Shown: positions 1 to 64,000 of the stretch, one piece after another | Layout of the letters: each line of letters opens with the position of its first letter | Position numbering within the stretch: the first letter of the stretch is position 1 | Assembly: GCA_025929535.1 (NCBI GenBank) | Contig: JAICLZ010000002.1 | Span: forward strand, 18,565 to 82,564 | Source of the DNA: Gemmatimonadaceae bacterium | GTDB taxonomy: Bacteria > Gemmatimonadota > Gemmatimonadetes > Gemmatimonadales > Gemmatimonadaceae | Direction: 5' to 3' | Length of the DNA stretch: 64,000 nt | Notes under the pieces: model-generated | Databases searched by the model: none | What the model was told of the DNA's origin: nothing | Seen by the model: the letters and a program-made list of their open reading frames with translations, nothing else | Position numbers and translations under genes: made by a program

Positions 1-951
1 CCCGCGCTCGCCATGAACATGCTGGGCAAGATCTCGCCCGTCGGGGACCGTGCCTTCACCGCGCTCAATGCCGCACTCATGGTGGATGGCGCAGTCGTGA
101 TCATTCCGGCCGGCTTCGAATCGGCGGTGCCCATTCATCTCGTGTTCCTCTCGGATGCGAACGCCGCGAAAGGAGTGTCGCACCTGCGCAACCTGATCTT
201 CGCGGGTCAGCATTCGAAGGCGACGGTGATCGAGAGCTACGTCTCGCTCGGGGACAGCCACTACTTCACCAATGCCGTCACCGAGGTGAGCGTGGAGGCG
301 GGGGCGACGCTCACGCACTACAAGATTCAGCGCGAGAGCCAGCGCGCGTTCCACGTGCATACCATCGATGCGAAGCAGGAGCGCGACAGCCACTACGTGT
401 CGTTCTCGTTCGCCACCGGCGCGGCGCTCTCGCGCACGAACATCTACACGAATCTCGCTGGCGAAGGATGCGGCGCGACGCTCAATGGCCTCTACATGGC
501 CGACGACGAGCAGCACGTGGATCACCAGACGAACATCGTGCACGCGCAGCCCAACTGCTTCAGCCGCGAGATCTACAAGGGAATCCTGAGCGGCTCCGCG
601 CACGGCGTGTTCAACGGCAAGGTGTACGTGCATCCGATCGCGCAGAAGACGGATGGCAAGCAGACGAACAACAATCTGCTGCTCTCGGAGCACGCACGCA
701 TCGACACGAAGCCGCAGCTCGAGATCTACGCGGATGATGTGCGCTGCACGCACGGCGCAACCGTCGGCCGGCTGGACGAGATGGCGCTCTTCTACATGAA
801 GAGCCGCGGCGTGAGCGCGGACAAGGCAACGCGCCTGTTGACGTACGCGTTCGCCGCGGATGTGCTCGAGACGATCGAGGTGGAGGCCGTGCGCGCGGAG
901 CTCGAGCGCGCGACACTCGAGCGGTTCACGGGAGCGAGCACCGCGGAGTAG
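1..951 (+). CDS. sufD: Fe-S cluster assembly protein SufD (5' end outside window)
   Basis: The frame of ORF 13..951 stays open back to base 1. The translation shows the SufD C-terminal beta-helix region (NNLLLSEHARIDTKPQLEIYADDVRCTHGATVGRLD). It is followed directly by sufU and sufS. Confidence 0.85.
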   Translation, partial: PALAMNMLGKISPVGDRAFTALNAALMVDGAVVIIPAGFESAVPIHLVFLSDANAAKGVSHLRNLIFAGQHSKATVIESYVSLGDSHYFTNAVTEVSVEAGATLTHYKIQRESQRAFHVHTIDAKQERDSHYVSFSFATGAALSRTNIYTNLAGEGCGATLNGLYMADDEQHVDHQTNIVHAQPNCFSREIYKGILSGSAHGVFNGKVYVHPIAQKTDGKQTNNNLLLSEHARIDTKPQLEIYADDVRCTHGATVGRLDEMALFYMKSRGVSADKATRLLTYAFAADVLETIEVEAVRAELERATLERFTGASTAE

Positions 952-975
952 GTTCTCTCGAGAGCAGGCACCGGC

Positions 976-1437
976 ATGACCGATAGTTCCGCGCTCTACC
1001 ACGAAATCATTCTCGATCACAATCGCCGGCCACGCAACTTCCGTGTGCTGCCGGATGCCACGGTAGAGGAGCGCGGACTCAATCCCCTCTGCGGAGATGA
1101 GCTCACGCTCTACCTCCGCATGGAAGACGATCACATCGTCGATGCGTCGTTTCAGGGAAGTGGCTGCGCGATCTCGCGGGCGTCGGCGTCGATGATGACG
1201 ACGCTGGTGAAGGGAAAGACACGAGCCGAGGCGGATGCGATGGTCGAGCGGTTCCGCGGGCTTGCGACGGGACGGGCCGAAATGGACGACGATCTGCCGT
1301 CCTCGCTGCGCGCGTTCGCGGGCGTGGCGCGCCTGCCGCAGCGGGTGAAGTGCGCGGTGCTGGCGTGGCACACGCTGCACGCCGCGCTGAGGAATGAATC
1401 GGGCGCTGCGCGCGAGCGCGAAGCGAGACAGCGGTGA
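976..1437 (+). CDS. sufU: SufU/IscU-type Fe-S cluster sulfur-transfer/scaffold protein
   Basis: 153 aa with the three conserved Cys motifs NPLCGD, GSGCAIS and RVKCAVLAW. It overlaps the sufS start by 4 nt (GTGA). Confidence 0.85.
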   Translation: MTDSSALYHEIILDHNRRPRNFRVLPDATVEERGLNPLCGDELTLYLRMEDDHIVDASFQGSGCAISRASASMMTTLVKGKTRAEADAMVERFRGLATGRAEMDDDLPSSLRAFAGVARLPQRVKCAVLAWHTLHAALRNESGAAREREARQR

Positions 1438-2648
1438 GCGCGCTCGTTCCGCGCAGCGACTTCCCGCTCCTCTCGGTCAATCCCGCGCTCGTCTATCTCG
1501 ACTCCGCGGCCACGGCGCAGAAGCCGCGCGCCGTGCTCGACGCGATGAACGAGTTCTACGAGTCGGACTACGCGAACCCCCACCGCGGCGCGTACGCGCT
1601 CTCGGCGCGCGCGACGGAGCGCTACGCGCGGGCGCGAGGCGCTGTCGCGCGATTCTTCGGCGTGCGCGATGAGGAGTGCCTGATCTTCACTCGTGGAACG
1701 ACGGACAGCCTCAATCTCATCGCGGGCGCGTGGGGCCGGGCGAATCTCGGCCGCGGTGACGAGGTGATCGTGACCGGTGCGGAGCACCATGCCAACTTCG
1801 TTCCCTGGCAGCAGATCGCCATCGAGCGCGGCGCGACGTTCACGATCTGTCCGCTCGCGGCGGATGGGCGCGCGGATGTGGAGGCGCTCGCCGCGCTCGT
1901 GAGCCGGAAGACCAGGGTCATCGCGTTCAACCACGTGTCGAACGTGCTCGGCGCGATCAATTCCGTGCCGGAGATCGCGTCGATCGCGAGGAGCGTCGGC
2001 GCCCTCTCCGTGTGCGATGGCGCGCAGGGCGCTCCGCACATGGCGGTCGGCTTCGATGCGCTCGGCGTGGATTTTTACGCGGCGAGCGCGCACAAGATGC
2101 TGGGGCCCATGGGAACAGGCGTGCTCATCGGTCGTCGCGAGGTGCTCGAGCTCTTGCCGCCGTACCAGACGGGTGGCGACATGATCGAATTCGTCGGCGA
2201 CGAGCGCACGACGTGGAACGTGTTGCCGCACAAGCTCGAGGCGGGAACGCCGAACGTCGCGGGCGCCGTGGGACTCGCCGCCGCGTGCGACTATCTGACG
2301 GCCATCGGGATAGACGCGGTTGCGTCGCACGAGCGCGCGCTGGTGCGGCTCGCGTACGAGCGCGTGTCGGCGATCGAGCACGTGCGCGTGCACGGGCCTG
2401 CCGCGACGGAGCGGAGCGGCGTGTTGAGCTTCACCGTCGGCGATATCCATCCGCACGACCTCGCGTCGCTGCTCGACGAGCGGCAGATCTGCATCCGCGC
2501 CGGGCACCACTGTGCGCAACCGCTGATGCGCAGGCTCGGCGTTTCGGCGACCGCCCGCGCGTCATTCTACGTCTACAACGACGAGAACGACGTCGAGACG
2601 CTCGGGGCCGCGATCGAGAGTGCGAAACGGGTGTTCGCTCTCGCGTAG
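1434..2648 (+). CDS. sufS: Cysteine desulfurase SufS (class V aminotransferase)
   Basis: 404 aa with the PLP-lysine motif SAHKMLGP, active-site Cys in RAGHHCAQPL, and N-terminal YLDSAATAQKP. Confidence 0.9.
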   Translation: MSALVPRSDFPLLSVNPALVYLDSAATAQKPRAVLDAMNEFYESDYANPHRGAYALSARATERYARARGAVARFFGVRDEECLIFTRGTTDSLNLIAGAWGRANLGRGDEVIVTGAEHHANFVPWQQIAIERGATFTICPLAADGRADVEALAALVSRKTRVIAFNHVSNVLGAINSVPEIASIARSVGALSVCDGAQGAPHMAVGFDALGVDFYAASAHKMLGPMGTGVLIGRREVLELLPPYQTGGDMIEFVGDERTTWNVLPHKLEAGTPNVAGAVGLAAACDYLTAIGIDAVASHERALVRLAYERVSAIEHVRVHGPAATERSGVLSFTVGDIHPHDLASLLDERQICIRAGHHCAQPLMRRLGVSATARASFYVYNDENDVETLGAAIESAKRVFALA

Positions 2649-2661
2649 CGCCCGACGCGCG

Positions 2662-3165
2662 CTAGGCTCGCGCTCTCGTCGAGTCGGCCCGCACGGAAGG
2701 CGTGCGGAGCGAGCTCGGCGCATTCAGATTCGCGCCATCGTGAACGCCAACACCCAGCCGGTCCACCAGCTCGCCGCCAAGCCACGCGGTGATGCCGGAG
2801 ACCGCGAACCCGGCGAAGCTGAGCACGTACGCGAAGGTTTCCGGGCTCGCGACGTCATCGCGCCGTATCCGCCAGCTCGCCGCAAAGAGCAGCAGCACGA
2901 TCACGTTGCCGATCGCGTGCCAGGCGCCGATCGACTTCGCGCGAGTGCCGCGCGGAATCGCGAGCCAGTCGATCAGCCCGAATACGGCGGCCAGCAACCC
3001 GGTGATCACGCCGACACCGATCATGTGCCAGGCCGCGAGGGACCATGAGCCGCCGCGAAACATGTGAATGATATCGAAGATGACCGAGCCGCCGAGCAGG
3101 CCGAGCGGAAAAACGATGAGCATCTGATGAATCGGATGACCGAGGAGCTTTGCGCGGCTATCCAT
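2662..3165 (-). CDS. DUF2231-like integral membrane protein
   Basis: 167 aa with four hydrophobic helices. The N-terminal LGHPIHQMLIVFPLGLL motif is typical of DUF2231. Confidence 0.65.
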   Translation of the reverse strand: MDSRAKLLGHPIHQMLIVFPLGLLGGSVIFDIIHMFRGGSWSLAAWHMIGVGVITGLLAAVFGLIDWLAIPRGTRAKSIGAWHAIGNVIVLLLFAASWRIRRDDVASPETFAYVLSFAGFAVSGITAWLGGELVDRLGVGVHDGANLNAPSSLRTPSVRADSTRARA

Positions 3166-3246
3166 TATCCCCTCACTTTGCTTGTGGAATCGCTGTTCGA
3201 TCCTCTGCGATAGCGCACAAAGCGGGCAAGATCGTCGCCACCGCGC

Positions 3247-4218
3247 TCAGTGGCTGGTCGTACTCCTCGGCTCGGTAAGGATCCGGGGGATCGAGTCGCC
3301 AACGAAAATCGGAGCGGGGAGTGGATCGAGATGCTCGCGCGCCATGATCCGTTTCCCTGCATCCGAGACGAGGAACGCCGCGAATTTCTCGCCGAGCGTT
3401 TTGTGCGGCGCGTTGCGCGGGACGGTGAAGCCGTAGAGGATCGGCTCACCTTTTATCTCGACGCTGTCCTTCATCGAGTTTCCCGGAATTCGCACCGTCG
3501 CGTGCGCGTAGTCCGCTGCGCGCGCGGGATCGCTGAGGTCTATGGCGCGCGGGAGGGTGACGTACGGAAGCTTTGCTGCCTGCGCCACGGACTCGTACGA
3601 CCATGCGTAGTCGATCTCTCCTGCCTGCAGCAGCCCCATCAGGTCGACTTCTTTCGGACGAACGATGTGCGCGGATGAGTTGGCGACGAGCCGGCTCGCA
3701 AGACCCGGCTGGTTGTAGTACTGCTCGGCGAGACGCATCACGATGAGCGAGCGATAGCCGTTCGGATCGAGCGCCGGATCGGCGCGACCCGTCTGCACGC
3801 CCTTGGTCTCGAGGATCCTGTACCAGTTCGTCGAGTCGATGGTGGAGGCGAGCTTCGACGTGGGCGTGTACATGAGCACCATCCGGTTGCGCGCAAATCG
3901 CGCGTACCAGCTCGTCTGCCCGGGCATCAGATACTTCGGAAAGACCTGATAGTCTGCGGAGCCGACGAGATCGGGAATGCGATGGAGCTCCGTGAGCTTG
4001 CGCGCGGTCTCCACGCTGCCGGCATTTTCCTGCTCGACGCGAATTCCGGTGCCGGCGGTGAACGAATCGAGCGCGGCACGCAGCGGGCGTGCGAGGCTGC
4101 CTGCGTTGAAGACGATGATCGCGTCGTCCGCGGGCGCTGCGGCTTTCCTCGAGCACGCGGCGAGTATCGCTGCGAGCGCGAGCAGGAAGAACGGATGGAG
4201 CGCGCGCTGAACGGACAT
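3247..4218 (-). CDS. Molybdate/tungstate ABC transporter periplasmic substrate-binding lipoprotein (WtpA/ModA-like)
   Basis: Start chosen at ATG 4218 (MSVQRALHPFFLLALAAILAAC, a lipobox); the ORF extends to 4278. It has type-II binding-protein motifs (IVFNAGSLARPL, ENAGSVETARK, SADY). It is divergent from a ModE-like regulator. Confidence 0.75.
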   Translation of the reverse strand: MSVQRALHPFFLLALAAILAACSRKAAAPADDAIIVFNAGSLARPLRAALDSFTAGTGIRVEQENAGSVETARKLTELHRIPDLVGSADYQVFPKYLMPGQTSWYARFARNRMVLMYTPTSKLASTIDSTNWYRILETKGVQTGRADPALDPNGYRSLIVMRLAEQYYNQPGLASRLVANSSAHIVRPKEVDLMGLLQAGEIDYAWSYESVAQAAKLPYVTLPRAIDLSDPARAADYAHATVRIPGNSMKDSVEIKGEPILYGFTVPRNAPHKTLGEKFAAFLVSDAGKRIMAREHLDPLPAPIFVGDSIPRILTEPRSTTSH

Positions 4219-4266
4219 GAGATGAGTTCCCGGATGGGTTGTGCGCTTCCGCTCCGCGCGAACGGA

Positions 4267-4734
4267 ATGCACCTTCAAGTTATGCCGACATCTGTTGCTC
4301 GAAAGCCCACGACCGTTCGCCGAGCGCCTGCTCGGCCGGCGAAGTCCAAGCGCGTAAATGGCTCCTCGCGCAGGGATGCGCCGCGGCTCCTAGATGGACG
4401 TGTGCAGACGCGCCTCAAGGGATGGCTCACCTGCGATGGCGAGTTCTTCATCGGGCCACGCTACATCCGCCTGTTGGAGGCCGTGGGCGCAGCGGGCACG
4501 ATTCGGGGCGCGTGCGAGCAATGCGACATGAGCTATCGCACGTGCATCAATCGCATCCGCCACATGGAGCGCATCCTGGGCGCACCGATCCTCACGATCT
4601 CGCGCGGCGGCTCCGAGCACGGGAGTGCCAAGCTCACGCCGCTCGCGAAGCGGCTCATCAGCGTCTACCACGAGTGGCATCGCGCGATCGTGCAGGCGAG
4701 CGACAACGCCGCCCGGAAGCTGTTCAAGGCGTAG
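4267..4734 (+). CDS. ModE N-terminal-domain-like winged-helix regulator
   Basis: C-terminal 110 aa: GPRYIRLLEAVGAAGTIRGACEQCDMSYRTCINRIRHMERILGAPILTISRGGSEHGSAKLTPLAKRL. The start is ATG 4267 or 4282. The upstream part of ORF 3982..4734 is antisense to the binding-protein gene. Confidence 0.65.
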   Translation: MHLQVMPTSVARKPTTVRRAPARPAKSKRVNGSSRRDAPRLLDGRVQTRLKGWLTCDGEFFIGPRYIRLLEAVGAAGTIRGACEQCDMSYRTCINRIRHMERILGAPILTISRGGSEHGSAKLTPLAKRLISVYHEWHRAIVQASDNAARKLFKA

Positions 4735-4865
4735 GCGTTCTCGAGCGAGCCCAGGAGGCCAGAGCCCGATAGGCAGCGTGTTGCACATCGGGCGAGGCAT
4801 GCGTAGCATCCGTGCTCCGGGCTCACAACTCCGACGCTCGAGCTCGTCACCGACTTCTCTCGATC

Positions 4866-7800
4866 ATGCACTTTCGTCTCGCGGGACTCACGATCGTTGC
4901 CGCGTCACTCTTCGCGTGCACTGCTGCCGCGCAGGGGCTCACCGACGCTTCGATCGTCGGCGTCACCGGCACGCGGGCCGGCCATGCAATCGTGCCGACC
5001 CGTGCGCGAATCGTGATCGTGAATCGCGCCACGGGTGCGAGGCTCGATCTTCGTACCGATGCGAATGGGCGGTTTTCCGCGGAGCATCTCTCGCCGGGCG
5101 GCCCGTATCGCGTCGAAGCGCACGCCGAGGGGCTCGGCGGCACGAGAGATGGAATCACATTGAGCCTGGGACAGCGACTCTCGCTGCAGCTCGTGCTCAC
5201 GCCGGACACGGCGCGGCTGGCCGACGTGGTGGTGAGAGCGCAGAGCTCCGTGTTGTCGCCGTCGCGGATGGGCGCCTCGCACACCGTGAGCGACAGTGCG
5301 ATTCGCAGATTGCCGCTCCTCGGCAGAGACTTCACCGAGCTGCTGCAGACCGCGCCCGAGGTGACGGGGACATCGGTGTCTGGCGCGAACAATCGGATGA
5401 ACGACATCCAGGTGGATGGCGCGAGCGACAACGACTACTTCGGCCTGAGCCGCGGGAGCGGAACGCCGGGCGGCCAGGAAGGGGCGCGCTCGCTGCCGCT
5501 CGAGACGGTGCAGGAATTTCAGATCCAGACCGCGCCGTTCGACGTGCGGCGGGGGAGCTTCACGGGCGGCCAGATCAACGCGATCACGAAGTCGGGGACG
5601 AACGCGTTTCATGGCTCGCTGTTCGGCTTCTATCAGGGTCAGGGAATCGCGGGCCACGACACCGCGGGGAACGCGAGCACCGATTTCAACGTGGGGCAGT
5701 ACGGTGGCTCGGTGGGCGGCCCGATCATCGAGAACAGGCTGCACTTCTTCGCGGCCGGAGAGTTCCGGCATCGCGTGACGCCGTTCTCCGGGCCAATCAT
5801 CGGCTCGGCGACGAACGTCGGCATCACGGCGGACAGCGCGCAGCGATTCGCATCGATTCTGAACGGCGACGGAATCCAGCCGGGATCGTTCGGTGCGTTC
5901 AACACGACGAGTGATGCGCAGAACGTGTTCGCAAAGCTGTCTGCGGTCACCGGCAAGTCCGGACGCGCGGAAGTGAGCGTCAATTACGCGCACGGCGTCA
6001 CGCATGACTCGATCTCGCCGGCGCGCGCGATCAACGGCGACTATCGACTGACGTCGGCCGCCTTCGCGCCCGAGGCGAAAACGTGGGCGGGGCACGGCAA
6101 GTGGACGACGCTGTTCGGCGACTGGTCGAACGAGCTGCTGGCCGGCTACGCCGTCACGAACGAGCCGCGGAGCGCTGCCAGCACCGCACCCGCGATCTTC
6201 GTGCAGAACGTCGGCGCCGCGGGCACCAGGCTCATCGCCGGTGCGGATCCGTCGAGCCAGCTGCTCACGCTCAGGCAGCGCGACGCCGAGCTGACGGACA
6301 ATCTCACGCGCACGTTCGGGGATCACACGGTGACGGTGGGTGGGGCGGCCGAGCTGATGCACTTCACGTTCGGAAATTTCTCGAACGCGATCGGGCAGTA
6401 CGTGTTCTTCGATCTCGATTCGCTCGCGGCCGGGCGCCCGTCACGCTTCATGCGCAACCTCGCGCTCGACCCTGGTGCGGCGACGTCCGACTTCGGCGTA
6501 CACCAGCACTCGCTCTACGCGCAGGATGCGTGGAACGCGACGCGCGATCTCGTCATCACGCTCGGCCTGCGGGCAGATCGCTCGTCGTTCCCCGATGCCC
6601 CGCGGCGGAACGACGCGCTCGCGGCGAGCAGCTTCGGGATCAATACGACCGCGTTCATCTCGCCCGTCACGCAGCTCTCGCCGCGGCTCGGCTTCCACTG
6701 GAGCGCGCGCGACGGCACGGCGCTCCGCGGCGGCGTGGGGGTGTTCACGGGGCGAGATCCGTACAGCTGGATGTCCTTCGCGTACTCGAACACCGGCACC
6801 GGTGCGGTGCTCCTGAATTGCGCGAACGAGGCGGCGCCGAGCTTCGTGGCGGACCCCGGCGCGCAACCGACGACGTGCGCTGGCGGCGCGGTACCGGCGT
6901 CGGCCGCGTCGCTCTCGTACTTCGTGAACGACTTCAAGCTTCCGCAGAGCCTCAAGGCGGCACTCGGCGCGGACCAGCAGCTGCCGTGGAACATGGTGGG
7001 CTCGGTGGACTTCACCTACGTCCACGGGATGAACGCGCTCTACATCACGGACGACAATCTTGCGGGTCCCGTGGGAACGCTGAGCGGCGAGGGCGGACGC
7101 GTGATGTACGGGGCCGTGGGCGCGACATCGAAGAAGGGCTCGGTGCCGACGGTGACGCCCAACGTGGTATCGGCCGCATTCGGGCCCATCCTGCGCAACG
7201 ACAACAGGAGCGGCGACCGCACGTACATCGCTACGGCGCAGATCCGGAAGTCGTGGAGCAACGGCACGGAGCTCGGCGTCGCGTACTCGCACATGAGCGC
7301 GAAGGACTACTTCTCGCTTCGCGACGCGCAGTCGGTCTCGAACTACGGCTTTTCGACGGTGGACGGCTCGCTCGAGTCGCGCAATCTGGCGATCTCGACG
7401 TACGACATCCCGAACAAGATCACGATCAGCGCCACGAGAAATCTTCCGTGGGGCTTCCAGCTCTCGGCCATCTACCTCGGCCGCTCGGGAACGCCGTACA
7501 CATTCATCGTGAATGGCGACGCGAACGGCGACGGCGTCGGCAACAAGGTGGGCGCGTTCGACCGCCAGGCGGACGATGCGATCTACGTTCCGAAGAACAC
7601 GTCGGACATCACGCTCGTGCGCGACAGCGCGGCGAGTGCGACGGTGAACGTGCTCGTGCCCGCGCGCGCATCGACGTACGACAGCCTCGAGGCGTACATC
7701 AACAGCCAGTCGTGCCTTCGCAACAACAGGGGAAAGATTCTCTCGCGCAATGCGTGCACGAATCCGTGGCAGAACATCCTGAATGCGCGCGTCGCGAAGT

Positions 7801-8069
7801 CGCTGCGCATCGGTCCGGGCGGACGCGATGTGGAGCTCATCGCGGATGTGTTCAACGTGCTGAATCTGTTGCATGGGAGCTGGGGGCTCGTTCGCGAGAC
7901 GGGCACGCTGTCGGGCGCAGGCACGGAGAATGTCGCGCTGCTGCGGTTGCGCGGCACCGACCCGGCGCATGGGCGGAACGCGTACGACGTCACGCTGCCG
8001 GGCACGCAGGTGGTGAACGTCGATGCCTCGCGGTGGCGGATGCAGTTGGGGGCGCGGGTGGCGTTCTAG
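4866..8069 (+). CDS. TonB-dependent outer-membrane receptor with N-terminal carboxypeptidase-regulatory-like domain
   Basis: Signal peptide MHFRLAGLTIVAASLFACTAAAQG. A CarboxypepD_reg-like segment (RIVIVNRATGARLDLRTDANGRFSAEHLSPGGPYRVEA) and a plug motif (NDIQVDGASDNDYFG) are present. A long beta-barrel ends RMQLGARVAF. Confidence 0.85.
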   Translation: MHFRLAGLTIVAASLFACTAAAQGLTDASIVGVTGTRAGHAIVPTRARIVIVNRATGARLDLRTDANGRFSAEHLSPGGPYRVEAHAEGLGGTRDGITLSLGQRLSLQLVLTPDTARLADVVVRAQSSVLSPSRMGASHTVSDSAIRRLPLLGRDFTELLQTAPEVTGTSVSGANNRMNDIQVDGASDNDYFGLSRGSGTPGGQEGARSLPLETVQEFQIQTAPFDVRRGSFTGGQINAITKSGTNAFHGSLFGFYQGQGIAGHDTAGNASTDFNVGQYGGSVGGPIIENRLHFFAAGEFRHRVTPFSGPIIGSATNVGITADSAQRFASILNGDGIQPGSFGAFNTTSDAQNVFAKLSAVTGKSGRAEVSVNYAHGVTHDSISPARAINGDYRLTSAAFAPEAKTWAGHGKWTTLFGDWSNELLAGYAVTNEPRSAASTAPAIFVQNVGAAGTRLIAGADPSSQLLTLRQRDAELTDNLTRTFGDHTVTVGGAAELMHFTFGNFSNAIGQYVFFDLDSLAAGRPSRFMRNLALDPGAATSDFGVHQHSLYAQDAWNATRDLVITLGLRADRSSFPDAPRRNDALAASSFGINTTAFISPVTQLSPRLGFHWSARDGTALRGGVGVFTGRDPYSWMSFAYSNTGTGAVLLNCANEAAPSFVADPGAQPTTCAGGAVPASAASLSYFVNDFKLPQSLKAALGADQQLPWNMVGSVDFTYVHGMNALYITDDNLAGPVGTLSGEGGRVMYGAVGATSKKGSVPTVTPNVVSAAFGPILRNDNRSGDRTYIATAQIRKSWSNGTELGVAYSHMSAKDYFSLRDAQSVSNYGFSTVDGSLESRNLAISTYDIPNKITISATRNLPWGFQLSAIYLGRSGTPYTFIVNGDANGDGVGNKVGAFDRQADDAIYVPKNTSDITLVRDSAASATVNVLVPARASTYDSLEAYINSQSCLRNNRGKILSRNACTNPWQNILNARVAKSLRIGPGGRDVELIADVFNVLNLLHGSWGLVRETGTLSGAGTENVALLRLRGTDPAHGRNAYDVTLPGTQVVNVDASRWRMQLGARVAF

Positions 8070-8258
8070 CGCTCTGGCAGGGAGGATAGTCGCGGGTTAG
8101 CGTTTCCGTGCGCGCACTGGACTCGAGTGTGTGAACCAGCACGGAGCCGTCCTATGGTCGACCAGATTCGCATGCACCCCCGCGCCTTTCTGATCGCAGT
8201 GCTCTTCAGTTTCGCGATCGCCTGAACGAGGGAGCGTTCGCCGGCCAGCGACACAACG

Positions 8259-9113
8259 GTGACTCCGAGCCATCTGATGACGGCGCGGGAGCTGATGGCC
8301 ATCCCCCATGGCAATGCGGATCATCGAATCACGTACGGTTCTGATTCGAGCGAGTACGGCGAGCTTCGAGTGCCCGCGGGTAAGGGTCCGCATCCGCTGG
8401 TGATCCTGATTCACGGCGGATGCTGGAGAGCGGATTTTGCGACCGCCGCCTCGATCGGTGCTATGGCGGATGCGTTAAAGGCGGACGGCATCGCCACGTG
8501 GAGCATCGAGTATCGCCGGCTGCACGAGCCGGGCGGCGGATGGCCGGGCACCTACCGCGACGTTGGGCGCGCCGTGGACTACGTGCGAACGCTCGCTGCG
8601 CCGTACAACCTCGATCTCGCGCGCGTCATCGTCGCCGGGCACTCGGCCGGCGGGCATCTCGCGATGTGGGCCGCTGCGCGATCGCGCCTTCCCAAGGGGA
8701 GCACGTTGTACTGGGCGGCCCCCCTTCCGCTGCGCGGTGTGGTGGACCTTTCCGGTACGCCGGACATGGCAAGCGACGTGTTCGGGATGACGCGCGTGTG
8801 CGGCGACACGGTCGTGCAGGCGATGGTTGGCGATATGCCTGACGTGGTACCGGATCGGTATGCACAGGTGTCCGCCATCCGCCTGCTGCCGCTCGGCATT
8901 CCCCAGGCGCTCATCTGGGGCGCACGCGATGATCAGGTGCCGTTGCTCGTGGCCGAGCGGTACGCGAGAGTGGCGAGGCAAGCAGGGGATCACGTGCGGC
9001 TGGTGGTCGATTCGACGGTCGGCCATTTCGAGACGGCCAGTCCGCGCTCGCGCACCTGGCCCTTGGTGCTATCCGCCACTCGGTGGCTGCTCGACGGGAC
9101 GCTCGCTCCGTGA
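8259..9113 (+). CDS. Alpha/beta hydrolase (esterase/lipase or arylformamidase-like)
   Basis: Oxyanion motif HGGCW and nucleophile elbow GHSAGGHLA. GTG start at 8259. An in-frame signal-peptide-like segment lies upstream, separated by TGA 8223..8225 (see findings). Confidence 0.8.
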   Translation: MTPSHLMTARELMAIPHGNADHRITYGSDSSEYGELRVPAGKGPHPLVILIHGGCWRADFATAASIGAMADALKADGIATWSIEYRRLHEPGGGWPGTYRDVGRAVDYVRTLAAPYNLDLARVIVAGHSAGGHLAMWAAARSRLPKGSTLYWAAPLPLRGVVDLSGTPDMASDVFGMTRVCGDTVVQAMVGDMPDVVPDRYAQVSAIRLLPLGIPQALIWGARDDQVPLLVAERYARVARQAGDHVRLVVDSTVGHFETASPRSRTWPLVLSATRWLLDGTLAP

Positions 9114-9143
9114 ATCGCGAGGGCGCTCGCAGCGGCCGTGCGC

Positions 9144-9788
9144 CTAGCGCGAGCGCTTGGTCCGCGGCTTCGCTGTCTGCGCCTTTTTCTTCTTTGCCTT
9201 GGACGCCAGCAACAGTTGAAAATGCTGCCGCAGCTGCGTCACCGTACGATCGAACGGCTCGACCGACCCGTACGATCGTGAGAGCATCACGCCGCCTTCC
9301 ATGATCGCGAGCACGTAGGTCGCGAGCGCGTCGAGATCGGTGTCTCGCGGAAGTCTTGGCTTCAGCTCTTCGATGCACTCGCGAACGGCGCCGATCCACC
9401 CCTGGAAGTTCTTCGCGATGAGCGCGTGCGCGGGGCGGTTCTCGGGATCGATCTCGAGGGCGAGTCGGCCGAGTGGGCAGCCGTATTTGGAATCGGTGAG
9501 AAGAATGCGCTCGCGATAGCCGGCGAGGATGGCGAAGATGCGCTCGACGGGATCGTCGGTTTTGGCGTAGGCCGGGTCGACGATCATGGGCCGGAGCGCG
9601 AAGAGGTAGCCCTCGAGCACTTCGCGGAGGAGGGCTTCCTTGCTCTCGAAGAAGTGGTAGAAGCTGCCGGAATTGACGTTGGCGTGGTCGAGGAGATCGG
9701 CCATGCTCGTGCCGGCGTAGCCGCGCTCCCAGAAGAGATAGCGGGCGGAGTCGATGAGGCGGTCGCGGGTGGGGGCGGTTGGAGGCAT
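9144..9788 (-). CDS. TetR/AcrR family transcriptional regulator
   Basis: N-terminal HTH (RDRLIDSARYLFWERGYAGTSMADLLDHANVNSGSFYHFFESKEAL). Start at ATG 9788. Lys-rich C-terminal tail. Confidence 0.85.
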   Translation of the reverse strand: MPPTAPTRDRLIDSARYLFWERGYAGTSMADLLDHANVNSGSFYHFFESKEALLREVLEGYLFALRPMIVDPAYAKTDDPVERIFAILAGYRERILLTDSKYGCPLGRLALEIDPENRPAHALIAKNFQGWIGAVRECIEELKPRLPRDTDLDALATYVLAIMEGGVMLSRSYGSVEPFDRTVTQLRQHFQLLLASKAKKKKAQTAKPRTKRSR

Positions 9789-9803
9789 CTCGGAAGAAAG
9801 TTG

Positions 9804-9842
9804 TTGACAGATCAATATAGCTCTATTTACTTGAACATTCAA
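9804..9842. promoter_or_regulatory. Candidate promoter/operator in the divergent TetR-SRPBCC intergenic region
   Basis: The 76-bp AT-enriched spacer contains TTGACA (9804..9809) and the palindrome TTGAA-CA-TTCAA (9831..9842). Confidence 0.3.
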
Positions 9843-9864
9843 CCAAGTCAACCGAGGTCCTCAG

Positions 9865-10428
9865 ATGCGCTCGTTTTTCGTAACGGCGGCAGTAGTGACG
9901 GCGGCAGTGGCAGCAGAGCGGCTCACGGTTCCCCAGGCTGCATCCGCAACCGTGGCGGCGAACGCGGATGCGTCGGAGAAGATGCTCCGCTTCGAGATCA
10001 CCGTTCCCGCGCCCAGGGCCGAGGTGTGGAAGGCGTTCGCGACGAGCGAGGGGCTGACCACGTGGCTCGCACCGAATTCGAACGTGGAGCTGAAGCCCGG
10101 CGGCGAGTGGATGGTGCACTTTCCCGGCGGCAGCACGGGCGGCGGGAACATCGTCAGCTTCGTCCCCCAGAAGGAAATCGTCATCTCGGCGCTCGCGCCC
10201 GACCAGTTCCCGACCGTGCGCGCGCAGCGCACGACCGCGCGCTTCGAGCTCGAGGATCACAGCAAGGGCACGCTCGTGCGGCTCACGCAGACCGGCTGGA
10301 AAGACGGAGAGGAGTGGGATCGCGCGTACGAGTATCTCACCGCGGGCAACGCCCAGCTGCTCGCGACGCTGCATCGCCGTTTCGTGAGCGGGCCGATCGA
10401 CTGGTCGAAGCTCTCCGACCACCACTGA
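9865..10428 (+). CDS. Secreted SRPBCC/AHSA1-like domain protein
   Basis: 187 aa with a signal peptide (MRSFFVTAAVVTAAVAA). The body (RFEITVPAPRAEVWKAFATSEGLTTWLAP...VRLTQTGW) resembles the Aha1/START-like fold. Confidence 0.65.
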   Translation: MRSFFVTAAVVTAAVAAERLTVPQAASATVAANADASEKMLRFEITVPAPRAEVWKAFATSEGLTTWLAPNSNVELKPGGEWMVHFPGGSTGGGNIVSFVPQKEIVISALAPDQFPTVRAQRTTARFELEDHSKGTLVRLTQTGWKDGEEWDRAYEYLTAGNAQLLATLHRRFVSGPIDWSKLSDHH

Positions 10429-10431
10429 GGA

Positions 10432-10626
10432 TTGACTCACATGAACATGAGCACCCTCAACGTGTGGGCAATTCTCGTCGCGGCAGTCGTGGCCTTCATG
10501 CTGGGCGCCGTGTGGTTTTCGCCGGCGACCTTCGAGCGCCGGCCGTGGGCGTACGTGCTCGTGAACGGCGGGTATCTGACCGTGGCGCTGGTGATAATGG
10601 GGGCGATACTCGGAGGGTGGAGATAG
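10432..10626 (+). CDS. Short DUF1761-like membrane protein (apparently internally truncated)
   Basis: 64 aa. The N-terminal WAILVAAVVAFMLGAVWFSP and C-terminal GGYLTVALVIMGAILGGW resemble the two ends of DUF1761. The middle of that family, normally about 130 aa long, is missing. Confidence 0.45.
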   Translation: MTHMNMSTLNVWAILVAAVVAFMLGAVWFSPATFERRPWAYVLVNGGYLTVALVIMGAILGGWR

Positions 10627-10690
10627 GGCGAGTCGTGTAACCCTTCGGCGTCTTTAGTGGTGAGGACGGAACTCACTCACGGGAGACGAT

Positions 10691-10879
10691 ATGCACACCT
10701 CAATGACACGCGTGCAGGAATGCGCGATGGCGGTGATCGCGTTCGCGGTGGTCGCAATCGCGATCGCGGCACCGATCGTGGCGCTCGGGCCGAGCGCGAG
10801 CTGGCGGGCGAAGGCGGCGGGCGGGCTCACTGCGCTCGAAGCGCTGATCTCCGTGGTGAGGCGGGTGTTGCAGATCTAG
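10691..10879 (+). CDS. Hypothetical small membrane protein
   Basis: 62 aa with one clear hydrophobic helix (AMAVIAFAVVAIAIAAPIVAL). No recognisable family, and the coding status is uncertain. Confidence 0.25.
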   Translation: MHTSMTRVQECAMAVIAFAVVAIAIAAPIVALGPSASWRAKAAGGLTALEALISVVRRVLQI

Positions 10880-10929
10880 CTCCTCTCCTCAATCACCAGA
10901 TCAGTCAGATTCGGCGTACCGCGCTCGTC

Positions 10930-11280
10930 ATGGGCACCGACTCGATTCGCTACCACTATGCTCTCCAGTGGGGTGCGCTCGACACCTTGACCGATCCCTT
11001 CGGCCACACGTTCGCGTGGCAATACGACGCCGATGGCCGGATGACGCAGCTCGCGCGTCATGCCGAGCGCACGGACACGACCAATGTCGAGCTCACGCGA
11101 TACGATGCCGATAGCCGGCTTCAGTATCGCAGGATCGTGCGCAGGACATCGATGGTGCTCGCCGATAGTCTCACGTACGGTCGACGCGGGAAAGTCGTTC
11201 GCAACGTCCTGAATGGCGACTCGCTCGCCTACACTGGGTTTCGTATCCCTGGAGCAACAGCGATGACGATTAAAATGTAG
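10930..11280 (+). pseudogene. Orphan RHS/YD-repeat fragment
   Basis: The translation contains YD-repeat units (FAWQYDADGRMTQL, LTRYDADSRLQY, LTYGRRGKVV). It is only about 116 aa, with no N-terminal or toxin-tip region. Confidence 0.45.
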
Positions 11281-11307
11281 AACGCGGTGAGGCTGCATCA
11301 GCGTCGC

Positions 11308-12423
11308 TCAACACAGATGCACCGCCATCGCCTTGAACGACGCCCACACCTCGCTTCCCTCCTTCAGCTCGAGCTCCTGCGCCGAGCGCGTCGTCAGCGC
11401 CGCGACGATCGGCACGCGCGGAGCGATCACGCCCGCTACGCCGCTCGACACATCCACCGTCACACGCGTCAACGCACCCGTTGTCGCCACCTCGCTCACC
11501 ACACCCTCGAACTGATTCCGCGCGGAGCTCTCCTGCGGCGCCAAGGCAACCAGTACCTCCTCCGCCCGGATCACTGCGTGCCCCGCGCCCGGCGGCGCAT
11601 CACCGATCGTGTAGATCGTCAACCCTCCGGATACGAACTCGATCGCGTGATGTCCGGCCGCTAACTTCTCCGCCGCGCGCTCCGCGCCGTCGAGAAAGTC
11701 CGGCGCCGCATCGTCCAGATACCGCACCTCCCCCGCATACACATTCTCCGCGCCCAGAAATTCCGCGATGTACGGCGACGCCGGCTCGCGAAACAGTCGC
11801 TCCGGCGGCCCATGCTGTAGCACGCGCCCCTGATCGATCAGGATAGCGACGTCGCCGAGCAATCCCGCCTCCGTGAAATCGTGCGTCACCTGGAGCACCG
11901 TGATCCCGAGCTCGCGCGCGATCGCGCGAACCGTGCGCCGCACGAGCGTGCGCCGCCGCGGATCGAGCGCGCTGAACGGCTCGTCGAGCAACAGCACCCT
12001 TGGCCTGGGCGCCAGCGCGCGCGCGATCGCAACCAGCTGTCGCTCGCCGCCCGACAATCCCCGCACCGCGCGCGCATACAGCTCACTCGCACCGATGCGC
12101 CCGGCGATCGCGTCCGCATACGCGATATCGGTCGTGCCATAGCGCACGTTCTCCTGCACGGTCAGATGCGGAAACAGATATCCGTGCTGGTACACGATCC
12201 CCGTATTCCGCTTCTCGGGCGACACACCCGTCATGTCCTGCCCGCTCAGCGCCAACGTTCCGCCGCGCAGCGGGATGATTCCCGCGATCGTCTCCAGCAG
12301 CGTCGTCTTCCCCGATCCCGCCGGCCCGATCACCACCCCGTACTTTCCCGCGGGCACCACGAAGCTCACCTCGCGCAGCTCGAACTCGCCCACGCGCGCG
12401 CTCAGCCCCCGCGCTTCGATCAC
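11308..12423 (-). CDS. Molybdate/tungstate ABC transporter ATP-binding protein with C-terminal TOBE/Mop domain
   Basis: GTG start at 12423 overlaps the permease stop by 4 nt. Walker A GPAGSGKTT, signature LSGGERQ and Walker B LLLDEPFSALD are present. The C-terminal domain is TOBE-like (NQFEGVVSEV...EVWASFKA). The upstream 129 codons of the 500-aa ORF are antisense or overlap artefact. Confidence 0.85.
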   Translation of the reverse strand: MIEARGLSARVGEFELREVSFVVPAGKYGVVIGPAGSGKTTLLETIAGIIPLRGGTLALSGQDMTGVSPEKRNTGIVYQHGYLFPHLTVQENVRYGTTDIAYADAIAGRIGASELYARAVRGLSGGERQLVAIARALAPRPRVLLLDEPFSALDPRRRTLVRRTVRAIARELGITVLQVTHDFTEAGLLGDVAILIDQGRVLQHGPPERLFREPASPYIAEFLGAENVYAGEVRYLDDAAPDFLDGAERAAEKLAAGHHAIEFVSGGLTIYTIGDAPPGAGHAVIRAEEVLVALAPQESSARNQFEGVVSEVATTGALTRVTVDVSSGVAGVIAPRVPIVAALTTRSAQELELKEGSEVWASFKAMAVHLC

Positions 12424-13217
12424 TGGAGCATCAACGCGCCGCTCCGCGATGCGCGCAGGGCACGGAGCGCGAACAGCGGCACGAACGCGAGCAGCGCCAG
12501 CACCGCCGCCACCGGCAGCGCCTCGTCCAAACCGTAGCTCGTGAAGCGGTCGTAGCTCAACACGCTCGCGACCTTCGGATTGTACGTCAGAATCACGATC
12601 GCGCCGAACTCGCTCACCGCGCGCGCCCACACCACCACCCCCGCCGCCACGAGCCCGCGCGATGACAGCGGCAGCGTCACCCGTCTGAACGCGCGCCACG
12701 CCGGATCGCCAAGCGACCGCGCCACCGCCTCGTACCGCGTGTCCACGCGCGCGAACGCCTCGCGCGTCGCGCTCACGTACAGGGGCGCCGACACGAACAG
12801 CATCGCGCACACGATGCCGATCGGAGAGCCCACCACGCGGATGCCGAGATCGAGGAGCGTCCCGCCCACGAGCGTCTGCCGCCCGAGCACCAGGAGCAGC
12901 GCGATGCCAGCCACGGGATGCGGAATCAGCAGCGGGAGATCGATGAGCGCCGCGACGAGCGCCCGCCCGCGGAACTGACGGCGTTCCAGCAGATACGCGA
13001 GCGGCGTTCCCCCCAGAATCGCCAGCGCCGTCGCACTCGTCGCCGTGAGCGCCGTGAGCGCCAGCGCGCTTCGCAGCTCGCCATCCGAGAGCAGATGACG
13101 AAGCCCATCCACTCCGCCGGCACCGATCAACCGGGCGATCGGCGCGACCAGAAAGAGCAGGAAAATCGAGCCGCAGAACGCGGCGATCACGCTGGCCGCG
13201 CGGTGCGCCTTTCGCAT
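12420..13217 (-). CDS. Molybdate/tungstate ABC transporter permease
   Basis: Multi-helix BPD-transporter type permease with an EAA-like loop (EAVARSLGDPAWRAFRRVTLP). Start at ATG 13217; the ORF extends to 13274. Confidence 0.8.
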   Translation of the reverse strand: MRKAHRAASVIAAFCGSIFLLFLVAPIARLIGAGGVDGLRHLLSDGELRSALALTALTATSATALAILGGTPLAYLLERRQFRGRALVAALIDLPLLIPHPVAGIALLLVLGRQTLVGGTLLDLGIRVVGSPIGIVCAMLFVSAPLYVSATREAFARVDTRYEAVARSLGDPAWRAFRRVTLPLSSRGLVAAGVVVWARAVSEFGAIVILTYNPKVASVLSYDRFTSYGLDEALPVAAVLALLAFVPLFALRALRASRSGALMLQ

Positions 13218-13287
13218 GGAGCCCAAGCTAGCCGCGAACAAAGCGCTCGCAAGACTCGCAGAAACCGCTCGCATTCACCATCGTAGA

Positions 13288-14292
13288 GTGAACAGCGGTT
13301 CGTCATCTTCTCCGGAGCCTCGTTCCTTGGCAGAGCCAGCGATCGACATTCAGCAGGTTCAAAAATCGTTCGACGGCCATGTCGCGGTACGACAGCTCTC
13401 GCTCCAGGTGCCTTCCGGAACCGTCTATGGCCTGCTCGGCCCGAACGGCGCCGGAAAGACCACGACGATCCGCATGGTCCTCGACATCATCGAGCCGGAC
13501 TCCGGATCGATCACGATCTTCGGCCACTCCAGCATCCACGGGCGCGACGGCAATCGCATCGGCTATCTCCCCGAGGAGCGCGGTCTGTACAAGAAAATGC
13601 AGGTGCGCCGCGTGCTCCGGTTCCTGGCCGAGCTGAAAGGCGTGAGCGGGCGCGACGCGGACAGGCGCATCGAGCTGTGGCTCGAGCGCCTGTCGCTCAC
13701 CGGCGACGACAAGGATTGGGGAAGCGCACGCGTCGAGGAGCTCTCGCGCGGAATGCAGCAGAAGGTGCAGTTCATTGGCGCGCTGCTCCACGAGCCCGAC
13801 CTGATCATTCTGGACGAGCCCTTCAGCGGCCTCGATCCGATGAACGCGCAGGCGCTCAAGGACACGATCGTGGGTCTCCGCCGCGAAGGACGCACGATCA
13901 TCTTCAGCACACACGTGATGGAGAACGCCGAGCGCCTCTGCGATGCACTCTGCATCATCGCGAACGGCGAGAAGGTGCTCGATGGCTCCGTCGCATCCGT
14001 GAAGGCGGATCACGGCGGACAGTACATCGCCATCGCGCTCGGAGAGGATCGCCCCCAGGCCATAAACGACATCTTCGCGGACCGCTCCCTCGTGACTTCT
14101 CTCGATGACTCCAATCGCACCGTGGAGATCGAGCTCGCTCCGGATGCGAGCCCGCAGCTCCTGCTTCGCAAACTCGTGGATGCCGGCGCCGTGATCGAGC
14201 GCTTCGAGCTCGTGCAGCCATCGCTGCACCGGATCTTCATCGACACGGTGGGCGCTACGGGCGTCGAAGCGGGGATGAGCGGGCATGGGTAA
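13288..14292 (+). CDS. ABC-2 type exporter ATP-binding protein (NatA-like)
   Basis: Walker A GPNGAGKTT, signature LSRGMQQKV and Walker B LIILDEPFSGLD. The start is uncertain: GTG 13288, TTG 13327 with an upstream GGAG, or ATG 13216. Confidence 0.85.
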   Translation: MNSGSSSSPEPRSLAEPAIDIQQVQKSFDGHVAVRQLSLQVPSGTVYGLLGPNGAGKTTTIRMVLDIIEPDSGSITIFGHSSIHGRDGNRIGYLPEERGLYKKMQVRRVLRFLAELKGVSGRDADRRIELWLERLSLTGDDKDWGSARVEELSRGMQQKVQFIGALLHEPDLIILDEPFSGLDPMNAQALKDTIVGLRREGRTIIFSTHVMENAERLCDALCIIANGEKVLDGSVASVKADHGGQYIAIALGEDRPQAINDIFADRSLVTSLDDSNRTVEIELAPDASPQLLLRKLVDAGAVIERFELVQPSLHRIFIDTVGATGVEAGMSGHG

Positions 14293-15580
14293 GCTCTTCG
14301 CGATCATCAAGCGCGAGTACCTCGAGCGCATCCGCTCGAAATGGTTCATCTTCAGCACCGCGCTCGGCCCCATCTTCTTCGGGATCATCGTCATCGTTCC
14401 AATGGTGATCTCGAGCCGCACCAGGCCGTCGCCCGATCTCTCGCACATCGTCATCCTCGATGCCACGGGCACCCAGCTCGGCCTCCGCGTCGCGAGCGAG
14501 CTCGCGGGCGGCATCTCCGCCAACGAGCCCTCGCGCGCCGTGGTCCGCGATGTCGCACCATCCGAGCTCGCGCAGGCGGAGAGCACGGCCACACGCGAAG
14601 TCATGCGCGCGCAGAATCCGGTGATGGGCTACCTCGTGCTCGATTCGGCCACCCTCGCCGGCAAGAGCGAGCGCTACGCCGGCCGCAACGCGTCCGCGCT
14701 CGTGGATGTGAAGGAGATCGAGGGCGCCGTGCAGCGCAGTCTCCTCGCGCAGCGACTCGAGCACGAAGGGCTGCAGCCATCGCGCATCAAGGCGCTCACG
14801 GACGTGAGCCTGGACATGAGCTCCGAGCGGCTCACCGAGCGCGGCCGCGAAGCCGGCGGGCTCGCGAGCGCGCTCTTCTCCTACGTGCTCGCGTTCGTTC
14901 TCTACATGATGCTCGTGATCTACGGCCAGCAGATTCTGCGCGGCGTCATGGAGGAGAAGACGTCGCGCGTGGCCGAGGTCGTGATCTCGAGCGTGTCCAC
15001 GGACGCGCTGCTCGCCGGGAAGGTGATCGGCGTGGGCGCGGCGTCGCTCACGCAGATGGTTCTCTGGTCGCTGTCGAGCTTTCTCGTGTACAAGGGCCGG
15101 GGCGCGATCCTCGCCGGCTTCGGCGTGCCCAACGTGCAGCTTCCGCTGCCGCACATCGGCCCCACGGTCGGGCTGCTCCTGCTGATCTTCTTCGTGCTCG
15201 GCTTCATCTTCTACGCCGCGCTCTTCGCCGCCATGGGGTCGACGGTGACGAACGAACAGGATGTGCAGCAGGCCTCGATGCCGGTGATGCTCCTGCTCAT
15301 CGCATCGATCGTGTTCGTGCAACCGATTTTGCTCGACCCCACGAGCTCCTTCTCGAAGGTGATGTCGTGGCTTCCCTTCTCGGCGCCCATCCTCATGCCG
15401 CTGCGCATGACGATGATCCAGGTGTCCGGGATGGAGATCGCGGGCACGCTGGCGGGACTACTCGCGGGGTGCGCGATCACCACCTGGTTCGCCGCCCGCA
15501 TCTATCGTGTAGGGATGCTGATGTACGGGAAGCGGCCGAGCTTCCGCGAGATGGGCCGGTGGGTGCGGCGCTCGACGTGA
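14285..15580 (+). CDS. ABC-2 type exporter permease (NatB-like)
   Basis: 431 aa. An N-terminal TM helix is followed by a large extracytoplasmic loop and five C-terminal TM helices. It overlaps the ATPase stop by 8 nt. Confidence 0.8.
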   Translation: MGKLFAIIKREYLERIRSKWFIFSTALGPIFFGIIVIVPMVISSRTRPSPDLSHIVILDATGTQLGLRVASELAGGISANEPSRAVVRDVAPSELAQAESTATREVMRAQNPVMGYLVLDSATLAGKSERYAGRNASALVDVKEIEGAVQRSLLAQRLEHEGLQPSRIKALTDVSLDMSSERLTERGREAGGLASALFSYVLAFVLYMMLVIYGQQILRGVMEEKTSRVAEVVISSVSTDALLAGKVIGVGAASLTQMVLWSLSSFLVYKGRGAILAGFGVPNVQLPLPHIGPTVGLLLLIFFVLGFIFYAALFAAMGSTVTNEQDVQQASMPVMLLLIASIVFVQPILLDPTSSFSKVMSWLPFSAPILMPLRMTMIQVSGMEIAGTLAGLLAGCAITTWFAARIYRVGMLMYGKRPSFREMGRWVRRST

Positions 15581-15598
15581 TCGGCGCCGCGGTTCAGC

Positions 15599-15991
15599 TC
15601 AGGGCGCGCGAGGCGTGCGGTAGTCGCGCACGCGATCGGTGCGCCGCTTGAGCTCCTGAATCGCCGTACGCCTGCGCAGCGAGACGCCGAGCACTCCGTT
15701 CCAGAGCGCGGCCACGGTGCCGAGCATCCAGCCCACGATCGACAGGATCTCCACGGTGCGAACGCGCCACGCCGACGTCGCGTGCGTGGGGAGCAGGAGC
15801 GCCGAGTCGGCGCGGCGCGCAGCGATCAGCGACACGACGACCGCGATGCCGGCGATGATGAAGACGAGGACCGCGAGCCATGCGATGCGTCGAGGCGCAC
15901 CGCCGGCGCCGCCGAACACGCGGCTCCGGCGCGCGATCACCAGCGCCAACGTCGTCCCGACGATCCATTGCGCGCCGCCCAGGAGCGGCAC
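15599..15991 (-). CDS. Membrane protein, YqjE/phage-holin-3_6-like
   Basis: 130 aa with two to three TM helices. It lies directly downstream of a DUF883/ElaB-like gene, which is the usual partner arrangement. Confidence 0.5.
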   Translation of the reverse strand: MPLLGGAQWIVGTTLALVIARRSRVFGGAGGAPRRIAWLAVLVFIIAGIAVVVSLIAARRADSALLLPTHATSAWRVRTVEILSIVGWMLGTVAALWNGVLGVSLRRRTAIQELKRRTDRVRDYRTPRAP

Positions 15992-16005
15992 GAGTTGCTC
16001 CTTCG

Positions 16006-16488
16006 TCAGGCGTCCTTCCCCTTGAACGCGCGGCCCAGCAGATAGCCGATCGCGCCCGCGATCAGGAGCGTACGGCCGGGATTCTCCCGCACCTGACGCT
16101 CGAGCCCCTGCTGAAACGACGTCACGTTGGCGTTACGCAGCCAGTCCGCGCTGCGCTCCATCCCGGCGGCCACGCGATCGCTCGTCTGCGCGACGCGCTG
16201 CTTGGTGGTCGCGATCGCGTTGTCGATCTTTTCCGTGTTGGTCGCGCGCTGCCGCAAGCGACCGGCGCCGGTCTCGAGCTTGTCCGCAAGCTGGGTTTTC
16301 ATCTGCAGCGCGCGATCGCGTACGGATGCCGACGTCTCATCGACCTTGTCGTACACCTGCGGCGTACCCGGCGCATCAGCCGGATTCGACGCGCTCGCCG
16401 AATCGCTTCCAAACGAGCTCGTCTCCCCGAACTTCTGGTGGTCGCTCATGCCGCCGACCTGATCGTTCTGATCCTGATCCATGACCAT
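16006..16488 (-). CDS. DUF883 (ElaB/YqjD-like) membrane-anchored stress protein
   Basis: Hydrophilic helical body with the C-terminal anchor NPGRTLLIAGAIGYLLGRAF. Start at ATG 16488 or 16482; the ORF extends to 16542. Confidence 0.65.
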   Translation of the reverse strand: MVMDQDQNDQVGGMSDHQKFGETSSFGSDSASASNPADAPGTPQVYDKVDETSASVRDRALQMKTQLADKLETGAGRLRQRATNTEKIDNAIATTKQRVAQTSDRVAAGMERSADWLRNANVTSFQQGLERQVRENPGRTLLIAGAIGYLLGRAFKGKDA

Positions 16489-16542
16489 CTCCCGCTGTCG
16501 AGTTGAACGGGCAAAACCAGCAGAGCCTGTGCCACCTGCCAT

Positions 16543-16965
16543 TCAGCTCGCGCAGAACGAGTCGAAGGCGCCCACGAGGTCCTGCGCGATCTCGGCGGAC
16601 GTGCGTCCCTCGATGCGATTGCGCTCGAGCATGAACACGAGCTTCCCATCCTTCAACAGCGCGATCTGCGGCGATGACGGACGATAACCCGTGAAATAGC
16701 CCCGCGCACGTTCCGTGGCATCGAGATCCTGTCCCGCGAACACGGTGGTCACCGCGTCCGGCCTGGTCGCGTGCTGCAGCGCCATCGCGACCGCGGGGCG
16801 CGCATTGCGAGCGGCGCATCCGCAGATCGAGTTGACCACCACGAGCGTGGTGCCCGCGGTGTTTTTCAGCTGCGCGTCGACATCGCCCGGAGTGCGGAGC
16901 TCGCGAACGCCGAGGCGGGTGAGCTCCTCACGCATCGGGGCGACAAAGCGTTCATCGTATGGCAT
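16543..16965 (-). CDS. Bacilliredoxin (BrxA/BrxB, DUF1094 family)
   Basis: MPYDERFVAPMREELT at the N-terminus, VVVNSICGCAARNARP with the CGC redox motif, and LLKDGKLVFMLERNRIEG. Confidence 0.8.
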   Translation of the reverse strand: MPYDERFVAPMREELTRLGVRELRTPGDVDAQLKNTAGTTLVVVNSICGCAARNARPAVAMALQHATRPDAVTTVFAGQDLDATERARGYFTGYRPSSPQIALLKDGKLVFMLERNRIEGRTSAEIAQDLVGAFDSFCAS

Positions 16966-17045
16966 GTTGGCACGTTGTGAGAGACGCATGAAAGCTAATG
17001 CGTTCGCGTGGAATCAGGCCTCCAGTGCCTGCCTCGGTGCCCGCA

Positions 17046-17627
17046 TTAGTGCCTGCCTTCCCTCGCTTCGCGCGCCTCGATCTCCTCTTCCGCCTTCTCC
17101 ATCTCGCGCTCGTCGTGAATCCTGATCGCCGTCGAATCCCGGTGCTCGTGCTTGAGCAGCGCATAGCGCACCGTCTGCACGACCACGGCGAGAATGAAGC
17201 TGAAGGTGATGATCGCTGCTCCGTGCCAGATCAGCCGGTCGATCACGATCGATGACAGGTCGCCAGCGCGCGCCGGTTCCGAGCCGATGCGCTCGAACCT
17301 GACGCGGATCAGCACCGCGACCGCCGCGGCTTCCACCAGCCACTCGGCCACCGTGAACAGCGGGACGCGCCAGATCCACTGGCGCACGGGATGATTCCCC
17401 AGATACACGGTGGTGAGGCTGAGCAGGAGAACGTATTCGCCGGCGCCCGCGAGAAAGAGCGAGATCCACCCGAAGGTGATCGTCGGGCTGGCGAGCACGA
17501 ACACGCGGTACAGGTGCACCACGATTCCGGTGATCAGCGCCATCGGGATCAGCGAGCGCGGGATTCGCGCGATCAGCGAGTCCATGCGCGGTCCCGAAAA
17601 CGGGCTCTCCGGAAAGAATGGAGACAT
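17046..17627 (-). CDS. Hypothetical four-TM membrane protein with acidic C-terminal tail
   Basis: 193 aa with hydrophobic helices and an EREMEKAEEEIEAREAREG tail. No family recognised. Confidence 0.5.
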   Translation of the reverse strand: MSPFFPESPFSGPRMDSLIARIPRSLIPMALITGIVVHLYRVFVLASPTITFGWISLFLAGAGEYVLLLSLTTVYLGNHPVRQWIWRVPLFTVAEWLVEAAAVAVLIRVRFERIGSEPARAGDLSSIVIDRLIWHGAAIITFSFILAVVVQTVRYALLKHEHRDSTAIRIHDEREMEKAEEEIEAREAREGRH

Positions 17628-17654
17628 CCCGCAATGTAGCGCCGGCTCGAAGCG

Positions 17655-17945
17655 TTAGGAGCTTTGGCTCCCGGACGCTGAGGCGGGACGCTTCGCGCCC
17701 GGATACATGCGCTGGAGTCGTTCGCCGGGCGTGAGCGTGGGATCGGCGGCGGGATCGTTGCCGTGGCGCGCCCGGAGCTCCTTCGTCGCGCGGTTCATCT
17801 CCTCGAACGCCACCGACGCACGCTTCTCGGCATCAACGCGCTGGGCCGCGAGCTTCTGCAAACGGTACGCGATGCTGATCACGCAGATCATCACCACGAC
17901 GCCCAGCATTCCGATGTACAGCGCTGTGTTGTGCTTCACGGGCAT
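17655..17945 (-). CDS. Hypothetical single-TM small protein
   Basis: 96 aa (MPVKHNTALYIGMLGVVVMICVISIAY...) with a strong SD (AAGGAGG) upstream of ATG 17945. It is immediately downstream of the hybrid kinase. The rest of ORF 17655..18812 is artefact. Confidence 0.55.
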   Translation of the reverse strand: MPVKHNTALYIGMLGVVVMICVISIAYRLQKLAAQRVDAEKRASVAFEEMNRATKELRARHGNDPAADPTLTPGERLQRMYPGAKRPASASGSQSS

Positions 17946-18001
17946 GCCCTCCTTGTCCTTAAACGACCGTGCGGAGCGAGCGCAACGGCAGTTAAGGCGC
18001 G

Positions 18002-21000
18002 CTACGCCTGAAGAACGATCGCACCGGAGGTGCGTCTGACGGGGCCGAGCATGGAGGCGGCCGCCTCCTCGAGCCGGTCGAGCTCGAACGGCTCCGCGAG
18101 CACCAGCCCCTGGAATTCGAGCTCGTCGCGCTCGGAGGCGTTGAGAAAGAGCAGCTTCCTGGCGAGTGTCTTCTGCTCGGACTCGAGCGATGCGAAGAAT
18201 GCCCGTGAGCGAATGCCCGGCGCATCGAGGTCGCACACGGCGACATCGAAGCTCTCGCTGCGGGCACACGCGAGCGCGGCCGGGCCGTCCGATGCGGCGG
18301 TGACGCGGAAGCCGCGAAGGCGTGCGAACGCCTGCACGCTGCCGCGCATCGTGGAGTCCGACGTCACGAAGAGCATGCGGATTCCGGCGAGCGGCGACGG
18401 GCTGGCCAGCACTGTCGCGACGCCGCCATTCCCCTGCGCCGCGGGGTCGAATGCCGGTAGCGCGACACGGAACGTCGTTCCCTGGGCGCTGCTCTGTGGA
18501 ATCGTGATCGTTCCGCCGTGCGCCGCGATGATCCCGTAGCTCACGCTCAGACCGAGCCCGGTGCCGTCGGCCTTCGTCGTGAAGAACGGCTCGAAGATGT
18601 GCGCGCGCACCGCCGGCGAGATGCCGGGGCCGCTGTCCGTGATCTCCAGCAGCACGCGATCGCCGTCCTGTCTCGACTCGATGCGCAGCGCGCCGCCGCC
18701 GGCCGGCGTCATTGCCTGCGACGCATTCGTGAGCAGATTGAGAAGCACCTGCTGGATCTGGCGCGCGTCGGCGGTGACGTAGGGCAGATCCTCCGCGAGC
18801 ACGGTCTCGCACACCACGCCGCGCGACGTGAGATCGTGCATGCGCAGGCGCATCGTCCGCTCGACGAGCTCGTTCATGCAGATCGTGCCCACCTCGTTCT
18901 CGCTGCGCCGCGCGAAGGTGAGCAGATCGCGCACCACCTGCGAGGCGCGCATCGTCTCGCTCCGAATCACCTCCACCGACTCGCGCTGCGACTCCGTCAG
19001 CGCATCGCGCTCGAGGATCTGCGCGAAGGCGCTGATCGTGCTGAGCGGGTTGTTCACCTCGTGCGCCACGCCCGCGAGCAGCTCGCCCGCACTCGCCAGA
19101 CGCTCACTCTCGGCGAGCCTCGCGCGCATCTCCCTGTCGGCCGTCATATCGCGGCCCACGACGAGCATCTGCGGAGGATCCGTCTCGGGAAGCAGCCGTG
19201 CCGCGAAGGACGCGATCCGTACACTGTGGCCGTGCCACACGCGCACCTCGAACCGTGCCTCGCGCCCACCCATCACGCGCGTGATCTGATCGTCGAGATG
19301 CGAGCGATCCTCGGAGAGCACGAGATCCTCCAGCATTCGGCCCACGAGCTGCACGGGCTGCAGGCCGACGAGATCCTGCACGGCGTCGTTCGCCTCGCGA
19401 ATGCGTCCGCTCTGCAGTATGGTGAGCACGGCGTCCGGCGCAGCGCGGAAGAGGGTGCGGAAACGCCATTCGGTCTTGCGCAGCGTCTCCACCAGCTCCG
19501 CATTCGCCAGCGCGACGGACAGGAGATCCGCCATCGCCTCCACGTGCGCCACTTCGCGCTCGGTGATCACGCGCGGCTCGCGGGAGAAGAGCAGCATCGC
19601 TCCGATGCGCTCGGCGCGGCGGTGGAGCGGAATGACGACCACTCCGCGCGCCTCCGTACACACCATCACGTCGTCGCCCGCACGCTCCGCCCGCGCATCG
19701 CTCGTGGTCCACGGATGTCCGTTGCGCGCGACGCGGCCGAGCGTGCTCTCCTGCACGGCGAACGACGCGTCCGCGAGGGCTTTGCCCTGGCCGTGCGTGG
19801 TCGTGATCGAGATGCGCTCGTCGGTGACGAGGCCGATCGCTCCGCCATCGGCGCGCATCACGTCCACCGAAGCCTCGAGAAAGCGCTGCAGCACCTTCGA
19901 CGGATTGAGCTCGAGCGCGATCTGCTGCCCGAGGGCCCACATGCGCTGGAGCACGCGATGCGCCTCGGCCAGCTCCTCCGTGCGCAGCGCCACGCGCTGC
20001 TCGAGTATCCCCGACAGCTCGCGCTCGGCGAGCGCGACGTGCTCGAGCACCACCGTGGTGCGCTGTTGTGTGAAGAGCGCGTGCCCGGCGCGCATCGCGA
20101 GCAGCACGCCGAACGCGAGCAGTGCTACGCCGAGCAGCGGGTTCGCATCGCCGCTGAAGGCGACGGTGGCGCCGCTCCAGGAGGCGATCAGAATCGCGGC
20201 AACGATCGAGAAGGTGCGCACCTTCGCCGACTCGCTCTCGTACATCGGCATTTCGCGCGACTCGCCGAGAGGCTGCTGCGGGCGTGGCGCAATCGCCCAG
20301 AGGAGGCACATTTCCGTGAGCGTCCAGAGCGCGATGACCGATCGCGGTACCGGCATCCCCTCGAGCAGCACGATGCGGCTGTAGAGAAAGCTCGCGAGCG
20401 CGAGCGCCACGAGGCCGAGCGAGATCCCCGAGGCGAGGCGGGCGCCGAGTGCTTCGCCGCGCCAGATGAGGAGCAGCGTGACCAGCACCATGTTCGCGGC
20501 GGCGAGGATGTTCCACGCGAACGCGAAGGTGCGCAGAAGCGTACTCGCAGACGACGTGCTGCTCATGCCGAGATCCGCCTGCACCACGAGCATCGACACG
20601 GCCACGGAGAGGAGCAGCGCATCGATCAGCGCCTCGAAGCGCATCCAGTTGCGATGCCGGTAGCGCGCGAGCACCACCGTGAGCCCGATGAGGATGGCGA
20701 TCTGCATGATCGTCCCCGTCGTCGCTTCGAGCAGCGGGCGCACGGGCTCGACGCCGTGCTCGAGGACGTACGTGATCCACGACAGGCGGCCCATGAGCGC
20801 GAAGGAGCCGGCGATGCCGGTCGCGAGGCAGATCGTGCGCCGCGTGCCGGTAGCCGAGCGCGCAATCACGACGGCGGCGACGATGACGCCGAGCGTCTGC
20901 ACGGCGACGAGCATGTCCGCCATCAGCGCCGCCCGTTGATTCCAGGGGTACGCGAGCAGCAGGAACAGGAGGGTGACCGAACACATCCCGAGCGTCGGAC

Positions 21001-21079
21001 CCGCAAGGGAGGTGGGCAGCCAGCGCGGATGGGGGCGCGTCATCCAGCTATAGACGCGCGACACCCGCGCTGGTTGCAC
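18002..21079 (-). CDS. Hybrid sensor histidine kinase (multi-TM sensor, GAF, PAS, HisKA, HATPase_c, receiver)
   Basis: About 330 aa of N-terminal TM helices. H-box AGVAHEVNNPL and N/G boxes LLNLLTNA, DSGPGI and GTGLGLS. C-terminal receiver-like domain (IRMLFVTSD...VAVCDLD). The start could be 21079 or an internal Met. Confidence 0.9.
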   Translation of the reverse strand: MQPARVSRVYSWMTRPHPRWLPTSLAGPTLGMCSVTLLFLLLAYPWNQRAALMADMLVAVQTLGVIVAAVVIARSATGTRRTICLATGIAGSFALMGRLSWITYVLEHGVEPVRPLLEATTGTIMQIAILIGLTVVLARYRHRNWMRFEALIDALLLSVAVSMLVVQADLGMSSTSSASTLLRTFAFAWNILAAANMVLVTLLLIWRGEALGARLASGISLGLVALALASFLYSRIVLLEGMPVPRSVIALWTLTEMCLLWAIAPRPQQPLGESREMPMYESESAKVRTFSIVAAILIASWSGATVAFSGDANPLLGVALLAFGVLLAMRAGHALFTQQRTTVVLEHVALAERELSGILEQRVALRTEELAEAHRVLQRMWALGQQIALELNPSKVLQRFLEASVDVMRADGGAIGLVTDERISITTTHGQGKALADASFAVQESTLGRVARNGHPWTTSDARAERAGDDVMVCTEARGVVVIPLHRRAERIGAMLLFSREPRVITEREVAHVEAMADLLSVALANAELVETLRKTEWRFRTLFRAAPDAVLTILQSGRIREANDAVQDLVGLQPVQLVGRMLEDLVLSEDRSHLDDQITRVMGGREARFEVRVWHGHSVRIASFAARLLPETDPPQMLVVGRDMTADREMRARLAESERLASAGELLAGVAHEVNNPLSTISAFAQILERDALTESQRESVEVIRSETMRASQVVRDLLTFARRSENEVGTICMNELVERTMRLRMHDLTSRGVVCETVLAEDLPYVTADARQIQQVLLNLLTNASQAMTPAGGGALRIESRQDGDRVLLEITDSGPGISPAVRAHIFEPFFTTKADGTGLGLSVSYGIIAAHGGTITIPQSSAQGTTFRVALPAFDPAAQGNGGVATVLASPSPLAGIRMLFVTSDSTMRGSVQAFARLRGFRVTAASDGPAALACARSESFDVAVCDLDAPGIRSRAFFASLESEQKTLARKLLFLNASERDELEFQGLVLAEPFELDRLEEAAASMLGPVRRTSGAIVLQA

Positions 21080-21082
21080 CCC

Positions 21083-23593
21083 TTAGAATCCGGCGCGCAC
21101 CCCGGCGTAGACGCTCCGCCCAATCCCCGGAATTATGCCAGGACCGGGGTATTCCGAGGTTCGCATCGTGAAGTACGACAGGTTGGCAACGTTGTTGACG
21201 CCCAAGTCGAGCCCGAGCACGCGCGTCAGCTGCCATTTGGCGGAGATATCCAGCAGCTGATACGCGGGCACGGTCCCCACGTCGGCGTCCGCGCTCGCAA
21301 CGGTGTTGTTCGCATCGGTGAACTGCCGTGACACGTAGCTCCACTGCAGGCCGAGCGTGCCGCGCCCGCGCGCGTAGGTGACGCCAGCCCGGTTCACGAC
21401 CGAGGGCGCGAACTCCACGGCGTTGCCGGCGAACTCGCCACTCGTGTAGCGCGCGTGTGTGTAGCCGAGCGCGTCGTACAGGTCGAGCGAGCCCGCGGAT
21501 CGATCGCCATGCAGCAGCGACGTGAGCGACAGATTCACGTAGGCCTCGATGCCCCGGTGCGCGCTCGTGGCCACGTTGGTGCGCTCGGTGAACGGCGTGC
21601 CTGCGGAGTCGATGCCCGAGATGAGGCCGATGCGATTTCTGTAGACGAGGTCGAACACACCGACGTCGAACTGCACCACGTCGCCGAGCGAGCCGCGCCA
21701 GCCGAGGTCGAGATTGTAGCCCTTCGGATCCTCGAGCTTCGGATCGATGCGGGTGAGGCTCGCGAATGGTGTCAGAAACGAATACTCGATGGGTCGATAG
21801 GCCTGGGTCGCGTTCGCGTAGATGCTCGTGCTCGCGGACGCCTGGTACTGTGCACCGGCGCCGAAGAGCACGAAGGTGCGATTCTTCGCCGGGGGCGAGA
21901 CGGTGGTGTCGGTGTGGCCGCGCGCGGTGGAATGGAGAAACTCGATGCGCGCGCCGGGGGTGATCGACAGCTTCGGCGTGATGTGGAGCTCGTTCTCCGC
22001 GAACGCTGCCGCGTTGACGTTGCCGAACGTCATGTCAGTCTCGTACGGCCCGCCCACGAGATGCATGTCGAAATCGGAGCCGGTGCTTCCGGGGCCGCCT
22101 TCCTGCCGGTGCAGATCACCGCCGAACATGCGGAGGCCGGTCGCGATCGCGTGCGACTGGCCGAAGAGCGTGTAGCTGTGAACGAGCCGCGTCTCGCTGG
22201 TGAGATTGGTGAAGTACTCCCACTCGAGCTCGCGGGGGACGAAGTCGTTGGTCTCCGGATCGATGCCGTCGACGGCGGAGGGGCCGCCGTCCTCGTTGCG
22301 CCACACGAGATAGCGCTGGCTGCTCATGAACGAGAGCGATGACGTGATGCGCGTGCTCGCGGAGAGCTCGTAATCGCCATCGAGGGCGACGATGTTCCAG
22401 GGGCTCGCGAGCCAGTTGCGCGAACGATACGATGCGCGCGCATCCGCGTTGAACTGGGCATCGTCGAGACCACCGGGCATGTGGATGCGGTTGCGCAGCA
22501 GCGAATACGAGAGGCCGAGCGACAGCCGGTCGCTGGCGTGGTACGTCAGCTTCCCCGCTGCCGACAGCTGCGACAGATCGGAGCTCGGGCGCCAGCCGTT
22601 CTGCGAGCGATACTGCCCGTACGCGAAGTACGTCCACTTCTCTTTCCCGCCCTCGAGCGAGAGGAAGGAGTTGAACATCCCGAAGCTTCCGCCGGTCTCG
22701 CGCGCCTTGATGGAGAGCTTCGAGTTGGGCGCACCGTCCCGCAGCACGTAGTCGATGACGCCCCCGAACTGCGGCCCGAACTGCAGCGACGAGCTCCCGC
22801 GCACCAGCTCCACGCGCTCCATCGCCTCGGCCGGCGGCGTGTAGTAGGTCTCGGGATAGCCGTACAGATCGGCGACGATGTTCACGCCGTCCTGGCGCAC
22901 GTTCATCTCCACGGACTGCACGGGATTGAGTCCGCGAAACGCGATGCCGTTGGACGGGAAGCCACTGCTCGCGGTCTCGGTGACGTTGGCGCCGGGCGCA
23001 CGCGAAAAGAGCTGCCGCGACACATCCTGGGCGCTGTTCATCGGCAGGCTGTCGACCTCGATCCCCTCCGTCTTTTTCCCGGCGAATATCTCGGTGCCGC
23101 GAATGTCGGGAAGGCTGCCGATCGTCGGCCGGCGAGGGACGTCCCTCGCCGTGACGATCACCGGTTGCAGCTCGGACGCTGCGGTCGTCTCGCCGCGCGG
23201 CCGCAGCACGACATCGAGCGTGACCGCGCCCTCGTGCACGCTCACGACGACGCGCCGCGGGCCGAGCGAATCACGCTCGACGGTGAGCACGTACGAGCCC
23301 GCGCTCACGTTCGCGAGCGTGAACCGGCCAGCGGCGGTGGTCGTGTCGGTGCGCTGCGCTGGGGCGCTCCCCTCGATCCCGGCGAGCGTCACCAGCACAC
23401 CCGCGAGCGGCCGTCCGGCGCTGTCGTGCACCACTCCGGACACCGAGCCCTGCGTTTCGGTCGAAGCGGCAGGCACCGCGCGACCCTCTCCCTGCGCTTG
23501 CGCCGTACCGGAGCTGGCCACACACCACGCGAGCACTGCAAACAGCACGCGCGGCCGAACCAGCGGGCCGCAGCGAAGTGCACTTTCTTTCAT
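21083..23593 (-). CDS. TonB-dependent receptor (siderophore-receptor-like) with carboxypeptidase-regulatory N-domain
   Basis: Signal peptide ending TAQAQG, a CarboxypepD_reg segment (VSGVVHDSAGRPLAGVLVTL...GSYVLTVE) and plug motifs. The terminal beta-strand is SVYAGVRAGF. Confidence 0.9.
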   Translation of the reverse strand: MKESALRCGPLVRPRVLFAVLAWCVASSGTAQAQGEGRAVPAASTETQGSVSGVVHDSAGRPLAGVLVTLAGIEGSAPAQRTDTTTAAGRFTLANVSAGSYVLTVERDSLGPRRVVVSVHEGAVTLDVVLRPRGETTAASELQPVIVTARDVPRRPTIGSLPDIRGTEIFAGKKTEGIEVDSLPMNSAQDVSRQLFSRAPGANVTETASSGFPSNGIAFRGLNPVQSVEMNVRQDGVNIVADLYGYPETYYTPPAEAMERVELVRGSSSLQFGPQFGGVIDYVLRDGAPNSKLSIKARETGGSFGMFNSFLSLEGGKEKWTYFAYGQYRSQNGWRPSSDLSQLSAAGKLTYHASDRLSLGLSYSLLRNRIHMPGGLDDAQFNADARASYRSRNWLASPWNIVALDGDYELSASTRITSSLSFMSSQRYLVWRNEDGGPSAVDGIDPETNDFVPRELEWEYFTNLTSETRLVHSYTLFGQSHAIATGLRMFGGDLHRQEGGPGSTGSDFDMHLVGGPYETDMTFGNVNAAAFAENELHITPKLSITPGARIEFLHSTARGHTDTTVSPPAKNRTFVLFGAGAQYQASASTSIYANATQAYRPIEYSFLTPFASLTRIDPKLEDPKGYNLDLGWRGSLGDVVQFDVGVFDLVYRNRIGLISGIDSAGTPFTERTNVATSAHRGIEAYVNLSLTSLLHGDRSAGSLDLYDALGYTHARYTSGEFAGNAVEFAPSVVNRAGVTYARGRGTLGLQWSYVSRQFTDANNTVASADADVGTVPAYQLLDISAKWQLTRVLGLDLGVNNVANLSYFTMRTSEYPGPGIIPGIGRSVYAGVRAGF

Positions 23594-23782
23594 TTCTGAT
23601 GATCCGGTTGGTATCGTAATCCCGAGTAAATCACTCTGGATTCGATTTACAACACCGCCCCTACCCTGTCAACGGTTTGGGACCCGACTAGAAACGGCAG
23701 GTCTCCACTTCCCCCGCTTCACTTGCCGCCCAAGGAAATTCAGCTCTCCATGTGCAACGCACCATCGCCGAGCATCGATCCG

Positions 23783-23937
23783 ATCCGTTTTCTCATCCGT
23801 TCGATCCGTTCAATCCGTATTTCAAAAATCGTTGATGTCTGAATCGTGCGCGCTTGCCCAGAACGGCAACAGCCGCTCGGGCTGGCTCTTACATTTGTGA
23901 GATACGGATGAAGAACGGATTGAAGCGAATTGAACGG
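23783..23937. repeat. Inverted arrays of ATCCGTT heptamers
   Basis: ATCCGTT occurs at 23783, 23795 and 23804, and ATCCGTA at 23813. The complementary copies are TACGGAT at 23903, AACGGAT at 23914 and AACGGA at 23932. All lie in a 474-bp lower-GC gap upstream of the TonB receptor. Confidence 0.6.
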
Positions 23938-24067
23938 AGACGGCAAAACTCTACGATTTCCATCGTCATCGCGCGGGAGCAAAGACAACCCATTTCTGAC
24001 TGGAAACGGCAGGGGCGTCGAACGCGTCACGCCGCGTACCGCGACATTGCCGAGCATCGGTTCGAGG

Positions 24068-25456
24068 TTACGCGCCGCTCACTGCTACAGCGGGGCTCCG
24101 GGTCTTGAACCAGATGTACAGCGGGGTCCCGAGCAGCAGAATCAGGAAGCCCCAGAACACGATTTGTGCTCCCACGCCCCACGTCGTCCAGACCAGGAAG
24201 AGGAAGCACACGAGCGCGAGCAGTGACGTCTTGCGCTGCTCCCTGATCGTGAACCGATGGAGATCGCGGCGGGCCAGCATGAGCGCCGCGGCCGAGTTGT
24301 AGAGGTACGGGAAAAGCGTGCCCAGATTCGCCAGAAGCACCGTGAAGTTGAATACCTCCAGAAGCGTGCTTCCCGGAATGAAGTAGAGCGTCAGCATCGC
24401 GCTCGTGATCACGCAGCCCCCGATCAGGGCAACGTACGGAGTGCCGAAGCGCGGATGGACGCGCGCGAACGCCGAGAAGAACAGGCCGTCCTGCGCCGCG
24501 CTGAAGGGAATGCGGCCGGCCATGAGGATCCATCCGTTGAGCACTCCGATCGATGCTCCGATCGCGGCCATGCTTACGAGGATCGCCGGGAAGCCGCCGA
24601 GCGTCTCGCGCACCGCGAGCTCGAGCGGGCGCGCCGAGGACGCGATCACATCGTTGGGCAGCGCACCGATCACCGCCACCGCGGAGAGCAGAAAGATCAT
24701 CGTCGCCAGGCCGTAGCCGAGCAGGGTGCCGAGCCGAATCGTGCGCTGCGGCGCCTGCATCTCCTCGGCCGGCACCGTCGCCGACTCGATGCCGGCGTAC
24801 GCCCACACCATCAGCGCGGAGCCGGCGGCCACCGGCGTCCACGTTCCCTTGGGGTGGAAGGGATGGAAGTTCGCGGGATTGAGCTTGAAGAGGGCCAGCG
24901 AGAGGAGCACGAGCGGAATGATGTTGATGAGCAGGATCGACTTCTGCACGCGCGCGCTCTGCTTGACGCCGATGATGTTGATCAGGCAGAGCAGCCAGAC
25001 CACACCCTGCGCGAGCACGAACTGCAGCAGATGGCTCTCCGCCAGCCGCGGCGAGAAGGCGACGGCGTAGCCGATCGCGCCGGTGACGATCGCCGCGTTG
25101 CCGACGACGGCGCTGAGCCAGTACATCCACACCGTCTGGAACCCGGCGAACTCGCCGAAGGCCTCGCGGGCGAAGACGTAGGGTCCGCCGGTGCGCGGAT
25201 AGCGCGGGCCGAGCTCCGCATAGAGTAGCGCGAGGAGAAGAAAGCCCGCGGCGGTGATGACCCACGACACGATGCCGATCGGGCCGGCCACGGAGGCCAC
25301 CGATGCGGGAAGTGTGTAGAGCGACGTCCCGAGCATGTTGCCCGACACGAGGGCGACGGTTCCGAACAGCGTCAGATCACGCAGCAGGGTGCGTTTCGGT
25401 GGCGCGGCTGCGGTCATCGGTGCCGGAGAAAGGGAGGGGGTGGCTAGCGGCGGCAC
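24068..25456 (-). CDS. APC-superfamily amino acid/polyamine permease
   Basis: 462 aa with about 12 TM helices and the N-terminal motif LFGTVALVSGNMLGTSLYTLP. The start is GTG 25456 or ATG 25417. Confidence 0.85.
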   Translation of the reverse strand: MPPLATPSLSPAPMTAAAPPKRTLLRDLTLFGTVALVSGNMLGTSLYTLPASVASVAGPIGIVSWVITAAGFLLLALLYAELGPRYPRTGGPYVFAREAFGEFAGFQTVWMYWLSAVVGNAAIVTGAIGYAVAFSPRLAESHLLQFVLAQGVVWLLCLINIIGVKQSARVQKSILLINIIPLVLLSLALFKLNPANFHPFHPKGTWTPVAAGSALMVWAYAGIESATVPAEEMQAPQRTIRLGTLLGYGLATMIFLLSAVAVIGALPNDVIASSARPLELAVRETLGGFPAILVSMAAIGASIGVLNGWILMAGRIPFSAAQDGLFFSAFARVHPRFGTPYVALIGGCVITSAMLTLYFIPGSTLLEVFNFTVLLANLGTLFPYLYNSAAALMLARRDLHRFTIREQRKTSLLALVCFLFLVWTTWGVGAQIVFWGFLILLLGTPLYIWFKTRSPAVAVSGA

Positions 25457-26271
25457 TAGCGGATGAGCATGAAGAAGCGATTGAAGCGGATCTTCCAGTC
25501 CTGGGTGTCGAACGAGAAGTAGATGAAGAGCGGGCGGCCGCGCACGTTCGCGAGCGGAGCAAAGCCGTAGTACCGGCCGTCGACGGACTCGTAGCGGTTG
25601 TCGCCCATGCTCATGAGGTGCGCGGGCGGAACGAGGAGCGGGCCCCAGTTGTCGTGCGACGGGGTGGCGGGCGGCGACCCGAAGCGCGAGCCCTTCACCT
25701 CGAAGCGATGCTGCCAGCCATAGTACGGCGAGCTGTCGTCCTGCGCGAGCGGCGCCGGGCTCGCACCGAAACCCTGCCGCTGCGCGATGCCGTTCACGTA
25801 GAGCATTCCCTGTCGCATGTAGAGCGTGTCGCCGGCAACGCCCACGGCGCGCTTCACGACTATCGGCGTGGGATCATCGGGAGAGAAGGGACAGCTCGTG
25901 TTCGGAATGCAGTGCTGCGGCGGCGACTCGTAGACGACGATGCTGCCCCGTTTCGGCGTGGTGAAGCCGGGGAGCTTGAGATTCGTGAACGGGATGTGCG
26001 GCCCGTACGACAGCTCGTCGACGAAGAGAAAATCGCCCACGAGCAGCGTCGGCTCCATGCTCTCCGACGGAATGTGGTAGGCCGCGATCAGGAAGATGCG
26101 GATGAAGATGAAGATCGCGACGGCACTCGCGAGCGACGTGAGCGAGGCGCGCGAGAAGAGTGGCTCGCGCGGGCCGCGGGGCGATCGCGCGGCGGCGACT
26201 ACGGATCGTTTGGGCGGTGTGCGGGTGTTGCGCTTCTTGGCTGCCACTCGACTGGAGAGCTGAGGGAACAC
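25456..26271 (-). CDS. lepB: Signal peptidase I
   Basis: Catalytic Ser box IPSESMEPTL, Lys box VVKRAVGVAGD, and the GDNRYESVDGRYYG box. Confidence 0.9.
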   Translation of the reverse strand: MFPQLSSRVAAKKRNTRTPPKRSVVAAARSPRGPREPLFSRASLTSLASAVAIFIFIRIFLIAAYHIPSESMEPTLLVGDFLFVDELSYGPHIPFTNLKLPGFTTPKRGSIVVYESPPQHCIPNTSCPFSPDDPTPIVVKRAVGVAGDTLYMRQGMLYVNGIAQRQGFGASPAPLAQDDSSPYYGWQHRFEVKGSRFGSPPATPSHDNWGPLLVPPAHLMSMGDNRYESVDGRYYGFAPLANVRGRPLFIYFSFDTQDWKIRFNRFFMLIR

Positions 26272-26329
26272 ACTGGAGCGGACGCTCGATATTCCGCGCG
26301 GGATCGGTGAGACACAAGCCCTCCCGTGT

Positions 26330-26381
26330 GCTGCATCGAGGGATGCAGCGAGGGGGCGCCCCGGATCGAGAGCGCCCCCTC
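26330..26381 (-). terminator. Tandem GC-rich hairpins downstream of the SWIB gene (candidate intrinsic terminator, no U-tract)
   Basis: GAGGGGGCGC (26350..26359) pairs with GCGCCCCCTC (26372..26381). GCTGCATC (26330..26337) pairs with GATGCAGC (26342..26349). Both stems are perfect. Confidence 0.4.
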
Positions 26382-26405
26382 CACCTATGTTCGCGACACC
26401 GGGAA

Positions 26406-26759
26406 CTACTTGATGTGCTTGTTGACGAGCTTCGTCATCTCGAACATCGAGACCTGCTTCTTCCCACCGAACACCCGTCCGAGCTTCTCATCTGCGTTGA
26501 TGTTGCGACGGACTTTCGCATCCTGGAGGCCGTTCTTCTTGATGTACTGCCAGAGCTTCTTCGTGATCTCGGTGCGGGGGAGCGGGCCCGAGCCGACCAC
26601 CGCGGCGAGCGCCTCATCCGGCTGCATCGGCTTCATGAACGCGGCGTTCGGCGTGCGCTTCTTCTTCGCGGGAGCCTTCTTCGCGGCTCTCCTCACCGTC
26701 TTCTTCTTGCTCGCCTTCTTCGCGCCCTTCTTCGCACTGCTCTTCTTTTTTGTAGCCAT
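26406..26759 (-). CDS. SWIB/MDM2 domain protein with Lys-rich histone-H1-like N-terminal tail
   Basis: The tail is MATKKKSSAKKGAKKASKKKTVRRAAKKAPAKKKR. The SWIB core follows (LAAVVGSGPLPRTEITKKLWQYIKKNGLQD...FEMTKLVNKHI). Confidence 0.8.
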   Translation of the reverse strand: MATKKKSSAKKGAKKASKKKTVRRAAKKAPAKKKRTPNAAFMKPMQPDEALAAVVGSGPLPRTEITKKLWQYIKKNGLQDAKVRRNINADEKLGRVFGGKKQVSMFEMTKLVNKHIK

Positions 26760-26997
26760 CGAGGATTCTCCGGAGTGGTGAAAGGATCTCGTTCATTCGT
26801 GCGGGAACGGGTCCGTCGAAGGCGGAAGGTATAGGGAGCCACGAAGGATGCAATAGGGCGAGACGACTCTGACGCCCGTGGAGAAGGCGATTTTCGCCCA
26901 TGGCGGGCGCTTCGCCATCGGGTGGAGGCACCCTGCACGAGTCGATTTTCCGCCCGGGGAAGCGCGGAATGAGCCGCGATTCGAGCGGCGCATTCGT

Positions 26998-27019
26998 ACT
27001 GCAATCGCACTGCAATCGC
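26998..27019. repeat. 11-bp tandem duplication ACTGCAATCGC x2
   Basis: Exact direct repeat read from the sequence. Confidence 0.8.
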
Positions 27020-27192
27020 GCGAGTGCGTGAGCGAGTCGAATTCAATTCGCGCCGTCGCTGGAGATCGCGAATCGCACCTGCTCTTCGAACGCGGATGCG
27101 AAGCCGCGCGAGAAACCGCGAGAGAAACTGCACGGGAAAATGCGCGTGCACGGATGTCGCACCGTCGAATCACGGATCCAGGATCGCACGCC

Positions 27193-27236
27193 TCGGGCGT
27201 GCGTCGGGCATGCGTCGGGCGTGCGTCGGGCGTGCG
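27193..27236. repeat. 11-bp tandem repeat TCGGGCRTGCG x4
   Basis: Four consecutive units with one G/A difference. The last unit pairs with the following GCACGCCC to form a hairpin. Confidence 0.85.
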
Positions 27237-27768
27237 TCGCACGCCCATCGCGCGTACATCGCACCTACGCACGCGACTCACGAAACGTGCGTAGTCGCGC
27301 TCAGCACGATGCGACCTGCCATCGAAACGATCGCGCGCATGATTTTCGCGCAGAGCGACCCTCGATCTCGTATACTGATCGAATCGAACGTAATTCGTGA
27401 TGCAGGCCACATTGCGCTGTCCACCGGCAAAAGGAAGGGAACGTAGAAAGCATCTCGGGTACTAGGCAGGACGTCGGCGTCGTCGGGCGAGCGCACTCTT
27501 TTTTCGAGTGAACGGTGACGCGGTGGCCGCAGCCGAGGTTTCTCTCGGTTATGGACTCGAAAAACAGCCGAGTTGTGACGGACTCGTCCCATACGGCTGC
27601 GGGAACATTCCTGGCATCCCGAGCATCAAGAAATTTATTCCTCGGCCCGTTAGAGGAAGCAGCGATTCGTAATTTTTGGGCTCGCCGTGTGCAATATGGT
27701 ATTTCGTCGTGCGAATCTCTCCGGCCGTGGCTCCCGCCGCGCTCGGTCATCCTTCCGCCGTCGAGCAA

Positions 27769-29331
27769 ATGATCCCTCGCACTGCTTTGGTCGTCTACGG
27801 TATCGCGCTGCTCCTGCTGTCGCTGGTCAGCCTCAATCGCTACGTACTCGTTTCGTTCTATCGCCGCAGTCGCCCACGCTGGCTCGAGCACCCGGCCGCG
27901 CTCGAAGACAGCGAGCTTCCCCACGTCGTCGTGCAGTTGCCGATCTACAACGAGCGCTATGTGCTCGCGCGACTGCTGCGATCCGCCACCGAGCTCGACT
28001 ATCCGCGCGAGCGCCTCTCCATCCAGGTCCTCGACGACTCCACCGACGACACCGTGGAGCTCGCGCGCAGTCTCGTCAACCGGTATCGCGCGCAGGGCTT
28101 CGACATCGCGCACGTCCATCGGAGTGACCGGGAAGGCTTCAAGAGCGGCGCGCTCGCGAACGGGCTGAATCACACCACGGCCGAATTCATCGCGCTCTTC
28201 GACGCGGACTTCGTCATCCCGCCGAACTTTCTGCGCGCGATGCTTCCCCACATGCGCGACCCGAAAGTGGGCATCGCGCAGGGACGCTGGGGGTATCTCA
28301 ACGAGGAGTACTCCACCCTCACCCGCGCGACGGTGATGGGCCTCGACGCGCAGTTCGCCATCGAGCAGACCGGCCGCTCCTACGGCGGCCTGCTCCTCGG
28401 CTTCAACGGCACCGGCACGCTGTTGCGCGCACAGTGCATTCGCGAAGCGGGCGGCTGGCAGCACGACACGATCACGGAAGACCTCGATCTCAGCTATCGA
28501 GCCCAGCTCGCCGGGTGGCGCATCGACTACGTCCCGAGTGTGGTCTGCCCGTCAGAGCTGCCGGCCGACGTGCACGGGCTCAAGGCGCAGCAGTTCCGCT
28601 GGACGAAGGGCACGCAGGAGACCGCGAAGAAGATGCTTCCGCCGCTCATGCGATCGGATCTCACTCCGTGGCTCAAGCTGCAGGGCGCATTGCACCTGCT
28701 CTCCAACGGCACGTATCCGATCCTGCTGCTCGTCGGCATCATCAACCCGCTCGTCGTCGTCATCGCGCACCACAATCACATCCGCATCGCCTGGCCCATC
28801 TCCGCCTACTTCCTCTTTTCGCTCTTCGGCACCTACTCGTATCACGCCGAGGCGGAGCGGGCGCTGCACAGGGACTGGTTGAAACGCATGCTCTATTTTC
28901 CGGCGTTTCTCGCGCAGTCGATCGGGCTGAGCGTCAACAACGCCAAGGCGGCAGTCGAGGCGTGGCTGGGAATCAAGTCGGGATTCATCCGCACTCCGAA
29001 GTATGACCTCACACGCCGCGAACAGCGGTGGCAGCAGCTCAAGTATCGGAGCCGCTTCAGCAGCACGGTGTTCTTCGAGCTCGCGATGGCGCTGTACACC
29101 ACCGCGGGACTCGGCTACGCGATCGTGACGCGCGAATACGGCGCCACGCCATTCCTGATTCTCTTCGGCGCGGGATACTGGCTCGTTGCCTGTTATTCGA
29201 TTCACCATGGCCTCGCGCGCGTGTCGTGGATCAAGCGTCCGAACGTGCATCACGTGGAGGAAATCGCGGAGGCGATCTCGCCCGAGCCGATGCGCGCCCC
29301 CGTGGCGATGTCCGCGATGTCGGAGCGGTAG
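27769..29331 (+). CDS. Processive family-2 glycosyltransferase (cellulose-synthase-like / CslA-type beta-glycan synthase)
   Basis: N-terminal TM helix. The GT2 signature is present: VLDDSTDD, FDADF, TEDLDLS and QQFRWTKG. Several C-terminal TM helices follow. Start at ATG 27769. Confidence 0.85.
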   Translation: MIPRTALVVYGIALLLLSLVSLNRYVLVSFYRRSRPRWLEHPAALEDSELPHVVVQLPIYNERYVLARLLRSATELDYPRERLSIQVLDDSTDDTVELARSLVNRYRAQGFDIAHVHRSDREGFKSGALANGLNHTTAEFIALFDADFVIPPNFLRAMLPHMRDPKVGIAQGRWGYLNEEYSTLTRATVMGLDAQFAIEQTGRSYGGLLLGFNGTGTLLRAQCIREAGGWQHDTITEDLDLSYRAQLAGWRIDYVPSVVCPSELPADVHGLKAQQFRWTKGTQETAKKMLPPLMRSDLTPWLKLQGALHLLSNGTYPILLLVGIINPLVVVIAHHNHIRIAWPISAYFLFSLFGTYSYHAEAERALHRDWLKRMLYFPAFLAQSIGLSVNNAKAAVEAWLGIKSGFIRTPKYDLTRREQRWQQLKYRSRFSSTVFFELAMALYTTAGLGYAIVTREYGATPFLILFGAGYWLVACYSIHHGLARVSWIKRPNVHHVEEIAEAISPEPMRAPVAMSAMSER

Positions 29332-29333
29332 CG

Positions 29334-29897
29334 GTGGTGCGGCGGGCGGCGGTCATTGCAGTGCTCTCGCTCGCGGTGGCGTGCAGCAACGACAGCGACA
29401 TGCAGGCGCCCAAGTCGGTGAGAATCGTTCCCGATCTCACCGGCTACAACACGATTCCCCTCGCCGCGTCGGACGCGCAGGGGCCGCAGACGCCGTCGGG
29501 CACGTTCCGCTACATGGTGGTGGACGGCGCGATCGACTGGTACCTGTTCGCGTCGGAGCTCGTGCCGGCGCGCGCGTATCGGGTGGTGCTCACGGCCGCG
29601 GATGGAAAGGAGTACGCGATCGCGAGCCGTCGGTCCGACGCCAAGGGCACGCTGGGCATGCACGGAGTGGAAACGGCGCTCAGGAACCGGCAGTGTGTCG
29701 GTGCGGAGGATCCGTCGCGGCGCACGCTGGAGTCGGCGCGCACGCTGCGCGTGTCGCTCAAGGGCGACGGCTCGGCCAGAGGCGCGAGCTCGAACGATCT
29801 GCTGGGCTCCCGCAGCGCGCTGCCCTGCGGCGGCAATGGCGACGGCAAGTTCGAGTACGTGCTGCAGTCGACGGACGCCGTGCCGGTGGCACCGTAG
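29334..29897 (+). CDS. Lipoprotein, member 1 of a triplicated unknown family (CVG ... C-x-GNGDG motif)
   Basis: GTG start at 29334 (or 29337), 3 nt after the GT2 stop. Lipobox LSLAVAC. It shares the motifs RAYRVVL, SDAKGTL, CVG and PCGGNGDGKFEYVL with 31423..32082 and 37857..38534. Confidence 0.7.
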   Translation: MVRRAAVIAVLSLAVACSNDSDMQAPKSVRIVPDLTGYNTIPLAASDAQGPQTPSGTFRYMVVDGAIDWYLFASELVPARAYRVVLTAADGKEYAIASRRSDAKGTLGMHGVETALRNRQCVGAEDPSRRTLESARTLRVSLKGDGSARGASSNDLLGSRSALPCGGNGDGKFEYVLQSTDAVPVAP

Positions 29898-29906
29898 CGT
29901 CCTACG

Positions 29907-31508
29907 CTATTGCTTCGTCGCATTGCGGGTATCGACCAGCGCCACGCGCACACCGGCACTCGCATCGGAGGTGTACTCGTCCTGCAGCACCGCCGCGTGC
30001 AGCGAGTCTTGCAGCTCCTGCGGCGCGAGTGTGTAGAGCGGCGAGCGATAGTCGATCACCACCCAGGTGCGGCCCGGCGGAAGCTTCGCGAGCTCGCGGC
30101 CGGCGGAGGCATCGGCAGCGAGGCCGACGACCGGGAAGTCGGGCGAGCCGAGATAGAATCGGAGCGGTGCGTTCATCTCGCGCGGCTGGATCATCACGCG
30201 ATCGCCGGGCCTGAGATCGTGCAGGATGAGGGCGGCGGTGGGCCGATAGTCGCTGTCGCGCGAGACCGCGGCTTTCGTCGTGCGCGTGCCGAGCAGCATG
30301 GCGGCTACGAGCACGGCGAGCGCGAGGAAGCGTGTCTGGCGATGGAGCGCGGCGAGGCCGTCGGCGAGTAACAGCAGCAGGAATGGAACGACGAAGAGGA
30401 AGTAGCGCTCGGTCTCGAGGGCGCGCGACATCGAGATGAGAACGGCGAAGGCGAGCGGAACGATGAGCGCGAACAGCAGCAGGCGTTGCGCACCTTGCAC
30501 GGATGGTGTTGCCGCAGGAGTCTGGCCAGCCTTCGAGCGAGCCCGTATGGTGGCGTCGCCGGCGGCCACGAACACGAGCAGAGTGAGGGGCTGGACTATG
30601 AGCAGCGTCGTGAATCGCCCCATCGACCCCGTGCGCTGCAGCAGATCATTGTACGCGAACCAGAAGTCGGAGGCGTAATAGTGCTGGCCGGCGACCACTG
30701 CAAAGGGAAACAGCAGGGCGGCGCGCAGCGAGCGCTCGAATCCGAGGGCCGAGCGCCACGCCTGCGAGGAAGCGGCGGTCCCGATGCTGACGAACGCGAG
30801 ATAGACTACGACGATGCCGAGAATCGCCAGCTGCGCCGCGACCCACGTGATCACCGTCCAGCGATTCGGGCGGGCGCGCGACTGCCACCAGAGCACCAGA
30901 GCGTCGAGATTCAGCGCCACGAGGAGCGTGCCGGCCACCGGGTGCGTGAACAGGAGAGTCATGCCGGCGATCGTGTACCAGAGGAGCGCCGAGCGCGAGC
31001 CCGTTACATCTCGCAATGCCAGGGCGCGCTCTCGCCACTCCACGTACGCCCAGAACGTGAGCAGCGCCACGAGGGAGGTCAGCATGTACATGCGCGCCTC
31101 CTGCGCGAAGTACAGCTCGAGCGGCGAGAGCGCAGTGAGCAGGGCGGCGATCAGTCCAGCGCGGCGCGAGAGCAGCTTCGCACCGAGCGCGTACACCGCC
31201 GGGATGAGCGCGATACTGGCCAGCACGGAAAATGCCCGCAGCGCGAAGACGGAGTCGCCGAAGGCGGAGATCCACGGCTTGAGGAGTACAAAGTAGAGTG
31301 GACCAACCGGACTTCCGCGCAGCTCGCCGATCAGCGTCGACCATGAGCGGCGTGCCACCTGCCACGAATTGGCCTCATCGAGCCAGAGATTCGCGGCAGT
31401 CAGGCCGTGCAGCCGGATAGCGATGGCTACACAGACGAATCCGAGCACCAGCCAGGACTCCCTTCCTACACCGCCGACTACGACGCGCTTCGATCCCGTG
31501 CGCCTCAT
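29907..31508 (-). CDS. GT-C fold glycosyltransferase, PMT_2/ArnT-like (GT39/GT83-type)
   Basis: A first-loop motif LWLDEANSW follows TM1. There are about 11 TM helices and a C-terminal soluble domain. The start is ATG 31508 (MRRTGSK) or 31538 (MNQNSAP); the ORF extends to 31709. Confidence 0.75.
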   Translation of the reverse strand: MRRTGSKRVVVGGVGRESWLVLGFVCVAIAIRLHGLTAANLWLDEANSWQVARRSWSTLIGELRGSPVGPLYFVLLKPWISAFGDSVFALRAFSVLASIALIPAVYALGAKLLSRRAGLIAALLTALSPLELYFAQEARMYMLTSLVALLTFWAYVEWRERALALRDVTGSRSALLWYTIAGMTLLFTHPVAGTLLVALNLDALVLWWQSRARPNRWTVITWVAAQLAILGIVVVYLAFVSIGTAASSQAWRSALGFERSLRAALLFPFAVVAGQHYYASDFWFAYNDLLQRTGSMGRFTTLLIVQPLTLLVFVAAGDATIRARSKAGQTPAATPSVQGAQRLLLFALIVPLAFAVLISMSRALETERYFLFVVPFLLLLLADGLAALHRQTRFLALAVLVAAMLLGTRTTKAAVSRDSDYRPTAALILHDLRPGDRVMIQPREMNAPLRFYLGSPDFPVVGLAADASAGRELAKLPPGRTWVVIDYRSPLYTLAPQELQDSLHAAVLQDEYTSDASAGVRVALVDTRNATKQ

Positions 31509-32082
31509 CGCGCTCGCGGGCGCACTGTTCTGGTTCATCTTCGTGCGTTCGTCATACGACCACCAATCGGAGTCGGTGCGGCCGGGAGCTGGAATGTCGC
31601 GGGTGACGCTCGCGCAGAAGGATGCCGCCTTCCGGCCGATTCCGCGCGCATCAGGCGGAGCAACCGGCGTCGTGTGGTATGCACACTCCGGTCCCGCGCT
31701 TCGGTTCATTCTGCGCGCGTACGGTCTGCAGCCGCAGCGCCGCTATCTGCTCGAGATACAGGCGGACGACGCAATCTACTCCGTTGCGAGCCATACATCG
31801 GATGCGCGCGGCCAGCTCGCGATCGACACGGCGCTGACGCAATTCGCCGAAGGCGCGTGTGTCGGCACGAACTACGATGCGCCACGCTCGGTGGCAGGGG
31901 CGCACAAGGTGAAATTCTGGATCAAGCGCGATGGCAATCCGCCGTCGGGCGTGTCGCCCAACTCGAAGGCCGGCGCGCCCGGCGCTGCGCTGCCGTGCCG
32001 CGGCAACGGCGATGGCGACTATGCGTACATGCTCATGGAGAACGAGATCGCGAACTTCACGGGCACCGGCGCAACGCCGTGA
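31423..32082 (+). CDS. Membrane-anchored exported protein, member 2 of the triplicated family
   Basis: TM anchor LIALAGALFWFIFV followed by GGATGVVWY, RRYLLEI, SDARGQL, CVG and PCRGNGDGDYAYML. Alternative starts are ATG 31369, GTG 31498 and ATG 31594. The stop is 3 nt before the GH38 start. Confidence 0.65.
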   Translation: MATQTNPSTSQDSLPTPPTTTRFDPVRLIALAGALFWFIFVRSSYDHQSESVRPGAGMSRVTLAQKDAAFRPIPRASGGATGVVWYAHSGPALRFILRAYGLQPQRRYLLEIQADDAIYSVASHTSDARGQLAIDTALTQFAEGACVGTNYDAPRSVAGAHKVKFWIKRDGNPPSGVSPNSKAGAPGAALPCRGNGDGDYAYMLMENEIANFTGTGATP

Positions 32083-32085
32083 CCC

Positions 32086-35000
32086 GTGCACGCTGACGTG
32101 CGCCGGCTAGCGGCACCGGCGCTCGCGATTCTTCTCTGGAGCTGCGAGCACGCCGTCCCCGGAACCGCCATCGCAACCGGCTCGTGCGACGCGCCCATCA
32201 GCGAGTGGCTGCTGGCTGGTCCCTTCCCGCTCGATACCGGACAGCTCCGGCTCGACCGGTCGGACATCGGTAATCCCGCGGAGCTGTTCGCGAGCGCGGG
32301 CGACAGCGTGCCCGGCACGCGCGCGATGCGCTGGCGCGCGGAGTCCTCCGATTCCCTCGGGCGCGTCGATCTGTACAGCGTGTTCCGCGATCCCAAGCTC
32401 GACGACCGCGCGGCCTACGCACTCACGTACATCCGCAGCCCGGAGGCGCGCACGGTGCGCCTCGCGGTCGAGAGCGATGATGACGTGGTGATCTGGCTCA
32501 ACGGCCGGCGCGTCTGGCGCCGCGAGATCGCACGCGAGCTTCGCTCCGGAGCGGACACGATCTCCCTCGCGCTCGCGAGCGGCGACAACCGTCTGCTCTA
32601 TCGCGTAGTCAATCGCGGCGGCGGCTTCGGTCTCGGTGCCCGGCTCCTGGCAATCAGCCGCGATCCGATCGGCGACTTGCGCAGCGAGATCTCGGCCGCC
32701 GCACGCGACGGCGCGCGCCGCGTCTCCCCGGGCGACACGGCGCGCGGACCTGCCGCTCGCGCCGCGGTGACCCTGGGTCCCGTCACAATGGCGCCGCGCG
32801 CCGAGATTCTTCGCGCGGACGCATCGCGCGATCGCGATGCCCGCCCGGCGTCGACGCTCGGCGTTCAGCTGCGCGTCTGTGCCACGCGCTGGGCGAGCAC
32901 GCGCGGGCGGCTCTCGCTCGACGTCGGGGCCTCGCGGGTGCCGCTGCCAACGGGAGAGATCGGACAACCCGTATCGGTGATCGCGAACGCGAGCTGGGAA
33001 GTGCTCGCGCGTGGAGCGCTCGATGGCAGTGCACAGGCCGTCGTGCGATCGGGAAAGAGCACGGTGTCGCACGTCGCGCTCCCGATCACCGCGGACGCGC
33101 TCCTCGAGCTCCTCTCGCATCCGATTACGATCGACCGCTGGCTCGTCTCGCGCGACACGACTCGCGCACGCGATCTCGAGCTGAGCGCCGTCACCGATTC
33201 CACCGAACGCCAGCACCTCCGGCGCATCGATGCCGATCTCGTCGTTCCTGCCGCGCTTGGCGGGCTCGCCCTCACCGCCGACGTGGCGGAGCTCGGCCCA
33301 CCGTACGCGGTGAGCGCGAATGGCGTGCGGCTCACGCCCGACTCGCTGGGTCGCGCGATGCTCTGCGATCCGTGCATCGCGGGCACGCCGCTCGGCATCG
33401 ACATCGAGCCGCACGGGCCGTGGTGGGATCCGCCGCGCCTCCGCGTACATGATCTCGGGTGGGCCGAGATTCGCGATGGGGCGGAGTGGGCGCGCTATTT
33501 CACCGGCGACTCATCGCTCGCGATCCCCGACAGCACGATCGCACGGCAGCTGTTGCGCAGCGTGCTCGATCCGTCGAAGACCGCCTATCACGCCCTGCTC
33601 GGAGAGTGGATCGCGCGTCTCACTCCGGCGAGCGCGCGCATTCGGCGCGACACCATCGACATCGTCGGTCACTCGCACATCGATGCCGCATGGCTCTGGC
33701 AGGTGAGCTCCGGACGGGACGCGATCCAGGCCACGTGGGCCACCGTCACGAAGCTCATGGCGAAGTACCCCGACATGCACTTCGCCGCCTCCTCGGCGCA
33801 ATACTACGAGTGGATCGAGGAGCAGGACCCGGCGCTTCTCGCGCGCATTCAGGCGCTCGCGAAGAGCAACCGCTGGGATCCGGTAGGTGGATGGTGGGTG
33901 GAGTCGGATGCGAACATCCCGTCCGGCGAATCGCTCGTGCGGCAGGCGCTCTATGGGCAACGCACCTTCACGCGCCTTTTCGGCAAGCCGTCGCGCGTGG
34001 CGTGGCTCCCGAACTCCTTCGGCTTTCCATGGTCGCTGCCGCAGATCCTTCGCAAGAGCGGCTTCGATTACTTCGTCACCGAAGAAATGCGCTGGAACGA
34101 CACGAACCACTGGCCGTCGGGGCTCGATACCTTCTGGTGGGAGGGAGTCGACGGCTCGCGCATCTTCACCGACATGATTTATGCCTACGATCACGACCTG
34201 GCACCGCGCCGGCTCGCCAAGGAGTTCGTCGTCACGCGGGACTCGAGTGCGTCGCGGAGAATGCTCACCGTGTACGGCGTGGGCGATCACGGCGGCGGAC
34301 CGACGATGCAGATGCTCGATCGCGCCCGCGCGCTGCAGCGCATTCCCACGTTCCCGGTCGTGCGACAGGCATCACCCGAGTCCTCGCTCGCGCGCATGCG
34401 CCTGGATGCGCGCGCCGGACCCGTGTTGCGCGACGAGCTTTATCTCGAGTTTCATCGCGGCACGTACACAACGCAGGCCAAAACCAAGCGCACGAATCGC
34501 GAGCTCGAAGCGCTCCTCGGTACCGCGGAAACCGCCGCAGCTCTCGCCGACGCTCCGTATCCGCGCGACTCGCTGCGCGCGGCATGGCATCACGTGCTGT
34601 TCAACCAGTTCCACGACATCCTCCCCGGCACGTCCATAGCGGAGGTGTACCAGGATGCCGCCAGGGACTACGCGCAGGCGCAGTCGAGCGCACGAGGGAT
34701 CCTCGAGCGATCGCTTCGCTCGCTCGCGGCTTCCCTGAACACGCGTCCCCGGCACGGCGGCGATACGCCCTATCTCGTATTCAACGCGTGCGGCCGCGCG
34801 CGCGGCGGCCTCGTTCGCATTCGTCTCACGGGCGAGAGAATCGTGCGCGATGCTCTGGGACAGGTGCTCCCGAGCGCCGCCGTGGACTCCGCGCTCGAGG
34901 TGCGCGTTCCGAACGTTCCCGCGCTGGGCAGTGTGCTCGTGTTCGTGGGCACGGCAGCCGCACCCTCCTCCGCCGTGAGCGCCCTTCACACGGCGGGCCG

Positions 35001-36042
35001 CGCCCGCGTGCTGGAGAACGATGCGCTGCGCGTCGAGATCGACTCGGCCACGGGGAACATCGATCGCCTCTACGACAAGCTGCACCACAGGGAATCGCTT
35101 TCGCCGAGTGCCGGAGCGCTGCTGCTCATGGCCGACGCACCCGCCGAGTGGCAGGCGTGGAACATCGACGATCTGCGCGGCAAGCGTGACTGGATCGATC
35201 AGGGCGTTCGCGTCGACTCCGTGGTGCGCACCCCGCTCGGGACATCGCTCACCGTGCATCGCGAGCGCGACAGCATTCGCGTGGCCGAGCGATACACGCT
35301 CCGGGACGCGCCCGCCCGTCTGGACATCTCATTGTCGATCGACTGGCGCGGGCGCGAGCGTCTGCTCAAGCTCGTGGTTCCCTTGGCCTTTCGCGTCGAC
35401 TCGACGCGCGCCGAGATTCCGTACGCCTCGATCGCGCGCCCGACGCGACTCGCAACGCGCCGCGACAGCGCGCGCTTCGAGACTCCGATGCAGCGATGGC
35501 TCGATGCATCATCGCGCGGCTTCGGCGTGGCGGTGGTGAACGATGGCAAGTACGGCTACAGCGCGAGCGGCGACACGCTGTTCATCACGCTGCTCCGAAG
35601 CGCCAAGTGGCCGGATCCGCATGCGGACATCGGGATGCAGACGATCGAATTGAGCATCGTCCCGCACCGCGGCGACTGGCGCGCACCCGAGATCCGCGAG
35701 GCGGCGGACGAGCTGAACTCGCCGCTCGTGGCCCAAGCGGTGAGCCCGCATTCTGGCATCACCGATCGTGGCTCGTGGTTGACGATACATCCCTCCTCCG
35801 TGGCGCTGGGTGCGCTCAAGCGGGCAGAGGACGATGACCGCGTGATCGTGCGTCTGGTCGAGACGAGTGGGCGCGCCACCGTGGCACAGTTGCGCTTCGC
35901 CTCGCCGATGGACGCGAGCGAGACGGACCTGCTCGAGCGCGATCTGCCGAACGGAGTACGAGGTCGCGGGCTCACGCTCGACGTGCCGCTCACGGGCTTC
36001 GAGATCAAGACGATCGCGGTGCGACAATCGCGGCAGCGGTGA
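32086..36042 (+). CDS. Exported GH38 family alpha-mannosidase-like protein with about 540-aa N-terminal extension
   Basis: Lipoprotein-like signal LAILLWSC. The GH38 core carries GHSHIDAAWLW (33667..), VGGWWVESDANIPSGESLVRQ, EFHRGTYTTQ and VGDHGGGP. The expected WLPD(S/T)FG reads WLPNSFG. Confidence 0.85.
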   Translation: MHADVRRLAAPALAILLWSCEHAVPGTAIATGSCDAPISEWLLAGPFPLDTGQLRLDRSDIGNPAELFASAGDSVPGTRAMRWRAESSDSLGRVDLYSVFRDPKLDDRAAYALTYIRSPEARTVRLAVESDDDVVIWLNGRRVWRREIARELRSGADTISLALASGDNRLLYRVVNRGGGFGLGARLLAISRDPIGDLRSEISAAARDGARRVSPGDTARGPAARAAVTLGPVTMAPRAEILRADASRDRDARPASTLGVQLRVCATRWASTRGRLSLDVGASRVPLPTGEIGQPVSVIANASWEVLARGALDGSAQAVVRSGKSTVSHVALPITADALLELLSHPITIDRWLVSRDTTRARDLELSAVTDSTERQHLRRIDADLVVPAALGGLALTADVAELGPPYAVSANGVRLTPDSLGRAMLCDPCIAGTPLGIDIEPHGPWWDPPRLRVHDLGWAEIRDGAEWARYFTGDSSLAIPDSTIARQLLRSVLDPSKTAYHALLGEWIARLTPASARIRRDTIDIVGHSHIDAAWLWQVSSGRDAIQATWATVTKLMAKYPDMHFAASSAQYYEWIEEQDPALLARIQALAKSNRWDPVGGWWVESDANIPSGESLVRQALYGQRTFTRLFGKPSRVAWLPNSFGFPWSLPQILRKSGFDYFVTEEMRWNDTNHWPSGLDTFWWEGVDGSRIFTDMIYAYDHDLAPRRLAKEFVVTRDSSASRRMLTVYGVGDHGGGPTMQMLDRARALQRIPTFPVVRQASPESSLARMRLDARAGPVLRDELYLEFHRGTYTTQAKTKRTNRELEALLGTAETAAALADAPYPRDSLRAAWHHVLFNQFHDILPGTSIAEVYQDAARDYAQAQSSARGILERSLRSLAASLNTRPRHGGDTPYLVFNACGRARGGLVRIRLTGERIVRDALGQVLPSAAVDSALEVRVPNVPALGSVLVFVGTAAAPSSAVSALHTAGRARVLENDALRVEIDSATGNIDRLYDKLHHRESLSPSAGALLLMADAPAEWQAWNIDDLRGKRDWIDQGVRVDSVVRTPLGTSLTVHRERDSIRVAERYTLRDAPARLDISLSIDWRGRERLLKLVVPLAFRVDSTRAEIPYASIARPTRLATRRDSARFETPMQRWLDASSRGFGVAVVNDGKYGYSASGDTLFITLLRSAKWPDPHADIGMQTIELSIVPHRGDWRAPEIREAADELNSPLVAQAVSPHSGITDRGSWLTIHPSSVALGALKRAEDDDRVIVRLVETSGRATVAQLRFASPMDASETDLLERDLPNGVRGRGLTLDVPLTGFEIKTIAVRQSRQR

Positions 36043-36074
36043 GGACCACTTCAGTCCTCGCGCTACCTGCCCTG

Positions 36075-37772
36075 CTACTCACCCGGCGGCGTTCGCACGC
36101 GGCAGATACGCGCAGGATCGAGGTGCCACCGCGTTGCCCATCGCGCGAGCGAGTCACCGACCGCACTGTCGGTGGTGGGCGTGTGCACACGAATGTCGTA
36201 GAACGTCCACGCAGGCGGCTGATTTCCGGAGTAGCCGTTGATCGTGGGCACGTCGCGCTCCATCGATGCCCACATCGCGTCGGCGTGGTAGTTCCAGGGA
36301 TCGTCCGCGCCGCCGATCGTCGTGTAGAGAAAGGCCCGGCATCCGGCGCCGATGCCGTTCGCCACGCGGGCGATTCGCGCACGGCCCTCACCCTTGTCGT
36401 ACGATGGCGGCTGCTGCATCTGCTCCGCCACGATTGCCGCGAGCATCGCCGTGACGATGAGCGCGCGCTTTCGCCGGTCTCTCCGCTTGAGCGCCAGCGC
36501 GGCGCGTGATGGTGGAATGCGCTGCGGTCGTGCGACCGCATCGATGAGAAGCGCGACACCGAGCGCCGCCGGGAGCAGGAGCGCGACACCGATGCGCGAC
36601 ACGGCGCGCAGCGCGGAGGCGCCGGGCACGACCAGGTAGATCAGGCGCCATGCGGTGAAGCCGCCGGGCCACTCCGTGGCGAGCAATGCCATGAGCAGCG
36701 GAACGATCACGGCGAACTGGACATCGCGCCGCCGTCGCGCGATCCAGAGTCCGATCGCTGCGCAGACGATCGTCGCGATGCCGAGGCCGAGCCGCTGCTC
36801 GTGCTCCATTGGAAGATCGTGAAAGGAGGCGCGTGCGGCGAGCCAGCCATAGAGCCAACTGCCGGGGCCCATGTATGCCCACGACTCCGGGCGCGGAAGC
36901 ATGCGCTCGACCACGAGAAAGCTCCGCGTGCCCACCTGCCGCTCGGCCTGCAGATAGTGTGTGATCAGCGGCGCGAGGAGAAGCGCGGACGCGAGCGCAG
37001 CGCCCGCGAGCGCTCCGAGATTGGCGCGAACGGCGAGCAGCGTGCGTCTTCGCGTGCCGGGCATTGCAACGGCCCACGCTGCCGCGAGCGCGAGCGCGAA
37101 GATGAGAAACCACGCGTAGTAGAAGCTGGAATAGAGTTGGGCCACCACCGCGCCGGCGAGGACGAACACCCACGCGGTGCGTCGCTCGACGCTCATGATC
37201 CCGGCACGAAGCTCGGGCTCGGGATCGAAGATCTCGAGGACTGCGAGAATGGCCAGCGCGATGTAGAAGAACGGAATCAACTGCGCGTGCATCACCTGCG
37301 CGGTGCGAACCGATGCGAACGAGAGGAGCATCGCGCCGGCAGCGGCCGCAACCGGCCGGCAGCGAAAGCCGCGCGAGAAGAGCAGCAGCGCCGATGCGAA
37401 ATTGAGCGTCGCGATCGTGAGGAGCCAGAGCTGAAACGCGGTGTCCGGAACGAAGCCCACGAGTCGCCACGGCCAGTAGAATGGCGCGACACCCAGAAGC
37501 ACGTCCGAGTACGCCGCCGTGTTCGGTGCCGGGTAGAACACGGGCGGACTCCAGAAGCGCTCGTGTCCCGGGAAGCCGAGCAGCCAGCGGTATCCGTGCT
37601 CGAGAATGTAGTTGTTGAGCCGGGTGTCGCCCCAATCGCTCTGGATGCGACGAAGGCCGGACAGGAGCATGGGATGGAATTGCAGCAAGATGCCCACGAT
37701 CCATGCTGCGACCGCGGCAGACACCGCTGCAAGCCTGCTCGCCCGCCGCTCGACGCGCCTCCCACCTTTCAC
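36075..37772 (-). CDS. Polytopic membrane protein with C-terminal soluble domain (possible unclassified GT-C-like enzyme)
   Basis: 565 aa with a GTG start and about 11-12 TM helices. The first extracytoplasmic loop reads SDWGDTRLNNYILEHGYRWL...FYPAPNTAAYSD. The function is inferred only from topology and context. Confidence 0.6.
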   Translation of the reverse strand: MKGGRRVERRASRLAAVSAAVAAWIVGILLQFHPMLLSGLRRIQSDWGDTRLNNYILEHGYRWLLGFPGHERFWSPPVFYPAPNTAAYSDVLLGVAPFYWPWRLVGFVPDTAFQLWLLTIATLNFASALLLFSRGFRCRPVAAAAGAMLLSFASVRTAQVMHAQLIPFFYIALAILAVLEIFDPEPELRAGIMSVERRTAWVFVLAGAVVAQLYSSFYYAWFLIFALALAAAWAVAMPGTRRRTLLAVRANLGALAGAALASALLLAPLITHYLQAERQVGTRSFLVVERMLPRPESWAYMGPGSWLYGWLAARASFHDLPMEHEQRLGLGIATIVCAAIGLWIARRRRDVQFAVIVPLLMALLATEWPGGFTAWRLIYLVVPGASALRAVSRIGVALLLPAALGVALLIDAVARPQRIPPSRAALALKRRDRRKRALIVTAMLAAIVAEQMQQPPSYDKGEGRARIARVANGIGAGCRAFLYTTIGGADDPWNYHADAMWASMERDVPTINGYSGNQPPAWTFYDIRVHTPTTDSAVGDSLARWATRWHLDPARICRVRTPPGE

Positions 37773-37856
37773 TGGCGCTCCCCTGCTCCTGATCTGGTGA
37801 AACGCGATGACGCGCGCAATGAGAGCGGAGGCATGTACAGCTAGACAATCCGGCTG

Positions 37857-38534
37857 TCAGTGCGAGCCGTGACCGGCCGCCGTATCCGCCGTGCCGGTCG
37901 TTCCCGTAAAGTCGGCCGTCGCGTTCTCGAGAAGCAGGTAATCGTAGTTGCCGTCGCCGTTGCCATGACAGGAAAGCTGTGCGCCGGGCGCCGACGGCGC
38001 GATTCCCGGCATCGTGCCGGAAGCCGGACTCCCGGCGCGCTTGATCCTGAACTTGACCGCGTGCGACCCAGTGACCGGTCGTGCCGCGTCGAAGTTTCTA
38101 CCCACGCACTCGCCTTCGCGGAATTGCGTGAGCGTCGTATCGATCGTGAGCTGGCCACGTGCATCCGGGGTGTAGGTGGCCACCGTGTAGTTCGCGCTGT
38201 CCACCTCGATCTCGAGCTCGTATCGGTGCCCGGTGGGAAGAGACCGGGCGTGCAGCACGAAATGCAGTGCCGGTCCGCGCGGTGCGTACAGCACCTCACC
38301 CGTGGCTCCGCCCTTGGAAGGTGGGATGGGATGGAAGGAAGAGTCCTTCTGCACGAGCTCGATACTCATCAAGCCATCGGCACGCGCCCGTGGTTTGCTC
38401 GATGACGTGCGCGATACGAAGAAAACGACGATAGCCGTTGCGACAAGCGATGGGACGAGCGCCCACAGCAGAGTCGCGATCGGGACTCGACGGTTGATCC
38501 CGGGGGAGAGCTCGTCTTGACTGTCCTTCGGCAT
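37857..38534 (-). CDS. Membrane-anchored exported protein, member 3 of the triplicated family
   Basis: SD GGAGG lies before ATG 38534. TM anchor LLWALVPSLVATAIVVFFV followed by GGATGEVLY, HRYELEI, PDARGQL, CVG and SCHGNGDGNYDYLL. Thr/Gly-rich tail. Confidence 0.7.
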   Translation of the reverse strand: MPKDSQDELSPGINRRVPIATLLWALVPSLVATAIVVFFVSRTSSSKPRARADGLMSIELVQKDSSFHPIPPSKGGATGEVLYAPRGPALHFVLHARSLPTGHRYELEIEVDSANYTVATYTPDARGQLTIDTTLTQFREGECVGRNFDAARPVTGSHAVKFRIKRAGSPASGTMPGIAPSAPGAQLSCHGNGDGNYDYLLLENATADFTGTTGTADTAAGHGSH

Positions 38535-38574
38535 TCACCCTCCAAGGGAATGACAGGAGGTCGGCCGCCTCTTG

Positions 38575-38611
38575 CTATTCAAACAGACGATTAATACAGT
38601 TGTTTGAATAG
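38575..38611. promoter_or_regulatory. Candidate TetR operator upstream of the HlyD/ABC-2/TetR operon
   Basis: Perfect 11-bp inverted repeat: CTATTCAAACA (38575..38585) and TGTTTGAATAG (38601..38611). It surrounds an AT-rich 15-bp core containing ATTAAT. Confidence 0.5.
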
Positions 38612-38648
38612 TTTCCACGACCGCTCCAGAACTTCGAACACCGAGCTC

Positions 38649-39692
38649 ATGAATCGCAAGCGTCAGATCTTCGTTGCAGTCGCGCTCGTAGTAATGGCGA
38701 TCGCCGCCTACGCGGTCTTCGCCCCCGCAAAGCCACTCGTGCTGACCGGCATCGTCACCACCAACGATGTCATCGTCAGCCCACAGATCGGCGGCCAGGT
38801 GCAGAAGCTTCTCGTCAGCGAGGGCGACTCGGTATCGGCCGGGCAGCTTCTCGCCGTGATCGCCCCGGGCGAGCTCGCCGCCGACCAGGCCTACTATGCG
38901 CACAGCGCCGAGGGCGTGGCAACTGAGGTGCGGGAGAACGAATCTGCCGTTCGGTATCAGGCGCAGCAGATGACGCAACAGGTTCGCCAGGCGGAAGCCA
39001 CGGTCGCGAGCGCCGAGGCACAGCGCGCGCAGACGGCGGCCGACTACGCCAATGCACAGAGCAATTACGACCGCCTCGTGCCTCTCCTCAAGAGCGGTGC
39101 CATCTCGCAACAGACAGCCGACCAGCAGCGCACCGATCTCCTCGTCGCCAAAGCAAAGTCCGAAGCCGCCGACCGTCAGGTCGATGCCCAGCGTGCGGCG
39201 CTCGAGCTCGCACGAGGTCAGCAAGAGCAGGTCGCGATGAAGCGAAGCGCGCTCGCGGCATCGCAGCAGGAACGTGCCGCCGCCACCGCGCAGGCCGCAA
39301 AGGCGAACGTCCGTCTGGGCTACTCCGAGATTCGCGCGCCACTGGCCGGCATCGTCGACGTGCGCGCCGTGCGCGCGGGCGAAGTCGTTGCCGCAGGCGC
39401 GCCCATCCTGACGCTCATCAATCCCGACGACCTCTGGGTGCGCGCGGATGTCGAAGAGAGCTACATCGGCCGCATCAAGCTGGGCGATCACCTCGACGTG
39501 CGCCTTCCCTCGGGTGAAACGCGCAGGGCAATCGTCTTCTTCCGCGGCGTGGATGCGGGCTTCGCCACACAGCGGGATGTGAGTCGCAGCAAGCGCGACA
39601 TCAAGACGTTCGAGATCAGGTTGCGCATCGACAACAAGGATCGCCGCCTCGCCACGGGCATGACGGCGTACGTGCTCCTGCCGGTGTCGTGA
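38649..39692 (+). CDS. HlyD-family membrane fusion protein (YbhG-like)
   Basis: N-terminal TM helix, a lipoyl-like segment (QVQKLLVSEGDSVSAGQLLAVI), a long coiled coil, and IRAPLAGIVDVRAVRAGEVV. The start is ATG 38649 (or 38604). Confidence 0.85.
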   Translation: MNRKRQIFVAVALVVMAIAAYAVFAPAKPLVLTGIVTTNDVIVSPQIGGQVQKLLVSEGDSVSAGQLLAVIAPGELAADQAYYAHSAEGVATEVRENESAVRYQAQQMTQQVRQAEATVASAEAQRAQTAADYANAQSNYDRLVPLLKSGAISQQTADQQRTDLLVAKAKSEAADRQVDAQRAALELARGQQEQVAMKRSALAASQQERAAATAQAAKANVRLGYSEIRAPLAGIVDVRAVRAGEVVAAGAPILTLINPDDLWVRADVEESYIGRIKLGDHLDVRLPSGETRRAIVFFRGVDAGFATQRDVSRSKRDIKTFEIRLRIDNKDRRLATGMTAYVLLPVS

Positions 39693-40687
39693 TGCCGGCC
39701 GCGATCGACGTCATGCACATCGTCAGGAAGTTCGATGACTTCACCGCCGTGGACGACATCTCCTTCACCGTCCGGCGCGGCGAGATCTTCGGTCTTCTCG
39801 GACCCAATGGCGCGGGGAAGTCGACGCTCATTCGCATGCTCACGACGCTCATTCCGCCCACCTCCGGAACCGCGGAGGTGGATGGCATCGATGTGGTCAG
39901 GGACCCGAACGGCGTGCGGAAGGTCATCGGCGTCATTCCGCAGGCGCTCACGAGCGATCTCGAGCTCAGCGTGTACGAGAATCTCCTCATCTTCGCGAAG
40001 CTCTACGGCGTTCCTCGCGAGAATCGGAACAAGCTGATCGCCGGGCTGCTCGAGTCCGTGGAGCTGACGCAGTGGGCCAGCGAGCCGGTGAAGAAGCTCT
40101 CGGGAGGCATGCGCCGTCGCGTGGAGATCGCGCGCGGGCTCGTGCATAGTCCGCGCGTGCTCTTCCTCGACGAGCCCACCACGGGACTCGATCCCGTGTC
40201 GCGCGCGGCAGTGTGGGAGATGGTGAAGAAGGTGAAGGAACAGCACGAGCTCACCGTGCTGCTGACGACGCACTACATGGACGAGGCGGACAGCTGGTGC
40301 GATCGCATCGCGATCGTCGACCACGGGCGTCTCATGGCGCTCGACTCACCGCTGCGGCTCAAGGCATCCATTCCGGGCACGAACACGATCGAGGCGAGCT
40401 TCGGCTCGGCGCCGGCGGACTGGACCGAGCAGCTCGCGTCGCTCGCGGGCGTGGAGCGCGTGACCGGAGACGCGCACGTCGCGCGCATCGCGACGGACAA
40501 TGGCCCCGAGACCACGACCGCCATGTTCGCGGCCGCGGCGGAGGCCGGAGTCAGTGTGCTCTCCCTGGCCGTCGAGAGCACGACGCTCGACGACGTGTTC
40601 GTGCACTACACCGGCCGCCAACTGCGGGACGCGCTGCAGGAGCCGTCGGCGGCGGACCGCTCGATCATGATCAACCGCGGCCGATAG
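39689..40687 (+). CDS. ABC transporter ATP-binding protein (ABC-2/DrrA/YbhF-like)
   Basis: Walker A GPNGAGKST, signature LSGGMRRRV and Walker B VLFLDEPTTGLD. Confidence 0.9.
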   Translation: MMPAAIDVMHIVRKFDDFTAVDDISFTVRRGEIFGLLGPNGAGKSTLIRMLTTLIPPTSGTAEVDGIDVVRDPNGVRKVIGVIPQALTSDLELSVYENLLIFAKLYGVPRENRNKLIAGLLESVELTQWASEPVKKLSGGMRRRVEIARGLVHSPRVLFLDEPTTGLDPVSRAAVWEMVKKVKEQHELTVLLTTHYMDEADSWCDRIAIVDHGRLMALDSPLRLKASIPGTNTIEASFGSAPADWTEQLASLAGVERVTGDAHVARIATDNGPETTTAMFAAAAEAGVSVLSLAVESTTLDDVFVHYTGRQLRDALQEPSAADRSIMINRGR

Positions 40688-40696
40688 GAGGACGAC

Positions 40697-41812
40697 GTGC
40701 ATCGTACGTGGGCCATCATCGAGCGCGAGCTGCGGCGCTTCCGCCGCAGCCCGATGCTCATCGTCATGTCGCTCGTCATGCCGATCGTTCAGCTCATCGT
40801 GCTCGGCTACGCATTCGGCGGGCAGGTGAAGCATCTCAGGGTGGGGCTCGTCGACCAGGATCACGGCGTGCCCGCGGTTCGGCTGCACGAGCTCTCGAAT
40901 GCCGTCGCGTCGAACGCGCAGACCTTCACGCCGCAGATGTACAACGACCTGGGCACGGCGCTCGGCGATCTGCGGAATGGCCGCCTCAACGGCGTGCTCG
41001 CGATCCCGCCGGACTTCTCACGGCGGATGCTCGTGGGCAGCAATCCCCGCGTGGCGCTCATAGAGGACAACACCGACAACTTCGTGAGCGCGAGTCTCGC
41101 CGGCGCGTACTCGGGATTGATCACATCGTACAACCAGCCCGTGGCGTCGGGGCAGCGAACGGGCACGCAGACGTCGCTCGACGTCGTCGAGATGTATCCG
41201 TACGTCCCGTACATCCAGTACCTGCTGCCCGGCTCGATCGTGATGTCGATCTTCATGATGGTGATGATCGGCGGCGGCATCATCTTCGTCGACGACAAGG
41301 CTCGCGGGCTGCACGAGGGCTATCTCGTCACGCCGATCACGCGGCTCGAGCTCATTCTCGGCTTCAATCTGTCCGGGGCGATCAAGGCTGTGTTGGCGGG
41401 ACTCGTGCTGATGACGATCGGCTCGCTCATCGCCGGCGTGCCCAATCCCTTCGAGCCGCTCCGGCTGCTCCGGATGTTCGTGGTGATCGTGGTGACCGCC
41501 GTCGCGCTCGTGAGCATGATGTTCCTGTTCATGGTGCGCGTGAACGACCCGCTGATTCCGCGCGCGACGTTCGGCGTGCTCAACACCTTTCTCTACTTTC
41601 CGAGCGGCGCGGTGTATCCGACGCAGGCCTTCCCCGGGTGGATGCGCGCGATCTCGAAGATCGACCCGTTCACGTACGCCGTGCACGCACTGAAGAGCCT
41701 CGTGCTCAAGAACACGGGCTTCGGAGCGATCGGCCTCGACCTTCTCTTCCTCGCTCTCTTCTCGCTCGCGTCGATGACGCTGGCGACGAAGCTCTTCCGG
41801 CGCACGCTGTGA
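40697..41812 (+). CDS. ABC-2 type transporter permease (YbhR/YbhS-like)
   Basis: 371 aa with one N-terminal TM helix, a periplasmic loop and five C-terminal TM helices. Confidence 0.85.
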   Translation: MHRTWAIIERELRRFRRSPMLIVMSLVMPIVQLIVLGYAFGGQVKHLRVGLVDQDHGVPAVRLHELSNAVASNAQTFTPQMYNDLGTALGDLRNGRLNGVLAIPPDFSRRMLVGSNPRVALIEDNTDNFVSASLAGAYSGLITSYNQPVASGQRTGTQTSLDVVEMYPYVPYIQYLLPGSIVMSIFMMVMIGGGIIFVDDKARGLHEGYLVTPITRLELILGFNLSGAIKAVLAGLVLMTIGSLIAGVPNPFEPLRLLRMFVVIVVTAVALVSMMFLFMVRVNDPLIPRATFGVLNTFLYFPSGAVYPTQAFPGWMRAISKIDPFTYAVHALKSLVLKNTGFGAIGLDLLFLALFSLASMTLATKLFRRTL

Positions 41813-42474
41813 CCGGCGCAGCGGAGCACGGCACGGACACGCGCACGCGACTGCTCGATGCGGCGATGCGCCTCTTCACCGAGCGCGGGTTCGCCAAGGT
41901 GACGGTTCGCGACATCACCGCGGCAGCGGGGGCAAATCTCGCCGCGGTGAGCTATCACTTTCGCGACAAGGCGGGGCTCTACGAGGAAGTGCTCGCGCTC
42001 GGCCTGCGATCGGCGCAGGAGATGAACGCCGAGGTGATGCTGCCGAGGGAGGGGCATTCCCCGGAGGAGCGGATGCGCCACTACGTGCGGCAGTATCTGC
42101 CCCGCATCATTCGCACGGACGGGCGCGGAGGGATTTATCAGCTGTTGAAGCACGAGATGTCGGACCCCACGCCCATCGCGCGAACGTACGTGCGGCAGGC
42201 GATCATGCCGCGCATCGAGTTCCTGATCGAGATCGTTCGCGAGATGCTCGGCGGGACAGCGAGCGACGCCCGCGTGCAGCGCTGCGTGATGAGCATTCAG
42301 GCGCAGTGCCTCTATTTTCTGCCCGATCCCTTCAAGAACCTGGTGGCAGGGGACTGGCAGCCGGGTACGAGCGACCAGATTCGCGAGATGGCGGATCACA
42401 TCGCGGACTTCTCGCTCGCGGGAATCCGCGCGCTCGGCGAAGCACGCCGCGGCCCGCGCGTGCGGCCGCGCTAG
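41809..42474 (+). CDS. TetR family transcriptional regulator (CerR-like C-terminal domain)
   Basis: GTG 41809 overlaps the permease stop (GTGA). HTH: RTRLLDAAMRLFTERGFAKVTVRDITAAAGANLAAVSYHFRDKAGLY. This is only the last 221 codons of ORF 40213..42474. Confidence 0.85.
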   Translation: MTGAAEHGTDTRTRLLDAAMRLFTERGFAKVTVRDITAAAGANLAAVSYHFRDKAGLYEEVLALGLRSAQEMNAEVMLPREGHSPEERMRHYVRQYLPRIIRTDGRGGIYQLLKHEMSDPTPIARTYVRQAIMPRIEFLIEIVREMLGGTASDARVQRCVMSIQAQCLYFLPDPFKNLVAGDWQPGTSDQIREMADHIADFSLAGIRALGEARRGPRVRPR

Positions 42475-42499
42475 CCCGATCTGCGGGGCGCGCAGCAGG

Positions 42500-43201
42500 C
42501 TACTGGTGTGCGCACCACCGCATCACGACCGTTCCCACGATCAGCGCGTTCTCGCGAGGAATCGAGAATGTCGCGAACTCCGGATTGAGCGAGCGCAGCT
42601 CGATCGCCCGCCGCGAGAGCCGGCCCACCGCCTTCACGACATAGCCCTCCTCGGGCCGGCGCGCAACGACGATCGAGTCGCGACGCACCGTCGCGCCGAC
42701 GTTCACGAGCACCACGTCGCCGGCGTGGAGCGCGGGCTCCATGCTGCTGCCGCGCACCGTGAGCGCGACGTACTTGTGCCCCGTGGCGAGCGCGCGAGGC
42801 AGCTCGATCCAGCGCTCGCACGGCTCATCCCAGAGCTCGCGCCCGACTCCCGCAGCAACGCCCAGCTCCGGCCACGGCACGAGCCCCTCGCGCACCGCAC
42901 CATCGTTGCGAGATTCGTGCACCACCGGATCGCCCGGAGCGGCTGTGACACCGAGCTGGCGGGCAAGCACGAGGGCCTGCATGCGCCGCGCGAACCGCTC
43001 CGCTCGTGCCTCCGTCGCACGTCGCTCGCCGCTCCGCTGTCCCGCACGCGCGTCGCGTGCAAGCCACTCGTGAAACTCCGCATTCGCCGCGCTCGCAGGG
43101 TCGAGCCGATGCTCGCCCGCACGCACCACCAGCCGCGCCAGCTCGTCCATCTCGCGCTCTCGCCGCTCCTGGCGATCGCCTGCGTATTCAGTCGGTTCCA
43201 T
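42500..43201 (-). CDS. LexA/CI-like S24 self-cleaving peptidase domain protein lacking a recognisable HTH
   Basis: Strong SD AGGAGGAG lies before ATG 43201. It has an Ala-Gly cleavage-site context (PELGVAAGVG), nucleophile GSSMEP, and the Lys in YVVKAVG. The N-terminal 100 aa are highly charged and helical. Confidence 0.75.
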   Translation of the reverse strand: MEPTEYAGDRQERREREMDELARLVVRAGEHRLDPASAANAEFHEWLARDARAGQRSGERRATEARAERFARRMQALVLARQLGVTAAPGDPVVHESRNDGAVREGLVPWPELGVAAGVGRELWDEPCERWIELPRALATGHKYVALTVRGSSMEPALHAGDVVLVNVGATVRRDSIVVARRPEEGYVVKAVGRLSRRAIELRSLNPEFATFSIPRENALIVGTVVMRWCAHQ

Positions 43202-43949
43202 GTGCTCCTCCTGATTCGGCCACGCGCGAGGCGCGACTGGCCACTTTGCCACGGGCGGATCTCACCATTCCCCGTCCGATTCCACCGCTCCTGCGAAACA
43301 GCTCGATGAGCTCTTCGCGCTCCGCACCCGTGCATTCGTTCACGTGACGCAGCGCGCGCTCGCGCAGCCGGCTTCGCGTGCGCGAGAGCCGCACCTTGGC
43401 CGCGGAATATCCGATGCCGAGCCACGCCGCGATCTCGCGCATCGGCACGGCGTTGCTCACCCACGTGAGCATCTGCCGCTCCTCCGTCGAGAGCTCGGCG
43501 TCGAGCGTCGCGGCGAGGCGTGCGATGGCGGGCGAAGGGGCGATCGCCCGCGCGCTCATGCTTCCGCCGCTCGCACGCAGCGAGCTCTCGGAGCAGCTCG
43601 CGAGTGCCACGCGCTCCCCGGTCTCCTCGGCGTACGACGTCGCCCGCGCGTCGCGCTGCTGGCGTCGTGCGACCGAGCGGCGTGCATCGAGAAAGTGATT
43701 GCGGAACGCGCGCTGGATGTACCGATGGATGTCGCGCACCGATTCCCGCGCGCGAGCACCTGAGCTGCACTCCACCAGCGAGAGCACGACCGCGCCGAGC
43801 ACATCGTGCGCATCCTCCTCCCACGCGTCCGACAGCACGCCGGCGCGTGCCGCGTAGCGCGCCAGCAGCGGCTCGAAGCGCAGGTAGAACTCGCGCAGCG
43901 CGTCGTAGCTCCCCTGGCGCATCGCTGCCACGAGCTCCGCGTCCGACAT
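43188..43949 (-). CDS. ECF-type sigma-70 family factor with about 50-aa C-terminal extension
   Basis: Region 2 (YDALREFYLRFEPLLARYAAR...DAHDVLGAVVL) and region 4 HTH (LSTEERQMLTWVSNAVPMREIAAWLGIGYSAAKVRLSRTRSRLR). It overlaps the S24 gene start by 14 nt. Confidence 0.75.
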   Translation of the reverse strand: MSDAELVAAMRQGSYDALREFYLRFEPLLARYAARAGVLSDAWEEDAHDVLGAVVLSLVECSSGARARESVRDIHRYIQRAFRNHFLDARRSVARRQQRDARATSYAEETGERVALASCSESSLRASGGSMSARAIAPSPAIARLAATLDAELSTEERQMLTWVSNAVPMREIAAWLGIGYSAAKVRLSRTRSRLRERALRHVNECTGAEREELIELFRRSGGIGRGMVRSARGKVASRASRVAESGGAHGTD

Positions 43950-44059
43950 CTCCCGCCACCGGCCACGCTCGCTCACCGTCGCCTCCGCTCGCCATCCTCG
44001 CGCACCGTGCGCGCAGATCGTCTCGACACTTCGCTCGCCACTGTGAAGACGCCGGATGG

Positions 44060-44680
44060 TTACATGGCCATCGGTTCGGACTGGCGCTGCCGGTCTAGCC
44101 ACGCGCGCAGCCGGCTGGCGATCCGCGTGAGGTTCTCGCGGGCGGGCGGGTGCGCGAGGAGGCGCGCGCTGGTGCGCGCCGCGCGCGCGGGACGCATGCC
44201 GGCCTGGCGCGCGAGGGCGAGGAGGGACAGCGCGTCGCTGAGCGCATCCGCGTGCGACTGGAGGAGCGGCGAGAACGCGGGAGCCGGCGGCGCGCTGCGC
44301 GGACGGGGCGCCGATACGCGAAGCGGCGTCTGCCTCGCACGCGCCACGCGCACCATCTCTTCCCGGCTCGGACGCTCGGCGCTCGCGGTGAAGCCGAGGT
44401 TCGCGAGGGCGCGACCGATGGCGGAGGTCTCGGTGTTCTCGAGGCACGCGACGGCGTTGACATCGCCATCGCCTTCCCGCTCGAGCGCCCAGCCGGTTGC
44501 GGCCGGCTTCGCATCCTCGGCGGTTCGGTAGACGCGCGCGCAGAAGATCACGAAGCGCGCATCGCGCTGGACCAGCGAGGTGATGATTCGCCCAGCGGGG
44601 AAGCGCTCGTAGAAGAGCGTGATGCGGCGCGCGACGGGCGCATAGCGCTCCAGGTCGTACCCATGTTCGGCTTTCGGCAT
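44060..44680 (-). CDS. Hypothetical protein, N-terminal domain reminiscent of Rad52/Sak-type single-strand annealing proteins
   Basis: Start at ATG 44680. The segment ATGWALEREGDGDVNAVACLENTETSAIGRALANLGF resembles the conserved annealase core. The C-terminal half is Ala/Arg/Pro-rich. The assignment is tentative. Confidence 0.5.
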   Translation of the reverse strand: MPKAEHGYDLERYAPVARRITLFYERFPAGRIITSLVQRDARFVIFCARVYRTAEDAKPAATGWALEREGDGDVNAVACLENTETSAIGRALANLGFTASAERPSREEMVRVARARQTPLRVSAPRPRSAPPAPAFSPLLQSHADALSDALSLLALARQAGMRPARAARTSARLLAHPPARENLTRIASRLRAWLDRQRQSEPMAM

Positions 44681-44765
44681 TGCAGGATCCTCGCTGCCTT
44701 CGACGGATGCAACCGGAGAGCGCACGATAAACCGAAGAAATCCCGAAAGCAACAGATGAACCGCA

Positions 44766-44797
44766 AGTCACTCGTAATCAATGGGTTACGAGCGACT
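44766..44797. promoter_or_regulatory. 12-bp inverted repeat between the arylsulfotransferase-like gene and the annealase/sigma/S24 operon
   Basis: AGTCACTCGTAA (44766..44777) and TTACGAGCGACT (44786..44797), with one mismatch and an 8-nt spacer. It could be an operator or a terminator hairpin. Confidence 0.35.
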
Positions 44798-44819
44798 CAG
44801 GATCGGCAGGGCGCTCGCT

Positions 44820-46271
44820 CTACGGTGCCTCGTAGCCGTAGAGCGAGGCGATCTTCGTGAAGCGGTAGGGAATCTGATCGGTAGGCACGCTCAGGGTTCC
44901 TTCCCACACGGTCGTTCCGGAGGAGGTCACCTCCGTGGCGGTGAGAGGCCGTCCGAACGTCCAGCCGATGAACGTATTTCCATTCGCCAGGCGCTGGACT
45001 GAACCGGTGAAGGATGTGTAGATGGGCGGCGCGTGAGTGAAGTCCCACACCTTGGTCGCCGTATGCGCGCCGGTGTCCAGCTGGTACTCCAACGCCCGGC
45101 TGGCCTGCGTGGCGTGCCGGGTCCCGTTGTCGAAGATGAGCAGATTTCCATTGTCGAGACTGCGAACGCTGTGCTGCGCGCTGAACCCGTTCAGCGGATC
45201 GCCGGTGATCGTGAAATCGCTCGCGATCGTGGCGAAGGGGCCGGCGAGCGTCCAGATGAGCGCTCCGGTGGAAGCATCGATGTTCGTGATCACATCGAGA
45301 TTCCGCCAGGAAACGACGTAGTTGCCGTCGGCCGCGATCGAGACCGCGTTCGGATGATCGAAATCGAGCTGTCCCGGAACGGGCTCCACGTTGTCCGTGA
45401 TCGCGAAGTGATCCCATGCGTCGAACACCACCGATTTCGTGCCGCTCGCATCCTGCCGGATGAGCTGGTGCCCGGTCACGAGCGAGTCCGCCGATCCCCC
45501 GTGCGACGACTCGTCGAAATGCCGCGCGGTGTATGCGAGGAAGAGCGCCCCGGCGTACGCGCCGTGCGAATCGGTGAGCTCCCAGAACTCGTGGCCGTCC
45601 AGATACGACGAGTCGGGCGCCGTGTACGTGCGCAGGATCGTTCCGTCCGGAGCGATCGCCACTGCCTGTCCCGGCACCGGTTCACCGCCATGGGATGTGG
45701 TCAGCACGGCGGTGATGTCGCCGTTCGTCTGCTGCTTGACCTCTTCGGTCGGAATCGCTCCCGGGAAGGAGCGGTACCACGCCAGCTGGCCCGCGGAGTC
45801 GAACGCCACGACGTGTGCCGAGGTGCCGTCGAAGATCGAGGTGAGGACGTAGCCGCCGCTGGAAGGCGATGCGCCCGTGAACGATGACGAGGAGAGGAAC
45901 GTCGGCAGCGTGTCGGTCGTGAAGGAGACGGTGTCCGAGGTGCGCTGCGTGTGGCTGTTGGCTGCTTCGATGGCGAAGTTATACTGCGTGCCGGGACGGA
46001 GTCCGAGCACGACCATGCGGCTGGTTCCCGTATCGCCCACGAACGGTGTGTGCTGCTTCGCGCCGGTGCCGGTCCAGTACACGACGCGCGCCGAATCGAC
46101 GTTGGTCGGTTCGAGCGTCAGAATCGCGGAGAGCACGTTGTTCGAGTTGGGCGTGACGACCAGGTTCGACACCCTGGGCAAGGTTGCCGGCCCATTGGTT
46201 CCGTTGTCATCGCCGCATGCAGAGAGCAGCACGGCGAACGCCGCCATGCCGATGAGGCCTGTCCGTTTCAC
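44820..46271 (-). CDS. Arylsulfotransferase (ASST)-like beta-propeller lipoprotein
   Basis: SD GGAGG lies before GTG 46271. Lipobox VLLSAC. An N-terminal Ig/FN3-like segment is followed by ASST-like motifs (DFDHPNAVSI, HSVRSLDNGNLLIFDNG, VQRLANGNTFIGW). Confidence 0.7.
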   Translation of the reverse strand: MKRTGLIGMAAFAVLLSACGDDNGTNGPATLPRVSNLVVTPNSNNVLSAILTLEPTNVDSARVVYWTGTGAKQHTPFVGDTGTSRMVVLGLRPGTQYNFAIEAANSHTQRTSDTVSFTTDTLPTFLSSSSFTGASPSSGGYVLTSIFDGTSAHVVAFDSAGQLAWYRSFPGAIPTEEVKQQTNGDITAVLTTSHGGEPVPGQAVAIAPDGTILRTYTAPDSSYLDGHEFWELTDSHGAYAGALFLAYTARHFDESSHGGSADSLVTGHQLIRQDASGTKSVVFDAWDHFAITDNVEPVPGQLDFDHPNAVSIAADGNYVVSWRNLDVITNIDASTGALIWTLAGPFATIASDFTITGDPLNGFSAQHSVRSLDNGNLLIFDNGTRHATQASRALEYQLDTGAHTATKVWDFTHAPPIYTSFTGSVQRLANGNTFIGWTFGRPLTATEVTSSGTTVWEGTLSVPTDQIPYRFTKIASLYGYEAP

Positions 46272-46419
46272 GTTCCCCTCCTCGAGTGGTGATGCAGGGC
46301 ATGCGTCGTCATGCGTGCGCTGGGAGTACAGTGCCGCGACGCATTCCCTGCAGATCAAGTTCCCTTTGCACCGTTGCGAAAATCATGCGCACGAGCCGGG
46401 ATGCACCCACAGGATTGCT

Positions 46420-46458
46420 TTCTCCTGAATTGGAGTTATTATTCTCCTGAACAGGAGA
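46420..46458. promoter_or_regulatory. Candidate operator of the RES/Xre toxin-antitoxin operon
   Basis: TTCTCCTGAA is repeated directly at 46420 and 46442, 22 bp apart. The second copy is part of the palindrome TCTCCTG-AA-CAGGAGA (46443..46458), whose right arm is the SD of the antitoxin. Confidence 0.45.
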
Positions 46459-46463
46459 CACTC

Positions 46464-46901
46464 TTGGCCACCCGCGCCTACCCCGCCACCCGCTACGAGC
46501 CGTCGCCCCTGGTCGATCTCACATCGGCCCCCGCGCGCGAACGGCTGAGCCCCTCTGCGCTCAAGACGTTCTTCACCATCGTCGAGCACTGGAGGCTTCG
46601 CGACGAAGACGCACGCACGCTCCTCGGCGGCGTCACGAATGGGCCGTACTACGAAATGAAAAGGCAGCCTGGCGGCCGCGTGCTCGATCCCGACAGGCTC
46701 CTTCGCATTTCCTATCTCATCGGCATCTTCAAGGCGCTCAACATCCTCCACGGCAGCGCGATCGCGGATGAATGGGTGCAGCTGCCGAACACGAACCGGA
46801 TCTTCGGCGGCACCACGCCGCTGGCCTACATGCTCAGGGGCGGCGTCACGGCAATGCAGACCGTGCGGCGGTTGCTCGACGCGCGGCGCGGCGGAATGTG
46901 A
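46464..46901 (+). CDS. Antitoxin, Xre/MbcA/ParS-like (DUF2384 toxin-binding domain)
   Basis: TTG 46464 lies 5 nt after AGGAGA; the ORF extends to 46311. The C-terminal domain reads RISYLIGIFKALNILHGSAIADEWVQLPNTNRIFGGTTPLAYML. The stop overlaps the RES gene start (ATGTGA). Confidence 0.75.
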   Translation: MATRAYPATRYEPSPLVDLTSAPARERLSPSALKTFFTIVEHWRLRDEDARTLLGGVTNGPYYEMKRQPGGRVLDPDRLLRISYLIGIFKALNILHGSAIADEWVQLPNTNRIFGGTTPLAYMLRGGVTAMQTVRRLLDARRGGM

Positions 46902-47590
46902 CGGCGGCTCCACTCACCACGCTCGTCCGCCGCAACGACACGCACCGCCTGATCCCGTCGCAGCATCGGGACGATGGACGCACCGTGCTCGCACGCCTCG
47001 CGCACGGCGAGGCCGAGCTCGGTGATCTGTACGACCTCGACAACGCCACGAACGACCGCCTGCTCGCGGAGAACGACCTGCTCCCCGACATCCGCGTGCA
47101 CGAGCTCCTCTTCGGCGTACCGTACTATCGTATCGTCAACGCCTCCTTCACCCACGCCCACCCGCTCGGCAGCCGCTTCAACGGCCCCGATCGGGGCGCG
47201 TGGTACGCGGCATTCGAGATCAGGACCGCGCAGGCCGAAGTGGCCTTTCACAAGTCGCTGCACCTCGAAGAGATCGGCCGCTTCGACGACGAGGTGACCT
47301 TCGACGACTACCTCGCCGACTTCAGCTGCGAGCTCCACGATCTCCGCAAACGCGACGCGTTCGCGCCCTATCTCGACCCCGGGAGCTACGTCGCGTCCCA
47401 GACCCTCGCCGCTCGTCTCCTGAACGACGGCTCGCTCGGCATCATCTATCCGAGCGTTCGTCGCGCCGGCGGCACGTGCATCGCCTGCTTTCGGCCGGCG
47501 CTCGTCATGAACGTGCGGCGAGCGAAGACGTATCGCTTCCGATGGAGCGGCACGCCGACACCCGTGATCACGGTGGATACGCGGGGCTGA
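46898..47590 (+). CDS. RES-domain toxin (MbcT/ParT family)
   Basis: The R-E-S signature is spread over GSRFNGPDRGAWY, AQAEVAFH and IIYPSVRRAGGTCIACF. GTG start at 46898. Confidence 0.8.
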   Translation: MTAAPLTTLVRRNDTHRLIPSQHRDDGRTVLARLAHGEAELGDLYDLDNATNDRLLAENDLLPDIRVHELLFGVPYYRIVNASFTHAHPLGSRFNGPDRGAWYAAFEIRTAQAEVAFHKSLHLEEIGRFDDEVTFDDYLADFSCELHDLRKRDAFAPYLDPGSYVASQTLAARLLNDGSLGIIYPSVRRAGGTCIACFRPALVMNVRRAKTYRFRWSGTPTPVITVDTRG

Positions 47591-48487
47591 TCACTTTTTC
47601 GCCGCCATTCCGCGCAGCAGCTTCATCATCTTCACATCGTACGGGTCCGGCGCGGGATCGTCATCCGCGATCTCGAAGTTCGCCTGCGGCGTCTCGAGAA
47701 TCAGCGGCACCTTCTTCGCCCGCTTGTCCGCGAGCAGCCAGCCGAAGGGCTCCTTCCCGATGTTGCCGTCGCCGATGAGCGCGTGCCGGTCCTTGTTCGA
47801 GCCGAGCGCGCCCTCGCTGTCGTTCAGATGAAAGAACGACGGCGGCGCGCCCGCCGCTTCCTCGAACGCATCGAGGATCTTCGTGAACGCCGCGCGCGAG
47901 GCCGTGATGTCGTGCCCGGCTGCGTAGAGATGACAGCTGTCGAGCCCGAAGCCGGTGCGCTCGCGCAGCGAAGCAGGCACATCCTCGAGCATCATCCCGA
48001 TCTCCTCCGGCGTGCGCCCCATCGTGAGCCCGGCACCCGCCGTGTTCTCGATCAACACGCGCGTGCCGCCTTTCACCGTCTGCAGCGCATGCGTGATCGC
48101 CTTCGCCACGCGTTTGGCGGCCGACGCGCGGTCACCACCCGTTGCCGCACCCGGATGAAAGCAGATCTGTCCAACGCCGAGCGCGGTCGAGCGCTCGAGC
48201 TCCTTCGTGAGCCCGTCGCGCGCGCGGATCCATTTCTCCTCATCGTTGGACGCCGTGTTGAGCACGTAGGCCGAGTGCACGACCACGTTCTCCGGCGCGA
48301 TGCCGGCTTTCTCGAGCGCGGCCCTGAATCGTTCGACGCGCTCGGGCCGAATGGACTGCTTGTCGCCGTAATACTTCGGTATGGTCGTGAAGATCTGCAG
48401 CGCGCTCATGTCGGCGTTGCCGGCGCGCAGCGCGGCCATGTCGATGCCGCCGTTGTCGATCGTGTGTGCGCCGAGCAGTAATGGCAT
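47591..48487 (-). CDS. nfo: Deoxyribonuclease IV (endonuclease IV)
   Basis: TIM-barrel AP endonuclease 2 motifs: VVHSAYVLN, ICFHPGA, LIENTAG, DSCHLYAAG and FHLNDS. Confidence 0.9.
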   Translation of the reverse strand: MPLLLGAHTIDNGGIDMAALRAGNADMSALQIFTTIPKYYGDKQSIRPERVERFRAALEKAGIAPENVVVHSAYVLNTASNDEEKWIRARDGLTKELERSTALGVGQICFHPGAATGGDRASAAKRVAKAITHALQTVKGGTRVLIENTAGAGLTMGRTPEEIGMMLEDVPASLRERTGFGLDSCHLYAAGHDITASRAAFTKILDAFEEAAGAPPSFFHLNDSEGALGSNKDRHALIGDGNIGKEPFGWLLADKRAKKVPLILETPQANFEIADDDPAPDPYDVKMMKLLRGMAAKK

Positions 48488-48571
48488 GTGTATGAAGGGG
48501 GAAGAGAGCTTGCGTGTGACGGCGTGCGCCTTGCAACTTTTCCAGTCTCCCTAGAATAGCGATTCGTCGTC

Positions 48572-50329
48572 ATGCCTGTCGCCACCAAATCCCCAGCAGC
48601 CCCGGAAGCGCCCGCCGCGCCGGTGATCACCGTAACGTTTCCGGCGGCCGAGAAGCCGGAAGGGCGCGCCCCGGGCGCCGAAGGCGCCAGGGGATCCATA
48701 GTAGGGTTCAACGGTCGCCGGCGTACGCCGCCGCCCGTAAACGAGCCGGTTCGCAGCTACGCACCGGGCACGCCCGAGCGCGCCGAGCTCAAGGCGCGCC
48801 TCGACTCGATGTCTGCCGAGCAGGTCGACATCCCGATCGTCGTCGACGGCCGCGAGATCCGAACCGGCGACACTGCGCAGATCGTGATGCCGCACGCGCA
48901 CCAGCACGTGCTCGGCAGCTGGCACGCGGCCACCACCGAGCACGTTGCGCAGGCCATCAAGGCTGCCGAGCGCGCGCGGGCCGACTGGGGCAACTGGCCC
49001 TTCGAGGAGCGCGCCGGCGTCTTTCTGCGCGCGGCCGAGCTGCTCTCCACCAGACATCGGGCAACGATCAACGCCGCCACGATGCTCGGCCAATCGAAGA
49101 CGGCGTTCCAGGCCGAGGTCGATGCCGCGTGCGAGCTCGCCGACTTCTGGCGCTTCAATGTGCACTTCGCGGAGAACCTCTACGCCGACCAGCCGATCAG
49201 CGATCGCGGCATCTGGAACCAGACGGACTATCGCCCGCTGGAGGGATTCATCTACGCGGTGACGCCGTTCAACTTCACGGCTATCGGCGGCAATCTCCCC
49301 ACCGCTCCCGCGCTCATGGGCAACACGGTGCTCTGGAAGCCGTCGATGACGGCGATGCTGAGCGCGCACTACGTGATGCAGATCCTCACCGAGGCCGGTC
49401 TGCCGCCGGGTGTGATCAACTTTCTGCCGGGCGACCCGGTCGCGATCTCGAACGCGGCGCTCTCGCACCGCGATTTTGCCGGGCTGCATTTCACGGGCAG
49501 CACGACGGTGTTCAACCTGATGTGGAAGCAGATAGGCGCGAACACGAACAGCTATCGCACCTATCCGCGGATCGTCGGCGAGACGGGCGGCAAGGACTTC
49601 ATCGTTGCGCATCCGAGCGCGGACACCGAGGCGCTCGCGGTCGCGATCGTGCGCGGCGGCTTCGAGTACCAGGGACAGAAGTGCTCGGCCGCCAGCCGCA
49701 TCTACGTTCCGCAGTCGCTCTGGGGCGAGGTGCGCGATCGCGTGATCGCGATGATGAAGGAGATCACGGTCGGCGACGTGCGCGACTTCCGGAACTTCAT
49801 GGGCGCAGTGATCGACAAGCGTGCGTTCGACAAGATCAGCGGCTATCTCGCCGACGCGAAGAGGAACGCGAAGGTGCTCGCGGGCGGCACGGCGCGCGGC
49901 GAGACGGGGTGGTTCATCGATCCCACGCTCGTCGAGGCCACGGATCCATCGTACCGCCTGATGTGCGAGGAGATCTTCGGCCCCGTGGTCACGGCGTATG
50001 CGTATCCCGATGCGAAGTACTCGGAGATCCTCGACACCGTGAATCGCACGTCGCCGTACGCGCTCACGGGATCCATCTTCGCGCGCGACCGCGGTGCCGT
50101 GCACGAGGCGATGCTCAGGCTGCGCGACGCGGCTGGCAACTTCTACATCAACGACAAGCCCACGGGCGCGGTGGTCGGACAGCAGCCGTTCGGCGGCGCG
50201 CGCGCATCGGGAACGAACGACAAGGCGGGCTCGATGCTCAACCTCGCGCGCTGGGTGAGCGCGCGCTCGGTGAAGGAGACGTTCGCACCGCCGCACGATT
50301 TCAAGTATCCGTTCATGGGAGCGGAGTAG
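48572..50329 (+). CDS. pruA: L-glutamate gamma-semialdehyde (1-pyrroline-5-carboxylate) dehydrogenase
   Basis: Aldehyde dehydrogenase fold with FNFTAIGGNL, VGETGGKDF and the catalytic Cys in GQKCSAASR. The C-terminal end is typical of PruA. Confidence 0.9.
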   Translation: MPVATKSPAAPEAPAAPVITVTFPAAEKPEGRAPGAEGARGSIVGFNGRRRTPPPVNEPVRSYAPGTPERAELKARLDSMSAEQVDIPIVVDGREIRTGDTAQIVMPHAHQHVLGSWHAATTEHVAQAIKAAERARADWGNWPFEERAGVFLRAAELLSTRHRATINAATMLGQSKTAFQAEVDAACELADFWRFNVHFAENLYADQPISDRGIWNQTDYRPLEGFIYAVTPFNFTAIGGNLPTAPALMGNTVLWKPSMTAMLSAHYVMQILTEAGLPPGVINFLPGDPVAISNAALSHRDFAGLHFTGSTTVFNLMWKQIGANTNSYRTYPRIVGETGGKDFIVAHPSADTEALAVAIVRGGFEYQGQKCSAASRIYVPQSLWGEVRDRVIAMMKEITVGDVRDFRNFMGAVIDKRAFDKISGYLADAKRNAKVLAGGTARGETGWFIDPTLVEATDPSYRLMCEEIFGPVVTAYAYPDAKYSEILDTVNRTSPYALTGSIFARDRGAVHEAMLRLRDAAGNFYINDKPTGAVVGQQPFGGARASGTNDKAGSMLNLARWVSARSVKETFAPPHDFKYPFMGAE

Positions 50330-50332
50330 CCG

Positions 50333-51274
50333 GTGGCTGCTCCCGCTCCGCGCTCCGTGCGGGCGCGATACTACACGCTGGATGTGTTCACGGAAGAGGC
50401 GTTCGGCGGCAATCCGCTCGCGGTGTTCCCGGACTCGACGAAGATTCCCGAGGTCGCGCTGCAGAGCATCGCGCTCGAGATGAATCTCTCGGAGACGGTG
50501 TTCGTCTATCCGCCATCGGACCCGCAGTATACGCGTCGCGCTCGCATCTTCACGCCGGTGTACGAGATGCCCTTCGCCGGCCATCCGACCGTGGGCTGCG
50601 CATTCGCGCTCGCGGCGCTCGGCGAGATCCCGCTCGCGGGTGAAACGCGGATCACGCTGGAGGAAGGAGTGGGTCCGGTTCCCGTGCTCATCCGGGGCCA
50701 GTTCAAGAGGCCGGAGTTCGCCCAGCTGTCGGTGGCGAAGCTGCCCGAGATCGGACCCCCGCCTCCCGGACGCTCGCATCTGGCCGAGATGTTGTCGCTC
50801 GACGCGCAGGACATCCTTGGAGGGATGTCGGCACCGCAGGCGATCTCGTGCGGATTTCCCTTTCTCATCGTGCCGCTGCGGGATCTGGACGCCGTTCGGC
50901 GCGCGCGGGTACGCATGGACCAGTGGGACTCGTCGCTCAAGTCGTACTGGGCGCCGGACGTGATGGTGTTCGCGCGCGATACGGAACGTGAGGGCGTGAT
51001 CCGCGCGCGCGTGTTCGTGCCGGGTCAGGGAATCATCGAGGATCCGGCCACGGGCTCCGCGGCCGCGGCCCTCGGCGGCTATCTCGCGGCGCGCGAGAGC
51101 GCGGCGACCGGAAATTTCACCTACCTGGTGGAGCAGGGCTTCGAGATCAAGCGGCCGAGCTTCATCGAGCTCGAAGTGGACAAGGCGCAGGGCGAGGTGA
51201 CGGCGGTGCGCGTGGGGGGCTCAGCGGTGATGGTGAGCGAGGCGATAATGGAGATCCCGCTCCCGCGCGATTGA
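50333..51274 (+). CDS. PhzF-family isomerase-like protein
   Basis: YYTLDVFTEEAFGGNPLAVF, EMNLSETVFV, FAGHPTVG and DPATGSAAAALGGYL. Confidence 0.85.
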   Translation: MAAPAPRSVRARYYTLDVFTEEAFGGNPLAVFPDSTKIPEVALQSIALEMNLSETVFVYPPSDPQYTRRARIFTPVYEMPFAGHPTVGCAFALAALGEIPLAGETRITLEEGVGPVPVLIRGQFKRPEFAQLSVAKLPEIGPPPPGRSHLAEMLSLDAQDILGGMSAPQAISCGFPFLIVPLRDLDAVRRARVRMDQWDSSLKSYWAPDVMVFARDTEREGVIRARVFVPGQGIIEDPATGSAAAALGGYLAARESAATGNFTYLVEQGFEIKRPSFIELEVDKAQGEVTAVRVGGSAVMVSEAIMEIPLPRD

Positions 51275-51316
51275 GGCGAGGAGGAGAGCGAAGCCGAGCC
51301 GGGGCGTGCCCGAGGC

Positions 51317-51994
51317 TCAGTGCGCGGTGCGCTCCGACAGGTCGAGCATCGGTTCGCCGGTGAGATACTCCACCGTTTTCGGAGCTTCGAGCTGCGAGAG
51401 CCGCTTCACGACGTTCGCGACTCGGCGCGCCTGCGCGAGCATGACGTCCGCGAGCGAGCGCACGTCCGGGGCGAGCGCGTCGTCCATCAGCATGAGCTGC
51501 ACGTTGCTGAGAAGCGCGGCGAGCGGATTGTTGATCTCGTGCTGGATTGCGAGCGCGGTCTGGCCGATCCCTGCCATCCATTGTGCGTTCGCCAGCGCTT
51601 CCTCCGCTGCCCAGCGTGCGTCGTTCGCGGTGATGCGCCGTTCGGCGATCTCGAGTCGCGCCGTGATCGATGACGGTGTGAAGGGCTTGAAGAGATAGTC
51701 GTCGGCGCCGGCATCGAGCGCGATCACCACGTCGTCGCCCTCGATGCGCCCGGTGACGACGAGCACGAACACGTCGCGCGTCCCGGGCGACATCCGGATG
51801 CGGCGGCAGACCTCGAGTCCGTCGAGCTCGGGCATCTGCCAGTCGACGATGACGAGCGATGGCTGCTCGCGCTCGAACGCGGCCCAGGCGGAGGCCCCAT
51901 CCTCCACGGCTATCACCTCGTGGCCGCGGTCGAGCACCGCCACCTCGACGAGGCGGCGGATGAGCGGGCTATCGTCGGCGATCAGCACCTTCAT
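51317..51994 (-). CDS. Response-regulator receiver fused to a HisKA (DHp) domain, no ATPase domain
   Basis: REC: MKVLIADDSPL...LVIVDWQMPELDG...DDYLFKPF. It is followed by the H-box LAIQHEINNPLAALL. The protein ends about 70 aa after the His, with no N/G1/G2 boxes. Confidence 0.8.
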   Translation of the reverse strand: MKVLIADDSPLIRRLVEVAVLDRGHEVIAVEDGASAWAAFEREQPSLVIVDWQMPELDGLEVCRRIRMSPGTRDVFVLVVTGRIEGDDVVIALDAGADDYLFKPFTPSSITARLEIAERRITANDARWAAEEALANAQWMAGIGQTALAIQHEINNPLAALLSNVQLMLMDDALAPDVRSLADVMLAQARRVANVVKRLSQLEAPKTVEYLTGEPMLDLSERTAH

Positions 51995-52001
51995 GAGCGG
52001 C

Positions 52002-52376
52002 TCAGGCGGGAACGCGGTCGAGTAGCCGGCTGATGGAGCCGAGGAGAATCGTCTCGTCGACGATGGGCTTGGTGATGTAGTCGTCGAAGCCGTGTCCGAG
52101 ATACTTGCTGCGATCATCGCTCATGGCGTGCGCGGTGAACGCGATGACGGGCAGATGGCGAAAGTCGGGATTCGCGCGGATGTGGCGAAGCACCTCGACA
52201 CCATCCATTCCGGGCAGCGAGATGTCGAGCAGCAAGATTTCCGGGAGCTCGGTCGCGAGCGCCGCGAGGCCGTCCGGACCGTTGGCGTGCTCGGTGATCG
52301 CGAAGGAGTCACCCAGAATCGCGTTCAGGAGGAGGCGATTGTCCGCATTGTCCTCGATGATCATGATTCGTCTCAT
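52002..52376 (-). CDS. Single-domain CheY-like response regulator
   Basis: 124 aa (MRRIMIIEDNADN...LLLDISLPGMDG...DDYITKP). Its start overlaps the Hpt gene stop by 4 nt (ATGA). Confidence 0.85.
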   Translation of the reverse strand: MRRIMIIEDNADNRLLLNAILGDSFAITEHANGPDGLAALATELPEILLLDISLPGMDGVEVLRHIRANPDFRHLPVIAFTAHAMSDDRSKYLGHGFDDYITKPIVDETILLGSISRLLDRVPA

Positions 52377-52741
52377 GTCGGCGCTCCCGCGAGAGGCGCG
52401 GTCTCGAGCCAGGCGGTGTAGCGCACCAGCTCGTGATCGAGATCGGCCAGCAGGAGCGAGAGGTTCGCCGAGTGCTCCGGACTTTCGAGCCGCTCGCAAA
52501 GCTTCTGCATGCCGAGCGCGCCCATCTGCCCGGCGCTCGATTTGAGCATGTGCGCGACGGAGCGCACGCCTTCGACGTTGCCGGCGTCGAGCGCGGCGCG
52601 TGCGGATGCGATCCGCGACGGCGCCTCCTGCAGAAAGAGGAGTGTGATTTCCGCGCGGAGCTTGCTTCCGCCAAAGCGCTCGAGCCGTTTGAGCGCGTTC
52701 ACATCTCCAACGGCGTCCTGCGCTGTATCCATCAACGACAT
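52373..52741 (-). CDS. Hpt (histidine phosphotransfer) domain protein
   Basis: The motif SVAHMLKSSAGQMGA matches the H-x-x-K-G/S-S-x-x-x-x-G Hpt signature. The start is ATG 52741 or 52732. Confidence 0.75.
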   Translation of the reverse strand: MSLMDTAQDAVGDVNALKRLERFGGSKLRAEITLLFLQEAPSRIASARAALDAGNVEGVRSVAHMLKSSAGQMGALGMQKLCERLESPEHSANLSLLLADLDHELVRYTAWLETAPLAGAPT

Positions 52742-52827
52742 GTGACAACTGCGCCGAGCGATGCGTGTATGCACGAAGCTTCTTTCATGTCTATAAAACG
52801 CACGGCACACTGGATGAGTAATTTCTA

Positions 52828-53220
52828 ATGGGCGCGTACCGGATTCTGATCGCCGAGGACGATCCCGTGATGGCGTCCACGCTGAGCGGCGTGCTCAAGT
52901 CGCGCGGTTACGGCGTGGTGCTCGCGCGCGACGCGATGCAGGCCGTCATGTTCGCGGTGCAGCAGCAGCCCAACGCCATCCTGCTCGACGTCAATATGCC
53001 GGCGGGCACGGGACTGGGTGCGCTGACTCGCCTGCAGGCGTCGGCGCGCACGTCGTCGATTCCGGTGCTCGTGGTGAGTGGATCGACGGACCTGACGCTG
53101 CCGGCAACGGTGCGCGCAGAGGGCGCAAAGGGCTTCTTCAAGAAGCCGGTCGATCTCGATGCGCTCTGCGCGCGGATCGAGGAGCTGCTTCCGCCCGCGG
53201 CGGAGGAGTCAGGGGCCTGA
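52828..53220 (+). CDS. Single-domain CheY-like response regulator
   Basis: 130 aa (RILIAEDDPVM...ILLDVNMPAGTG...FFKKPV). It is divergent from the Hpt operon. Confidence 0.85.
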   Translation: MGAYRILIAEDDPVMASTLSGVLKSRGYGVVLARDAMQAVMFAVQQQPNAILLDVNMPAGTGLGALTRLQASARTSSIPVLVVSGSTDLTLPATVRAEGAKGFFKKPVDLDALCARIEELLPPAAEESGA

Positions 53221-53235
53221 CCCGGCGGTTGCGCC

Positions 53236-54633
53236 TCACTGCACGTAGCGCAGGATGTCGTAGAGGTACTCGAGACCGAAGCCCAGGTTCTTCACGGCCA
53301 GCTTTTCATTGTTGCCGTGCATCCCGCTGTGCATCTCCTCGTTCTCCACGAGAAACGGATCGAATCCGTAGGTGACGATGCCCAGCGCACGATAGGTCGG
53401 ACGATCGGTGGCGGCCGTGAACATGGGCGTGGTCACGATGACATCGGGATTCCGCTCGTGCGACGCCTTTTCGATCGCGCGAAAGAGATCGGTGTCGATC
53501 GGGCCCTGAAGCTTCGTCTTGGGCTCGATCTGGCTCACCCAGTGCACGGCGGTGTCGTTCGCAACGCGCTGCAGCGTGTGAAGGAACGTGAGCGGGTCGG
53601 TGTCGGAGAGCAGACGAATGTCCATCTGTGCCGACGCCTCCGCCGGAATCACGTTCGTCTTGTTCGAGCCCTGCAGCATCGTGAGCGAGATCGTGTTCCG
53701 CAAAATCGCGTTCCAGTAGATGTTGTCGGTGAGCCACTTCCGGGCGCGCGGAATCTCGATGGCGCTCCGCACGTTCGCGAGCCACGCGCGCTGCTCGCCC
53801 TTGTACTGCGGCGAGATGTCGTGCAGGAACTTCTGCACGTCGGGGAGCACGTGGAGCGGAGTCTCGTACTTCGCGATGCGGTCGAGCGCAGCCACGAGCT
53901 TCGGCACCGGATTCTGCTTGGTCGGCCGCGAGCCGTGCGACGGCACGCCGGTCACGACGATCTTCTGCCAGAACGTCTGCTTCTCGGATACGCCAACGCC
54001 GTAGTACTGAAGCGTTCCGTTGACGACGAGATTCTCGCCCCCCTCCGTCATCAGGAACTCGACATCCTTCAACAGGTTTGCGTGCTTCTTCACGAACACG
54101 ATCGCGCCCTGGCCGTCGAACTCTTCATCGGAGTTGCCGATGAACACGATGTCGCGGTTGAGCGGCACGCCGCTTCGCTTGAGGGCGATCATCGCCATGA
54201 GGTGCACGATGCCCTGCCCCTTCATGTCGAGCGTGCCGCGGCCCCAGATGTAGCCATCCTTCACGACGCCCGCGAACGGGTCGACGGACCAGAAGGCGGG
54301 CGCCACGGGCACCACGTCCATGTGGTGCACCAGGGCGATCGCCTTCTTCGAGCCGTTTCCCTTCAGGCGCGCGTACAAATTTGCGCGATTCGGCCCGAGC
54401 TCCGCGGTGTCGAGGATCTGCGCTTCGATGCCCTCCCTGTCGAGGATCGCCTTCAGGAACTTCGCGGCATCGAGCTCGTTCCCCGGCGGATCCGTCGTGT
54501 TGACCCTCACATATGCCGAAAGCGTGCGGAGCGCCTCGTCGGCGAGGGCGTTCCAGTCGGGAGCCGCCTGCGCGCGCGCGGAAGCGGTGAAGGTGGCGAA
54601 GAGAAGCAGGAGCGAGATGACGATTCGGCGCAT
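53236..54633 (-). CDS. Secreted M20/M28-type metallopeptidase (dipeptidase-like)
   Basis: Signal peptide [21 protein letters not shown] from ATG 54633. Motifs: [22 protein letters not shown] and GNSDEEFDG. Confidence 0.8.
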
Positions 54634-54803
54634 GTACGAGGCCAGATGGAGGGTGTGCACACGGGTGTGCGTATGAGAACAGCCCGACACGCGTTGCGCA
54701 ATCACCTGCGCACGGTCGCACCACGCACCACCGCTATATTTCGTCATCCGCCTGCCCGATCGGGACAGGCATTCTCAGACGATCATCGGGAGGCGACGCC
54801 GAC

Positions 54804-55175
54804 ATGCGCCGCACCATGTGCAAGTCCAAGGTGCATCGCGCCGTGCTCACCGGCGCCGATCTGCACTATGAAGGGAGCCTGACGCTCGATCTCGCACTCA
54901 TGCAGGCCGCAGACATCCTGCCGTTCGAGAAGGTGCAGGTGGTCAACGTGAACAACGGCTCGCGGCTGGAGACGTACGTCATCGAGGGTGAGCGCAACAG
55001 CGGAACGATCCAGCTCAACGGTGCGGCGGCCCGACTTGGCGCCGCCGGCGATCACGTCATCATCATCAGCTACGCGGACTACGAAGAGGGCGAGCTCGAG
55101 AACTTCGAGCCCAGGCTGGTGTTCGTGGACGAGAAGAACCGCATCGTGCGCGAGAAGATCCGCCGCGCCAAGTGA
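54804..55175 (+). CDS. panD: Aspartate 1-decarboxylase
   Basis: [29 protein letters not shown], containing the Gly-Ser self-processing site, and the conserved [10 protein letters not shown]. Confidence 0.92.
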
Positions 55176-55191
55176 GCGCGACGCCGATCGC

Positions 55192-56835
55192 TCACTGCAG
55201 CGTGTTCGGCGTCGCCGCGCAGCTGCCGTCAGCCTTGCGCAGCGTCGGGTAGGCGATGCCGAGCTGCTGCAGGTAGGTCGGAAACTTCTTCGGATCGTAG
55301 TAGAACTTCTTCATCTCCGGACGGTAGCGCGCGAGGATGTCGGCGTTGAGCTCCGTGGCCGGGCGATCCTCCGGGCGCATCAGCGGCTCGTACTTCACCG
55401 TCTTCGTCTGCACGTTCTTGAAGTAGCTCCACGCGGAGTCGACGAGCCCCGGCTTGAGCAGGATGTCGAGCATCGTGAGTGCCTGCGCCTTCGCGCCCGC
55501 GGTCGCGCCCTTGTGAGCGATCGGCGTCGCCATCGCGATCGCATCCGCCCAGTGATGGCCGGGGAGATTCGGAACGTTGCTCGGGTAGAGCAGCACGATC
55601 GTGGGCGCGTTCCACGAGATGTCGCCGATGTCGTCCGAGCCGCCGCCCATGTTGAGCGAGTCGGGCAGGTCTCCCTCGAGCTTCGCCACCGCCGTGTCGA
55701 GCCCCGTGGTGTCGCCTTTCACCTCCTTCTGAATCGCGCGCGCGAACCGCTGATCGGCCGCCGTCCACTTCGGTAGCCCGACCAGCTTGATGTTGTCGGT
55801 CATGTCCTCGGCGATCGGTCGATTGAAATGGCCGGGCCACGCGGAGCCCAGCACCCGCTCGGAGGCGAGGCGGGTGCCCGTCATCATCGCCGCACCCTGC
55901 GCCACCGAGTCGCCGATCGCCCAGAGCTCCTTGATCTTCTTGTAATCGAGCTCGCGGAAGTAGTACCACACTGCCGCGGTGGGCGGCACGACGTTCGGCT
56001 GGTCACCGCCATTGCGGATGACGTAATGCGAGCGCGTCTGCAGTCGCAGATGCTCGCGACGGAAATTCCACCCCACATCCATGAGCTCGACGGCGTCCAG
56101 CGCGCTGCGTCCGCGCCATGGCGCGCCGGCGGCGTGCGCCGCCTGTCCCTCGAACGAATAGAGCACGCTCACCAGCCCCGATCCCTGCGATGCGCCCCAG
56201 CCGGTTTGCAGATTGCTGCCGACGTGCGAGAAGAGCACGACGTCCACGTCCTTGAACACGCCATCGCGCACGAGGTACGCTTTCGACCCGAGCTGCTCCT
56301 CGGCCACCCCGGGCCAGATCTTGAGCGTGCCGCTGATGTGCTCGCGCTGCATGATGTTCTTGATCGCGAGCGCTGCAGTGATGTTCACGGCCTGTCCCGA
56401 GTTGTGCCCCTCCCCATGGCCCGGCGCGCCCTGCACGAGCGGCAGATGGCACGCCACACCCGGGATCTGCGACGCCTGCGGAATGCCATCGAGATCGGAT
56501 CCGAGCGCGATGACCGGCTTGCCCGAGCCCCAGGTCGCAACCCAGGCCGTCGGAATTCCCGCCACGCCCTTGCGCACGGTGAAACCGTTCTGCTCGAGGA
56601 TGCCGGTGATGTACTTCGACGTCTCGAACTCCTGAAAGCCGAGCTCTCCGAAGCTGAACACCTGATCGACGAACTGCTGCGTGAACTGCGCGCGCGAATC
56701 GATGTCGCGCATCGCCTCGGTCTTGAGCGCGGCGAGCTTCGGGTTGGCGCCGGGCGATGCAGGGGCTTGGGCGCCGGCGCTCAGCGAGGCCGCGAGCAGC
56801 AGAGGAAGACAGGACAGGCTTCGGGTGAGATGCAC
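55192..56835 (-). CDS. Secreted M20D amidohydrolase (AbgB-like)
   Basis: FQEFETSKYITGILEQNGF, SDLDGIP and GHGEGHNSG. GTG 56835 is the likely start and gives the signal peptide LSCLPLLLAASLSAGAQA; the ORF extends to 56919. Confidence 0.8.
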   Translation of the reverse strand: MHLTRSLSCLPLLLAASLSAGAQAPASPGANPKLAALKTEAMRDIDSRAQFTQQFVDQVFSFGELGFQEFETSKYITGILEQNGFTVRKGVAGIPTAWVATWGSGKPVIALGSDLDGIPQASQIPGVACHLPLVQGAPGHGEGHNSGQAVNITAALAIKNIMQREHISGTLKIWPGVAEEQLGSKAYLVRDGVFKDVDVVLFSHVGSNLQTGWGASQGSGLVSVLYSFEGQAAHAAGAPWRGRSALDAVELMDVGWNFRREHLRLQTRSHYVIRNGGDQPNVVPPTAAVWYYFRELDYKKIKELWAIGDSVAQGAAMMTGTRLASERVLGSAWPGHFNRPIAEDMTDNIKLVGLPKWTAADQRFARAIQKEVKGDTTGLDTAVAKLEGDLPDSLNMGGGSDDIGDISWNAPTIVLLYPSNVPNLPGHHWADAIAMATPIAHKGATAGAKAQALTMLDILLKPGLVDSAWSYFKNVQTKTVKYEPLMRPEDRPATELNADILARYRPEMKKFYYDPKKFPTYLQQLGIAYPTLRKADGSCAATPNTLQ

Positions 56836-56959
56836 GCGCGACTTCTCCGCTCGGGGTGAGGCGGCGAAGATGCTGCGCGTGCAGTGGATGAGCAACATCG
56901 TGCAGCCGGTGCGCGGCATCTCGATAGGTGAGCGCAGCAGGCACGTTTACCTTTGTCGC

Positions 56960-57871
56960 GTGCCCGACCGCCCTCTCGTCCACGCGCCGCGATCGCAGAT
57001 CCTCCTCGCCTTCGCCGCTGTCTACGTAATCTGGGGCTCGACGTATCTCGCGATCCGCTTCGCGATCGAGACGTTGCCGCCGTTCTTGATGGTCGGAAGC
57101 AGATTTCTCGCCGCCGGGTTGGCGATGTACGTCTGGCTGCGTGCACGCGGCGCCGAGGCGCCGCAGGCGGTGCACTGGAAGAGCGCCACGATCAAGGGGC
57201 TGCTCATGCCGGTGCTCGGCACCGGCGTGGTCGTGTGGGCGGAGGAGAAGGTGCCGAGCGGAATTGCGTCGCTGCTTGTGGCAATCGAGCCGCTCTGGAT
57301 CGTGCTGCTGCTCTGGTGGCGGCCCGGCGGCACGCGTCCCAACAGGTGGGTGATCGGCGGCGTCGTGCTCGGGCTCGCGGGGCTGTACCTGCTGGTCGAT
57401 CCAGGCGGAGGCAGGCAGCAGGGCAATCTTCTCATCGAGGGCATCCTGCTGCTCGCCGCACTGTCGTGGGCGATCGGATCGTTGTACTCGAAGCGTGCGC
57501 CGGAGCCGAATACGAAGTCTCTCGGGACGGGCATGGAGATGATCGCGGCTGGCGTGATCCTGATCGCGGGCGGGCTGATCACCGGAGAGGCGAATCACTT
57601 CTCGATCGCCGCCATCAGCGCCAAGTCATGGTTGTCGCTGATCTATCTCATCTCGTTCGGGTCGATCGTCGCGTACACCGCGTACCTGTGGTTGTTGTCC
57701 ACGGTGAGCCCGACGCTCGTGTCGACCTACGCGTTCGTGAACCCCGTGGTGGCCGTGTTTCTCGGATGGGCGTTCGCGCACGAGCCGCTCAACGCGCGGA
57801 TGATCGTGGCGGCGGCGATCATCGTGAGCGCGGTGGCGCTGATCACGATCGGAGGGAAGGACGAGGCGTGA
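56960..57871 (+). CDS. EamA/DMT-family transporter
   Basis: Ten TM helices in two EamA repeats (AAVYVIWGSTYLAIRF... and ...FVNPVVAVFLGWAF). GTG start at 56960. The upstream part of ORF 56681..57871 is antisense to the amidohydrolase. Confidence 0.8.
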   Translation: MPDRPLVHAPRSQILLAFAAVYVIWGSTYLAIRFAIETLPPFLMVGSRFLAAGLAMYVWLRARGAEAPQAVHWKSATIKGLLMPVLGTGVVVWAEEKVPSGIASLLVAIEPLWIVLLLWWRPGGTRPNRWVIGGVVLGLAGLYLLVDPGGGRQQGNLLIEGILLLAALSWAIGSLYSKRAPEPNTKSLGTGMEMIAAGVILIAGGLITGEANHFSIAAISAKSWLSLIYLISFGSIVAYTAYLWLLSTVSPTLVSTYAFVNPVVAVFLGWAFAHEPLNARMIVAAAIIVSAVALITIGGKDEA

Positions 57872-57888
57872 GGCGCCCGACACGATGC

Positions 57889-57935
57889 ACGACCGCCATC
57901 GCACCGGATGTTCTCGGCGCGATGGCGGTCGTGTT
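57889..57935 (+). terminator. Candidate intrinsic terminator between convergent EamA and Big_2 genes
   Basis: Perfect 14-bp stem: ACGACCGCCATCGC (57889..57902) pairs with GCGATGGCGGTCGT (57919..57932). The loop is 16 nt, and the stem is followed by GTTT. Confidence 0.4.
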
Positions 57936-57991
57936 TCAGATCGCGAATGGACCGTGCAGGCGCAATGTTCCGCGCGGGCACGGGCACGCGA

Positions 57992-59971
57992 TTAGTTCGT
58001 GATCGTGACTCCCGTGCTGCCCATTACTCCTCCCACGGTTGCCTTGATCTGCGCGGGCCAGACGCCGACGGTGCTGGCGTGGAAGTTACCGGAGTTCGAC
58101 AACGTTCCGGCCGTCGAGTTGCCGACGGCCCACGTGACGGTTCCGGTGACGACGTTTCCGTCCGCGTCCTTGGCGGTCGCCGTGTACTGCTGATTCGTGT
58201 TCCTGACGACCGTCGCGTTGGCAGGGAGCACCGTAACCGTCGCGACCGGGCCGGCCGTTACCGTGACAGTCGCCAGAGTTGCAAGAGTGCCGCTCGTCAC
58301 GCCAATGGTGTTGGTGAACGTTCCGGTCGTGCTTCCAGCCGTGAAGAGACCGTTGGCATCGATCGTTCCGCCACCCGCGAACACCTGCCACGACGGCGAT
58401 GGCACTGGCACGGTGTTGTTATTCGCATCCGTTCCGGTAACCGTGAACTGCTGTGTCGCGTGGACCGCCAGAGTTGCAGGAGACGGCGTAATCGTGATCG
58501 TCGTGAGCGCACCGGGCGTGACGGTGACGCTGGCCGTTCCGGAGATCGATCCGCTCGTCGCGGTAACGGTATTGGTGAACGTTCCAGCTGTCGTACCGGC
58601 CGTGAAGAGTCCTGTCGACGCGTCGATCGTACCGCCGCCAGCCGCTACCGACCAGGTTGGCGTGATCGCCACGACGTTGTTGTCCGCATCGTGACCGACC
58701 GCGGTGAACTGCTGCTGCGCACCCGCTGCCAGCGACTGTGACGACGGCGTGACGGTGATCGAGGCGAGCACGCCTGAGGTCACGGTCACGGAAGCCGTTC
58801 CCGAAACAGCGCCGCTCGTCGCAGTCACCGTGTTCGTGAAGTCTCCCGCGGTCGTTCCCGCAGTGAAGAGACCAGTCGAGCCATCGATCGTGCCGCCGCC
58901 CGCTGCGACCGTCCAGGCTGGTGTGATGGTGACGACATTGTTGTGCGCATCCTTGCCGACTGCCGTGTACTGCTGCGTAGCGCCGCCCGAGAGACTCACG
59001 GTGGGAGGCGAAACGGTGATCGTCGCCAAAGCTCCGGCAGTGATCGTGACGCTGACGCTGGCGGAGAAGGTGCCGCTCACCACGTGAATGGTATTCACGA
59101 AGTCACCGGCGACAGTTCCCGCGGTGAACAGGCCGGTACTCGCGTCGATCGTGCCGCCGCCCGCAACCACCGACCACACGGGCGCCGGTACGACGGGCAC
59201 GATGTTGCCATCAGCGTCCTTGCCCACGACGGTGTACTGTTTCGTGCCGTCGACGCCGACCGTGCCGGGGTTCAGCACGATCTCGATGCTCGCCACCGGC
59301 CCACTGACGGAGGTGACGGTGACGGATGCAGTGCCGGATATGGAGCCGCTCGTGGCGGTCACCGTGTGCGCATACGTGCCCGCCGCGCCCGCGGTGAAGA
59401 GACCACTCGTGTCGATCGTACCGCCGCCTGCCGCGACCGACCAGACACGATCGGGGATGGCGACCGCGTTGCCGTGCGCATCCACACCTGCGGCGACGTA
59501 CTGCTGCGTCGCGCCGGCGGCAATGCTGATCGAATCCGGCGTGACGTGAATAGCCGCGAGTGCGCCAGCGGTGACGGTGACGGAGTTCGTGGCGGAGACG
59601 GAGCCGACGGCCACCTTCACTGTATTCGCGAACGTTGCCGCGCTATCGCCGGCGGTAAAGAGCCCGCTTGAATTGATGGTGCCACCACCATGTACGACCG
59701 ACCACGTCGGCGTGAGGGAGAGCGTGTTTCCGCTCGCATCCTTCACTACGGCGGAGAACTGCATCGTTCCCCCTGCCGGCACCGAGCCGCCGGCAGACGA
59801 AAGCACGATCGAGGCGGGCGTTTTTGGCCCGGTCGAGTGATCACTGCCGCCACATGCCGCCATGGCGGCTACGAAAATGGCCGTCGGAACGAGGTTCGCC
59901 CAGCGGCTTGCCTGGGCCGAACATCTGGAAAACAAGTTGCTCGATGCTGTGGACACGGTGCGCTCCTGCAA
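57992..59971 (-). CDS. Lipoprotein with seven tandem bacterial Ig-like (Big_2) domains
   Basis: Lipobox VAAMAAC. Seven units of about 86 aa each contain a Q-Q-(Y/F)-T-A-x-G-x-D core, W-S-V-x-x-G-G-G-T-I and G-L-F-T-A-G. Confidence 0.8.
   Translation of the reverse strand: MQERTVSTASSNLFSRCSAQASRWANLVPTAIFVAAMAACGGSDHSTGPKTPASIVLSSAGGSVPAGGTMQFSAVVKDASGNTLSLTPTWSVVHGGGTINSSGLFTAGDSAATFANTVKVAVGSVSATNSVTVTAGALAAIHVTPDSISIAAGATQQYVAAGVDAHGNAVAIPDRVWSVAAGGGTIDTSGLFTAGAAGTYAHTVTATSGSISGTASVTVTSVSGPVASIEIVLNPGTVGVDGTKQYTVVGKDADGNIVPVVPAPVWSVVAGGGTIDASTGLFTAGTVAGDFVNTIHVVSGTFSASVSVTITAGALATITVSPPTVSLSGGATQQYTAVGKDAHNNVVTITPAWTVAAGGGTIDGSTGLFTAGTTAGDFTNTVTATSGAVSGTASVTVTSGVLASITVTPSSQSLAAGAQQQFTAVGHDADNNVVAITPTWSVAAGGGTIDASTGLFTAGTTAGTFTNTVTATSGSISGTASVTVTPGALTTITITPSPATLAVHATQQFTVTGTDANNNTVPVPSPSWQVFAGGGTIDANGLFTAGSTTGTFTNTIGVTSGTLATLATVTVTAGPVATVTVLPANATVVRNTNQQYTATAKDADGNVVTGTVTWAVGNSTAGTLSNSGNFHASTVGVWPAQIKATVGGVMGSTGVTITN
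57995..59809 (-). repeat. Tandem intragenic repeats of about 258 bp encoding the Big_2 domains
   Basis: The periodic protein repeat is visible in the translation. Units 4, 5 and 6 are the most similar to each other. Confidence 0.7.
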
Positions 59972-60022
59972 TGTTCGAGTGGGGTTCGCGCAACCGATGA
60001 CCAGGTGTCACCAAAGTGGTCC

Positions 60023-60053
60023 GCGCTGAACACACGACGACCATGTTCAGCGC
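60023..60053 (-). terminator. Hairpin downstream of the RND pump gene (candidate terminator)
   Basis: GCGCTGAACA (60023..60032) pairs with TGTTCAGCGC (60044..60053). A T8/A8 run at 60066..60073 lies between the hairpin and the RND stop. On the minus strand the stem is followed only by a weak U-containing tract. Confidence 0.35.
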
Positions 60054-60075
60054 TCGACACGTTTGTTTTTTTTAA

Positions 60076-63000
60076 CTAATCGCCGGCCGAGAGCTCGGGC
60101 GCCCGCGCATCCGTGTGCGACGGCTTGTGGAAGAACCTGTGGGCCAGCCGTTCCTTCCACTCATCCAGGATCTCGTAGACCGTCGGGATCACGATCAGCG
60201 TGAGAAGCGTGGACGTGATCACGCCCCCGATCACGGCGCGGCCGAGCGGAGCGCGAAAATCCCCGCCCTCACCGTGGCCGATCGCGACGGGAAGCATCCC
60301 CGCGATCAGCGCGAATGTGGTCATGATGATCGGACGCAGGCGGATGCGCCCGGCCTCGATCAGCGCGTCGCGCCGCGACATTCCCTTCTCGCGCGCCCAC
60401 TTCGCGAAATCGATGAGCAGAATCGCGTTCTTGGCCACGATGCCCATCAGGAGCATCACGCCGATCAGGCTCATGATGTTCAACGTGTCGCCCGTCATGA
60501 GCAGCGCGAGCACGACACCGATCAGCGAGAGCGGCAGCGAGATCAGGATCGCGAGCGGATCGAGGAAGGATCCGAACTGCATCACGAGAATGAGATACAT
60601 GAGAAGGATCGCGATGCCGAGCGCCGTGAAGATCCGCGTGAAGATCTCGCTCTGGTCACGCGACGAGCCCCCCTCGGTGATGCGATAGCCCGGCGGCAGC
60701 TTGAGCGACTTGAGCCGCTTCTGGATTCCGCTGGTCACCTCGTTCAGCGAGCGCCCCTGCGTGTTCGCTTCGACGGCGACCACGGGCTCGCGGTCGAGGT
60801 GATTGATCTGCGCGGGGCCGACGGTCTGCCGGATCGTTGCGATCTGGCCGAGGGGCACGGTCGTTGGCTTCCCCTGCGCATCCGTGACCACGAGCGGCAG
60901 CTGCTCGAGATCCGAGAGATTCTCGCGCGCCTCCTTCGTGAGACGTACCGTGACATCGCGCGTCTCTCCACTCGGATCAGTCCAGTCGCCCGCCTTGAGC
61001 CCGGCGAACGCCGGCCGCAGCGATTGCGCGACCTCGCCCACGGTGACTCCGAGCGCGCCGGCGAGCGGACGATTCAGCTGCACGTCGAGCTCCGGCTTCT
61101 CGCCGCGCGTCGAGAGTCCGACGTCCACGGCCCCCGGTACCTTCGCCACCACACCCACCGCCTGCTCGGCCAGCCGCGTGAGCACTACCGGATCCGGACC
61201 CCGCATCTCGACCTGCACTTCCTTCATCGCGCCGCCGAATCCGCTCGTGAACACGGACACGTTCGCGCCGGCCACGTGCGAGAACTCGCGCCTGAACTCC
61301 GCGCCCAGCTCGTCCTGGCTGACGTGCCGCTTCGCTTTCGGCACGAGCCGCACGTAGACCAGCGACTGATCCACGCCCGGCGCGCGGAATGGAATCGCGC
61401 CGCCGATCGAGCTGTACGTGTACGCAACCTCGGGATGTCTGCGCGCGAGCTCCGCCACCGCCTCGGTGCGCAGCCGCGTGTACTCGAGATTGCTGCCGCC
61501 GGGCGCCTCGATGATGAGATTGATCTCGCTGCGGTCGCTCACGGGCACGAAGCCGACGCCGCCGATCGTTCCCTGCAGCGCGAGCGCCAGCACGAACGTC
61601 CCCCCGGCGAGTGCCGTCACCGCGAGCCGATGATCGAGCGCCCACGCGATGACGCGCTTGTAGCCATCCGCCTGCCGGTCGAACCACTTGTTGAAGCGCG
61701 CGAGCACCCGGCTGATCGGTCCGCGGCGTGCGTGCTCGTGATCCTCCACCTGCGGATCGGGCCAGTACGCGGAGAGCATCGGGTCGAGCGAGAACGAGAC
61801 GAAGAGCGACACGAGCACGGAGCAGGCGATCGTGAGCGCGAACGGCTTGAACCACTGTCCGGCCTCGCCGTACATGAACGCCACCGGCACGAACACGGCG
61901 ACGATCGAGAACGTCGTTGCGGTGACGGCGAGCCCGATCTCGTCGGTGCCCGTGTGCGAGGCGACGACGTGGTCCTCGCCCATCTCGATGTGGCGCACGA
62001 TGTTCTCTCGCACGACGATCGCGTCGTCGATCAGAATGCCGATCGCGAGCGAGAGGCCGAGCAGCGACATCGTGTTGAGCGTGAAGCCGAACGCCCACAC
62101 CGCCACGAACGACGCGAGCACGGACACGGGAAGCGCGAGGCCCGTGATCACCGTGGAGCGCCACGAATTCAGGAAGAGGAACACCACGAGCACAGTGAGC
62201 AGCGCGCCCTCGATGAGCGCCTCCTCGACGTTGCGCACGGCGTGACTCACGCGCTCGCCCGCATTCTGCACCTCGGCGAACTTCACATCGGGGGGCAGCG
62301 TTTTCTGCAGCTCCTTCACCCTTTTCTGAATCGCGGAGGCGACCTGCGTCGTGCTGTAGCCCTTCGACTTGAGGATCTCGATTCCCACTGCCTGCTTGCC
62401 GTTGAAGAGCGCCATCGACCGCGGCTCTTCCGTTCCATCGTAGACGTTCGCGACCTGATTGAGACGGATGAGCTCTCCGCCGCGCTCGGCGACCACGAGA
62501 TTGCCGAAGTCCGTTACGTTCTTCAGGCGGCCGCTCAGCCGGATCAGCTTCTCCTGCAAGTTGCCGTTCAGCCATCCAACGGGCGACGCGAGATTCTGCT
62601 GTCCGAGCGAGGCAACCACCTGCGCCACGCTCACCCCGGCGGACTGCAGGTCCGCGGGGCGCAGCTCGACGACCATGTTGCGCTTCACTTCGCCCACGAC
62701 GTTCACCTGCGCGACGCCGGCGATCGAGCGCAGCTCGCTCGCGAGTCCGGGGTCGGCGATGCGCGTGAGCACGGGCGCCGGCGTGGACGGCGACGTGAGC
62801 ACGAGCGTGAACACCGGCGCTTCCGATGGGTCGAAGCGCGTGAGGATCGGCTCCTTCATCTCCGGCGGCAGGTCCTCGCGCTTCGTCGAGATCGCATCGC
62901 GCACATCCTGCGACGCCTGCTGGATGGGCTTCTCGAAGTCGAAGAAGAGCGTGCACTGCGCGAGCCCGTCGATCGAGAAGCAGGTGGACTTGTCGCCATC

Positions 63001-63231
63001 GAGGCCGCTGATCCCCCACACCGCGTCCTCGACCGGTTTCACGATCTCCCGCTCGACCTCGGCCGGCGATGCGCCTGGGTACGCGATGGTCAGTCCGACC
63101 ACCGGCGCCTGAATGTCCGGGAACTCATCGGTGTGGAGATTGAGCAGAGCCGCGCATCCGAACGCGACGAGCGCCACCATTGCGGTGACGGTGATGATCG
63201 GCCGCTTGATCGCGAAGTCGGAGATGAACAT
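60076..63231 (-). CDS. RND-family efflux transporter permease (AcrB/HAE-type)
   Basis: Start at ATG 63231 (MFISDFAIKRPIITVTAMVALV). It has 12 TM helices with two large periplasmic loops and is about 1050 aa. Confidence 0.92.
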   Translation of the reverse strand: MFISDFAIKRPIITVTAMVALVAFGCAALLNLHTDEFPDIQAPVVGLTIAYPGASPAEVEREIVKPVEDAVWGISGLDGDKSTCFSIDGLAQCTLFFDFEKPIQQASQDVRDAISTKREDLPPEMKEPILTRFDPSEAPVFTLVLTSPSTPAPVLTRIADPGLASELRSIAGVAQVNVVGEVKRNMVVELRPADLQSAGVSVAQVVASLGQQNLASPVGWLNGNLQEKLIRLSGRLKNVTDFGNLVVAERGGELIRLNQVANVYDGTEEPRSMALFNGKQAVGIEILKSKGYSTTQVASAIQKRVKELQKTLPPDVKFAEVQNAGERVSHAVRNVEEALIEGALLTVLVVFLFLNSWRSTVITGLALPVSVLASFVAVWAFGFTLNTMSLLGLSLAIGILIDDAIVVRENIVRHIEMGEDHVVASHTGTDEIGLAVTATTFSIVAVFVPVAFMYGEAGQWFKPFALTIACSVLVSLFVSFSLDPMLSAYWPDPQVEDHEHARRGPISRVLARFNKWFDRQADGYKRVIAWALDHRLAVTALAGGTFVLALALQGTIGGVGFVPVSDRSEINLIIEAPGGSNLEYTRLRTEAVAELARRHPEVAYTYSSIGGAIPFRAPGVDQSLVYVRLVPKAKRHVSQDELGAEFRREFSHVAGANVSVFTSGFGGAMKEVQVEMRGPDPVVLTRLAEQAVGVVAKVPGAVDVGLSTRGEKPELDVQLNRPLAGALGVTVGEVAQSLRPAFAGLKAGDWTDPSGETRDVTVRLTKEARENLSDLEQLPLVVTDAQGKPTTVPLGQIATIRQTVGPAQINHLDREPVVAVEANTQGRSLNEVTSGIQKRLKSLKLPPGYRITEGGSSRDQSEIFTRIFTALGIAILLMYLILVMQFGSFLDPLAILISLPLSLIGVVLALLMTGDTLNIMSLIGVMLLMGIVAKNAILLIDFAKWAREKGMSRRDALIEAGRIRLRPIIMTTFALIAGMLPVAIGHGEGGDFRAPLGRAVIGGVITSTLLTLIVIPTVYEILDEWKERLAHRFFHKPSHTDARAPELSAGD

Positions 63232-63259
63232 GTCGTGCTCCTGCCCGCCTGTTCGGCGC

Positions 63260-64000
63260 TTAGCGAGTGCCCGCCGGCCGATCGCCGGCGGCGGTGATGC
63301 GAACCCTGGTGCCCGGTGCGAGTCCCTGCGCCGCGTTCGCGAGCAGCGTGTCACCCACACTCACGCCCGAGCGAATCTCCACCCGGTCCGACGCATTGTC
63401 GTGCACTCCCAGCTGTACGGGCACGCTTTGCACGGTATCGCTCCTGATGCGAAGCACGACAGGCGCGATGCCGCGCTCGTCCACCGCCGTTGTCGGAACC
63501 AAGATTCCCTGACGGCTCTCCGTCGCCACGCGACCGTCCGCGAAGAGACCTCCCACGAGCGTACTCTTCTCGTTGGGGATGGTCACGTACACGCGCACCT
63601 GGCGCGTCGCGGGATCGGCCGTGGGATTGATGCGATCGATGCGTCCCGTGAACGTCTGCGTCCCGTAGCCATTCACGGTGAAAATTACGGGCGTGCCGAT
63701 CTTGAGCGAAGACAGCTGCTCCGCCGGCACCGAGCCCTCGAGACGCATGCTCGCCGGATTCACGACGGTCGCGATCGCGGCGCCGGGCTGCACCACATCG
63801 CCCGCGCTCACGGGGCGGTCGCTCACGATCCCGTTGAACGGTGCGCGGAAGGTCGTCTTGCCGAGCTGCTGCTGCGCCGCGGTGAGACGCGACTGCGCAT
63901 CCGCCATCGCGGCCTGCGCGGCGGCGAGCGCGCGCTGCGCGGCCTCGACATCGCGCGGCGCGACCGCGCCCGCCGCTTCGAGGCGCTGCTGGCGCTCGGC
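63260..64000 (-). CDS. RND efflux periplasmic adaptor (membrane fusion protein), 5' end outside window
   Basis: FRAPFNGIVSDRPVSAGDVVQPG, beta-barrel and MP-domain motifs. The frame stays open past the track Met at 63907 to the window end (coiled-coil AAQRALAAAQAAMADAQ). Confidence 0.85.
   Translation of the reverse strand, partial: AERQQRLEAAGAVAPRDVEAAQRALAAAQAAMADAQSRLTAAQQQLGKTTFRAPFNGIVSDRPVSAGDVVQPGAAIATVVNPASMRLEGSVPAEQLSSLKIGTPVIFTVNGYGTQTFTGRIDRINPTADPATRQVRVYVTIPNEKSTLVGGLFADGRVATESRQGILVPTTAVDERGIAPVVLRIRSDTVQSVPVQLGVHDNASDRVEIRSGVSVGDTLLANAAQGLAPGTRVRITAAGDRPAGTR

Follow-up and report, generated by a model that had tools for sequence, protein, structure and literature searches.

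The locus described here lies within a 64,000-nucleotide stretch of DNA from a Gemmatimonadaceae bacterium, referred to below as the window. Seven genes make up the locus, three of which encode members of one family of small proteins, named P1, P2 and P3 (Table 1). All seven open reading frames listed in the initial annotation were recovered at or very near the positions it gave. Exactly three P copies were found in the window when its six-frame translation was scanned with a family HMM, and no RNA genes were found in the window by Rfam and tRNA scans.

Table 1. Genes of the locus, with positions numbered from the first nucleotide of the window.
Gene	Position	Strand	Product	Length and other details
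GT2	27769..29331	+	Membrane-embedded GT2, cellulose/hyaluronan-synthase type	520 aa from ATG 27769
P1	29334..29897	+	P protein, lipoprotein-type, GT2-partnered clade	187 aa; HMM E 5.5e-58
Family A	29907..31508	-	GT-C-like polytopic membrane protein	~533 aa from 31508; alternative starts 31538, 31709
P2	31498..32082	+	P protein, TM-anchored	194 aa from GTG 31498, or 219 aa from ATG 31423
GH38	32086..36042	+	GH38 alpha-mannosidase-family protein	1318 aa; lipobox-like LLWSC
Family B	36075..37772	-	Polytopic membrane protein, presumed GT-C-like	565 aa; ~9 hydrophobic segments
P3	37857..38534	-	P protein, TM-anchored	225 aa

The longest open reading frame of the GT2 begins at TTG 27676. Its translation contains the motifs VLDDSTD, FDADF, TITEDLD, QQFRWTKG and FIRTPKY, and Pfam GT2 families match it with E-values from 1e-28 to 3e-20 (Glyco_tranf_2_3, 1e-28; Glyco_trans_2_3, 1e-25), in agreement with the D,D,D,QQFRW signature assigned to it at the outset. 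The D, DxD, TED and Q(Q/R)xRW motifs of processive GT2 enzymes are all present. The overall fold, including the channel-forming TM helices, also fits this class, as judged on the AlphaFold2 model of P0222, a natural GT2-P fusion that is 53% identical to the window GT2 and whose GT2 part has a pLDDT mostly above 85. The best PDB sequence match of the window GT2 is BcsA (1.7e-16). Foldseek matched the P0222 model to BcsA (1e-21) and hyaluronan synthase (1e-13), followed by the cellulose and chitin synthases CesA and Chs1. PcManGT (6yv7), a close relative that is non-processive, also matches the GT2 (sequence, 1e-14; fold, 9e-16). A database record titled 'glycosyltransferase [Gemmatimonadaceae bacterium]' contains precisely this 520-aa protein. 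P1 is tightly attached to this gene, as first described: the GT2 stop ends at 29331 and the GTG of P1 is at 29334, leaving a gap of 2 nt, with a GGAG 8 nt upstream of the GTG.

The family A protein has about 10 hydrophobic segments. After the first of these it carries NLW(L/Y)DE(A/G)NSW, which is conserved in four members at 34–45% identity. Many TM helices and a conserved acidic motif in the first extracytoplasmic loop, as expected of a GT-C fold, are thereby present. The gene had been called a PMT_2/ArnT-type GT-C standing head-to-head with P2. The head-to-head arrangement holds, but the assignment is weak: the window protein matches PMT_2 at E 0.0055 (17.4 bits) and a TMEM260-like family at E 0.0029 (17.9 bits), both below the curated cut-offs, and the ortholog at locus L001 scores 22.6 bits against a Pfam cut-off of 26.1. 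No PDB sequence matched family A. The longest open reading frames of P2 and family A overlap by 287 nt in antisense. This overlap was not accepted as real, since it is in large part an ORF artefact that arises because the two antisense frames have their wobble (third codon) positions in common. The family A start was inferred from the codon-position substitution pattern; P2 likely starts at GTG 31498 and family A at 31508 or 31538. P2 lies next to family A, head-to-head, in every locus that has family A. In the rearranged locus L010, P2 and the GT-C gene stand tail-to-tail.

At the far end of the locus, P3 stops at 37857 and family B starts at 37772, which is the 84-nt gap to a 565-aa membrane protein that had been reported. 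Pfam scans returned no match for the family B protein or its L001 ortholog. This ortholog (74% identical) is assigned to DUF6311 in precomputed annotation, and no mention of DUF6311 was found in a literature search. Family B adjoins a P3-type gene in the window and at L004, L006, L007 and L009. Across the loci compared, P2/P3-type copies adjoin GT-C-like polytopic proteins of four unrelated families.

The three P proteins are mutually homologous, as had been proposed: P2 and P3 share 49% identity (E 4e-64), P1 and P2 31% (E 7e-17), and P1 and P3 25% (E 5e-12). They are real genes under purifying selection, with dN/dS ratios of 0.18–0.29 for P1, 0.11–0.20 for P2 and 0.16–0.26 for P3 (its N-terminal 55 residues included), compared with 0.04–0.13 for the GT2. 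Each folds as a periplasmic beta-sandwich tethered to the membrane and contains a C-x-GNGDG motif and a single conserved pair of cysteines. The predicted extracytoplasmic location is borne out by the lipobox-like LAVAC of P1 and the N-terminal TM helix of P2 and P3. In the AlphaFold2 model of P3 (mean pLDDT 84), a TM helix at residues 19–42 is followed by a confident beta-sandwich at 56–211. The best-conserved part of the family is this periplasmic domain of 150 residues, which includes the disulfide and the GNGDG loop. The TM helix, which is more than a passive anchor, equals the globular domain in conservation (0.64, against 0.65 for the globular domain and 0.31–0.45 for the flanking segments) and contains an invariant Pro and Thr. 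In P3, the TM residues L26, P28, A32, T33 and R42 are invariant in 72–74 relatives. In P2, identity is 0.71 in the TM segment versus 0.41 in the flanking tail and linker. A further segment, loop 166–188, is rich in Ser, Thr and Pro, has low pLDDT (predicted disordered) and differs between P types.

P is an unnamed family, so far found almost only in Gemmatimonadota. It is rare, comprising 76 clusters among 1.84 billion representatives. All named records come from Gemmatimonadota, and all of them are called 'hypothetical protein'. One possible member from outside the phylum, P0163, lies on a contig of only 1.1 kb that is uninformative. Neither Pfam nor NCBIfam assigned a family to P1, P2 or P3, or to any of 46 members scanned. 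A profile search of the PDB gave a best E of 0.06. Compared by Foldseek, the P3 model resembled only generic Greek-key sandwiches (Cu,Zn SOD, neocarzinostatin, CARDB), all at E >= 0.03. Nothing on the family or this locus was found in a literature search. The initial description of the family as unrecognised is thus upheld, and the paralogs map to no characterised domain in Pfam, NCBIfam, PDB or Foldseek comparisons.

A weak signal, which traces to a single sub-threshold member, relates the family to RskA_C (PF10099), the extracytoplasmic domain of anti-sigma-K factors. P could be a related periplasmic sensor that regulates the neighboring enzymes in response to an envelope signal. The family member P0144 matches RskA_C near threshold (E 2.7e-6, 28.1 bits, curated cut-off 29.4) over residues 17–127, which cover the TM segment and the first half of the sandwich, and an anti-sigma model of NCBIfam picks up P3 at E 0.0011. 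The two families share a TM helix followed by an extracytoplasmic beta-rich domain. However, RskA_C reaches E < 1 in only 2 of the 46 members and the curated cut-off in none, and it does not match P1, P2 or P3. The C-terminal half of P, with the cysteine pair and GNGDG loop, falls outside the matched region. The cytoplasmic tails of P proteins are 17–25 residues long and, unlike those of RskA_C anti-sigma-K factors, hold no anti-sigma domain. There is also no sigma-factor gene in the locus, where the neighbors are glycosyltransferases, GH38 and HlyD/ABC genes. A sensor would leave several paralogs, each tied to a different enzyme, unexplained, and this role is very unlikely.

The linkage of P to glycosyltransferases was found to recur when gene neighborhoods were tabulated, as the initial annotation had recommended. 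In 35 of the 35 loci that hold a GT2, this enzyme has a P domain fused to it or located no more than 340 nt away. At least 38 clusters contain natural GT2-P fusions of 697–794 aa, and these are single open reading frames in the DNA of L020, L021, L023, L026, L028 and L029. In the fusion model, the GT2 C-terminus follows two TM helices that come after the cytoplasmic FxRTPK loop, and a hydrophobic segment lies between this C-terminus and the P domain. P is joined to the cytoplasmic C-terminus of the GT2 through this extra TM segment, which places P in the periplasm. The P tree has two clades, each of which keeps its partner type across deep divergence. The P1-type clade, in which every member adjoins a GT2 or is fused to one, is an old and constant partner of BcsA/hyaluronan-synthase-like GT2 enzymes, to which it is translationally coupled or fused. 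The P2/P3-type clade is also old, is TM-anchored and is paired with GT-C-fold transferases. With these data, a tight and specific association of the family with glycosyltransferases is well established. Since P is always found beside or fused to membrane enzymes that transfer sugars, it probably represents a new auxiliary component of a machine that builds glycans.

The same linkage might reflect synteny inherited within one bacterial family, with P serving an unrelated periplasmic function. All loci come from one phylum, and many have common flanks, with SWIB, signal peptidase and amino-acid permease genes on one side and HlyD-ABC-TetR on the other. Yet adjacency survives inversions, rearrangements (L010, L030, L033, L043, L045) and changed flanking genes. 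It also survives divergence of the GT2 to 49% identity: L030, L031, L033 and L043 keep P and GT2 adjacent with a GT2 only 49–54% identical and in inverted orientation. Together with the repeated gene fusions, this makes mere synteny extremely improbable.

The identity of the GH38 protein was confirmed. Four Pfam domains (Glyco_hydro_38N, 1.6e-74; 38C, 1.2e-44; Alpha-mann_mid, 4e-27; 38C2, 2.6e-11) span residues 524–1310, so that the N-terminal catalytic, middle and C-terminal parts are all present; no Pfam domain matched the first 520 residues. The P2 stop ends at 32082 and the GTG of GH38 is at 32086, and GH38 had been taken as the partner of P2. This pairing fails. GH38 is absent from L002, L005, L006, L009, L011, L018, L020–L024 and L027–L031, and about 15 loci keep P2 without GH38, always with P2 beside a GT-C gene. 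GH38 as partner was rejected since it is missing from about half of the loci, which leaves the head-to-head GT-C as the conserved partner of P2. GH38 is an accessory rather than a core gene of the locus. The proposal of one paralog per enzyme describes the window correctly but fails as a rule, and in its strict form it was rejected on the counts of P proteins and enzymes at L001 (2 and 3), L030 (2 and 5) and L033 (1 and 3).

A close parallel to the GT2-P pair is BcsA-BcsB, the core of cellulose synthase. Both combine a membrane GT2, BcsA-like in fold and carrying D, DxD, TED and QxxRW motifs, with a non-catalytic protein of the periplasm that is tethered to the membrane. AcsAB of Komagataeibacter is a fused BcsA-BcsB, and here too the partner is directly downstream of the synthase or fused to it, depending on the species. 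The gene position of P is thus that of BcsB at every GT2 locus. The architecture differs. BcsB has about 700 aa, four domains and a C-terminal TM helix, whereas P is a single sandwich with an N-terminal lipid or TM anchor (a lipobox in the 187-aa P1, a TM helix in P2 and P3). No BcsB match was found for P1, P2 or P3 at E <= 0.1, nor among the 46 family members, in Pfam and NCBIfam. Unlike in Bcs systems, no PilZ domain or BcsC-like exporter was found among the window ORFs scanned, nor was any other outer-membrane exporter or sugar-nucleotide gene. We know of no counterpart in Bcs systems to the extra P paralogs that serve GT-C enzymes.

The reading we prefer, though tentatively, is that P acts much as BcsB does: as a periplasmic subunit with no catalytic activity, it would hold the product of the GT2 and present it to the GT-C enzymes. 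The GT2 would polymerise and export a beta-linked glycan, which P1 would take up at the periplasmic exit. The conserved TM helices of the TM-anchored paralogs may dock them to GT-C enzymes, and these enzymes, presented with the same glycan, would decorate it from lipid-linked donors. Where present, GH38 would trim alpha-mannosyl decorations. The linker of 80 residues in the P0222 fusion model is disordered and the pTM is 0.66, so this model gives no confident docking of P to the GT2. Further observations speak against this reading: the number of P copies does not track the number of enzymes, the P3 model matched generic sandwiches and no CBM in Foldseek, no outer-membrane exporter or sugar-nucleotide gene was found among the window ORFs scanned, and GT2 orthologs in other phyla work without any P. 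The conserved disordered loop, in addition, fits the role of a glycosylation acceptor equally well.

The encoding of a GT2 together with one or more GT-C enzymes is also known from three-component periplasmic glycosylation systems such as GtrABC, ArnC/ArnT, CsbB/YfhO and GacI-GacJ-GacL. The GT2 enzymes of these systems are short polyprenyl-phosphate sugar synthases that have neither QxxRW nor a BcsA-like channel, and in the Gac system the small membrane protein GacJ partners the GT2. By contrast, the GT2 described here matches processive synthases first, no flippase gene was seen at the locus, and the P domain is a folded periplasmic sandwich instead of a small TM peptide. Small membrane partners that only activate a GT2 include GacJ with GacI and PgaD with PgaC. 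P proteins could likewise be assembly or stability factors, obligate structural subunits that contact the enzymes in the membrane and never touch the glycan. The conserved TM helix with its invariant Pro, Thr and Arg, the translational coupling and fusion to the GT2, and the lack of a recognisable sugar-binding fold are consistent with this. Against it, P1-type proteins are lipoproteins without a TM helix and therefore could only contact periplasmic loops, which are very short in the modelled GT2. The strongest conservation, moreover, lies in the periplasmic domain. We consider a purely structural role decidedly unlikely.

A serious rival to the subunit reading is that P proteins are dedicated acceptor or carrier glycoproteins, each TM-anchored P being O-glycosylated by the neighboring GT-C on the Ser/Thr/Pro-rich loop or on a Thr-rich tail. 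In eukaryotes, the GT-C enzymes TMEM260 and TMTC1-4 attach O-mannose to particular beta-sandwich domains, and GT-C enzymes that use polyprenyl-P-mannose produce alpha-mannosides, the linkage cleaved by GH38. The locus resembles these PMT/TMTC1-4/TMEM260 systems in that weakly similar GT-C enzymes stand beside an Ig-like beta-sandwich candidate acceptor, with an alpha-mannosidase nearby. O-mannosylation would be likely for a PMT-like GT-C, with GH38 removing alpha-mannose and a membrane-anchored glycoprotein coat as the product. The weak PMT_2, PMT and TMEM260-like signals of the partner GT-C proteins and their conserved acidic DE motif point in this direction. So do loop 166–188, more conserved within each P type than any other segment despite its low pLDDT, and the C-terminal tails of P3 and P2, of TGTTGT- and TGTGATP-type. 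However, for the window proteins all of these Pfam scores are below curated cut-offs. The oldest and most constant partner of P is the GT2, often fused, and not a GT-C; it is difficult to see why a substrate would be fused to a synthase of the cytoplasmic face, as in 38 clusters. GT-C-like genes outnumber P genes in several loci, and GH38 is dispensable. Overall, an acceptor role is rather doubtful. A version of it, which we regard as unlikely, holds that P proteins are genetically paired acceptors or primers for bacterial GT-C enzymes, a prokaryotic counterpart of TMEM260/TMTC. The P domain coupled or fused to the GT2 would then be freed as a lipoprotein at an internal lipobox-like site, which is conserved, and would bear the glycan that the synthase had begun.

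Much of the bacterial cell surface is the work of synthase-type GT2 and GT-C transferases. To our knowledge, non-catalytic partners of these enzymes have been described in only a few model systems. This locus offers a clean case of a new partner module, fused to its synthase in some genomes and separate in others, and duplicated to serve at least four unrelated GT-C-like families. Knowing the role of P would either explain the transfer of a glycan from its synthase to the enzymes that decorate it in the periplasm or bring to light a dedicated glycoprotein system in bacteria. Something would also be learned about the envelope of Gemmatimonadota, a soil phylum that is abundant yet has hardly been studied. 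The narrow taxonomic range limits the impact of the family.

Orthologs of the GT2 with 51–53% identity occur in Ignavibacteria and Bacteroidota without any P and with an adjoining LptE-family gene. The GT2 may have a housekeeping role, since these orthologs work without P, and its product is possibly a glycolipid rather than an exopolysaccharide.

Homology among P1, P2 and P3, the three small exported proteins of the locus, was found to extend well beyond chance, as first proposed (P2/P3: 49% identity, E 4e-64; P1/P2: 31%, E 7e-17; P1/P3: 25%, E 5e-12), and a family HMM run on the 64-kb window recovered these three copies only. The initial annotation had called the family unrecognised, and the P proteins fall in no sequence family of Pfam, NCBIfam or PDB. 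All seven genes that it had listed are present at its positions, with intergenic gaps (2 nt, 3 nt and 84 nt) correct within one base; the GTG start of P1 has GGAG 8 nt upstream. The exact window proteins are on record in a Gemmatimonadaceae metagenome-assembled genome under the name 'hypothetical protein'. Searched exhaustively with HMMER, 1.84 billion representatives yielded 76 clusters at E <= 1e-3, and scanning a single genome per species located 31 loci, all in Gemmatimonadota. Purifying selection acts on the P genes (dN/dS 0.11-0.29; 0.04-0.13 for the GT2 in comparison). The P family is real, uncharacterised, strongly linked and confined to one phylum.

Genes of the glycan locus in the window and selected genes of related loci
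Feature	Sequence	Position	Strand
GT2	window	27769-29331	+
P1	window	29334-29897	+
Polytopic protein (family A, GT-C-like)	window	29907 to about 31508	-
P2	window	about 31498-32082	+
GH38	window	32086-36042	+
565-aa polytopic protein (family B)	window	36075-37772	-
P3	window	37857-38534	-
GT-C-like gene (families C/D)	L002	9795-11498	
GT-C-like gene (families C/D)	L002	11495-12940	
GT-C-like gene (families C/D)	L045	4724-6229	
GT-C-like gene (families C/D)	L020	7096-8997	
LptE-family gene	L035	7424-7954	
LptE-family gene	L047	6273-6830	

The longest open reading frames of P2 and the head-to-head family A gene overlap by 287 nt (window 31423-31709). Because third codon positions coincide in these antisense frames, neither is closed in a genome of 66% GC, and the overlap is, by its codon structure, largely an open-frame artefact. 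From the ratio of first- to second-position substitutions, the GT-C was found to be coding until about 31422-31497 and P2 from about 31498. The real divergent starts probably abut or overlap by 11-116 nt, an arrangement that is conserved across loci.

The GT2 is, judged by its motifs (DDS, DAD, TED and QQFRW, with a FIRTPKY loop), of the cellulose/hyaluronan-synthase type. Its top PDB sequence match is the cellulose synthase BcsA (1.7e-16), and Foldseek with an AF2 model of a fused ortholog returned BcsA (1e-21) followed by hyaluronan, cellulose and chitin synthases. P proteins are associated with glycosyltransferases. In 35 of 35 GT2-containing loci, the distance from the GT2 to a P domain is at most 340 nt, and the proximity persists with inverted orientation and GT2 identity of only 49-54% (L030, L031, L033 and L043); that the linkage is inherited synteny and nothing else was considered highly improbable. 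The two proteins are also naturally fused, in at least 38 clusters of 697-794-aa proteins and as single open reading frames in the DNA of six loci. In the fusions, a GT2 with a cytoplasmic end is followed by an Arg-rich linker, a hydrophobic segment and the P domain, a layout that places P in the periplasm, like the lipoprotein P1. A cysteine in a lipobox-like context follows the hydrophobic segment in 38 of 38 fusions (P0143, P0196-P0234), so the fusion may be cut and lipidated, freeing a P lipoprotein. This internal site is of the LSCGG or LLLHC type and falls between the GT2 and P parts at residues about 516-604, as in L026:12167-14740 (-). In Gemmatimonas-like loci, of which L025 is labelled Gemmatimonas aurantiaca, a protein of 983-986 aa that carries DUF5916 and CBM9_1 domains (L025:9297-12248, L026:9229-12189) sits between the third P copy and the fusion; it may belong to this system as an outer-membrane or glycan-binding component.

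The TM-anchored P copies adjoin four unrelated families of GT-C-like polytopic proteins (~480-630 aa, 7-11 hydrophobic segments). Family A has a conserved NLWLDEANSW motif and resembles PMT_2 and TMEM260-like proteins weakly, for family B DUF6311 is listed in the precomputed annotation of its ortholog, family C exceeds the PMT_2 cut-off in L002, and family D matches PMT with E 8e-6 in L020. Families C (motif HDEAAY) and D (motif YQQDGGTHF) are absent from the window and elsewhere replace or join families A and B, which makes the locus a mosaic whose transferases can be swapped. In a neighbour-joining tree, the P domains separate into a GT2-partnered and a GT-C-partnered clade, and within the latter the group placed head-to-head with family A can be followed from loci with 36% GT-C identity as far as the window. 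The initial annotation had envisaged one paralog per enzyme, which does not hold, since P and enzyme numbers differ in many loci. Nor does its pairing of P2 with the GH38: this gene lies downstream of P2 in 10 loci and is gone from about 15 that retain P2, which marks it as an accessory gene, and the constant partner of P2 is family A. The mannose theme would have as its only basis the GH38 and sub-threshold PMT-like scores. The GH38 protein begins with a lipobox-like LLWSC start, and its N-terminal 520 residues (window 32086-33645) match nothing in Pfam; gene calling in L003 makes this part a gene of its own, of 363 aa. It is uncommon for an exported GH38 to be extended in this way.

The AF2 model of P3 is confident (mean pLDDT 84) and places a TM helix at residues 19-42 and a beta-sandwich at residues 56-211. 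Foldseek returned generic Greek-key sandwiches only (E >= 0.03). The family conserves a cysteine pair (CVG ... C-x-GNGDG-x-[YF]), a number of Tyr and Asp residues, and a loop at 166-188 that is rich in Ser, Thr, Pro and Gly. Judged by membership tests, the P family belongs to neither BcsB nor RskA_C. The sole, weak hint of a known relative is an RskA_C match of P0144, a member of the family, at 28.1 bits (cut-off 29.4), covering the TM helix and the first half of the sandwich; a role as an RskA_C-like sensor is improbable. P0184 (327 aa, from the exhaustive search) carries two tandem repeats matching the first half of the P domain (E 2e-6), with a low-GC type composition, the motif GGASGTLHY...F.F.F.A..L.P..Y.LIYY.DPWPG and no Pfam family, and may mark a wider superfamily.

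We tentatively favour P as a non-catalytic periplasmic subunit. P1 would receive the synthase product at the periplasmic face in a BcsB-like role, and the TM-anchored paralogs would present it to GT-C enzymes for decoration. GT2 enzymes invert an alpha-linked nucleotide sugar to a beta-linkage, and GT-C enzymes using polyprenyl-phosphate-mannose form alpha-mannosides; the substrate of the GH38 would thus be the decorations and not the backbone. The TM helices of P2 and P3 are as conserved as the globular domain, with invariant Pro, Thr and Arg, and their flanking segments are variable, which argues for contacts inside the membrane. Against the subunit reading, no carbohydrate-binding fold was recognised in P, the fusion model gave no confident docking (pTM 0.66), and none of the window ORFs that were scanned was identified as an exporter gene. 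GT2 orthologs in Ignavibacteria, Bacteroidota and unclassified MAGs (51-53% identical) also speak against it, lacking both P and a GT-C neighbour. An LptE-family (PF04390) lipoprotein gene lies immediately upstream in 8 of 8 (L035-L040, L047 and L048), which suggests a conserved envelope role for the GT2 outside Gemmatimonadota. A purely assembly-related function for P was judged unlikely. The main rival, that P proteins are acceptors of the GT-C enzymes, draws on the Ser/Thr/Pro/Gly-rich loop, which is predicted disordered and yet is the best-conserved segment inside each paralog type, but is countered by the GT2 fusions; we hold it to be rather doubtful. The P proteins are filed here with accessory subunits of membrane glycan-assembly enzymes. 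The locus follows a logic similar to that of BcsA-BcsB, the fused AcsAB form included, and of glycosylation systems that combine a GT2 with a GT-C. In the libraries and literature searched, no description was found of a periplasmic module common, via paralogs, to a GT2 of the synthase type and more than one GT-C enzyme.

The ~1 kb upstream of the GT2 (window 26760-27768) holds no convincing ORF and no Rfam match, and relatives carry an M20 peptidase gene there. GC is lower (0.62) over 26001-28000, and near 27195-27250 GCGTGCGTCGGGC occurs in three to four tandem copies. Adjoining P3, window 38604-42474 encodes an ABC ATPase and an ABC-2 permease together with an HlyD-like adaptor and a TetR/CecR regulator. 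The block keeps its synteny in relatives and resembles a standard efflux module, apparently with no connection to the glycan genes. Next comes a LexA-like gene with an S24 peptidase domain, at 42500-43252.

Follow-up and report, generated by a model that had tools for sequence, protein, structure and literature searches.

Does a self-cleaving protein of the LexA type hold a sigma factor inactive in Gemmatimonadota, an abundant and little-studied soil phylum? The question is raised by three adjacent genes in the window, by which we mean the whole 64,000-nt stretch of DNA that was analysed. The initial annotation read them as a minus-strand operon for an annealase-like protein (g1), an ECF sigma factor and an S24 peptidase without a helix-turn-helix (HTH), and proposed a DNA-damage-cleavable anti-sigma switch. 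LexA-type self-cleavage upon DNA damage and the proteolytic freeing of ECF sigma factors from anti-sigma factors are two textbook principles that have been separate until now. If the proposal is true, a cytoplasmic self-cleaving S24 protein with a sigma-specific domain would join both principles in a new class of sigma control. No published description of such a sigma/S24 module was found in the literature.

Organization and conservation of the module

The three genes are co-directional on the minus strand, in the order g1, sigma and S24, as had been read initially (Table 1). The S24 start codon lies inside the 3' end of the sigma gene, giving an overlap of 14 nt (43188-43201). Gene callers take an alternative sigma start, the GTG at 43976, which yields a protein of 262 aa (P0121).

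Table 1. Coordinates of the module, its predicted domains and sites, and the two motif 2 sites of the window.
Feature	Position	Strand	Details
g1 gene	44680..44060	minus	206 aa; GAGGA 8 nt 5' of ATG; predicted Rad52/ERF-like fold at residues 1-118 and C-terminal helical domain
Sigma gene	43949..43188	minus	253 aa; divergent ECF-like (group 4); sigma2 at residues ~5-95, sigma4 at ~150-205
S24 gene	43201..42500	minus	233 aa; AGGAGG 5 nt 5' of ATG
S24 N-domain	42947..43201	minus	residues 1-85; proposed sigma-binding (anti-sigma) domain
S24 (LexA/UmuD-like) catalytic domain	42500..42859	minus	PF00717, Foldseek
Predicted autocleavage site Ala117-Gly118	42848..42853	minus	within PELGVAA/GVGRELWDE (slash, predicted cut)
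Ser153	42745..42743	minus	
Lys190	42634..42632	minus	
Putative sigma70-like promoter	44724..44752	minus	~44 nt 5' of g1 ATG; TTGCTT (44752..44747), 17-nt spacer, TATCGT (44729..44724)
Operator-like direct repeat	44732..44747	minus	TTCGGGATTTCTTCGG; inside promoter spacer
Motif 2 site A	44037..44064	minus	TGTAACCATCCGGCGTCTTCACAGTGGC; overlaps g1 stop, 115 nt 5' of sigma ATG
Motif 2 site B	10636..10654	plus	TGTAACCCTTCGGCGTCTT; 55 nt 5' of 62-aa ORF (10691..10879)

To follow the module across genomes, as the initial annotation had proposed, we considered related Gemmatimonadota loci with more than 850 nt of DNA upstream of the S24 gene. In all 68 such loci the sigma gene lies directly 5' of the S24 gene. 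The two genes overlap in 61 of them, mostly as ATGA or GTGA. An overlap of 4 nt is the most frequent (33 loci); 12 loci have 14 nt, 9 have 8 nt, and the remaining 7 have other lengths. This adjacency persists at sigma identities as low as ~30%, and the pairing far exceeds a chance neighbourhood. The translational coupling suggested initially from the 14-nt overlap and the strong SD of the S24 gene is supported, and the S24 gene occupies the place expected of an anti-sigma gene, directly downstream of and co-translated with the sigma gene.

Across loci the conserved gene set consists of sigma, S24 and g1 only, and the flanks differ. g1 is found in 42 of 56 related loci and is absent from a quarter (14 loci). 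Some MAGs carry two copies of the module, and one lineage has a broken sigma gene and no S24 catalytic domain.

A divergent ECF-like sigma factor

Profile searches of each protein and placement of the sigma factor in an ECF group had also been called for. As a single sequence, the sigma factor scored just below the TIGR02937 cutoff (E = 1.7e-10, 40.7 bits; cutoff 42.9) and below that of Pfam Sigma70_r4_2 (20.1 bits; cutoff 25.7), and it had no Sigma70_r2 match in Pfam. Its family profile, however, matched the ECF sigma factor CnrH (4cxf_A) at E = 8e-8 over CnrH residues 7-183, which span sigma2 and sigma4. The protein is built of these two domains, without sigma1.1 or sigma3, and a linker of ~55 aa. 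Judged from its sequence, it is a divergent member of the ECF group (group 4) whose single-sequence score does not reach the curated cutoff. Beyond the two domains it carries a conserved linker motif, CSExxxRASxGP, and a conserved C-terminal helix, ERxELxRFFRR. Neither S24 nor LexA nor Gemmatimonadetes comes up in the main text of the ECF reclassification paper.

The S24 protein combines a LexA-type peptidase domain with an N-terminal domain of its own

The profile search of the third gene product returned PF00717 for the C-domain (residues 115-226, E = 5e-19, 68.5 bits; cutoff 23.3). At the level of sequence, its identity as an S24 protein is solid. A full set of LexA/CI autoproteolysis elements had been claimed for it, and the Ala-Gly site, the serine and the lysine are all there: A117-G118, Ser153 and Lys190 are 35 and 37 residues apart, equal to the spacings of E. 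coli LexA (A84/G85, S119, K156), and all of them, as well as A116, are invariant across 78 homologues. The coding sequence and the catalytic residues are kept although identity drops to ~40% for the S24 protein and ~30% for the sigma factor. Foldseek searches with the AF2 model returned LexA, lambda CI and UmuD', with E-values between 1e-7 and 1e-3 and alignments of 131-137 columns. LexA 3k2z was matched at E = 1e-7, LexA-RecA complexes were also matched, and for LexA and lambda CI the alignment took in the region of the cleavage site.

The N-domain is of a different kind. Its AF2 model consists of three long helices (residues 5-29, 38-53 and 57-82; pLDDT 85, pTM 0.73). Residues 1-112 matched no Pfam or NCBIfam family, no HTH and no solved structure in the PDB, and they contain neither an HxxxCxxC motif nor a match to the Pfam anti-sigma families zf-HC2 and RskA. 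No HTH, wHTH or RHH signature was found in the N-domain, its comparison with LexA by hhalign gave a probability of 0.2%, and only the C-domain of the AF2 model credibly aligned to LexA structures. The earlier observation that this region lacks an HTH therefore stands in the family, PDB and hhalign comparisons. When 1.84 billion representatives were searched exhaustively with a profile, 152 N-domain matches came back, nearly all of them proteins of 225-290 aa with the N-domain joined to S24, or shorter pieces thereof. W46 is the sole near-invariant N-domain residue, and helix 3 is basic (+4) and Arg-rich. No known type of DNA-binding domain can be recognised in the N-domain, though it may be a novel DNA-binding fold.

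Within the module the N-domain and the sigma factor evolve fastest. Mean identity is 31% for the N-domain and 38-44% for the sigma factor, compared with 58% for the S24 domain, and paralogues inside one MAG are 19% identical in the N-domain as against 60% in the S24 domain. Fast evolution of both partners, with paralogues diverging most there, is the pattern expected of insulated sigma/anti-sigma pairs. In a mirror-tree analysis, co-variation of the sigma factor with the N-domain was not in excess of that with the S24 domain.

g1 is a phage-type protein with a predicted annealing fold

By sequence, g1 had no match in NCBIfam or in our local Pfam copy and belonged to no named SSAP family; it matched phrog_11717, of unknown function, at E = 7e-28, and its close database relatives bear the precomputed label PF27148.1. 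The AF2 model (pLDDT 81) shows an alpha-beta-beta-beta-alpha core (H10-26, E31-39, E43-51, E61-68, H76-94). In Foldseek searches of the PDB, RAD52 came top with a weak score (E = 0.02). Searches of BFVD returned uncharacterised Caudovirales proteins first (about E = 1e-12 to 1e-5), followed by ERF, SAK3 and Rad52 (about E = 2e-6 to 7e-3). The beta-beta-beta-alpha core and these matches lend support to the annealase-like label given to g1 before, and as modelled it is of phage type and folds like the single-strand-annealing proteins Rad52 and ERF. At least 586 relatives of g1 occur in viral contigs, and g1 homologues sit in phage replication and recombination regions. Of six phage contigs inspected, one (L176) has a YqaJ exonuclease gene directly before the g1 homologue; the module itself has no exonuclease gene.

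The recombination-type nature of g1 and the match of the S24 model to UmuD' speak for a reading in which the S24 protein, like UmuD, serves as an accessory or processing factor and not as an inhibitor. UmuD offers a precedent: it is an S24 protein without an HTH, and its active form is the cleaved one. Cleaved S24 could activate or stabilise the sigma factor, or could cut its C-terminal extension or linker in trans, and the CSExxxRASxGP linker and the C-terminal helix could serve for processing or docking. Alternatively, the S24 protein and g1 could act together in recombination or in the tolerance of damage, with the sigma factor merely co-expressed. We regard this reading as improbable. The N-domain is a folded domain of 85 residues and not a short arm, no locus contains a Y-family polymerase or other UmuC-like partner, and the family alignment has no conserved Ala-Gly site in the sigma linker or tail. 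The absence of g1 from a quarter of the loci also argues against it.

A sigma70-like promoter and an invariant direct repeat precede the module

Upstream of g1 lies a putative sigma70-like promoter. It matches the E. coli consensus at only 7 of 12 positions, and because of this weak match it was missed by a consensus scanner. The pattern TTGnnT-N17-TAnnnT is nevertheless kept in ~60 loci, 5' of g1 or, where g1 is absent, 5' of the sigma gene, and relatives such as L077 carry TTGACT...TATAAC.

The promoter spacer contains an invariant direct repeat, TTCGG-N6-TTCGG, with a period of 11 bp. Each related locus has one perfect copy. It usually lies 31-60 nt 5' of g1, and at most 129 nt; where g1 is absent, its distance to the sigma gene is mostly 88-197 nt, with 738 nt in L016 and 901 nt in L051. 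The 64-kb window has no second match, and neither the flanks (0.7 Mb) nor the viral loci (1.8 Mb) contain a further perfect copy. That the DNA examined has one repeat in each module and no others argues for a binder encoded by the module. This binder is not g1, because the 14 g1-less loci retain the repeat. The repeat calls for a DNA-binding protein, which could be the S24 protein.

Motif 2 links the module to RHS operons

Motif 2 is an asymmetric element of ~28 nt with lineage-specific variants. It is conserved in register upstream of the sigma gene in ~35 loci, and an unbiased shared-22-mer test detected a second copy 3' of the S24 gene in at least 20. In 12 loci this downstream copy sits between a terminator hairpin and an operon for a signal-peptide protein and an RHS toxin. 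Upstream and downstream copies co-vary by lineage. In the loci examined all copies point toward downstream genes, with a distance to the start codon of roughly 45-115 nt where measured. No convincing motif 2 pair was found in the g1-less loci.

In the window, the 19-nt core of motif 2 has two matches where 0.00 are expected. Site A precedes the sigma gene; site B lies 33 kb from the module, on the opposite strand, before a conserved ORF. An ORF at 10657..11280 that overlaps the 62-aa ORF at site B carries an RHS repeat (PF05593, 22 bits, equal to the cutoff), and the motif and the small ORF are conserved together in at least nine metagenome contigs. RHS-repeat operons are a more telling association of the module than its endonuclease IV and RES neighbours.

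Site A is a candidate sigma-dependent, autoregulatory promoter. The asymmetry of motif 2, its orientation, its distance to start codons, its duplication on both sides of sigma-S24 and its second, conserved site in the window are promoter-like. ECF promoters have an AAC-type -35 and a CGT-type -10 element 16-17 nt apart; in motif 2, TGTAAC and CGTC are merely 7-8 nt apart. The conserved blocks of motif 2 are separated by 3 nt and there is no clear -10 element, so it could be an operator and not a promoter.

With two candidate sites for a DNA-binding protein, the S24 protein could be a LexA/CI-like repressor and its three-helix N-domain a novel DNA-binding domain. A dimer on the direct repeat or on motif 2 would shut off g1-sigma-S24 and the RHS operons, self-cleavage would derepress them, and the sigma factor would be controlled at synthesis alone, like LexA/SigN on pBS32 or PrtR/PrtN. 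To our knowledge, almost every S24 protein characterised so far that has an N-terminal domain, including LexA, CI, PrtR and SetR, is a repressor that binds DNA. The 11-bp-period repeat in the promoter spacer, present once per module, is consistent with such a role, as are the Arg-rich helix 3 and the combination of a repressed sigma70-type promoter with a second site 5' of the sigma gene, which parallels sigN. The N-domain and motif 2 are both lineage-variable, and they may therefore have co-evolved. However, each of the conserved N-domain arginines (R49, R52, R60, R73 and R82) is replaced in loci that retain a perfect TTCGG repeat, and no polar N-domain residue is conserved in step with the invariant repeat so as to read it. 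The N-domain lacks an HTH, wHTH or RHH signature and resemblance to LexA, and its helices (25, 16 and 26 residues) are long, unlike those of an HTH. Motif 2, being asymmetric and ~28 nt long, is unlike a dimer operator. If it is a sigma-dependent promoter, repression acting upstream alone would leave the positive feedback unchecked, and tight translational coupling to a sigma gene is typical of binding partners. The repressor reading is the main rival of the anti-sigma reading and somewhat less likely; if it is true, the LexA protease would here be attached to a DNA-binding fold of a new kind.

A self-cleaving anti-sigma factor as the proposed switch

The explanation that we favor, and to which we give slightly less than an even chance, is that a self-cleaving anti-sigma factor controls an autoregulated sigma factor that drives RHS-type genes. 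Here we infer that the S24 protein binds the sigma factor, that it cleaves itself upon a trigger, that its N-fragment is degraded, and that motif 2 is the promoter of this sigma factor. The S24 protein would have to inhibit sigma activity because a sigma-dependent promoter driving both genes would otherwise give runaway feedback. An autoregulated promoter with an inhibiting partner is the standard logic of ECF sigma and anti-sigma factors. The other arguments in favour are indirect as well: the sigma gene accompanies the S24 gene in all 68 loci, the N-domain is confined to this architecture, and none of its polar residues is conserved to fit the invariant repeat. Against this explanation speak the missing anti-sigma signatures and the basic helix 3 of the N-domain, the mirror-tree analysis without excess co-variation, the operator-like repeat, the close spacing of the motif 2 blocks, the sub-cutoff score of the sigma factor and the lack of a convincing motif 2 pair in g1-less loci.

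The module would then be a chromosomal switch confined to Gemmatimonadota, with the ECF-like sigma factor and its partner as the core and g1, a probably phage-derived protein of the Rad52/ERF fold, as a frequent yet dispensable first gene. Translational coupling would fix the ratio of sigma to S24, the three-helix N-domain would keep the sigma factor inactive, and the LexA-type C-domain would be able to cut its own protein at Ala117-Gly118. Basal transcription of g1, sigma and S24 would start at the sigma70-type promoter, gated by the direct-repeat operator. A trigger would next prompt self-cleavage; by analogy with LexA, CI and UmuD, RecA-ssDNA filaments are the likeliest. The freed N-fragment, ending in ...VAA, would be degraded. 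This ending is the C-terminal ClpX signal of the LexA N-fragment and of RseA(1-108), which is removed by ClpXP. The released sigma factor would join core RNA polymerase and transcribe from the ~28-nt motif 2 promoters. The copy before sigma-S24 would provide positive feedback, buffered by fresh S24 protein, and the other copies would serve target operons. In many relatives these contain genes for a secreted protein and a giant RHS-repeat toxin.

Autoproteolytic activation of a sigma factor by a LexA-like partner may be a new type of switch. It is more doubtful that this is the first anti-sigma factor to destroy itself by LexA-type autoproteolysis, with a single-stranded DNA signal freeing the sigma factor for self-amplification and expression of the RHS operons. 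That signal could consist of RecA filaments or, more speculatively, of filaments of the module's own g1. If true, Gemmatimonadota would possess a phylum-specific SOS-like or infection-sensing sigma switch, which would offer a first point of entry to how the phylum regulates stress and conflict responses, including activation of RHS toxin loci, and a simple two-protein, damage-triggered transcription switch that could be used in synthetic biology.

Comparison with known systems

The S24 protein shares with LexA, lambda CI and UmuD the C-domain fold, the Ser-Lys dyad and the Ala-Gly site with its spacing. Its cleavage would leave ...VAA, as in the LexA N-fragment, and stimulation by RecA-ssDNA is presumed. 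LexA and CI have an HTH or wHTH and UmuD a short arm, whereas the module protein has a family-specific three-helix domain; it also differs from all three in being coupled to a sigma gene (adjacent in 68/68 loci, overlapping in 61/68), and it has no UmuC partner. The g1 N-domain has the beta-beta-beta-alpha core of phage SSAPs (Rad52/Sak, ERF and Sak3), but g1 stands outside the named SSAP Pfam families, lacks an exonuclease partner and heads a regulatory operon. In PrtR-PrtN (pyocins), RdgA-RdgB and SetR-SetCD, a self-cleaving S24 regulator gates an activator of toxin, bacteriocin or mobile-element genes, an output that resembles the link of the module to RHS operons. Unlike the module protein, PrtR, RdgA and SetR are repressors with a CI-like HTH, and none of the activators that they gate is a sigma factor.

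Among sigma/anti-sigma pairs, sigmaE-RseA (DegS/RseP/ClpXP) and the systems with RsgI and FecR autoproteolysis (PMC10328401, PMC12036975) have in common with the module a co-transcribed and stoichiometrically coupled downstream partner; the module also has a candidate autoregulated promoter, and release would likewise be proteolytic. In contrast to RseA, RsgI and FecR, the S24 protein is predicted to be cytoplasmic, with no transmembrane segment and no ASD or zinc motif; the LexA-type protease is inside the partner itself, and the signal would be intracellular (ssDNA) and not envelope-derived. LexA-SigN (ZpdN) of Bacillus subtilis pBS32 (bioRxiv 10.1101/624585) is similar to the switch proposed here in that a damage-responsive S24 regulator acts on a dedicated sigma factor, and in having a repressed sigmaA-type promoter as well as a sigma-dependent autoregulatory one. 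There, however, the repressor is the wHTH host LexA, which is not encoded beside the sigma gene, while the module S24 protein is HTH-less, module-encoded and coupled. DdvS/DdvA of Myxococcus (PMC11506125, PMC6061681) controls a defence island and resembles the proposed switch as an ECF pair dedicated to turning on a conflict or defence locus, but DdvA is a transmembrane anti-sigma factor without a protease domain.

Flanking genes and mobile-element origin

In the window the module is flanked by genes for TetR, an ABC transporter, ASST, an Xre/RES pair and an AP endonuclease. The initial annotation had taken endonuclease IV and RES to give the region a DNA-damage or phage-defence flavour. Both are indeed present, but they are conserved in close relatives only, and because these neighbours are lineage-specific the flavour itself is unsupported. 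The annotation had also named a prophage in related genomes as something to look for, and none was seen. A prophage or integrated element was rejected: there are no integrase, tRNA or structural genes near the module, no phage genes are conserved around it across related loci, and the S24 family is absent from the 2.9 million viral contigs of IMG/VR.

It could still be speculated that the module derives from a mobile element, such as a phage or island regulatory cassette, of which it would be a domesticated or decaying remnant without current host function, and that motif 2 represents leftover recombination or attachment sites on either side of sigma-S24. The abundance of the g1 family in phage contigs, the motif 2 direct repeats that bracket sigma-S24 in at least 20 loci, the MAGs with two copies and the lineage with a broken sigma gene and no S24 catalytic domain would all fit a remnant. 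We nevertheless consider this very improbable. Coding sequence and catalytic residues are conserved down to the identities given above, the S24 family is missing from viral contigs, and genes typical of integrated elements are missing nearby. Moreover, the chromosomal position of the module is stable among close relatives, and the second motif 2 copy of the window lies 33 kb off on the other strand before a conserved ORF.

Organization and conservation of the module

The module spans 42500-44752 and consists of three genes read in the same direction on the minus strand: g1, the gene of a divergent ECF-like sigma factor and the gene of a LexA-like S24 peptidase. The sigma stop codon and the S24 start codon overlap by 14 nt, and an AGGAGG lies 5 nt upstream of the S24 ATG. 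For the sigma gene, gene callers favoured a GTG start at 43976, as in the database protein P0121. The GC content is 0.70, versus ~0.66 for the window, and the composition is not atypical. One flank holds a convergent TetR/CecR regulator and an ABC-2 transporter, and the other an arylsulfotransferase-like protein, an Xre/MbcA-RES toxin-antitoxin pair and an AP endonuclease.

Coordinates of the module, its cis-elements and nearby genes
Feature	Position	Strand	Remark
First cis-element	44752..44724	-	TTCGG repeat at 44747..44732; sole match in 64 kb
g1	44680..44060	-	206 aa
Motif 2 core, module copy	44064..44046	-	upstream of sigma
Sigma factor gene	43949..43188	-	253 aa
S24 peptidase gene	43201..42500	-	233 aa
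Motif 2 core, second copy (TGTAACCCTTCGGCGTCTT)	10636-10654	+	33 kb from module, opposite strand
Xre/MbcA-type antitoxin and RES toxin pair	46311-47590	+	near module
AP endonuclease, Endo IV family	47591-48487	-	near module

A survey limited to one genome per species yielded 80 loci, nearly all from Gemmatimonadaceae or Gemmatimonadales MAGs. The sigma gene was directly upstream of the S24 gene in 68 of the 68 loci in which the DNA upstream of S24 exceeded 850 nt (1 of these was detected by profile only). The two genes overlapped in 61 loci, most often by 4 nt (33 loci) and otherwise by 14 nt (12), 8 nt (9) or another length (7), and g1 preceded sigma in 42 of the 56 loci with room for it. All-against-all clustering of flanking ORFs showed that only g1, sigma and S24 are common to the loci. 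The flanks seen in the window are kept in close relatives, which indicates a stable chromosomal site, but not in distant ones. The initial annotation had asked whether the module belongs to a prophage; this was not borne out, as the sigma-coupled S24 family was absent from 2.9 million viral contigs. The window holds no phage genes and no tRNA genes. We conclude that these genes form a real and conserved regulatory module, apparently undescribed, the mechanism of which we infer below.

A functional link of the module to endonuclease IV and the Xre/RES pair, also proposed earlier, did not hold up: these genes remain beside it only in close relatives, with S24 identity of 80% or more, and their proximity therefore appears coincidental. 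PADLOC found no defence-system match for g1, sigma or the S24 protein. Canonical lexA and recA, sought to learn the SOS box of the host, were both missing from the DNA examined. Two long minus-strand ORFs, at 48551-50779 (742 aa) and 38535-39491 (318 aa), have no Pfam match and are kept in close relatives; as GC is high, they may be real genes or artefacts.

The S24 protein and the sigma factor

Residues 115-226 of the S24 protein match PF00717 (E 5e-19). The predicted scissile bond Ala117-Gly118 (PELGVAA|GVG), Ser153 (GSSMEP) and Lys190 (VVKAVG) are invariant among 78 homologues, and their spacing of 35 and 37 residues equals that of E. coli LexA. An AF2 model built on the homologue alignment was confident (pLDDT 85, pTM 0.73), and its C-terminal half, including the cleavage-site region, resembles the catalytic domains of LexA, lambda CI and UmuD' (E 1e-7 to 1e-3). 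The catalytic half is a bona fide LexA/UmuD-type domain.

The N-terminal domain (N-domain, residues 1-85) was modeled as three long helices (5-29, 38-53 and 57-82), the third of which is basic. It had no family match in Pfam, NCBIfam or PHROG and no significant match to the PDB in a sequence-profile search, and profile comparison revealed no resemblance to LexA (hhalign probability 0.2%) or the sigma family. When 1.84 billion representative proteins were searched exhaustively with a profile, only 152 relatives emerged. Since nearly all of these are proteins of 225-290 aa with the same N-domain and S24 architecture, or shorter fragments of such proteins, the N-domain exists in this context only.

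As a single sequence, the sigma factor scored 40.7 bits against TIGR02937, just under the curated ECF superfamily cutoff of 42.9. A profile of 38 orthologues aligned with CnrH, an ECF sigma, across sigma2 as well as sigma4 (E 8e-8). Two conserved features of the family are unusual: a linker of ~55 residues bearing CSExxxRASxGP, and an added helix, ERxELxRFFRR, beyond region 4.

Two conserved cis-elements

In nearly every locus the sequence TTGnnT-N17-TAnnnT occurs upstream of g1, or of sigma where there is no g1, and its spacer holds an invariant direct repeat, TTCGG-N6-TTCGG. Perfect copies of the repeat occurred exactly once per locus and nowhere else in 0.7 Mb of flanks and 1.8 Mb of viral loci. 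This element looks like a sigma70-type promoter with a putative operator. It matches the E. coli consensus weakly and was missed by a generic scanner. Because that consensus promoter and terminator scan of 42300-45000 found nothing, the promoter call rests on conservation across loci and not on the E. coli consensus. The repeat itself was also considered as a -35/-10 pair for the sigma factor, which its 11-bp period excludes.

Upstream of the promoter, following the stop codon of the arylsulfotransferase-like gene, lie hairpins at 44766-44797 (12-nt arms AGTCACTCGTAA / TTACGAGCGACT) and 44814-44847, which may act as a terminator or insulator. At the position of the first, four close relatives (L003, L004, L005 and L007) differ in sequence yet still pair, which suggests a conserved structure. 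A permissive Rfam search of 42300-45000 gave no credible match.

The second element, motif 2, is an asymmetric stretch of ~28 nt (TGTAAC or TGTCAC, N3, CCGGYGYC and ~12 nt more) located at or past the g1 stop codon, 43-434 nt upstream of sigma. It was recovered in at least 20 loci by an unbiased search for the best 22-mer shared between the regions upstream of sigma and downstream of S24. The downstream copy is preceded, in 12 loci, by a terminator-like hairpin, and the genes after it encode a signal-peptide protein and a giant RHS-repeat protein (PF05593, E 6e-18). Copies within one locus have lineage-specific variants in common. This co-variation, together with the orientation of motif 2, its distance to start codons and its place behind terminators, suggests that it is a candidate promoter, most simply one recognised by the sigma factor of the module. 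The spacing of its blocks is unlike a canonical ECF -35/-10 pair, and a standard ECF promoter (AAC-N16/17-CGT) does not fit. A palindrome was likewise rejected, since the symmetry is inconsistent across lineages. The heptamer CGTTAGG or its complement CCTAACG was seen downstream of S24 in L015, L021, L024, L028, L036, L039, L056 and L238, in several loci placed after the terminator hairpin but ahead of the downstream copy of motif 2.

The 19-nt core of motif 2 occurs twice in the window, versus 0.00 expected. A 62-aa ORF (MHTSMTRVQECAMAVIA...) begins 55 nt downstream of the second copy, and both site and ORF were conserved in at least nine contigs in a metagenome scan. An ORF with an RHS repeat (10657-11280) overlaps the region 10636-10879 in another frame and is possibly a frameshifted RHS fragment.

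Anti-sigma factor or repressor

Two roles were weighed for the S24 protein. As a putative anti-sigma factor, a reading we hold tentatively and rate a little short of evenly balanced, it would keep sigma inactive through its N-domain and free it by self-cleavage. Several observations argue for this. The coupling of sigma and S24 is universal and tight, and the N-domain is specific to this context and unlike any HTH. The N-domain and sigma evolve fastest (mean identity 31% and 38-44%, respectively, versus 58% for the S24 domain) and also differ most between paralogues within a genome. Moreover, if one sigma-dependent promoter were to drive both sigma and S24, the S24 protein would have to inhibit sigma activity. 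Self-cleavage would leave a C-terminal VAA, which is the ClpX signal of the LexA N-fragment and of RseA(1-108).

The other role, that of a novel repressor, is rather unlikely in our view, but it would supply the binder that the module-specific, operator-like repeat needs. The basic helix 3 and the lack of any known anti-sigma signature in the S24 protein also count against an anti-sigma factor. On the other hand, each conserved Arg of the N-domain is substituted in some locus with a perfect TTCGG repeat; that these residues can be replaced while the repeat stays perfect favours the anti-sigma role. A mirror-tree comparison of the sigma domains with the N-domain showed no excess of correlation over the S24 catalytic domain.

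Several single MAGs carry two modules (locus pairs L016/L056, L021/L053, L038/L040 and L057/L060). In L016/L056, the only complete pair, identity is 19% between the N-domains and 60% between the S24 domains, and L056 has its own motif 2 variant. Such MAGs are consistent with insulated paralogous switches.

A degenerate lineage occurs at L081 (4578-5612), L238 (232-1091), L239 and L240. Here an in-frame stop (L081) or a frameshift (L238) comes after the sigma2 ORF. Sigma4 and the C-terminal helix are joined in frame to helices 1-3 of the N-domain, in an ORF that ends ...ERA(E/T)RPA without the S24 catalytic domain. Motif 2 copies still lie on the flanks with a signal-peptide protein next, and L081 also has an RHS-repeat gene. 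Of the fusion proteins, P0377 was found on two contigs and P0373 on five, of which at least four came from different samples. We rejected these "Rosetta-stone" fusions as firm evidence of interaction, since sigma is broken and the S24 catalytic domain missing; for the same reasons the loci look like decay products.

Compared with known systems, the S24 protein lacks the HTH that defines LexA/CI repressors, and both the short arm and the UmuC features of UmuD are missing. The promoter layout is similar to that of sigN of pBS32, where a LexA-repressed SigA promoter is combined with a SigN-dependent promoter (bioRxiv 10.1101/624585). In its output logic the module is similar to PrtR-PrtN, which controls pyocins. 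Release by proteolysis has a parallel in RseA, and also in RsgI and FecR, two autoproteolytic proteins (PMC10328401, PMC12036975). In full-text literature searches, neither an S24-type or LexA-like anti-sigma factor nor this Gemmatimonadota module turned out to be described, and nothing relevant emerged on LexA in Gemmatimonas.

g1 is of phage type

g1 resembles phrog_11717, a family of unknown function (E 7e-28). Close relatives bear the precomputed label PF27148.1, a model outside the Pfam set searched. A sequence-profile search of the PDB gave no significant match. The AF2 model (pLDDT 81) has an alpha-beta-beta-beta-alpha N-terminal domain, and its top PDB structure matches were to human RAD52, at a weak E of 0.02. 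Against BFVD it matched many uncharacterised Caudovirales proteins (~E 1e-12 to 1e-5), followed by proteins annotated ERF, SAK3, Rad52/59/22 and RecT. The "annealase-like" label of the initial annotation is thus supported at the level of the fold. At least 586 relatives were counted among IMG/VR contigs, and g1 is thus a phage-type protein.

On the phage contig L176 (8920-10798), a YqaJ-type exonuclease immediately precedes the g1 homologue. Homologues on this and two other phage contigs (L201 and L220, ~9700-11300) lie in replication/recombination regions. Their neighbours without a Pfam hit include a protein of ~250 aa, metallophosphoesterase-like by sequence, and a nuclease-like one of ~140 aa; a DUF6378 protein is also found among the neighbours.
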